From assembly GCF_000022265.1 (NCBI RefSeq), contig NC_011979.1:3510001-3542000 (forward strand): a DNA stretch of 32,000 nt. The letters are read 5' to 3'. The notes beneath the pieces were generated by a model. That model was given only the letters and a program-made list of their open reading frames with translations, was not told where the DNA came from and made no database searches. A program made the position numbers and the translations under genes. Of this stretch, positions 1-32,000 are shown piece after piece. Position 1 is the first letter of the stretch; each line of letters opens with the position of its first letter. The DNA is from Geotalea daltonii FRC-32. Its GTDB lineage: Bacteria; Desulfobacterota; Desulfuromonadia; Geobacterales; Geobacteraceae.

Positions 1-287
1 GCGAGAATGGCGACAAAGAGGGCGACAACGACGATCCAGAAGGTAAAAGCAAGAATGTAGGTAGTACGGAAACCTGCGACCCTGCCGAATACCGTTGCCA
101 GGCCGCACAAAAACAGGCCGAACCACAAAAGGACAAAGGCTACAAGCTTGAAATAGTCCAGGCTTCCGCTGCTCTGTCCATAGATTGTACTGCCGCAATG
201 GGGGCAGATGGCGCTTCGACCGGCGCCAAGGAAGAGCATGGCCATAATGCGCGGAGGCAATATACTGTTGCAACGGGGACAGTTCAT
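1..287 (-). CDS. zinc-ribbon membrane protein, partial (C-terminus beyond window edge)
   Basis: The minus-strand frame is open from ATG at 287 to the window edge. It is absent from the supplied track because it has no in-window stop. Translation: MNCPRCNSILPPRIMAMLFLGAGRSAICPHCGSTIYGQSS..., giving CxxC...CxxC followed by hydrophobic helices (VAFVLLWFGLFLCGLATVF, ILAFTFWIVVVALFVAIL). It starts about 26 nt after the stop of the 314..886 gene. Confidence 0.5.
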   Translation of the reverse strand, partial: MNCPRCNSILPPRIMAMLFLGAGRSAICPHCGSTIYGQSSGSLDYFKLVAFVLLWFGLFLCGLATVFGRVAGFRTTYILAFTFWIVVVALFVAIL

Positions 288-313
288 TTTCAGTCGTGGG
301 AGGATTTATCGTT

Positions 314-886
314 TTACACAGATCTGATCGTCCTGATTATCATCCACGCCACAAGCACCAGAAGAAGCACGATCACCACCCAGATGGCATAGAGCTTGAT
401 GATCGTCGCTGCACTGGCTATGCGGATGTAGCATTGTTGCAGGCCTGAGGCGCCTTCATCGATGAAGTGTTGCAGCTGCATGAGTTGCAGGGAATTTTCG
501 GCCCAGTCGGCAAGGACTGCAATGCCTACCGGTGCCGCCAGCCAGGAGAAATGGAAAGGACTGCCGAGAGCTGCCCAGGCCAGCAGCAAGCTGGCAAAAA
601 AGGCGGCTCCGTAGAAAAGGGGAAATACCAGGTCCAGCCTGAGGGAGCACTTTTCCACCTGGAGTGCCGTTTGATCGAGGGTGCCCCAATGACGGCCCAC
701 GGCAGCGGCGTCATAGCCGCAATAGCGCTGATTGAGCGGCTTTTGGTCCTGAGGGTCCCTGAGTTGCTGCTGCAGCCGCTGTTCCACATACTGTCGGTTG
801 CTCAACTTGCCCATGAACCACGAACCGGCATAAAAAGTCAACACCGGCAACAGGATGATGATCACGATCTTCGGCAGATTGGACAT
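314..886 (-). CDS. integral membrane protein, unknown function
   Basis: 190-aa ORF with several hydrophobic helices (IVIIILLPVLTFYAGSWF, LVFPLFYGAAFFASLLLAWAAL, IKLYAIWVVIVLLLVLVAWMII). A GAGGTGA Shine-Dalgarno lies just upstream, and the start is 8 nt after the upstream gene stop. Confidence 0.6.
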   Translation of the reverse strand: MSNLPKIVIIILLPVLTFYAGSWFMGKLSNRQYVEQRLQQQLRDPQDQKPLNQRYCGYDAAAVGRHWGTLDQTALQVEKCSLRLDLVFPLFYGAAFFASLLLAWAALGSPFHFSWLAAPVGIAVLADWAENSLQLMQLQHFIDEGASGLQQCYIRIASAATIIKLYAIWVVIVLLLVLVAWMIIRTIRSV

Positions 887-894
887 AGATCACC

Positions 895-2424
895 TCACGG
901 AAGCAGCATTCTCAAAGGTCTCCGACACTTGTGCCAGAAACCGGTGTATTTGCAGCACAGGGCACAGTCCACTTTGACGGCCCAGGAATGGGCGATGATA
1001 CTACCGAGGACAAAAACAACTGCCGCTCCCAACACAAGTAAAACATCGATGCAGTTCATGTATCCGCACAATGATCTTACCCCACGAACCACTAAAAGCA
1101 GGAGCGTAAGGCCGGTCACGGCGAGAAAAGCCATGTACGATCCAACCCCAGAGCGTACCTCCTTGTCCATCTCCGCCAGTAATGACGATTTACTGCCGCT
1201 ATAGTGGGATTGGACCAATGTCGGAATTTGGGTTGAGATGGAGGTACCGGGCCAGTCGATACTCCCGCCGGTATCCATTTCGAACTTGAAGGGGATGTTG
1301 CCGGGGGAGTAGGTATCAGCACCGTTGACACCAGCGGTGCCGTTGGCGATTCTCTCGAAAATACTCACATGCAGCTTGGGGATGGGAATGTTGTGCTCAT
1401 CGCAGAGCTTGCGCAGGTCGCGGGGCGACCACCGGTAATACACGGCAACCCCGGCCCTTGAGTCGTACATCTTGTCATGGACATCTTGGTGCTCCCGGAC
1501 AAAGTCCAGGTCCTTTTGGATAAAGCAAAGCCCTGCCCGGCTCGCCTCGTTCATCATCCAGTCCAGTGTCACCAGGGACATCCCCTGTTTGGGATAGCCG
1601 CCTCCCACATTGGAATGGACACCGGAGAACCACACCTGCTTGATGCGTGTATCTGCGCCGTTCTTCTCGTTCCACAACTCGGGATGGAAGGTGCGGCGCT
1701 CTTCGTCCAGGGCCAATGCCTGGCAGGCCTGTGCCACCTCCGGTCCAAGGGTATTGTCGGCAAACCAGATCGGCCAGATGAAACGCCCGATGAAATCCCG
1801 CAATCCGTCGAAGGGGGTGCCAATGGCCCCCACCGTATCCCAGACCCCAATGAAGGCTATGTCGATACATTCCTCGGGATTGACCGCATGTTTCTCCCGT
1901 CGCCGACGCTTTGCCACTTCCCACTCTGCAGCGATATGCTCCTGGGATGGGATGGTCCTTTTTCGGTCATCGGCATCCTTCTGCCGAAAAGCGACCGTTC
2001 TGAATTCGTCCCAGCTTTCGCCTATTTTTTCGGTGAGGAGGTCCCGTGGTTGAGCATTGTAGTAGCTGCTATCCAGGACACCGCAGTACTGGATAAAGCC
2101 GGCCAGCGCCCGGACCGTGTAAGCCCCGCGGCTGAAGCCGAAAAGAAAGATCTTGTCCCCCGGCTCATAAACGTTTACCAGTTCCCGGTACATCTTCTTC
2201 ACGTTGTTGGAAAATCCCCAGCCGAAAGCCCCTCCGACTACTCGGGCGAAGGCATTGGCGGTCCCGACACCATCGTCATAGAAGGCGACCTGCTTCATGA
2301 CATCGGCTGCGCCCTTGTGACCCTGAATGTCCACTGCCTCGTAAAGCTTGAAGACGTTGGTTCCCCGGGCTTTTATATCCCGGTTGCCGGTTCCGTCGGA
2401 GCACAGCACGATGTTCTTGGCCAT
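895..2424 (-). CDS. DUF2235 / Tle1-like alpha/beta-hydrolase (putative phospholipase) with C-terminal membrane anchor
   Basis: Motifs seen: KNIVLCSDGTGN...TNVFKLY, LFGFSRGAYTVRALAGFI (GxSxG) and FSGVHSNVGGGYP, matching my memory of the DUF2235 family that includes T6SS Tle1 lipases. Two hydrophobic helices lie at the C-terminus (YMAFLAVTGLTLLLLVV, VLLVLGAAVVFVLGSIIA). Strong SD GGGAGGAGGG. Confidence 0.8.
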   Translation of the reverse strand: MAKNIVLCSDGTGNRDIKARGTNVFKLYEAVDIQGHKGAADVMKQVAFYDDGVGTANAFARVVGGAFGWGFSNNVKKMYRELVNVYEPGDKIFLFGFSRGAYTVRALAGFIQYCGVLDSSYYNAQPRDLLTEKIGESWDEFRTVAFRQKDADDRKRTIPSQEHIAAEWEVAKRRRREKHAVNPEECIDIAFIGVWDTVGAIGTPFDGLRDFIGRFIWPIWFADNTLGPEVAQACQALALDEERRTFHPELWNEKNGADTRIKQVWFSGVHSNVGGGYPKQGMSLVTLDWMMNEASRAGLCFIQKDLDFVREHQDVHDKMYDSRAGVAVYYRWSPRDLRKLCDEHNIPIPKLHVSIFERIANGTAGVNGADTYSPGNIPFKFEMDTGGSIDWPGTSISTQIPTLVQSHYSGSKSSLLAEMDKEVRSGVGSYMAFLAVTGLTLLLLVVRGVRSLCGYMNCIDVLLVLGAAVVFVLGSIIAHSWAVKVDCALCCKYTGFWHKCRRPLRMLLP

Positions 2425-2596
2425 TGTTCACCCTCCTCCCGTCAATCCTGCAGAAGAAATACAAAGATAGACCAATGCCCCAGCAATGTATGATGCACTT
2501 TATCGGTTAACGTTCATTCTCAGTTTTTTCAACCGGGATAGTCAAAATTTCTGAGCGAAGTATTGCTGCCACCTCATCTGTGCCTCACTAGGTCAA

Positions 2597-3844
2597 CTAA
2601 ACGCGCGACTTAAAGCTCAACTTGGTTTTCATGTTTACTAACTTCAGGTCCTTCAAGTAATTAGTAGTATCTTCATCAATAAACTGTGTTATTTTAGACA
2701 ATTGGTCCAATTGTATTGGTTTCATTGTTTCCCCTTTCGCTTGGGGTAACATTCCTTTATCTTTCATATAATTGGCAGTTAGGGGCAATGCCTTCTCAAT
2801 ATGTCCTATTGGTCTCAATCCCACAAGACTCGAGACCACATCTTGTGTAATTTTTGAAGGTGGAAGAGCGGCTTTGGTTAGTTCTTGATATTTGTCTTTT
2901 ATTGCCATTATTGCCGCGCTTTTTATTTTTGTTCTTTCGCTATTTATGTAAGAATTGTCTGCATCTATGAGAGCATTGCCTTCTATCCACATTGTTTTAG
3001 AATCGTTGAATACTTTTTTTACTTCATTTTGGTCAACAACAATTTGCAGCTGATCGAGATTATTAAGAGCTTGCATATATTTTTTAAACCAATTAGCCTT
3101 TTCGTCATCTCCCTTGTATGGTTCAAAAGATATATTGAAGACAATGTAAGTATTTTCCACCTGCTTATCTTTATAATACAAGGCATCTCCTTTCATCTCA
3201 AACTTACTTTCATCCACCTGGTTAAATTGATCTCCATCATTGGTAGAGATCATAATCAGATAGCCGCTGGTAAGTTTACCCTTGCTAACTGGATTGCTTT
3301 CGGATTGGCTGCTTATTATTCCTGCGTAACTTGCCTCTAACTGTGAATGTGGATCTGAATCAGTAAACAGTTTTTTTACCAACGAGGTTATGGTCAGCAC
3401 TTGTCCAACAACAGTTGGCGCAAGCTGAAGAGCAGCTTGATACTCAGGTTTATTCAACATATCGAATTTGGCTTGCAGTAAATCGTTATTTACTGCTGTC
3501 ATTTTTACATTAATAGATAAGGCATCTGCGTTGGCTGGTATTTTGACAGCTATATTTCTTTGCAATCCGAGGTCGTAGTTTCTATTGACCGCCACCTCTC
3601 TAATATCCTGGACGGAGGTAGCTTCAATAGACTCAACACCCGAATCATACTTAATGTTTGTTGCAAGAGCGATGGTGTCACTACCCCCGAACACATTCTG
3701 CCAAAAGTTGCCAACAGACATGTAGTTTACGCAGTAAAGCTGGATGTTGATGTACCCGGTGTTCTTGAGAATTTGTGATTCCTGCTGGGAATTTGCTGCT
3801 CCCTGGGCTGGCTTCCAGAATTTTTTTGTACCGAGAATTGCCAT
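2597..3844 (-). CDS. hypothetical protein encoded by a strongly AT-rich segment
   Basis: The long ORF is 2597..4000 in the track. I prefer the ATG at 3844 (MAILGTKKFWKP...) because GGGAGGA lies 5 nt upstream and the longer form overlaps the upstream gene by 49 nt. No family was recognised. Two 60-nt lines counted inside it gave 20/60 G+C, against 30/60 in a line of the neighbouring gene. Confidence 0.65.
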   Translation of the reverse strand: MAILGTKKFWKPAQGAANSQQESQILKNTGYINIQLYCVNYMSVGNFWQNVFGGSDTIALATNIKYDSGVESIEATSVQDIREVAVNRNYDLGLQRNIAVKIPANADALSINVKMTAVNNDLLQAKFDMLNKPEYQAALQLAPTVVGQVLTITSLVKKLFTDSDPHSQLEASYAGIISSQSESNPVSKGKLTSGYLIMISTNDGDQFNQVDESKFEMKGDALYYKDKQVENTYIVFNISFEPYKGDDEKANWFKKYMQALNNLDQLQIVVDQNEVKKVFNDSKTMWIEGNALIDADNSYINSERTKIKSAAIMAIKDKYQELTKAALPPSKITQDVVSSLVGLRPIGHIEKALPLTANYMKDKGMLPQAKGETMKPIQLDQLSKITQFIDEDTTNYLKDLKLVNMKTKLSFKSRV

Positions 3845-3951
3845 GGCATCCTCCCTTGATTCGTTAACTGCAAACCATCGATCCCTTGAAGCACGTACAT
3901 CGTTGTTTTTTAAATTATACCCCCGCGGACTTTTTATGCCCGTAACCGGTG

Positions 3952-5202
3952 TCAGGTAAAGCGGAGAAACTTCAATGGATTGTCGCGCACCATTTTGCAC
4001 ATCAAGACGTCCAGGTCCACCTTCAATGGGTCCGGCACCTGGTAAGTTTTGTCGCTCTTGTCCTTCAACCCTTTGAAGAACCCATGGAACATGGTGGCGT
4101 ATGTGGTCTTTTTGTCTTCCAGGGTCATGGGATAATCGGTCCCCCAGAGGAGCTTGTCCTCCAAACCGTAATTTCCGGGGAAATGCCCCTCCTTGTCCTT
4201 GTGCAAGATCCAGAGGAAAGCGGCAATGGACTCCCGCCTGGTGAAATCGAAAGCGGCAACATCGGCATAGGTATTGGGGTAATTTTTCAAAAGTCGTATC
4301 AAACTGGCAGTCCAGCTGCTTTCGCGAAGCCGTTGAAAGAAGTTTTCATACAGGTAGCTGCCGTCATCCTGGGGAGCTTTCTCGAACCAGGCGGTATCCG
4401 CAATGCCGTCCTCCCCGCCGAAATGGGCGAAGTTGATCCTCAGGTTATGAATATCCGGGTCTCCGGCCTTGAATACCTCCTCCCAGTTACGGGGATTGGT
4501 GTAGTCCTCCGCATCGGGACAAAGGCGGAAGGAGTCCTTCTGACAGTGGACGGTAACCGGCCATTGCCGCTTGCAGAGCTCCTTGTAGAATGGCGAGAAG
4601 TCACGCACGTTGAAACCGAGAGGGGGATAGAGCTTGACCCCGAGGTAAATTCCGGAAGCGAGACCAGCTGGGTTTTTCCAGCCGTTCAGCTGGGCAAAGG
4701 ACGTTTCGAACTCCTTTTCCTTCAGGATCTCCAGCTGATCGGCCCTGCGGGGATCGATCCCCACAAAAGGCAGAATTTTTACCCTTTGGGATTTGTTTGC
4801 CTCTATGGCCTTAGAGAGGCGCCTGACCTGCCCCCGCAGTTTTTCCACACCGCCCCCCTTGTCGAAATCCATCACCAGGGGTGTAAGTATCACCTCGTCG
4901 ATATTACCAAGAGAGGTTGGAAAGTCGGGAGAATCGAGAAAGGTGTTTATTTCTTTACACAGCGGCACCACGTTTTCACCGGGCTCGCACTCGAAGAACC
5001 GGATGAATTTCTCGTTGGACTGGACGATTTTTTTCAGGTTGACGATGGGAAGCAGTACTCCGGCAAAGGGAAAGACAAAGGGGAAGATCAGCTTCTTGTG
5101 CAGCTTGTCCTTTTCGCCCACAAAGGTAAACACCGACTGATAGAGTGGAATATCGGCGATGGTGAACATGTGACAGTGACAGTCAATGAAATAGTTCGGC
5201 AT
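3952..5202 (-). CDS. amidohydrolase-superfamily (TIM-barrel metal-dependent) hydrolase
   Basis: The N-terminal FIDCHCHMF (HxH metal-binding motif), the 416-aa length and later conserved His/Asp positions (VTVHCQ, FAHFGG, WGTDYP) fit the Amidohydro_2-like pattern. SD AGGAGGG. Confidence 0.65.
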   Translation of the reverse strand: MPNYFIDCHCHMFTIADIPLYQSVFTFVGEKDKLHKKLIFPFVFPFAGVLLPIVNLKKIVQSNEKFIRFFECEPGENVVPLCKEINTFLDSPDFPTSLGNIDEVILTPLVMDFDKGGGVEKLRGQVRRLSKAIEANKSQRVKILPFVGIDPRRADQLEILKEKEFETSFAQLNGWKNPAGLASGIYLGVKLYPPLGFNVRDFSPFYKELCKRQWPVTVHCQKDSFRLCPDAEDYTNPRNWEEVFKAGDPDIHNLRINFAHFGGEDGIADTAWFEKAPQDDGSYLYENFFQRLRESSWTASLIRLLKNYPNTYADVAAFDFTRRESIAAFLWILHKDKEGHFPGNYGLEDKLLWGTDYPMTLEDKKTTYATMFHGFFKGLKDKSDKTYQVPDPLKVDLDVLMCKMVRDNPLKFLRFT

Positions 5203-5229
5203 ATACCCTCCTGAATGCTCCGATTGATC

Positions 5230-5544
5230 CTAGACCACTGCTTTAACTGCCTCCTCCAGAACTTTTAGCGCTGCGTTGACCGCCTTTTGAATGGTCACCT
5301 TGCTTTTGACCTTGCACATGGCAACGCCTGCCTCAAAAGCGTCACGCTCCCCCTCCAACTGATCCTGCAGCTCTTCGTCCGTAAGATCTCCGCCGATGTA
5401 TGCCTCGGAAATATTCTTAAGGGCTTCCCTTTCATCGGCCAGCACCTGTTCCATGGCGTCTTTCACCTTTGGCCATTCTTTCCGAAAAACACCCTCGGCC
5501 GCCGCCAGCATGTCTCCAATGACCTTGTCCAGTTCGAATCCCAC
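5230..5544 (-). CDS. small helical protein, paralogue of 13535..13867
   Basis: The track ORF 5230..5562 begins at a TTG. A GTG at 5544 is preceded by GAGGGGAGGG at good spacing, so a 104-aa product is more likely. It aligns without gaps to the 110-aa protein at 13535..13867 (shared MLxAA..V, IxGD, AxxAAL..V.EEV). Confidence 0.55.
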   Translation of the reverse strand: MGFELDKVIGDMLAAAEGVFRKEWPKVKDAMEQVLADEREALKNISEAYIGGDLTDEELQDQLEGERDAFEAGVAMCKVKSKVTIQKAVNAALKVLEEAVKAVV

Positions 5545-5558
5545 GATAATCCCTCCCC

Positions 5559-6038
5559 TCAATCTGCCGGAACCTTCGCCCCTTCGGCACCGGCAGCATA
5601 CTCGAACATCCGGCGGAACCGATCCCGATCCAGTTCGGCCACTGCGTCTTTATAGGCATCCTTTTCCTTGTGGCGTACTTTACAGCCGATCCACTGCTTA
5701 AGGATCTTCTGGGTGATTTGAACGGAATCCTCGTTGAACTTTCGTACTTTGTTCCGCAACACAAGTGCCCGCAAGTCCAGCTCTATTTCCCGGTATTTGG
5801 GAGCAGAGACCGCATACTGACGCTTGTCTTCGGCAGTATCCAGCAGCTCTGCATAGAACTGATCCACCAGCCGGGCGTCGGTGAAGATCTGCTCCTCTGT
5901 TTTGGCATCGTAGGGGGCAACCATCTGCAGCGAGCAACCACCGACGATCAATGACAGGAGAAACAGAAGACCAAGAGAAAAGAAAGCAGCACCTCTTCCC
6001 CTGGAAAGAATTGGCGGGCATGAAAGGTATGGCTTCAT
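5559..6038 (-). CDS. lipoprotein (candidate immunity partner of the CHAP hydrolase)
   Basis: Signal peptide with lipobox (LLSLIVGG|CSLQ). The start ATG overlaps the upstream stop as ATGA at 6035-6038. Confidence 0.7.
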   Translation of the reverse strand: MKPYLSCPPILSRGRGAAFFSLGLLFLLSLIVGGCSLQMVAPYDAKTEEQIFTDARLVDQFYAELLDTAEDKRQYAVSAPKYREIELDLRALVLRNKVRKFNEDSVQITQKILKQWIGCKVRHKEKDAYKDAVAELDRDRFRRMFEYAAGAEGAKVPAD

Positions 6039-6829
6039 TTTCCTTCCCCCGAATAATCGATAAACCCCTTATTGATCTCGGTGATCTTCCTGGTCAGCCG
6101 GTACACTCCTCCCCCTTCACGGGTCTTGCTGGCATCCGTATTTCCCTCGATGGTCGTAAGCAGGCCCCCGGCGACCTTCTCCACCAGGCCGGTGTGTCCC
6201 AAGCCGCCGCCATGATCCATGATGAAGACCATTCCCGGCTTGACCAGTTCAGGGTTTCCCACTGCCTGGGAACGCCCGATACGTGTTGCCCCGTGAGAAG
6301 TCGCCCGCTGCCAGTGGTCGAGGCATCCGGCCGTCTTGACCATGGGGTTATCGCAATCAAGCGCCTTTGCCGCCTCGTCAAAACACCAGTAGACGAAGGC
6401 ACAGCACCATGAAAGCCCAGTGGGAACGCCGGCCCGCTTCAGATAGGCATCCACCTGGGGACCGCGGTTGGAATTCTTCGGCACTTCCCGCACATGCTTC
6501 GCGTCCTCTCCGGCTGCCACCTGCACTACCCGGCCGAGCAAATCGCCGTCGGCCGTATCGCTCGCGGGAACCGTACCGTCACCGAAAAGCGACGCCCAGG
6601 TCAAGGATCCCACCTCACCGTCCTGCTTGAGAGGCCTGCCGGCAGCGTCCACATTGCGGGCCTGGAAGAGCTTGACCATCTGCTTCATCTTCGGCCCGTA
6701 ATTTGGATCGTCCGGGTCCAGCCTCAAAGCCGGATCGCTCCCTAGGACCTTATTCAGCCTGAGCTTCAATGCCTTGACGATAACTGCATCCTGTTCGCCA
6801 ACCTTGATTATCCGTCCCGGATATTTCAT
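6035..6829 (-). CDS. PG_binding_1 + CHAP/NlpC-P60-type peptidoglycan amidase/endopeptidase, no signal peptide
   Basis: N-terminal degenerate PG-binding repeat (VIVKALKLRLNKVLG...YGPKMKQMVKLFQ...DGEVGSLTWASLF). C-terminal catalytic Cys context GLSWCCAFVYWCF and His context GLGHTGLV...TIEGNTD. SD GAAGGAGGAG. Confidence 0.8.
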   Translation of the reverse strand: MKYPGRIIKVGEQDAVIVKALKLRLNKVLGSDPALRLDPDDPNYGPKMKQMVKLFQARNVDAAGRPLKQDGEVGSLTWASLFGDGTVPASDTADGDLLGRVVQVAAGEDAKHVREVPKNSNRGPQVDAYLKRAGVPTGLSWCCAFVYWCFDEAAKALDCDNPMVKTAGCLDHWQRATSHGATRIGRSQAVGNPELVKPGMVFIMDHGGGLGHTGLVEKVAGGLLTTIEGNTDASKTREGGGVYRLTRKITEINKGFIDYSGEGK

Positions 6830-6978
6830 GACTCCTCCTTCATGTGCCCCAATGGGGCAGGTTGCAGTTCAAAGGTCCCTCCCGCGTTCGATCGGCCTTC
6901 AACCCCTGAAACCCTTGCCAGAGCAGTTTTTGCTGAATATTGTCGAAAAAGATAACAGAGTTTTACCAAAATACTACA

Positions 6979-7020
6979 ACGTCATGCGTGCATTGCCTTG
7001 GAGCAACACACGCATGACGT
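6979..7020 (-). terminator. 12-bp perfect inverted repeat, likely terminator or RNA structure between two operons
   Basis: acgtcatgcgtg (6979-6990) and cacgcatgacgt (7009-7020) flank an 18-nt loop. On the minus strand the hairpin is followed by UGUAGUAUUUUGG. Confidence 0.4.
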
Positions 7021-7242
7021 GCAGATTGTTTGAAAAGATTCCCAGAGAGCGGGAATATCGATGGTGAGGGCTTTGGCAAGCCAATTACCGGGGAGGCGGC
7101 TGGACTAAGTTAAAGCAATATAATTTAAAACAACCATATTTCAGGACGCTGCCTCCCTTGGCGAAAATAAGGTTCAGGGTACCCGGCACACGGGCTGACC
7201 GTCGCAGGGTTCTTCATGTCATTTCTAGCTGCCATGCCGGCC

Positions 7243-7665
7243 TTATTCCCAGTCATGACTTTGATTGCAGGTCGAGCATTCAACCCTCAAATTCCTAAGG
7301 TTGTTAAAGGCGGCCTTTGCTTCTGAAGGTGTTATTACGCCTGCATGCTTTAACTCATCTCTCCATTTCCTTCTATGGCCAATCTGCACTCCTTCGTAAA
7401 GCACAGGCTGTTTACAATCTTCACATGCCCAAACCCGGGTCAACCTTCCGTCAATGCTAATAGTTTTAAATGGTTGATATACCTCAAGCATATAAAGACG
7501 TGTGCTGAGTGAGTTGGAGTAATCGTGATCATACCAATCAGGCCTCCCCAGGGTGTCCACGTACCCATTTACAGCTTCTTGATCTACTGCTTCATCAGCC
7601 TGCCAATTCACCTCGAATGTAATGCCTGGAGGTAACGCCAGTTCTGCTTTATAAGATGATTTCAT
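7243..7665 (-). CDS. stand-alone HNH (GH-E-like) nuclease-domain protein
   Basis: The C-terminal 60 aa read CEDCKQPVLYEGVQIGHRRKWRDEL...FNNLRNLRVECSTCNQSHDWE, i.e. CxxC...GH...N...CxxCNxxH, a beta-beta-alpha-Me HNH signature resembling the GH-E polymorphic-toxin clade. The N-terminal ~85 aa are unassigned. G+C is lower than its neighbours (26/60 in one counted line). Confidence 0.55.
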   Translation of the reverse strand: MKSSYKAELALPPGITFEVNWQADEAVDQEAVNGYVDTLGRPDWYDHDYSNSLSTRLYMLEVYQPFKTISIDGRLTRVWACEDCKQPVLYEGVQIGHRRKWRDELKHAGVITPSEAKAAFNNLRNLRVECSTCNQSHDWE

Positions 7666-7723
7666 GGTTCAGTCCTCTTCGTTTTTGCTGCGAAAGCGAG
7701 CACTATTACATCCACATCGCCCA

Positions 7724-14224: not shown

Positions 14225-15109
14225 TCAATCAGAATAGGTCATACCCAGTTTACGAATGACACTATGATTGGTTTTTAAGGAAATGGAGCGGGGATCTTCA
14301 ACGGGTATGTCGGCAGGAGCCAGTCCACCAAGGAGTCGATTGGCCATTTCCCCGGCCTGCTTTCCCATGGCAAAACGGTCTGCCTCCAGAGCGGCAGCGG
14401 CGCCATAGGCAAGGTAAACATCGGAGAAGGCAAAAATCGGTTTAGCCTGCTCCATGGCAAAGAGGAAGTAAGCATCAACAGTTCCTCTCGTCATGGCCGT
14501 TGCATCGGGCAAAAGCCACAGCGAATCAACATTGCCCTTAAGGGTGGACAACTGCAGTGGCGTTTGACGCGGGTTGTGAACCTCACGCAGTACGAGATCG
14601 ACCCCGGCACGTTCTGCGGCCTGACGTGCACGTTTTATATAGGCCCCGCTACGCGCCTGGCTGAAAAGGATACCCACCTTCCTGACCTGGAATGTTTTAA
14701 ACAATGTGATGTACCGTTCAGGTGAGATTGTCATTCGTACGCCAGTGACATTGGCTGGAGTATTTCCGGATGAGAGGTTAAGGGCCATCACCGAGATTAT
14801 GGGAATGCGCCGGATCTTTTTCAAAGCTGCCAGGGCGGAATCGCCTATGGCCAGTATGAGGGATGGCTGTTCTTCCCTGACGATTCTGGCAATGTCTGTT
14901 TCGGAGTAGTCCTCTAGAACGATCGTGTGGCTGCTGACGGTACAGGCAGTCCTGAAGCCCTTGAAGGCCTCGCCGTAACCGGAATGACGTGTGCTCTGCA
15001 CTATTAGAACCTCGGCGGCCAGTGCCTGCGCCGGCAACAGCAGAAAGACTGCCAGTATAAGCGGCAGGAGCAGTTTCAAAACTTGAACCTCATGCCACCT
15101 TCCAGCCAC
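14225..15109 (-). CDS. periplasmic ABC-type substrate-binding-like protein (ABC_sub_bind type)
   Basis: Signal peptide (LLLPLILAVFLLLPAQALA). The overall pattern (IVQSTRHSGYGEAFKGF..., ILAIGDSALAAL, LWLLPDATA) resembles the PF04392-type proteins often paired with TonB receptors and sensor kinases. The start may instead be the TTG at 15079, which overlaps the upstream TGA. Confidence 0.65.
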   Translation of the reverse strand: MAGRWHEVQVLKLLLPLILAVFLLLPAQALAAEVLIVQSTRHSGYGEAFKGFRTACTVSSHTIVLEDYSETDIARIVREEQPSLILAIGDSALAALKKIRRIPIISVMALNLSSGNTPANVTGVRMTISPERYITLFKTFQVRKVGILFSQARSGAYIKRARQAAERAGVDLVLREVHNPRQTPLQLSTLKGNVDSLWLLPDATAMTRGTVDAYFLFAMEQAKPIFAFSDVYLAYGAAAALEADRFAMGKQAGEMANRLLGGLAPADIPVEDPRSISLKTNHSVIRKLGMTYSD

Positions 15110-16899
15110 CGGCCGGTGTTTTCGAGCATAAACAGCTGATACTGGGAATTGTCGAAAACATTATGCACCGTAAAAAACAGCTCTGGAGCATATTCCCTCA
15201 GTGAAATACTTTTTGTCAGGCTCAGATCCCAAAGAACGGAAGCATCTCTGGCTCCATTTTCAGGCACGGCATTCCAGCGAACGTAGTTTCCGGTCAGAAC
15301 ACCGCGCAAACCAGTATGGCTATCGTCATATTGGAGAGAAAGCTTGGCCGAATGAACAGGCACCGTCTTGATCCGCTCGTTGGTTTCCCTATTGCGGGCA
15401 TCGGTAAAGGTATAACCGGCGGTAAAGAAGAGACCATACAAGGGGACCGTACGCACCTCAAGTTCACCCCCCTGCCTTACGGCTTGCTTCAGGTCCGGAA
15501 TATAAGCGTTGTCAATATCCCAGAGATGGTTGTAAAAGAAAGTTCCTTTCAACCAGACGTATGGAAGTTGGGAAGATTCGGCGCCTACCTGGGCCGTCCA
15601 GACCTGCTCCGGGGGTTTCACACGCAAGGCGTTGGGAAGACTGTAACCCTTGGCGCCATAACAACGCAGCACTGTCTTTTCGGTCAGTTGATAGGTAGCG
15701 CCCAGGGTATAGCTGAATAGATTGCTATCTATTCCGGTGTCGTCAAAGCGAATACCGGGCAGTATTGTCAGGTCGCCGATGGTGTAGGCGCCATTGGTAT
15801 ATATTCCCCAGCGGTCCATCACCCGCTCATCAAGGTCTGCCTGGAGCAGAGTCACCCTCTGACTGACAGTGTCATGTTGATAATCGACGCCTACGACCAG
15901 ATTTCGCCATGAATCACCCCAGGTAACTTTGGCACTGGTTCCCCTGGTTCTTTCTCGGGCCGTATAGGAAAAATCCCCCAGTAAGACGCCGGCATAGGTG
16001 TGGGCAAAATATTCATGTGTTTTGCGGGATTCCCGGACCAATAAATCCAGTTTCAGCCTGTTATGAAAGGGATAGACGAAATTGAGGAAGGAATAACCAT
16101 AGCTGGAGCTGTCGGAATCCTTCACATCGAACTCAGAGGAGGAAAAAAGCCCCCTGACCGCCCCACGATAGTCGAAACCAAGAGTTAGATAGCCTTTGGC
16201 AGGGAAGTCATAGGTAATCTTTCCGTAGGCGTTGTTTCCATTGATCTGGTTATCGGCGACAAGCCCGCTGGAGTGGAGATTGCCGCCACTCAGGTAATAG
16301 CCGAAACGATTTATGGTACCGCTGAGCTCCCCACGCATGTCCGATGTGGACTTCTGGCCGTAGGATGAAAAGACGCTGCCAGCGACAGCCTTATCAGCTT
16401 CTGGAGATTTTGTTACGATATTGATGACTCCGCCCAGGGCCTGACCCCAGGCAGCAGAAGCCGCCCCCTTTATAATCTCGACCCGCTCGATGTGCTGCAC
16501 GGAAATCATTCCCAGGTCCGGGGCATTTTCCACCAGGTCATTTTGGGGCACACCGTCTATAAGGACCTGGATATGCTTGCTGATCGCCCCTTGGATATTG
16601 AAAAAAGACCAGCTGCCGGGAGTTCGCACCTGTTCCAGCTGGATACCTGGTACGGTGTTAAGCACCTCGGCCAGGGTGTGGACATTGAGGGATTCAATCT
16701 GTTCGGCGGTGATTACGGTGACATTCTCGGCAATGCGAGAGGCGGGGCGTGGCGAAGGTGCAGGTGCATCGGAAATCTTTTCCGTAAAAAAACCGAGTTT
16801 GGTCAACTCATCTTCCGCTTGATCACCCCAGGCTGGAACCACTGCCATAAGAGCTAAGACCATAAAAATAAGTTGCATTTTAACGCGAAACAGCTTCAA
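15076..16899 (-). CDS. TonB-dependent outer-membrane receptor
   Basis: Signal peptide, plug region (ENVTVITAEQIESLNVHTLAEVLNTVPGIQL, VLIDGVPQND, ERVEIIKGAASAAWG), a long beta-barrel region and a terminal aromatic residue (..GGMRFKF). The start is either TTG 16899 or ATG 16878. Confidence 0.85.
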   Translation of the reverse strand: MKLFRVKMQLIFMVLALMAVVPAWGDQAEDELTKLGFFTEKISDAPAPSPRPASRIAENVTVITAEQIESLNVHTLAEVLNTVPGIQLEQVRTPGSWSFFNIQGAISKHIQVLIDGVPQNDLVENAPDLGMISVQHIERVEIIKGAASAAWGQALGGVINIVTKSPEADKAVAGSVFSSYGQKSTSDMRGELSGTINRFGYYLSGGNLHSSGLVADNQINGNNAYGKITYDFPAKGYLTLGFDYRGAVRGLFSSSEFDVKDSDSSSYGYSFLNFVYPFHNRLKLDLLVRESRKTHEYFAHTYAGVLLGDFSYTARERTRGTSAKVTWGDSWRNLVVGVDYQHDTVSQRVTLLQADLDERVMDRWGIYTNGAYTIGDLTILPGIRFDDTGIDSNLFSYTLGATYQLTEKTVLRCYGAKGYSLPNALRVKPPEQVWTAQVGAESSQLPYVWLKGTFFYNHLWDIDNAYIPDLKQAVRQGGELEVRTVPLYGLFFTAGYTFTDARNRETNERIKTVPVHSAKLSLQYDDSHTGLRGVLTGNYVRWNAVPENGARDASVLWDLSLTKSISLREYAPELFFTVHNVFDNSQYQLFMLENTGRWLEGGMRFKF

Positions 16900-17064
16900 A
16901 TGGATTCCTACTTTAATGAGACGACAAAAGGGAATGGAAACTGCATGTTATAAATTCATGCTTACCATCAAATTTTGCTTTTTAATAACAGATTGTCGAT
17001 TGAGAGTCCATAGACTTTTGTAGGACATCCTTCGGGATGTATTCTGTACGGCGGAGGTGGCAAT

Positions 17065-17166
17065 ATGGAGAACGAAACCGTAGAACTGGAAGTTCTGGAC
17101 GAAGGGCAGTCGAATGAAGAAGAGAATAATACCTGCTGCATGTCAGGCCTTACACGCATTTTCTGA
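17065..17166 (+). CDS. 33-aa RiPP precursor candidate (acidic leader, Cys-Cys core)
   Basis: This ORF is not in the supplied track because it is under 60 aa. GGAGGTGG lies 5 nt upstream of the ATG. Translation: MENETVELEVLDEGQSNEEENNTCCMSGLTRIF. It lies 58 nt upstream of a radical SAM/SPASM gene and is followed by a terminator hairpin. Confidence 0.65.
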   Translation: MENETVELEVLDEGQSNEEENNTCCMSGLTRIF

Positions 17167-17185
17167 AACTGTACCAACCTGTCTG

Positions 17186-17213
17186 GGGGGAGCCACAACT
17201 CCCCCACTTTTTT
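17186..17213 (+). terminator. intrinsic terminator/attenuator between precursor and maturase
   Basis: gggggag (17186-17192), a ccacaa loop and ctccccc (17199-17205), then ac + tttttt (17208-17213). Confidence 0.55.
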
Positions 17214-17224
17214 GAGGCAGAAAG

Positions 17225-18553
17225 ATGCCACTTTCCCGCTACCTGAAAATTTATCCCTGCCCGGACAAAGCCGATTCATTCATCGTCTACTCCACCAGGA
17301 AGGGTTCCTTGATAAGGGTCTCGTCAGCCCTGCTGGCAGCAGCCCGTGAAGGCACCCTTGGCGAAGCGGACCGGCGTACGCTCAGCCGCCTGGCAGTTTT
17401 CACCGAAGATCTGGATGCCGAGAGGAACGAGATGCTGTCGACGGTAGACAGAGCCAATCGGAGCACCAGCAGGTTCAAGGCCATCATCGTCCTCAATCTT
17501 GACTGCAACCTGGCCTGCCCCTACTGCTACGAAGACCCCTTCCGCGGCAGACATTACATGTCGGCAGCTACCGCCGGACAGCTGATAGAAACGCTTGTCG
17601 ATAATCAGCTGAGACAAGATCGCGACGTCCAGTTGGATTTCTATGGTGGAGAAGCGCTGCTTTCAAAATCTTTACTGACGAAAATAGCTGCTGCCCTCTC
17701 GGATGCCGCCCACAGCCACGGGAGAAAGTTCTCATTCGGCATGGTAACCAATGGCACCCTTCTCACCAGGTCAACTGTTGAAGAATTGCTGCCTCTCGGC
17801 TTTACCGGCGCCAAGGTTACCCTTGACGGGCCGAAGGAAATCCATGACCGGCAACGTCCCTTCATATCGGGCAATGGCAGTTTCGATACCATCGTCAGCA
17901 ATTTGAAAGGGGTATGGGATCTCATAGACCTACAGATCGGGGGTAATTTCTCCCCCGACAATTATCGCCAATTCCCCCGTCTGCTCGACCACTTGCTAAA
18001 GGAGGGACTGACGCCGGATAAGGTAGGTCTGATACAATTCTCGCCCATCATACCGAAGGCGGCCAAATCCGCCGAAATCAGCTTCGTATCGGGCTGCACC
18101 TCTTCTGCCGATGCCTGGCTTGCGGAGGCGGCACTCTTTCTGCGGGAGGAAACATTAAAGCGGGGGTATGCAGTGCATAAACCTGCAATGGCCGCATGTA
18201 TGGTTGAATTTGATGACTACATGGCAGTAAATTACGACGGCAGGCTGTTCAAATGTCCCGCTTTTATCGGCTGGCCGGAGCTGTCGGTCGGAACATTGAC
18301 GGATGGAATAAGTGATTATTCCGTCTCCCATAACCTGAACCTGTGGAAAAACGAACAATGCCTGGACTGCAGCTACCTGCCCATCTGCTTTGGCGGCTGC
18401 AGGTTCCTCACGCTGGTAAAAAACAATGCCATTGAGGGATTAGATTGCCGTAAGGAATTTTTCGATGCGACCCTGGAACAAATCGTCATTCAGGACTTGC
18501 GGTATCGAGCTGGAAAGAAACCGAAAGAAAGGTCGCAAACAGCGCAGACATGA
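17225..18553 (+). CDS. radical SAM/SPASM peptide-modifying maturase
   Basis: CNLACPYCYE (CxxxCxxC) after an N-terminal region of about 90 aa that could be a RiPP recognition element. C-terminal SPASM cysteines are present (CPAFIGW..., CLDCSYLPICFGGC). It resembles what I recall being annotated as a putative geopeptide radical SAM maturase in Geobacter. This is unverified. Confidence 0.85.
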   Translation: MPLSRYLKIYPCPDKADSFIVYSTRKGSLIRVSSALLAAAREGTLGEADRRTLSRLAVFTEDLDAERNEMLSTVDRANRSTSRFKAIIVLNLDCNLACPYCYEDPFRGRHYMSAATAGQLIETLVDNQLRQDRDVQLDFYGGEALLSKSLLTKIAAALSDAAHSHGRKFSFGMVTNGTLLTRSTVEELLPLGFTGAKVTLDGPKEIHDRQRPFISGNGSFDTIVSNLKGVWDLIDLQIGGNFSPDNYRQFPRLLDHLLKEGLTPDKVGLIQFSPIIPKAAKSAEISFVSGCTSSADAWLAEAALFLREETLKRGYAVHKPAMAACMVEFDDYMAVNYDGRLFKCPAFIGWPELSVGTLTDGISDYSVSHNLNLWKNEQCLDCSYLPICFGGCRFLTLVKNNAIEGLDCRKEFFDATLEQIVIQDLRYRAGKKPKERSQTAQT

Positions 18554-20118
18554 ACCTGCAGAAACTGAAAAAAAACTTTCGCTTCAGGCTGTTTGCCATT
18601 TTCACGGTCATCACCGCCCTTATCACCGCCCTGTTTACCGGGCTTCTGGTAAATCACGATATTGCCTCATACCGCTTGCAGGCAGCGGAAAAAGCCCATC
18701 TTCTCGCCTCACTTCTTGCCAACACCATACGTCTGCCGCTATATGCGGAAGACAGACAGACACTGGAGCATGTTGCCCGGGAAACGGTCCGAAAACCGGG
18801 GGTTGTCCATGTTGTCATCGCTAATCAGGAAGGTACGGTACTTGTCGATCTGGTAAAACAGAACGTGGAGGATCCGGGCACCGTTACCAGTGTCACCGTG
18901 AGTGTCACTTCCGGCAGCATGGCCGATTCAGCCGAATCGGCGCTGACCGGGGACGGCACGGGTGAGGCAAATCCCATCGGCTCGGTACGCCTGTACCTGA
19001 ATTCGGAAGACCTGCCGAAAAAGATCCGGGACACGATTATCTTTACCTCGACTCTGGCTCTTATTTTCTGGTTATCGGTTTTGGCCCTCAGTTTTCTCGC
19101 CCTGAAAAAAGCTACCCGGTCATTCAACGCTCTGATGCAGGGAGTCGAGCACATCAGGCAAGGCGACTATTCGGTGAGGATTGCCATCCAATCAAACGAT
19201 GAGCCTGAACAGGCTGCCATGGCAATCAACGATCTTGCAACGACCCTGCAAAATCGGGAGCTGGAAAACCGACGGCTGCAGTCGGAACTGCTCAATGCCA
19301 TGAAAATCGAGGTCCGGGAAGAAAGAAAGCTGCTCATGGCCAAGCTGATCCAGACCAACAGGATGACCTCCCTCGGGCTGCTGGTCTCCAGCATGGCCCA
19401 CGAAATCAACAACCCCAACGGCGCAATAAGACTTGCTGCACAGTACCTTAACAAGGCATGGAAGGATGCTGTCCCCGTGCTGGAAGGGGTAGCCAGGGAG
19501 GAGGGTGATTTCAGCTTGGGCGGGATTCCACTGAGCATGGCAGGTGAAGAAGTGATCAGGAGCGGTGAGAATATCATCCGCAATACCGGGAGGATCGAAG
19601 CGGTAATCAGGAACCTCAGGTCCTACAGCCTGGGAGAACGCAACGAGTTGCGCCCGGACATGGATGTCAACATGGTCATAAATGATGCCCTGGCTGTAAT
19701 CCGCGCCCATGGCCGTCATGGCAATCTGGAGATTGCCGTGGAACTGGCTGACGACCTGCCGCTGGTGAACGGCAACCGGCACCAGATGGAACAGGTCATT
19801 ATCAACCTGCTGTTGAACGCCATCCAGGCAATGCCCGGTGAGAGCGGCACCATTAATCTTACAACCGCCAGGGATGGCCGTGCCGAAGAAGTGCTTATTT
19901 CCGTGAGAGACGAAGGAGTCGGAATTCTTCCGGAAAACCAGGAGAGGCTCTACGAGCCTTTTTTCTCAACGAGAATCGATGACGGTGGAAGCGGATTGGG
20001 TCTTTACATTTCCAATTTCATCATCACCGAACACCAGGGAAAGCTGGAGGTACTTTCCTCGCCCGGAGTGGGAAGCACCTTTACCATCAGGCTTCCCGTG
20101 CCCCAATCGGCAGGATAA
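18550..20118 (+). CDS. HAMP-domain sensor histidine kinase
   Basis: Two TM helices flank a periplasmic region of about 140 aa. HAMP domain, H-box MAHEINNPNGAI, N-box NLLLNAIQAM, G-boxes DEGVGI and GGSGLGLYIS. The start overlaps the maturase stop (ATGA at 18550-18553). Confidence 0.9.
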   Translation: MNLQKLKKNFRFRLFAIFTVITALITALFTGLLVNHDIASYRLQAAEKAHLLASLLANTIRLPLYAEDRQTLEHVARETVRKPGVVHVVIANQEGTVLVDLVKQNVEDPGTVTSVTVSVTSGSMADSAESALTGDGTGEANPIGSVRLYLNSEDLPKKIRDTIIFTSTLALIFWLSVLALSFLALKKATRSFNALMQGVEHIRQGDYSVRIAIQSNDEPEQAAMAINDLATTLQNRELENRRLQSELLNAMKIEVREERKLLMAKLIQTNRMTSLGLLVSSMAHEINNPNGAIRLAAQYLNKAWKDAVPVLEGVAREEGDFSLGGIPLSMAGEEVIRSGENIIRNTGRIEAVIRNLRSYSLGERNELRPDMDVNMVINDALAVIRAHGRHGNLEIAVELADDLPLVNGNRHQMEQVIINLLLNAIQAMPGESGTINLTTARDGRAEEVLISVRDEGVGILPENQERLYEPFFSTRIDDGGSGLGLYISNFIITEHQGKLEVLSSPGVGSTFTIRLPVPQSAG

Positions 20119-20125
20119 ATCGCAC

Positions 20126-21541
20126 TCATGGGCTGCCGAATGCCGCAAGCTTCTTCTGCAAGGTGGGCCTGGAAATGCCCAACAGCTCGGCAGCAGCGGT
20201 CTTGTTACCGTTTGTTATCTTTAACGCCTCATCTGACAGCAGGCGCTCCATGTCGGAAAAATTGGGAAATTGCTCAAACGTGGCCTGCAGGCAAAAAATC
20301 CCAGCATATGCCAGCTTAACTTCCGGTTTGCCGCTTCCCCCCTTTTGCTTCAGTTCGGGAAAGTCCTCCAGGGTAAGAATCTCCCTGCGGCTCTGGGCAA
20401 CCCCCTTGTATATTTTGCTGATAAGCTCCCGAACGTTTCCCGGATAGTCATATTCCTGCAAAGCGACCACCAGTTCACGGGAAATATCCGGTACCGGCTT
20501 TTCGTAAGAACTTGCTGCCTTGGCCACATAATGCTCCACAAGGGGAATGATATCCTGGCTTCTATCCCGGAGAGGCGGAATATGCAGCTCATGGAAACAG
20601 AGGCGCTGGTAAAGGTCATGCCTGAATTTACCTTGGGTAATCAGAGCCGAGAAGTCATGGTTGGATGCGGCGATGATGCGTGCATCGGACTTTATCAGGA
20701 CATCGGAGCCGAGCCGGTAGTATTCGCGTTCTTGCAAAAGCCGCAGCAACTTGACCTGGGATTCCATGGTCATGTCACCTATCTCGTCAAGGAACAGGGT
20801 TCCCCCCTGGGCCTTGGCGATCAGTCCTTCCCTGGGCTCGTTGGCGCCGGTGAAAGCGCCTTTTTTGTGGCCGAAGAGGGTATCACTGAACATGAAGTCA
20901 TCCAGGCCGGCAACATTCAGGGGGACGAAGGCTCCGGAGAACTCGCTGGACCTGTGGATGGCTCTGGCGATCAGTTCTTTGCCGACACCGGTCTCGCCCT
21001 GGATGAGGACGGGATGGCATGAGGGTGCGACCGTTTCTATCAACTTGAAGAGGGACTGCATTTTTTCGCTTCTGGTGATCAGGTCACTGAAGTGTTCCGG
21101 GTGGGCCAACGGCTCGCCGAGGAGATAGCCTTTCAGCACCTTGTTCTGATTGGCAAGTTCGCTGATGTGGAACGCCTTTTCCACGGTCAGCAGCAGGCGG
21201 TCGGCATCCACCGGCTTGGTCATGTAGTCGAATGCCCCTTGCTTGATGCATCTGACCACCGTTTGCAGGTCGCTGACAGCCGTTATGACGATAACCGGGA
21301 CATGGGGGAACCTGCGTGCCAGCAACGGAAGGAGTTCCGCACCGGTCAGGCCAGGCATTATCCAATCCATCAGCACCACCGAATAGTTGTTCTGCTCCAG
21401 CCTGGACACCACTTCACTGCTGTCGGAAATGGTCTCTATCCCCCTTATGCCGTTGGATAGAAGCATCAGTCTCAATTCATGCAGAACAGCAGTATCGTCA
21501 TCGACGATCAGGACCGATTGATTGGCAACATTGTTATTCAT
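20126..21541 (-). CDS. sigma54-dependent response regulator (NtrC family enhancer-binding protein)
   Basis: REC domain (VLIVDDD...VLMDWIMPG), an AAA+ sigma54-interaction domain (GETGVGKE, GAFTGA, ...) and a C-terminal Fis-type HTH (AAAELLGISRPTLQKKL). Confidence 0.9.
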   Translation of the reverse strand: MNNNVANQSVLIVDDDTAVLHELRLMLLSNGIRGIETISDSSEVVSRLEQNNYSVVLMDWIMPGLTGAELLPLLARRFPHVPVIVITAVSDLQTVVRCIKQGAFDYMTKPVDADRLLLTVEKAFHISELANQNKVLKGYLLGEPLAHPEHFSDLITRSEKMQSLFKLIETVAPSCHPVLIQGETGVGKELIARAIHRSSEFSGAFVPLNVAGLDDFMFSDTLFGHKKGAFTGANEPREGLIAKAQGGTLFLDEIGDMTMESQVKLLRLLQEREYYRLGSDVLIKSDARIIAASNHDFSALITQGKFRHDLYQRLCFHELHIPPLRDRSQDIIPLVEHYVAKAASSYEKPVPDISRELVVALQEYDYPGNVRELISKIYKGVAQSRREILTLEDFPELKQKGGSGKPEVKLAYAGIFCLQATFEQFPNFSDMERLLSDEALKITNGNKTAAAELLGISRPTLQKKLAAFGSP

Positions 21542-21591
21542 AGCGGCTCACCTTTTTCCGCAGGATTTCTCAAATCAATGCCACCGTTTAT

Positions 21592-21607
21592 AGCACATTG
21601 CGTGCCA
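21592..21607 (-). promoter_or_regulatory. sigma54 -24/-12 promoter for the response-regulator gene
   Basis: The minus strand reads TGGCAC-GCAAT-GTGCT, with correct GG-N10-GC spacing, about 50 nt upstream of the ATG at 21541. Confidence 0.6.
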
Positions 21608-21710
21608 CGGGACCATCTTTGAAACCGGCAGCCATCGATTTCCCCGGCCTCCGGTTAAATATGCGCCTTGCGCCACTGTTCATTATTGCTATACTTTTAA
21701 CAATTATAGA

Positions 21711-21798
21711 TAGTTTCCATCCGGAAAGGGTGCTTTTCTGGCCCTTGATTTCCTTGCCAGGACAAAAAATCCCCTCTTTCCGAATCGGAAACCACTAG
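21711..21798. repeat. repeat element copy B (88-nt core)
   Basis: Reverse complement of 11777-11923 minus the 59-nt insertion, with 3 substitutions. It contains two TTTCC..GGAAA palindromes (tttccatccggaaa at 21714, tttccgaatcggaaa at 21776). It is followed by a 2x tandem cactagatag (21793-21812). Confidence 0.75.
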
Positions 21799-21856
21799 AT
21801 AGCACTAGATAGATATGCAATTCATCCCAAGTAATGGCCATGGGCAAGGAAGCAGA

Positions 21857-22255
21857 ATGGGAATTCTGACTGAAGAAATGGGCCGGTTCATTGAAGAAGC
21901 AGGGCATGCGTTCGTAGCTTCGGCAGACGCAACTGGACACCCTCACCTGGCCGCAGGACGGGATCTCCACGTCAGAAACGATTCGCACCTTGTCTTTGAA
22001 GCCTGGTTATGTCGCACCACAATGGAAAATATTACGGCAAATCCGATGGTTGCAGTTGCGGTGGCGACTCCTGCTACCGATAAAGGCTACCAATTCGGGG
22101 GTGTGGTCGAATCAGCTACAGATACTGCCATAATGGACGGCTACACAAAAGAGGGGGAAGATTCAGCCCTGCCTCAAGTGCAGTACAGACTGGTAATCAG
22201 AGTTGACACGGTAATGGAATTCAGCTCGGGAATCCATTCCGACCAGCCGCTGTAA
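21857..22255 (+). CDS. pyridoxamine 5'-phosphate oxidase-like FMN-binding family protein
   Basis: MGILTEEMGRFIEEAGHAFVASADATGHPHLAAGR... is a typical PNPOx-like split-barrel N-terminus. The ATG at 21857 has GGAAG upstream, while the track start at 21815 has no SD and abuts the repeat. Confidence 0.55.
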   Translation: MGILTEEMGRFIEEAGHAFVASADATGHPHLAAGRDLHVRNDSHLVFEAWLCRTTMENITANPMVAVAVATPATDKGYQFGGVVESATDTAIMDGYTKEGEDSALPQVQYRLVIRVDTVMEFSSGIHSDQPL

Positions 22256-22357
22256 GCCCGCATCAATCAAATCACGGTCATTGCAATCACCTGGCAGCCC
22301 AGCAGTCTCACGACCGGCATAGCAAAATATCCGACTGCAAACAATGGGAGAATGTCC

Positions 22358-22624
22358 ATGGAAAAAAGAAAATTCGCCCGGCTGGCAATGCACTCCGACA
22401 CCAACATCAAATTCAATAACACCATGTACAGCGGTACCGTCCGGGACCTCAGCATGAAGGGTGCATTTGTCACGACCGATGTCCTGATTCCGGTGAACGA
22501 GACGGTGGAAGTGACCATCTATACCTCTTCCACCCCCAACATGCTCTGCGATCTGCAGGCGAAAGTCATCAGATCTACGGAATACGGCATCGGGCTGGAA
22601 TTCGAAAAGACAGTTCTCGATTGA
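22358..22624 (+). CDS. single-domain PilZ protein (c-di-GMP receptor type)
   Basis: RKFAR (RxxxR) and DLSMKG (DxSxxG) motifs at the correct spacing. GGGAGA lies 6 nt upstream of the ATG at 22358. Confidence 0.75.
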   Translation: MEKRKFARLAMHSDTNIKFNNTMYSGTVRDLSMKGAFVTTDVLIPVNETVEVTIYTSSTPNMLCDLQAKVIRSTEYGIGLEFEKTVLD

Positions 22625-22627
22625 ATC

Positions 22628-23644
22628 TCAGCAGATTCGCGGCAACTGCTCACCCGTCAGCATATCAACACCTCTGATCCCACCAACTACCGTTTCCATA
22701 ACCATTTTGCCGGCAGAAGCGTCCACAACCTCGCCGATAACGGCCGCATCCAGGCCAAGGGGGTGGCGACGCATGATTGCCAACACCCTTTCCGCAGCGT
22801 CGGCAGCAACTACCGCCACAAGTTTTCCCTCATTGGCAATATGAAGAGGGTCCAGCCCAAGTATGGAACATACGCCGCTGACTGGACTTTTGACAGGCAA
22901 GGCCGCTTCCTGGAGGCTGATGGTGACATTGGATTGCAGGGCTATTTCCTTGAGGGTGGTGGCAACGCCCCCACGGGTAGGATCCCGCAGCACATGCAAA
23001 TATTCCCCTTCCGGGAGCAATTCAGCCACCAGCCCATAGAGGGCAGCAGTGTCGCTTTGGATGCCGGCTACAAGTTCAAGCCCGTACCGCGCTGCAAGCA
23101 CGGCTATGCCGTGATCGCCGATGGTGCCATTGATAATGATCTTGTCCCCTACCCTGGCGCCGCTGCCGCTAATATGCAGCTGGTGCTCAAGGATGCCGAT
23201 GCCGGAAGTGTTGATGAAGATACGATCGGCCTTGCCCCTGGGGACCACCTTGGTATCGCCGGTGACGATCGCTACCCCGGCCAGATCTGCCGCTGAACGC
23301 ATGGAGGCGAGGATGACAGAAAGATCACTCCTGCTGAAGCCTTCCTCTATGATCAGACCGACACTCATATGGAGAGGCCTCGCTCCGACCATGGCAAGAT
23401 CGTTGACGGTCCCGTTCACGGCCAGGTCGCCGATATTCCCACCGGGGAAAAAGATGGGATCGACAACATAGGAATCGGTTGTGAAAGCAAGCCTGCTCCC
23501 TTCATGATCCACAACAGCGGCGTCGTTCTGCCCCGTAAGGGAGACACCGGAGAGGGAGGGGATAATGAGCTGGTCCAGAAGCTGATGGGAGAGCTTTCCG
23601 CCACTTCCATGGCCAAGAAGAATCAAATCTCCATTCATTTTCAT
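22628..23644 (-). CDS. hypE: hydrogenase maturation protein HypE
   Basis: 338 aa with an AIR-synthase-like fold pattern and the diagnostic C-terminal PRIC. Confidence 0.95.
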   Translation of the reverse strand: MKMNGDLILLGHGSGGKLSHQLLDQLIIPSLSGVSLTGQNDAAVVDHEGSRLAFTTDSYVVDPIFFPGGNIGDLAVNGTVNDLAMVGARPLHMSVGLIIEEGFSRSDLSVILASMRSAADLAGVAIVTGDTKVVPRGKADRIFINTSGIGILEHQLHISGSGARVGDKIIINGTIGDHGIAVLAARYGLELVAGIQSDTAALYGLVAELLPEGEYLHVLRDPTRGGVATTLKEIALQSNVTISLQEAALPVKSPVSGVCSILGLDPLHIANEGKLVAVVAADAAERVLAIMRRHPLGLDAAVIGEVVDASAGKMVMETVVGGIRGVDMLTGEQLPRIC

Positions 23645-23718
23645 CCTCTTATGGATGCCGCTTTTGCGCCCCGGCTGCGTAGGTCTTATTGCCCGAACAC
23701 ATGGATATGCAGCATTTC

Positions 23719-24804
23719 TTAATGGTTATAATACGCGGCGCAGCTGCCTTCGGAGGAGACCATACACGGCCCTACCGGACCTTCCGGGGTACACTGCATG
23801 CCGAAAAGAGGACAATCGAAGGGTTGAATTTTCCCTTTCAAGACATCGCCGCACCTGCAACCCTTTTGCTCCTCCTGCTCCTCTACCTTGACTGGAAGCA
23901 CCTTCTCAGCGTCGAACCGGGCATAGCTTCTTCTGATCTTCAGCCCACTGCCGGGGATGATGCCGATGCCGCGCCAATGGCAATCACAGGGAGTAAATAC
24001 CTGTGACATGACTTCCCTGGCCTTGCTGTTCCCGTCCCGTTTCACCACCCGGCGGTATTGGTTCTCCACATTCGCCTCCCCGGCAATCTTCTGCCGGATC
24101 AGCATCTCCACCCCCTGCATGATATCCGCCGGTTCGAAACCGGTCACCACGCAGGGGATATGGTGTCTTTCCGCAAGTGGGAGGTAGGCATCGGTACCGA
24201 TGACGGCGCTCACATGGGCCGGGCAGATAAAGCCATGGATTGCCGCAGCCGGTTCCGCCGCCAGCATTTCCATGGCTTTAGGCATTGTTTTGTGGCCGGC
24301 CAGGACTAGATAGTTATCCAGCTTTTGCCTGGCTGCCATAAGAATACTGGCGGCAACGGCCGGTGCCGTGGCCTCGAATCCGATGCCTGGAAAAATGATC
24401 TTTCTGTCCGGGTTCCGTGCCGCCAGTGCAACCCCATCCAGAGGCGAGTTGACGATCCTGATATCCGCACCACTGGCCCGTTCCTCCATGAGAGAACTGG
24501 ATGAACCAGGCACCCGCATCATATCGCCGAAGGTGGCGATAATGACATCGGGAAGCCTGCTCAGGGCGATGGCGCGATCCAGATAGTGGTTTGGAGTGAC
24601 GCAAACAGGGCAGCCGGGGCCGGAAATAAGCCTCACCTTCGGCGGGAGAAGAGACCTGATGCCGAACCGGCTGATGGCCATAGTATGGGTACCGCAGACC
24701 TCCATCAAGGTCAGAGGCACTTCCAGGCCGGCAGTCAGCGCCTCGATGCGCTCGGCATAGCCATTGACAATCTCTTTATCACCAAAAAGTTTAACGTAGT
24801 TCAT
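23719..24804 (-). CDS. hypD: hydrogenase maturation protein HypD
   Basis: GPGCPVCV motif and C-terminal Cys cluster (CRCGDVL..., GPCMVSSEGSCAAYY). Confidence 0.95.
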   Translation of the reverse strand: MNYVKLFGDKEIVNGYAERIEALTAGLEVPLTLMEVCGTHTMAISRFGIRSLLPPKVRLISGPGCPVCVTPNHYLDRAIALSRLPDVIIATFGDMMRVPGSSSSLMEERASGADIRIVNSPLDGVALAARNPDRKIIFPGIGFEATAPAVAASILMAARQKLDNYLVLAGHKTMPKAMEMLAAEPAAAIHGFICPAHVSAVIGTDAYLPLAERHHIPCVVTGFEPADIMQGVEMLIRQKIAGEANVENQYRRVVKRDGNSKAREVMSQVFTPCDCHWRGIGIIPGSGLKIRRSYARFDAEKVLPVKVEEQEEQKGCRCGDVLKGKIQPFDCPLFGMQCTPEGPVGPCMVSSEGSCAAYYNH

Positions 24805-24842
24805 CCAAGTCCATTCCGAAAAGAGCCGGCGGAGGCTCTGGC

Positions 24843-25073
24843 TTACCCCATAGCATCGGACGAAAGAACCTCACGCATCAGGGCCAGGGTTTCCCGGGCG
24901 ACTTCTTCATCCAGCCTGGAGATGGCGAAGCCCGCATGGACGATGACAAAATCCCCCACCTGCACTTCATCGCCCAGAAGCATCAGGCTCGCTTCCCGCC
25001 TGACGCCGTCGATTTCGGTAATGGCCGTATCGTTATCGATGCTGATGATCCGCATCGGCACAGCTACACACAT
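24843..25073 (-). CDS. hypC: hydrogenase maturation chaperone HypC
   Basis: 76 aa, with the N-terminal MCVAVP (essential Cys2). Confidence 0.9.
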   Translation of the reverse strand: MCVAVPMRIISIDNDTAITEIDGVRREASLMLLGDEVQVGDFVIVHAGFAISRLDEEVARETLALMREVLSSDAMG

Positions 25074-27340
25074 GCGTCGCTCCTTCCGGCAATGACCGCC
25101 TGGCCCAGGGCAAGCCCGCCGTCATTGGGGGGGACCAGCCGGTGGCTGAAGACCAGGAAGCCCTTTGCCACTAGACGGTCATGGACCTCCCCTGACAGGA
25201 GCTTGTTCTGGAAAACCCCACCTGACAGAACCACACGGTTCACACCATGGGCTTTGCCTGCCTTGACGCAGATATCGGCTGTGGCTGCGGCCACAGCCTT
25301 ATGGAAACGAAGCGCCATGTTGGCACCGGCTTCACCGGCAAGCAGGTCGTTGACCAGGCCGTCGATGATGTAGCGGCAATCCAGGGTGAATTTTTCATCT
25401 GTAGCAACGATGGCGTAGGGATAATGCCATTCCGTTGAACCTTTTTCGGCCAGGGCCTCAAGTTCAATGGCGGCCTGCCCTTCATAGGACACATTGCTGC
25501 GTAAGCCGATGAGAGCCGCCGCCCCATCGAAAAGCCTGCCGCAACTGGATGTGAGGGGTGAGTTCAGGCCTTGTTCCAGCATTCGCTGCAAAAGTCTCTT
25601 ATCCCCATCTGCCAGGACCGAAAAGACGGGAAGCTTGAGAGAAAAAGCATCGCTGCCGAAAACGGCATGGCAGTGGGATAGGGCCATCCGCCATGGCTCC
25701 CGCACCGCTGCGTCACCTCCGGGAAGAGGAACCTGGGAAAAATGGCCGACTCGCCTGAAATTGCGGTAATCGCCCAAAAGGAATTCCCCTCCCCAGATGG
25801 TGCCGTCCGGTCCATAACCGGTGCCATCGAACACAACCCCCAGGACAACTCCCTCCAGACCGTTTTCCGCCATGCAGGCGGCCATATGGGCATGGTGGTG
25901 CTGCACCGGCACCAGTAGCTGGCTAGAGGCCTGAGCATAGGCGGTGGACTGATAGTCGGGATGGAGGTCGTGGGCGACAACCTTCGGGTTGACCGAAAGG
26001 ACCTGCCTCAGGTGGGAAACAGTCTGGTCAAGGAACTGCAGATTAGGCTCGTTTTTCAGGTCCCCCAGGTGCTGACTCATGAAGGCATGGTCGCCACGGG
26101 TCAGACAAATGGCCCCCTTCAGCTCGGCTCCCACCGCAAGTACCTGCTTCTGTGCCTCGTGCAACCGAATGCTTCTGGGCACATAGCCCCGGGAGCGGCG
26201 CAAAAAGATAGGTTTGCCCTGAAAAACCCGGATCACCGAATCGTCGTTACGACAATGCACCCGCCGGTCATGGCCAAGAAAATAATCGGCAATGCCTGCG
26301 AGAGACTCCACCGCCTCCCTGTCCCGGTACGCCACCGGCTCATCCGAGACATTTCCCGAGGTCATGACCAGGGCGATGAAATCGCGAAGCAAAAGGTGAT
26401 GAAGGGGGGTTGATGCCAGCATCAGCCCGAGATAGTCATTGGCAGGGGCAACCTGGGGAGCAATCCCGTTTCCCTCACGCTTGCACAGAAGGACGATGGG
26501 TTTTTCCGGCCCGGCCAGCAGGCGCTCCTCAATGGGGTCCAGGCGGGCGAGGACACCGGCCTGCGTCAGGTCCCTCACCATAAGGGCAAAGGGCTTCTCA
26601 TTGCGTTTTTTCCGGTGCCGCAGCTCGGCAACGGCTGGGCCGTTAAAGGGGTCCACAGCCAGGTGGTAACCGCCGGTCCCCTTTACGGCAACGATCTTGC
26701 CCGATTTCAAAAGACGAATGGCCTCTGCGACAGGATCACCAGCAACTTTCTCACCAGTCGCAGTGATTAGGTACAGCCTGGGGCCGCAAACCGGACAGGC
26801 ATTGGGCTGGGCGTGAAACCGCCTGTCTGCCGGATTCTCATACTCGGCACGGCAGTCGTCGCACATGGGGAAATCTGCCATGGTGGTTGCCTGGCGGTCG
26901 TAGGGAACACCGGTGATGATGGAATAGCGGGGACCGCAGTTGGTACAATTGATGAAGGGATATTGATAGCGGCGGTCGCCGGGATCGAACAGCTCCGCCA
27001 GACAATCGGGACATACGTCACAGTCGGGTGAAATCTGCAGTTCACCTCCGCCGGAGCTGCTGGGCAGAATGGAGAAATCGCGGCTGTCTTCGGTTGCAAT
27101 AATACTTCTAATGATCGAGGTAATGGCAGCAAGTGGTGGAGCATCATCGTTCAGGGCCGAATAAAAGAGATCCAGCTGCTGGTTGCTTCCTTCAGCCTCA
27201 AGCAATACTCCACGGGAGGTATTTCTCACCCACCCGGTCAGCTGGTGCCGCCGGGCCAGGCGGTAAACGAAGGGGCGAAATCCCACCCCCTGAACAATGC
27301 CTTCCACCTGGACCCTGATCCGCTCCTGCCCCATCATCAC
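25064..27340 (-). CDS. hypF: carbamoyltransferase HypF
   Basis: 758 aa with an acylphosphatase-like N-terminus (VEGIVQGVGFRPFVYRLA), two CxxC-x18-CxxC zinc fingers, and YrdC-like and Kae1-like regions. Confidence 0.95.
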   Translation of the reverse strand: MMMGQERIRVQVEGIVQGVGFRPFVYRLARRHQLTGWVRNTSRGVLLEAEGSNQQLDLFYSALNDDAPPLAAITSIIRSIIATEDSRDFSILPSSSGGGELQISPDCDVCPDCLAELFDPGDRRYQYPFINCTNCGPRYSIITGVPYDRQATTMADFPMCDDCRAEYENPADRRFHAQPNACPVCGPRLYLITATGEKVAGDPVAEAIRLLKSGKIVAVKGTGGYHLAVDPFNGPAVAELRHRKKRNEKPFALMVRDLTQAGVLARLDPIEERLLAGPEKPIVLLCKREGNGIAPQVAPANDYLGLMLASTPLHHLLLRDFIALVMTSGNVSDEPVAYRDREAVESLAGIADYFLGHDRRVHCRNDDSVIRVFQGKPIFLRRSRGYVPRSIRLHEAQKQVLAVGAELKGAICLTRGDHAFMSQHLGDLKNEPNLQFLDQTVSHLRQVLSVNPKVVAHDLHPDYQSTAYAQASSQLLVPVQHHHAHMAACMAENGLEGVVLGVVFDGTGYGPDGTIWGGEFLLGDYRNFRRVGHFSQVPLPGGDAAVREPWRMALSHCHAVFGSDAFSLKLPVFSVLADGDKRLLQRMLEQGLNSPLTSSCGRLFDGAAALIGLRSNVSYEGQAAIELEALAEKGSTEWHYPYAIVATDEKFTLDCRYIIDGLVNDLLAGEAGANMALRFHKAVAAATADICVKAGKAHGVNRVVLSGGVFQNKLLSGEVHDRLVAKGFLVFSHRLVPPNDGGLALGQAVIAGRSDACV

Positions 27341-27343
27341 CCC

Positions 27344-28060
27344 TCACCCCTCGCTCTTCACAGACAATTCCCACAGCCACCGGTACCAGGCATCCATCCC
27401 CTCCCCGCTTTTGCCGGAAACCTCCAGGATAGCCATGGCCGGATTGATGCTGCGGACCATCTCCTTGCACTTCTCCACATTGAAGTCCAAATGGGGCAGC
27501 AGATCGATCTTGTTGAGCAGCACCACCTGGGCGGCGCGGAATATCTGCGGATATTTGAGCGGCTTGTCTTCCCCTTCGGTGACACTGAGGACGACGACCT
27601 TATGGTGTTCCCCAAGATCGAATGCACCGGGGCAGACAAGATTACCCACGTTCTCGATGAAGAGCAGATCCAGTTTTTCCAGGTCGAAGGCCTTCAGGGC
27701 CAGGCAGACCATCTGGGCATCGAGATGGCAGCCGGCCCCGGTATTTACCTGCTCCACCGGCACACCGGTGGCAGCTATCCGCACCGCGTCATTGTCTGTC
27801 TGTTGATCCCCTTCAATGACGGCACAACGGAGGGTCACCATGTTCTTAAGGGTCTGCTCCAGGATGGTCGTCTTGCCGGAGCCGGGGGACCCGAGCAGAT
27901 TGAGGGTAAAGATGTTTCTGCCGATGAAGAGCTGACGGTTTGATTTGGCAAACCGGTTGTTTTTGGCGAGAATATCCGTCTCAATGGAGATCACTTGTGC
28001 ATCGGACCGGGAATTACTATGGTGATGGTCATGCTCGCCACAGCCGCAGGTAATACACAT
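27344..28060 (-). CDS. hypB: nickel-inserting GTPase HypB
   Basis: N-terminal MCITCGCGEHDHHHS metal site, P-loop GSPGSGKTT and ENVGNLVCP. Confidence 0.95.
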   Translation of the reverse strand: MCITCGCGEHDHHHSNSRSDAQVISIETDILAKNNRFAKSNRQLFIGRNIFTLNLLGSPGSGKTTILEQTLKNMVTLRCAVIEGDQQTDNDAVRIAATGVPVEQVNTGAGCHLDAQMVCLALKAFDLEKLDLLFIENVGNLVCPGAFDLGEHHKVVVLSVTEGEDKPLKYPQIFRAAQVVLLNKIDLLPHLDFNVEKCKEMVRSINPAMAILEVSGKSGEGMDAWYRWLWELSVKSEG

Positions 28061-28233
28061 GAATTGTTTGTCCTCCGGCTGTAACTCCGCTTCTGCAAAG
28101 GATGCAACAGGATTGAATCTTCAGGTAAGCTATAACACCAAATCGGCAAAGGTCAAGGCAGCGAGGCTTGATCATCGGCATTTGCAGTACCCGCTACGCC
28201 CATGGAAAGTCTTTCAAGTTCTGCACGCAACCC

Positions 28234-28263
28234 TTGACTTGTAAATCTTATCTGCGGTATTTT
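28234..28263 (+). promoter_or_regulatory. candidate sigma70 promoter for the riboswitch-led transcript
   Basis: TTGACT (28234-28239), an 18-nt spacer and TATTTT (28258-28263). Confidence 0.35.
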
Positions 28264-28280
28264 TGTTCTGCAAAAACGAA

Positions 28281-28366
28281 GCAGGATAGACGACAATACT
28301 AAACCATTCGCAAGGGTGGGACGGAAAGCCTACAGGGTCTTACTGAGACAGCCGGGACGCCGAAAT
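28281..28366 (+). promoter_or_regulatory. GEMM-I class cyclic-dinucleotide riboswitch aptamer (c-di-GMP or 3',3'-cGAMP)
   Basis: AAACCATTCGCAAGGGTGGGACGGAAAGCCT differs at only 3 of 31 positions from the Vc2 GEMM-I segment as I remember it (AAACCAUUCGAAAGAGUGGGACGCAAAGCCU). It includes a GNRA-capped hairpin CCATTC-GCAA-GGGTGG. Downstream, GGGTCT...GACAGCCGGG..GCCGAA matches the conserved 3' half. Confidence 0.65.
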
Positions 28367-28399
28367 ATCTCTCTGGATATTGAAGCCCCGGCTTTTTTT
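28350..28399 (+). terminator. riboswitch expression-platform terminator
   Basis: AGCCGGG (28350-28356, part of the conserved aptamer 3' strand) pairs with CCCGGCT (28387-28393). There is an inner ATATC/GATAT hairpin, then a run of 7 T (28393-28399). Confidence 0.6.
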
Positions 28400-28440
28400 A
28401 TGCCATGGGCCAACATGAATCAAGGAGAAGGAGAAAGCTT

Positions 28441-29271
28441 ATGAGATTGGTGGCATGGTTTACGGCGATGGTACTGGTAGGTACTCTGAACGGTTGCGGA
28501 AGCGGCAGTGGCGATAGTGGAACAAACATCGCCGCCCAGACCGGCAACGGAGGCTCATTCGCAAGTGAAAACGGATCAACGGTAACAACCGGCCCCGGCA
28601 CCGCCAGTCCGGCCAATACGCAAGAAGGAACTGCCACGGCTACACCGACAACAAATACCCCCTCCAGTGATACATCGGCACCAATTTCCACGGAAACCAT
28701 CAATCCGACCACTGTTCCTGATACAACGGCTTCAACCGCAACAATGCCAAACACCGTACCTACCGCGCCTGCTCCAGCTCAAACAACGACAACAACCACT
28801 GAGCCAACAAGCGCCAACCCTGCTCCGGCCTCCTCTTCAACCGGTTCTGCCATGCAGGCAGCAATGGTGGCTGCCATCAATAAGGCCCGCCTGTCGGGAA
28901 TGACCTGCGGCACCACCTATTATGGGCCCACTACTGCCATCACCTGGAATGATCAGATAGGCTCTGCAGCGTCCAGACATTCAAATGACATGGCCGCCAG
29001 GGACTTTTTCAGTCATACGGGGAGTGATGGGAGTTCTGCAGGAGACAGGTTAACACAGGCGGGATATATCTGGAGCACCTATGGGGAGAACATTGCCGTA
29101 GGCTATTCCACACCGGCGGCAGTGGTACAGGCATGGCTCAACAGTGAGGGGCACTGCAGGAACATCATGAATCCGGCATATCTGGAAATAGGCGCCGGAG
29201 CTGCAACCGGCACCTACAGGGGTGTTCCCGCAATGGATTACTGGACGCTGGATCTGGGTAAAAAAAGATGA
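28441..29271 (+). CDS. CAP/SCP/PR-1 domain lipoprotein with Thr/Pro-rich linker
   Basis: The start at 28441 (MRLVAWFTAMVLVGTLNG|CGSG lipobox) is preceded by GGAGAAGGAGA. The track start at 28405 would overlap the terminator. A T/P/S/A low-complexity linker of about 90 aa is followed by a CAP domain (AINKARL..., HSNDMAARDFFSHTGSDGSS, GENIAVGY, WLNSEGHCRNIM). Confidence 0.8.
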   Translation: MRLVAWFTAMVLVGTLNGCGSGSGDSGTNIAAQTGNGGSFASENGSTVTTGPGTASPANTQEGTATATPTTNTPSSDTSAPISTETINPTTVPDTTASTATMPNTVPTAPAPAQTTTTTTEPTSANPAPASSSTGSAMQAAMVAAINKARLSGMTCGTTYYGPTTAITWNDQIGSAASRHSNDMAARDFFSHTGSDGSSAGDRLTQAGYIWSTYGENIAVGYSTPAAVVQAWLNSEGHCRNIMNPAYLEIGAGAATGTYRGVPAMDYWTLDLGKKR

Positions 29272-29287
29272 TTCAAAGGGTCTGTCT

Positions 29288-29620
29288 TCAAACTACCGTC
29301 AACCCCTTGACCCGAAGCTCCTCCCCGGTTATGAGATCCATGCCCACGCCACCGCAGGCAGGGCACGGATCGTAACAGGCCTTGACGGGAAATTCGGAAT
29401 TGCACTGACGGCAACGCCCACTGGCCGGCACATGCTCGATCAGCAGCAGGGCGTTTTCCAATAAAGTGCCTCTGGTGCAGGCATCAAAACAGAACCGGAT
29501 TGATTCCGTAGCGACACCGGACAGCGCTCCTATTTCGATGGTGACGGAGCAGACGCGACGGCCGCCGGCATTTTCCGTGCAAATATCGACCACACTCCGG
29601 GCAATGGACAGTTCGTGCAC
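29288..29620 (-). CDS. hypA: hydrogenase nickel-insertion protein HypA
   Basis: GTG at 29620 gives (M)HELSIARSVVD..., the canonical MHE N-terminus, plus CRQC...CPAC zinc-site motifs. The 30-codon upstream extension in the track ORF (to 29710) has no HypA counterpart. Confidence 0.85.
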   Translation of the reverse strand: MHELSIARSVVDICTENAGGRRVCSVTIEIGALSGVATESIRFCFDACTRGTLLENALLLIEHVPASGRCRQCNSEFPVKACYDPCPACGGVGMDLITGEELRVKGLTVV

Positions 29621-29685
29621 GATTCCCCCCCCGGTAAATGGTACCATCTCCATGGAATTATTCATGACCGGCGGCCAAGGATGCA

Positions 29686-29727
29686 TAAAAATGGGACAGG
29701 AGATATGCATATACTTTCTCCTGCCCC
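29686..29727 (-). terminator. intrinsic terminator after the LPP20-like gene
   Basis: On the minus strand, ggggcaggaga...tctcctgtccc (10 of 11 bp) is followed by AUUUUUA. Confidence 0.55.
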
Positions 29728-29746
29728 TATTCTGACGACGTTTAGC

Positions 29747-30682
29747 CTACTTCAAAACAAAAGCGACCTTGGCGGCAGCAAGGAAATCCCCCTTGCGGTT
29801 TGCCGAGTAGACAGTAACCGCATCATCATCGGACAGTTGCAGGTCTGAACTGTTTGCCGAACCTGAAGCCTTCACTATCAGCGGGTTCTTCACATTGCGC
29901 GATGCAAGGGCCGCCTTGGCCTTTTCAATGCTGTTGGTGTACTCGCCGCAGCCCTGATCCACCAGCACCTTCTGGCTTACCTTTGCCGGGTCGTAGATGA
30001 CCTCGCCATTGGCAGCAAAGATACGGTTGATGAGGGCTGGACGGAAATCCTGCTCAGTGGCATCGATGATCAGTCCATCATAGGCTTCGTCAAGCTTTAC
30101 AGGATCGGCCTTGAAGGTCGGTTTGTCAGTGGCGAATTCCTTTTTCAGCTTCGGGTCCTTGTTCAGTTTCTCGTAAAAAGCAGTGGCAAAACCCTTTGCC
30201 CCATGCATGCCGATCTTGATGATGGCTATGGCGGTATCCTTTTCCTGGCTGTACTCCTGGAACACCACCTGGCTTCCTTTGACGAAAGAGGAAACCGCCG
30301 ACCTGATAACGTCATATTCGGCCATGCCGTCCTTGACCAGGGTGTCGCCGACTATGGCAAAACCTTGCAGATATTCCGCCAGAGCCCGTTGCGCAGTAAC
30401 CACAGCCGCCCGCTTTGCCATCAGCTCGCGCTGGGCCGGAGTCTTGTGGTTGGGGTTGCCTATGGCTTCGCCGTAAAAAAGGATCGCTTCCTGGCTGAAG
30501 GCGGCGTTATCGTCCCGGGCCCCGGCAGTGCCACCGGTGAGGGTAAGATTGCGCCCACTCAACCAGGTCTTGGTTTTGGTAAAGGTATCATCCACCTGCA
30601 CCAGGTTTTGGTTTTCGTCTTCGGCAAAGGCAGGCCGGGCAAGCCCTGCCAGCAACATGGTCATCAAGATCAGCCTTTTCAT
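29747..30682 (-). CDS. secreted LPP20-like domain protein
   Basis: Signal peptide (MKRLILMTMLLAGLARPAFA). The AQRELMAKRAAVVTAQRALAEYLQG... segment resembles the LPP20 lipoprotein family. Confidence 0.55.
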   Translation of the reverse strand: MKRLILMTMLLAGLARPAFAEDENQNLVQVDDTFTKTKTWLSGRNLTLTGGTAGARDDNAAFSQEAILFYGEAIGNPNHKTPAQRELMAKRAAVVTAQRALAEYLQGFAIVGDTLVKDGMAEYDVIRSAVSSFVKGSQVVFQEYSQEKDTAIAIIKIGMHGAKGFATAFYEKLNKDPKLKKEFATDKPTFKADPVKLDEAYDGLIIDATEQDFRPALINRIFAANGEVIYDPAKVSQKVLVDQGCGEYTNSIEKAKAALASRNVKNPLIVKASGSANSSDLQLSDDDAVTVYSANRKGDFLAAAKVAFVLK

Positions 30683-30695
30683 ATCTCTCTCCCTC

Positions 30696-31907
30696 TCAGC
30701 GGATGTTTATTTTCTGTTTCAGTACCCGCACGGCCAACAGTGCCTCGGCGCCGTCGACAGGTTCATTGATGCGGAATTCACCGGAGAGTTCACCCTCCAT
30801 GATGGCACGGGTGGTCATGTTCATCACCGCATTAAAGAACGGAGACGTGCTGCGCACATCGGGAAATGGCGATTGTTCCTGTCCGAAGTAGGCAGTGGCA
30901 AGTTTTTCATCTCCGGTCAGTTTGATCAGCACATCCTCCAGGATGAATGCCATTTCCCCCCTGGTAACCGCTTCTGCCGGTTTGAACAAATAGGCTTTGG
31001 TCGTTTCATCGAATCTGGGCTCCAGGCCCCGTACTTTCCACTTCAACAGGGTCAGGATTTCATCCTTGAACTGGTGATCGGCGATGTCTGCCGGCGTGAA
31101 TTCCGCTTTGAGATGCTTTCCCTGTGAGGCTGCAGATAGCCTGCCGGCCATCAGCTTGTCCATCTTCATCTCATCCATGAGAAGCGCCGCCAGATCGCCG
31201 CGGCTTACCGAATCCTTCACCGCAATTTTTTTGCCCACATCTCCTATGGTAAGCCCTGACATGGCACGAACAGTCCTGTCCGTCTTCTTCCATCCCCGGT
31301 CAGCCTTGTCGTGCCACTTCCCTTCCCGCCTGGCATTCAGCACATCGGCAAATTTATCCCTGGCCTTCCGGAATTCCAGCGCCTGAAGGTAAGCAAGCCC
31401 CATGAAGTAGTCAGCAGCTTCCTTCCCCTGGTAATAAACCAGTTTCTGCTCGTCAAGCTTGAGGGCCGCCGCATCCCCGAACGCCCCTTCGGTCTCCTTC
31501 AGCCAGCCTTTTTCCTTCAGGATTGTATTGTCGCGCATGACGGCCAGGTAGTAATCGAACTGCTCTTCCGTGGTATCGGCGTATTTATCTGCCCGATCAA
31601 GAAAATCTCGGGAACGTCCTACCTCCACTGTCCGGAAGGCGTCATCGCCCTGGGTGCGGCTTTTCTCGGCAGCCACGATGGAATTGCCGGCGTATGCCGG
31701 AGAGTATTTTTCATTGCAGTAGAGGGCGCGGTCGAATTTCTCCCGGGCTGCAGTGATATCACTCTTCTCCAGAGCCTCCATGCCACGCAAGTAATGGTGC
31801 TCAGGGTTGTCTTCAGCCGTGGTACAGCGCACCTGGGGCCCGGAGCAGGCAGACAGGACACCCGCTGTTATCCCTGCCAAAAGCATAGACAGCAACTTTT
31901 CTTTCAT
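30696..31907 (-). CDS. lipoprotein with TPR-like N-terminal region and two SLH-like C-terminal repeats
   Basis: The start at 31907 (MKEKLLSMLLAGITAGVLSA|C lipobox) is preceded by AAAGGAGGAGG. SLH-like repeats: FTPADIADHQFKDEILTLL...AVTRGEMAFIL and FPDVRSTSPFFNAVMNM...VDGAEALLAV. Confidence 0.6.
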   Translation of the reverse strand: MKEKLLSMLLAGITAGVLSACSGPQVRCTTAEDNPEHHYLRGMEALEKSDITAAREKFDRALYCNEKYSPAYAGNSIVAAEKSRTQGDDAFRTVEVGRSRDFLDRADKYADTTEEQFDYYLAVMRDNTILKEKGWLKETEGAFGDAAALKLDEQKLVYYQGKEAADYFMGLAYLQALEFRKARDKFADVLNARREGKWHDKADRGWKKTDRTVRAMSGLTIGDVGKKIAVKDSVSRGDLAALLMDEMKMDKLMAGRLSAASQGKHLKAEFTPADIADHQFKDEILTLLKWKVRGLEPRFDETTKAYLFKPAEAVTRGEMAFILEDVLIKLTGDEKLATAYFGQEQSPFPDVRSTSPFFNAVMNMTTRAIMEGELSGEFRINEPVDGAEALLAVRVLKQKINIR

Positions 31908-32000
31908 TGTTCCTCCTCCTTTTCGTGATGGTCCCGCAGGAAGCAACCAGCACCTTTTGCAGAACCCCGGGATGTCATTCCAGTTTTCAATACGCGGTAC

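Follow-up and report, generated by a model that had tools for sequence, protein, structure and literature searches.

The 33-aa open reading frame (ORF) and the 442-aa enzyme gene downstream of it, in a 32,000-nucleotide window of the Geotalea daltonii FRC-32 genome, are, judged by homology, almost certainly a geopeptide precursor and its maturase. The locus is thus a member of a known family, and it comes with a new lead from its genomic context: a TonB-dependent receptor, a PF04392 binding protein, a histidine kinase and a response regulator are conserved partners that the first-pass annotation missed, so the geopeptide system is not a bare two-gene RiPP locus. The core of the locus and its upstream region hold these features:

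16931..16945, plus strand: candidate sigma-54 −24/−12 element GGAATGGAAACTGCA, weak, about 119 nt upstream of the precursor ATG
17025..17040, plus strand: UUCG-capped 6-bp hairpin in the precursor 5′ leader, from folding
17053..17057, plus strand: Shine–Dalgarno sequence GGAGG, 7 nt before the precursor ATG, read from the sequence
17065..17166, plus strand: geopeptide precursor, 33 aa, from TIGR04229 and the RefSeq name, translating to MENETVELEVLDEGQSNEEENNTCCMSGLTRIF
17186..17213, plus strand: terminator-like hairpin GGGGGAG-CCACAA-CTCCCCC plus T6, between the precursor and maturase genes
17225..18553, plus strand: geopeptide radical SAM/SPASM maturase, 442 aa, from TIGR04280

Both proteins exceed the cutoffs of curated hidden Markov models (HMMs), and geopeptides therefore count as a known, bioinformatically defined RiPP family. 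The precursor scored 40.5 bits (E = 1.4e-10) against TIGR04229 (geopeptide; curated cutoff, 30 bits), with residues 8–28 aligned to profile positions 1–21 of 22. The maturase scored 723.7 bits against TIGR04280 (curated cutoff, 400 bits), its residues 1–428 spanning positions 1–428 of 428 in a model of type 'hypoth_equivalog'. At 100% identity the enzyme matches a G. daltonii FRC-32 protein, and homologues of the enzyme go by the name geopeptide radical SAM maturase. Moreover, the 33-aa peptide exactly matches RefSeq entry WP_012648279.1, 'MULTISPECIES: geopeptide [Geotalea]'; the small ORF had been described as unannotated, which is wrong, as that entry already carries the name. The HMM matches did bear out the assignment of a RiPP-type precursor and radical SAM/SPASM maturase pair, as well as the link to a TIGRFAM geopeptide family with its own radical SAM maturase, and the ORF, the Shine–Dalgarno sequence, both hairpins and the enzyme were all found where the first-pass annotation had placed them. 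The locus agrees with the TIGR04229/TIGR04280 family in taxonomic range (Geobacteraceae and relatives), in gene order and in its Cys-Cys motif; it is a member and shows no difference from the family. Geopeptide loci number 473 among GTDB species representatives, metagenome data held 1,356 maturase clusters at E ≤ 1e-30 among 8,000 candidates scored, and the family is restricted to one group of environmentally important metal reducers. Our literature search found no paper on the geopeptide product or function, nor on TIGR04229 or TIGR04280, in agreement with the earlier statement that the product is uncharacterised. Literature on Geobacter RiPPs turned up lasso peptides and SbtM instead.

The precursor consists of a leader motif, LEVLDEG (residues 8–14), a 9-aa spacer, Cys24-Cys25 and an 8-aa tail, MSGLTRIF, and its stop codon lies 58 nt from the maturase ATG. 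A homologous small ORF was present upstream and on the same strand in 78 of 80 related loci; the other two have less than 140 nt of upstream sequence, so the ORF is kept beside orthologous maturases in every testable case (78/78). All 76 precursor genes called have a Shine–Dalgarno-like motif 5′ of the chosen start. Across the family the architecture is a short N terminus, the motif [LI]x[VI]L[DE]EG, a spacer of 8–12 aa, the CC pair and a hypervariable tail of 6–12 aa, with both the motif Gly and the CC pair found in 80/80 precursors. Mean pairwise identity was 59% in the leader motif, 16% in the spacer and 13% in the tail, as compared with 54% in the maturase. On this alignment evidence the leader motif, with its invariant Gly, is under selection at the protein level. 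The acidic leader that had been put forward as part of a classic substrate layout does not hold for the family, in which leader net charge ranges from −9 to +1; conservation falls on the strand motif [LI]x[VI]L[DE]EG. Tails are 7–9 aa long in 69 of 80 precursors and group into conserved classes, and the family logo shows no conserved acceptor residue in them. Ten assemblies carry two or three paralogous geopeptide loci, with different tails every time.

The maturase has the SAM-cluster motif CX3CX2C at C94/C98/C101 and the seven SPASM cysteines in the order CX9–15GX4C, CX2CX5CX3C and C, here C325-X13-G339-X4-C344, C379-X2-C382-X5-C388-X3-C392 and C408, plus C291. Across 53 homologues none of the SAM and SPASM cysteines varies, and the SPASM domain model TIGR04085 scored 51.8 bits against a cutoff of 27. 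For the maturase (AlphaFold model, pLDDT 89.1) the best match in the Protein Data Bank (PDB) was CteB, both by fold (TM 0.66–0.69, E = 2.5e-22) and by sequence (E = 4.4e-23); SuiB, anSME, EpeE and PqqE were further fold relatives. The N-terminal 88 aa are predicted to form a β3-α3 domain (residues 1–80; pLDDT 92.5) with strands at 7–11, 18–23 and 28–33 and helices at 34–42, 47–55 and 63–80. Its top PDB fold match, a weak one, was the lasso RRE TbiB1 with bound leader (probability 0.92, E = 0.038, TM 0.40). By sequence the domain matched neither PqqD nor other RRE families: a Pfam search with residues 1–87 yielded no match, and a profile of 20 N-terminal domains run against PDB sequences recovered only spurious β-trefoil designs.

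The SAM cluster and the two auxiliary clusters would act on the Cys-Cys region, and the most likely product would be one or two thioether cross-links, as with CteB/SCIFF, PapB and QhpD. Links of this kind join the Cys sulfur to Cα in sactipeptides and to Cβ or Cγ in ranthipeptides. We propose a thioether because these nearest enzyme families form thioethers, and by this analogy we see the chances of that chemistry as evenly balanced. The next-best NCBIfam families for the maturase are mostly thioether-forming (PapB, SCIFF and QhpD), and all characterised families scored well below cutoff: PapB 139.5 of 340 bits, SCIFF 110.8 of 425, RumMC 46.3 of 720, and QhpD 108.1 bits, also below its cutoff. 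The tail has no conserved acceptor residue, and the type of cross-link, even its formation, is for this reason not fixed. It is conceivable, if somewhat unlikely, that the enzyme makes something else: a thiooxazole, an epimerised residue, a C–C or C–O cross-link in the tail, or formylglycine from Cys. The distance of the scores for characterised families from their cutoffs and the missing acceptor fit such an outcome, as do fold relatives that include the lysine–tryptophan cross-linker SuiB, the sulfatase maturase anSME and the epimerase EpeE. Against it, the two cysteines are the sole invariant residues of the core, and CteB, which among solved enzymes comes nearest in sequence as well as in fold, is a thioether synthase. 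Moreover, the S-to-Cα links of sactipeptides require no specific acceptor side chain. Geobacter also offers a precedent for other chemistry in SbtM, a Geobacter/Desulfobacteria radical SAM thio(seleno)oxazole maturase whose target is Cys/Sec within a small peptide (PMC9204691). SbtM differs in family and in its GGUG/Sec substrate motif, and no SbtM-type model was among the best 25 NCBIfam matches listed for the maturase.

The claim of a hairpin between the precursor and maturase genes stood, and the feature proved to be family-wide. The stem (17186–17205) has 7 pairs, 6 of them G-C, and a 6-nt loop; AC and then T6 (17208–17213) follow, and the 37-nt stretch that contains it folds at −14.8 kcal/mol. 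A hairpin with ΔG ≤ −10 kcal/mol occurs in 60 of 63 precursor–maturase spacers versus 5 of 63 shuffled spacers. At least four T within the next 8 nt were found in 32 of 63 spacers, and many others fold the T-run into the stem. The UUCG-capped hairpin of the 5′ leader is also present (−8.0 kcal/mol, z = −2.0, with 4 of 200 shuffles equally good); its conservation stops at the two closest relatives, L001 and L002, and L003 lacks it. An Rfam scan of 16700–17400 gave a sole match, sub-threshold and at chance level (REN-SRE, 16.2 bits versus 41).

With two adjacent Cys codons, a terminator-like hairpin 20 nt on and an iron–sulfur enzyme gene next, the small ORF could also be taken, in place of a substrate, for a regulatory leader of the classical ribosome-mediated attenuation type, in which the tandem Cys codons would tie termination to the supply of cysteine. 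We consider this extremely improbable. In folds of 17100–17216, searched for an antiterminator, both the minimum free energy and the centroid structure leave the terminator isolated; no alternative pairing partner is predicted for the hairpin's 5′ arm, and the structure upstream of it does not outdo shuffled sequence (z = −0.75). This Cys-attenuator model was dropped because no antiterminator is predicted. The protein-level selection on [LI]x[VI]L[DE]EG and its invariant Gly and the score of the ORF above a curated peptide-family cutoff also speak against it, and a SPASM maturase that carries an RRE-like domain must have a peptide to act on, and nothing else nearby encodes one.

The receptor gene is divergent from the geopeptide gene, and the precursor–maturase pair is flanked by the following genes:

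14225..15079, minus strand: PF04392 (ABC_sub_bind) periplasmic solute-binding protein with signal peptide (Pfam, 87.9 bits)
15076..16899, minus strand: TonB-dependent outer-membrane receptor, 607 aa (Plug domain PF07715, 84.1 bits)
18550..20118, plus strand: sensor histidine kinase (Pfam HAMP, HisKA and HATPase_c; weak CHASE8 match)
20126..21541, minus strand: sigma-54-dependent response regulator (Pfam Response_reg, Sigma54_activat and HTH_8)

The binding protein is identical to a 284-aa NCBI protein (P0124), and it is a candidate co-sensor because no ABC permease or ATPase gene lies near its own. The kinase has two transmembrane segments around a periplasmic domain of about 130 aa, followed by HAMP, HisKA and HATPase domains. 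The ATG of its gene and the TGA of the maturase gene overlap as ATGA, which places both genes in the same operon. The response regulator, convergent with the kinase gene, combines REC, AAA+ and Fis-type helix–turn–helix domains and is NtrC-like, under the equivalog cutoffs. Every NCBIfam match to the receptor, binding protein, kinase or regulator stayed under its cutoff, and those to the receptor were generic TonB-receptor models.

Among the 48 related loci with full flanks, a homologue of the TonB-dependent receptor was present in 48/48, a kinase in 44/48 and, by tblastn, the binding protein in 39/48; in L031, missed by tblastn, Pfam reveals diverged copies of the binding protein. Full-length kinase homologues occur in 25/48 of these loci, where they usually follow the binding-protein gene within the divergent operon, and the sigma-54 response regulator in 21/48, with hybrid kinases or a LuxR-type regulator in others. 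Binding-protein homologues adjoin the TonB-dependent receptor in related loci. The association also holds in the reciprocal direction: four of five binding-protein homologues picked irrespective of the maturase sit in geopeptide loci, and a radical SAM/SPASM gene lies 4.4 kb from the fifth. All-against-all clustering of ORFs from 81 loci gave no conserved protease, exporter, second tailoring enzyme or other family, the leftover clusters being antisense shadow ORFs of conserved genes; this bears out the earlier remark that the operon has no protease, transporter or second tailoring enzyme. No locus has an inner-membrane ABC permease/ATPase or an exporter. Our literature search found no paper describing a link between geopeptides and a TonB receptor or histidine kinase. 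The receptor and binding protein are more diverged than the enzyme (mean identity 40% and 36% versus 54%). With the enzyme controlled for, tail similarity follows receptor identity (partial Mantel r = 0.21, p = 0.001, confounded by shared descent), which lends weak support to a signalling role. Tail similarity follows the maturase as well (r = 0.38), as would follow if the module were inherited as one unit.

Upstream of the precursor, the sequence has at best weak signs of a conserved sigma-54 promoter. The candidate element, which if real would put the transcription start near 16957, is conserved in both L001 and L002; we used a consensus with GG at −24 and GC at −12 in the context TGGCAC-N5-TTGCW. 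A relaxed pattern, GG-N8-[TC][TA]GC[AT], occurs in 19 of 78 upstream regions versus 7.2 ± 2.6 in shuffles, about 2.6-fold. The consensus scan showed no strand preference, and once strands were compared its matches did not differ clearly between loci with and without the activator. An expectation-maximization motif search of the upstream regions reached an information content of 7.38, versus 7.40 ± 0.57 for shuffles, and no plus-strand sigma-70-like promoter was found upstream of the precursor.

Several known systems resemble parts of this arrangement. Closest to the maturase among solved enzymes is the ranthipeptide-type thioether synthase CteB of the SCIFF system (thermocellin; PDB 5WGG/5WHY). 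The two enzymes share a radical SAM core and a full SPASM domain with its two auxiliary clusters, behind an N-terminal domain that in the maturase is putatively of the leader-binding type, and in both systems a small Cys-containing peptide gene lies just upstream; identity is only about 20%, however, with the SCIFF HMM far below its cutoff as given above, and SCIFF peptides carry six cysteines and a conserved core, against one adjacent pair of cysteines and a hypervariable tail in geopeptides. To our knowledge, SCIFF loci belong to Clostridia and have no link to TonB receptors. PapB/freyrasin and QhpD/QhpC, which form thioethers from Cys to Asp/Glu and are among the best sub-threshold matches, are likewise radical SAM/SPASM enzymes in which Cys thiols are the donors of the cross-link. 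Geopeptides lack the CX3D-type repeats of PapA, and their acidic residues, which are not conserved, precede the CC pair. PQQ (PqqA/PqqE) and mycofactocin (MftA/MftC) share the tiny precursor directly upstream of a SPASM enzyme and, putatively, the PqqD-like leader-binding function, but they have conserved cores, cofactor products and several further enzymes, and geopeptide loci have hypervariable tails and no further conserved enzymes. For the surrounding genes, the likeness is to methanobactin operons, in which the MbnA precursor is clustered with the TonB-dependent transporter MbnT and the binding protein MbnE. The geopeptide precursor gene likewise has genes for a TonB-dependent receptor and a periplasmic binding protein beside it, an arrangement that would imply release and recapture of the peptide. 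Tailoring differs, being carried out by MbnBC in one case and a radical SAM enzyme in the other; Mbn loci also have an exporter and sigma/anti-sigma factors, whereas geopeptide loci pair a histidine kinase with a response regulator, lack an exporter and encode hypervariable cores.

Our best reading is a Cys-crosslinked peptide, with its chemistry inferred, that would be the ligand or the output of the sensing module. The explanation that we favour as a whole, with moderate confidence, joins a modified geopeptide, its maturase and the sensing module in a signalling loop. The leader motif would dock on the RRE-like β3-α3 domain of the maturase. The intergenic hairpin would stop most transcripts past the precursor, giving more peptide mRNA than enzyme mRNA. 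The mature peptide would leave the cell and return to the periplasm through the TonB-dependent receptor, the PF04392 protein would bind it, the kinase would sense the complex and the regulator would feed back on the divergent promoters; the outcome would be a strain-specific peptide signalling loop. Against this loop, neither an exporter nor a leader protease is encoded for the release step. That the geopeptide is the ligand of the adjacent module we suggest tentatively. A still more specific proposal, to which we give slightly less credence, is that geopeptides, as radical-SAM-modified Cys-Cys peptides with hypervariable tails, are strain-specific pheromones of Geobacterales, released, reimported through their cognate TonB-dependent receptors, captured by PF04392 proteins and read by the kinase, which would drive sigma-54 or other regulators.

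The same genes could be read the other way round, with the peptide as output of the module. The module would then sense another large extracellular compound and induce the geopeptide operon, and its product would be retained inside, perhaps a redox or metal cofactor made from the Cys-Cys unit in the manner of PQQ or mycofactocin, which arise from small peptides through SPASM enzymes. That neither exporter nor protease is conserved suits an intracellular product, and because invariance is limited to the CC pair and the leader motif, the tail could be a disposable follower; the divergent promoter layout fits co-regulation either way. In addition, solved PF04392 binding proteins have aromatic amino acids rather than peptides as ligands (PMC10443332). 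We nevertheless regard this reading as unlikely. The cofactor precursors PqqA and MftA have conserved cores, and two or three divergent copies with their own receptor sets, as in the ten assemblies above, would be unusual for a cofactor. The constrained length of the tail and its conserved classes suggest that it matters, and its similarity weakly follows receptor identity.

Distinctly less probable again is a metallophore, with two thiols or a heterocycle derived from them, that would be released and recaptured through the receptor and binding protein, in the way that MbnT and MbnE take up methanobactin, while the kinase reports uptake. In its favour, a RiPP gene adjoins a TonB-dependent receptor and a periplasmic binding protein, vicinal cysteines bind soft metals well, G. 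daltonii reduces metals, and the Geobacter SPASM enzyme SbtM turns Cys/Sec into a thio(seleno)oxazole (PMC9204691). Against it, an inner-membrane ABC permease/ATPase and an exporter are absent from all of the loci, which also have no conserved metal-regulator gene. The receptor belongs to no specific siderophore-receptor family, and hypervariable tails and co-resident paralogues would be unexpected for a chelator with a single job.

Re-finding the precursor–maturase pair adds little in itself because the pair is already catalogued. The structure of the geopeptide product would be a new RiPP structure, and the link to receptor, binding protein and kinase turns an 'orphan RiPP' into a testable hypothesis of peptide sensing or recapture in Geobacter communities. 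If the pheromone proposal is true, a genome would hold several orthogonal channels, and geopeptides would represent RiPP-based cell–cell signalling in Gram-negative bacteria that depends on active import across the outer membrane; we know of no description of RiPP signalling of this kind. Geopeptide sensing or recapture would bear on the biology of biofilms and syntrophy.

The short open reading frame (ORF), its Shine–Dalgarno sequence, the two hairpins and the radical SAM gene described in the first-pass annotation are all present in the window, where they lie among the following features:

14225–15079, PF04392 periplasmic binding protein
15076–16899, TonB-dependent receptor, divergent
16931–16945, candidate sigma-54 element GGAATGGAAACTGCA, conserved in close relatives
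17025–17040 (+), UUCG-capped hairpin of 6 bp (−8.0 kcal/mol, z = −2.0)
17053–17057 (+), Shine–Dalgarno sequence GGAGG, 5′ of the precursor ORF
17065–17166 (+), geopeptide precursor of 33 aa by ORF translation, MENETVELEVLDEGQSNEEENNTCCMSGLTRIF
17186–17205 (+), G-C-rich, terminator-like hairpin of 7 pairs, followed by AC and T6 to 17213 (match in a simple terminator scan)
17225–18553 (+), radical SAM maturase of 442 aa, the gene following the hairpin
18550–20118, histidine kinase, its ATG overlapping the maturase stop (ATGA)
20126–21541, sigma-54 response regulator, convergent

The precursor scores 40.5 bits against the NCBIfam model TIGR04229 'geopeptide' (cutoff 30), and the maturase matches TIGR04280 'geopeptide radical SAM maturase' over its full length at 723.7 bits (cutoff 400), the name that its homologues also bear at NCBI. 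The maturase sequence matches a Geotalea daltonii FRC-32 protein at 100% identity. Both the interpretation of the locus as a RiPP locus and its assignment to a TIGRFAM geopeptide family with its own maturase were right. The peptide had also been called unannotated, which was wrong because its exact sequence is already in NCBI as WP_012648279.1 'MULTISPECIES: geopeptide [Geotalea]'. The locus is thus not new as such: it is annotated already, and its family is known and has been defined by bioinformatics. No paper mentioning geopeptide, TIGR04229 or TIGR04280 was found in the literature searched, and as far as that literature goes the family is catalogued yet uncharacterised.

Conservation of the small ORF beside orthologous maturases was borne out across related genomes. 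When one genome per GTDB species was scanned, 473 maturase relatives emerged, of which the best 80 loci were taken; a homologous small ORF lay upstream on the same strand in 78 of these, and in the other two the upstream sequence is just 139 and 71 nt long. Each of the 76 precursor genes called carries a Shine–Dalgarno-like motif 5′ of the chosen start. Precursors of the family consist of 0–15 N-terminal residues, the leader motif [LI]-[EV]-[VI]-L-[DE]-E-G with an invariant Gly (80/80 precursors), a spacer of 8–12 residues, an invariant Cys-Cys pair just preceded by a small residue, and a tail of 6–12 residues (7–9 in 69/80). Averaged over pairs, the leader motif is 59% identical, the spacer 16% and the tail 13%, compared with 54% for the maturase. 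Some tails are hydrophilic (..GG.SAR[KN]) and others, at the opposite extreme, strongly hydrophobic or aromatic. Leader net charge lies between −9 and +1, so that the acidic leader previously stressed is not a general feature.

Two of the related loci hold tandem geopeptide genes, two each: in L009 (5023–5106 and 6865–6942) the tails differ, and in L076 (6434–6520 and 6812–6898) the tails are identical and the leaders different. The precursor at 6877–6975 of L017 has three cysteines in a row. All geopeptide loci come from Geobacterales or Desulfuromonadales except L053, from a record labelled Dongiaceae bacterium MAG and assigned to an alphaproteobacterial family; mis-binning, and not horizontal transfer, probably accounts for this placement.

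In the maturase, the SAM-cluster motif C94/C98/C101, the complete SPASM motif (C325-X13-G-X4-C344, C379-X2-C-X5-C-X3-C392, C408) and C291 are invariant among 53 homologues. The confident AlphaFold model (pLDDT 89.1) has the thioether synthase CteB as its best PDB fold match (E = 2.5e-22, TM 0.66–0.69), followed by SuiB, anSME, TigE and ChlB, and CteB is also the closest solved relative by sequence (E = 4.4e-23). Residues 1–80 fold as beta3-alpha3; modelled alone (pLDDT 92.5), this N-terminal domain gave no match by sequence methods and, as its top PDB fold match, a weak one to the leader-bound lasso-peptide RRE TbiB1 (E = 0.038, prob 0.92, TM 0.40). We conclude that the maturase has the predicted domain layout of a SPASM enzyme guided by a leader. 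The best sub-threshold NCBIfam matches are TIGR04463, PapB, CefB, Clo7bot, a Nif11-type maturase, the SCIFF maturase and QhpD, and the characterised members among these families form thioethers. By analogy, a thioether from Cys24 or Cys25 would be the likeliest chemistry, at about an even chance. The precursor alignment contains no conserved acceptor residue in the tail, which is compatible with C-alpha-type links or with a quite different reaction; a precedent for non-thioether chemistry is Geobacter SbtM, which converts Cys/Sec to thio(seleno)oxazole (PMC9204691).

The hairpin between precursor and maturase (−14.8 kcal/mol within the 37-nt stretch folded) is a family feature. Among 63 such spacers of 30–130 nt, 60 contain a hairpin of −10 kcal/mol or lower, versus 5/63 after shuffling (mean −18.7 versus −6.1 kcal/mol), and many are A-tract/stem/T-tract terminators. 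The first-pass annotation had called this hairpin an attenuator; the hairpin is real and family-wide, but ribosome-controlled attenuation was rejected because no antiterminator-type alternative pairing is predicted in the window. For the same reason we read the element as a putative leaky intrinsic terminator or 3′-end stabiliser, which would raise precursor mRNA over enzyme mRNA. Stem sequences are alike between loci (GGGGGAGC...GCTCCCCC; for example L008, L011, L016, L033 and 17186–17205 of the window) and often bordered by an A-tract and a T-tract, in loci whose maturases are just 50–60% identical; this may reflect a local terminator style or a conserved RNA element. The UUCG hairpin is kept only in the two nearest relatives (maturases 96% and 75% identical), the whole 71-nt 5′ leader folds no better than shuffles (z = −1.5), and an Rfam scan of the region gave no match. 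In the predicted leader fold, a second 7-bp hairpin (17002–17019, +) lies just 5′ of the UUCG-capped one.

Because its gene overlaps the maturase stop codon, the kinase shares an operon with the maturase. Of 48 related loci whose flanks are complete, all 48 have the TonB-dependent receptor, 44 a kinase homologue, 39 the binding protein (by tblastn) and 21 the sigma-54 regulator; Pfam caught diverged PF04392 proteins that tblastn missed, such as two in L031. Loci without the sigma-54 regulator have hybrid kinases or a LuxR-type regulator instead. All-against-all ORF clustering of all loci revealed no other conserved family, be it of a protease, an exporter, a permease or a second enzyme. The earlier statement that the operon holds no protease, transporter or second tailoring enzyme is supported; the kinase, receptor, binding protein and regulator had been missed. 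In the commonest layout, regulator, kinase, binding protein and receptor share a strand and the geopeptide and maturase genes diverge from them on the other; in the window's clade the kinase is relocated 3′ of the maturase. Conversely, of five binding-protein homologues picked independently of the maturase, four belonged to geopeptide loci whose geopeptide ORFs could be read and the fifth lay 4.4 kb from a radical SAM/SPASM gene. The link of receptor, binding protein and kinase to the geopeptide therefore holds in both directions.

Module output varies among a sigma-54 activator, hybrid kinase pairs and a LuxR/GerE-type regulator with a HisKA_3 kinase (L031 1050–5485, L085 6222–8446, L083 1811–3271), with receptor, binding protein, peptide and maturase constant. 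L083 also has, about 2 kb from its geopeptide locus, an extra receptor and binding-protein pair without its own peptide or kinase and flanked by three dual-specificity-phosphatase-like genes (whole arrangement at 5085–7858 and 3378–4534, 8195–8803); the pair could be an additional 'eavesdropping' receptor. In the Geobacter sp. SVR module (L081), a DDE transposase gene (6660–7829) separates the receptor and binding-protein genes.

Downstream of the module, 21815–27340 holds genes for a PNPOx-like protein and a PilZ-domain protein of 90 aa, as well as hypE, hypD and hypF, which serve hydrogenase maturation. The first two genes recur in no loci but those of the closest relatives, L001 and L002, and hypE in L001 alone; they therefore fall outside the system. 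A patatin-like phospholipase gene (12565–13419, −), upstream of the binding-protein gene, likewise recurs only in L001 and L002, and beyond it lies a DUF2589 protein gene (10772–11425, −). In the divergent intergenic region, the sole sigma-70-like match (16972–16999, −; TCGACA-16-CAAAAT) faces the receptor operon, and none was found on the geopeptide strand.

A TonB-dependent receptor, a permease-less binding protein and a kinase with a periplasmic domain of ~130 aa would be suited to sensing a porin-excluded ligand in the periplasm, and the modified peptide, as the only locus-specific large molecule, would be a candidate for that ligand. Among the top 80 loci, two or three geopeptide loci occur together in each of ten assemblies, and co-resident tails always differ. 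These loci (pairs L006/L012, L007/L020, L009/L015, L013/L045, L019/L058, L031/L052, L034/L056, L028/L070 and L032/L073; triple L036/L059/L065) each have their own receptor set, mostly with one hydrophilic and one hydrophobic tail. Receptor and binding protein (mean identity 40% and 36%) are more diverged than the enzyme (54%), and tail similarity follows receptor identity with enzyme identity controlled (partial Mantel r = 0.21, p = 0.001), a small effect, with tail similarity tracking the enzyme too. These sequence comparisons fit a ligand–receptor pairing, be it a signalling loop or the release and recapture of the peptide.

A pheromone circuit, with the geopeptide as a signal for its own sensing module, has somewhat less than even odds. 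Three points tell against the ligand–receptor pairing. The loci have neither exporter nor leader protease, the ligands of solved PF04392 proteins are aromatic amino acids and not peptides (PMC10443332), and the sigma-54 promoter before the precursor is only a candidate: a relaxed pattern occurs in 19/78 upstream regions versus 7.2 ± 2.6 after shuffling, and motif refinement did no better than shuffles. In the chief alternative, another compound is sensed by the module and the peptide is merely its intracellular output; a metallophore role for the peptide is possible.

The pairing of the geopeptide with receptor, binding protein and kinase is undescribed in the curated NCBIfam models and the literature searched. 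What this family still offers is a chemistry that is easy to test and a concrete functional hypothesis, provided by the invariant association with a set of outer-membrane receptor, binding protein and kinase.
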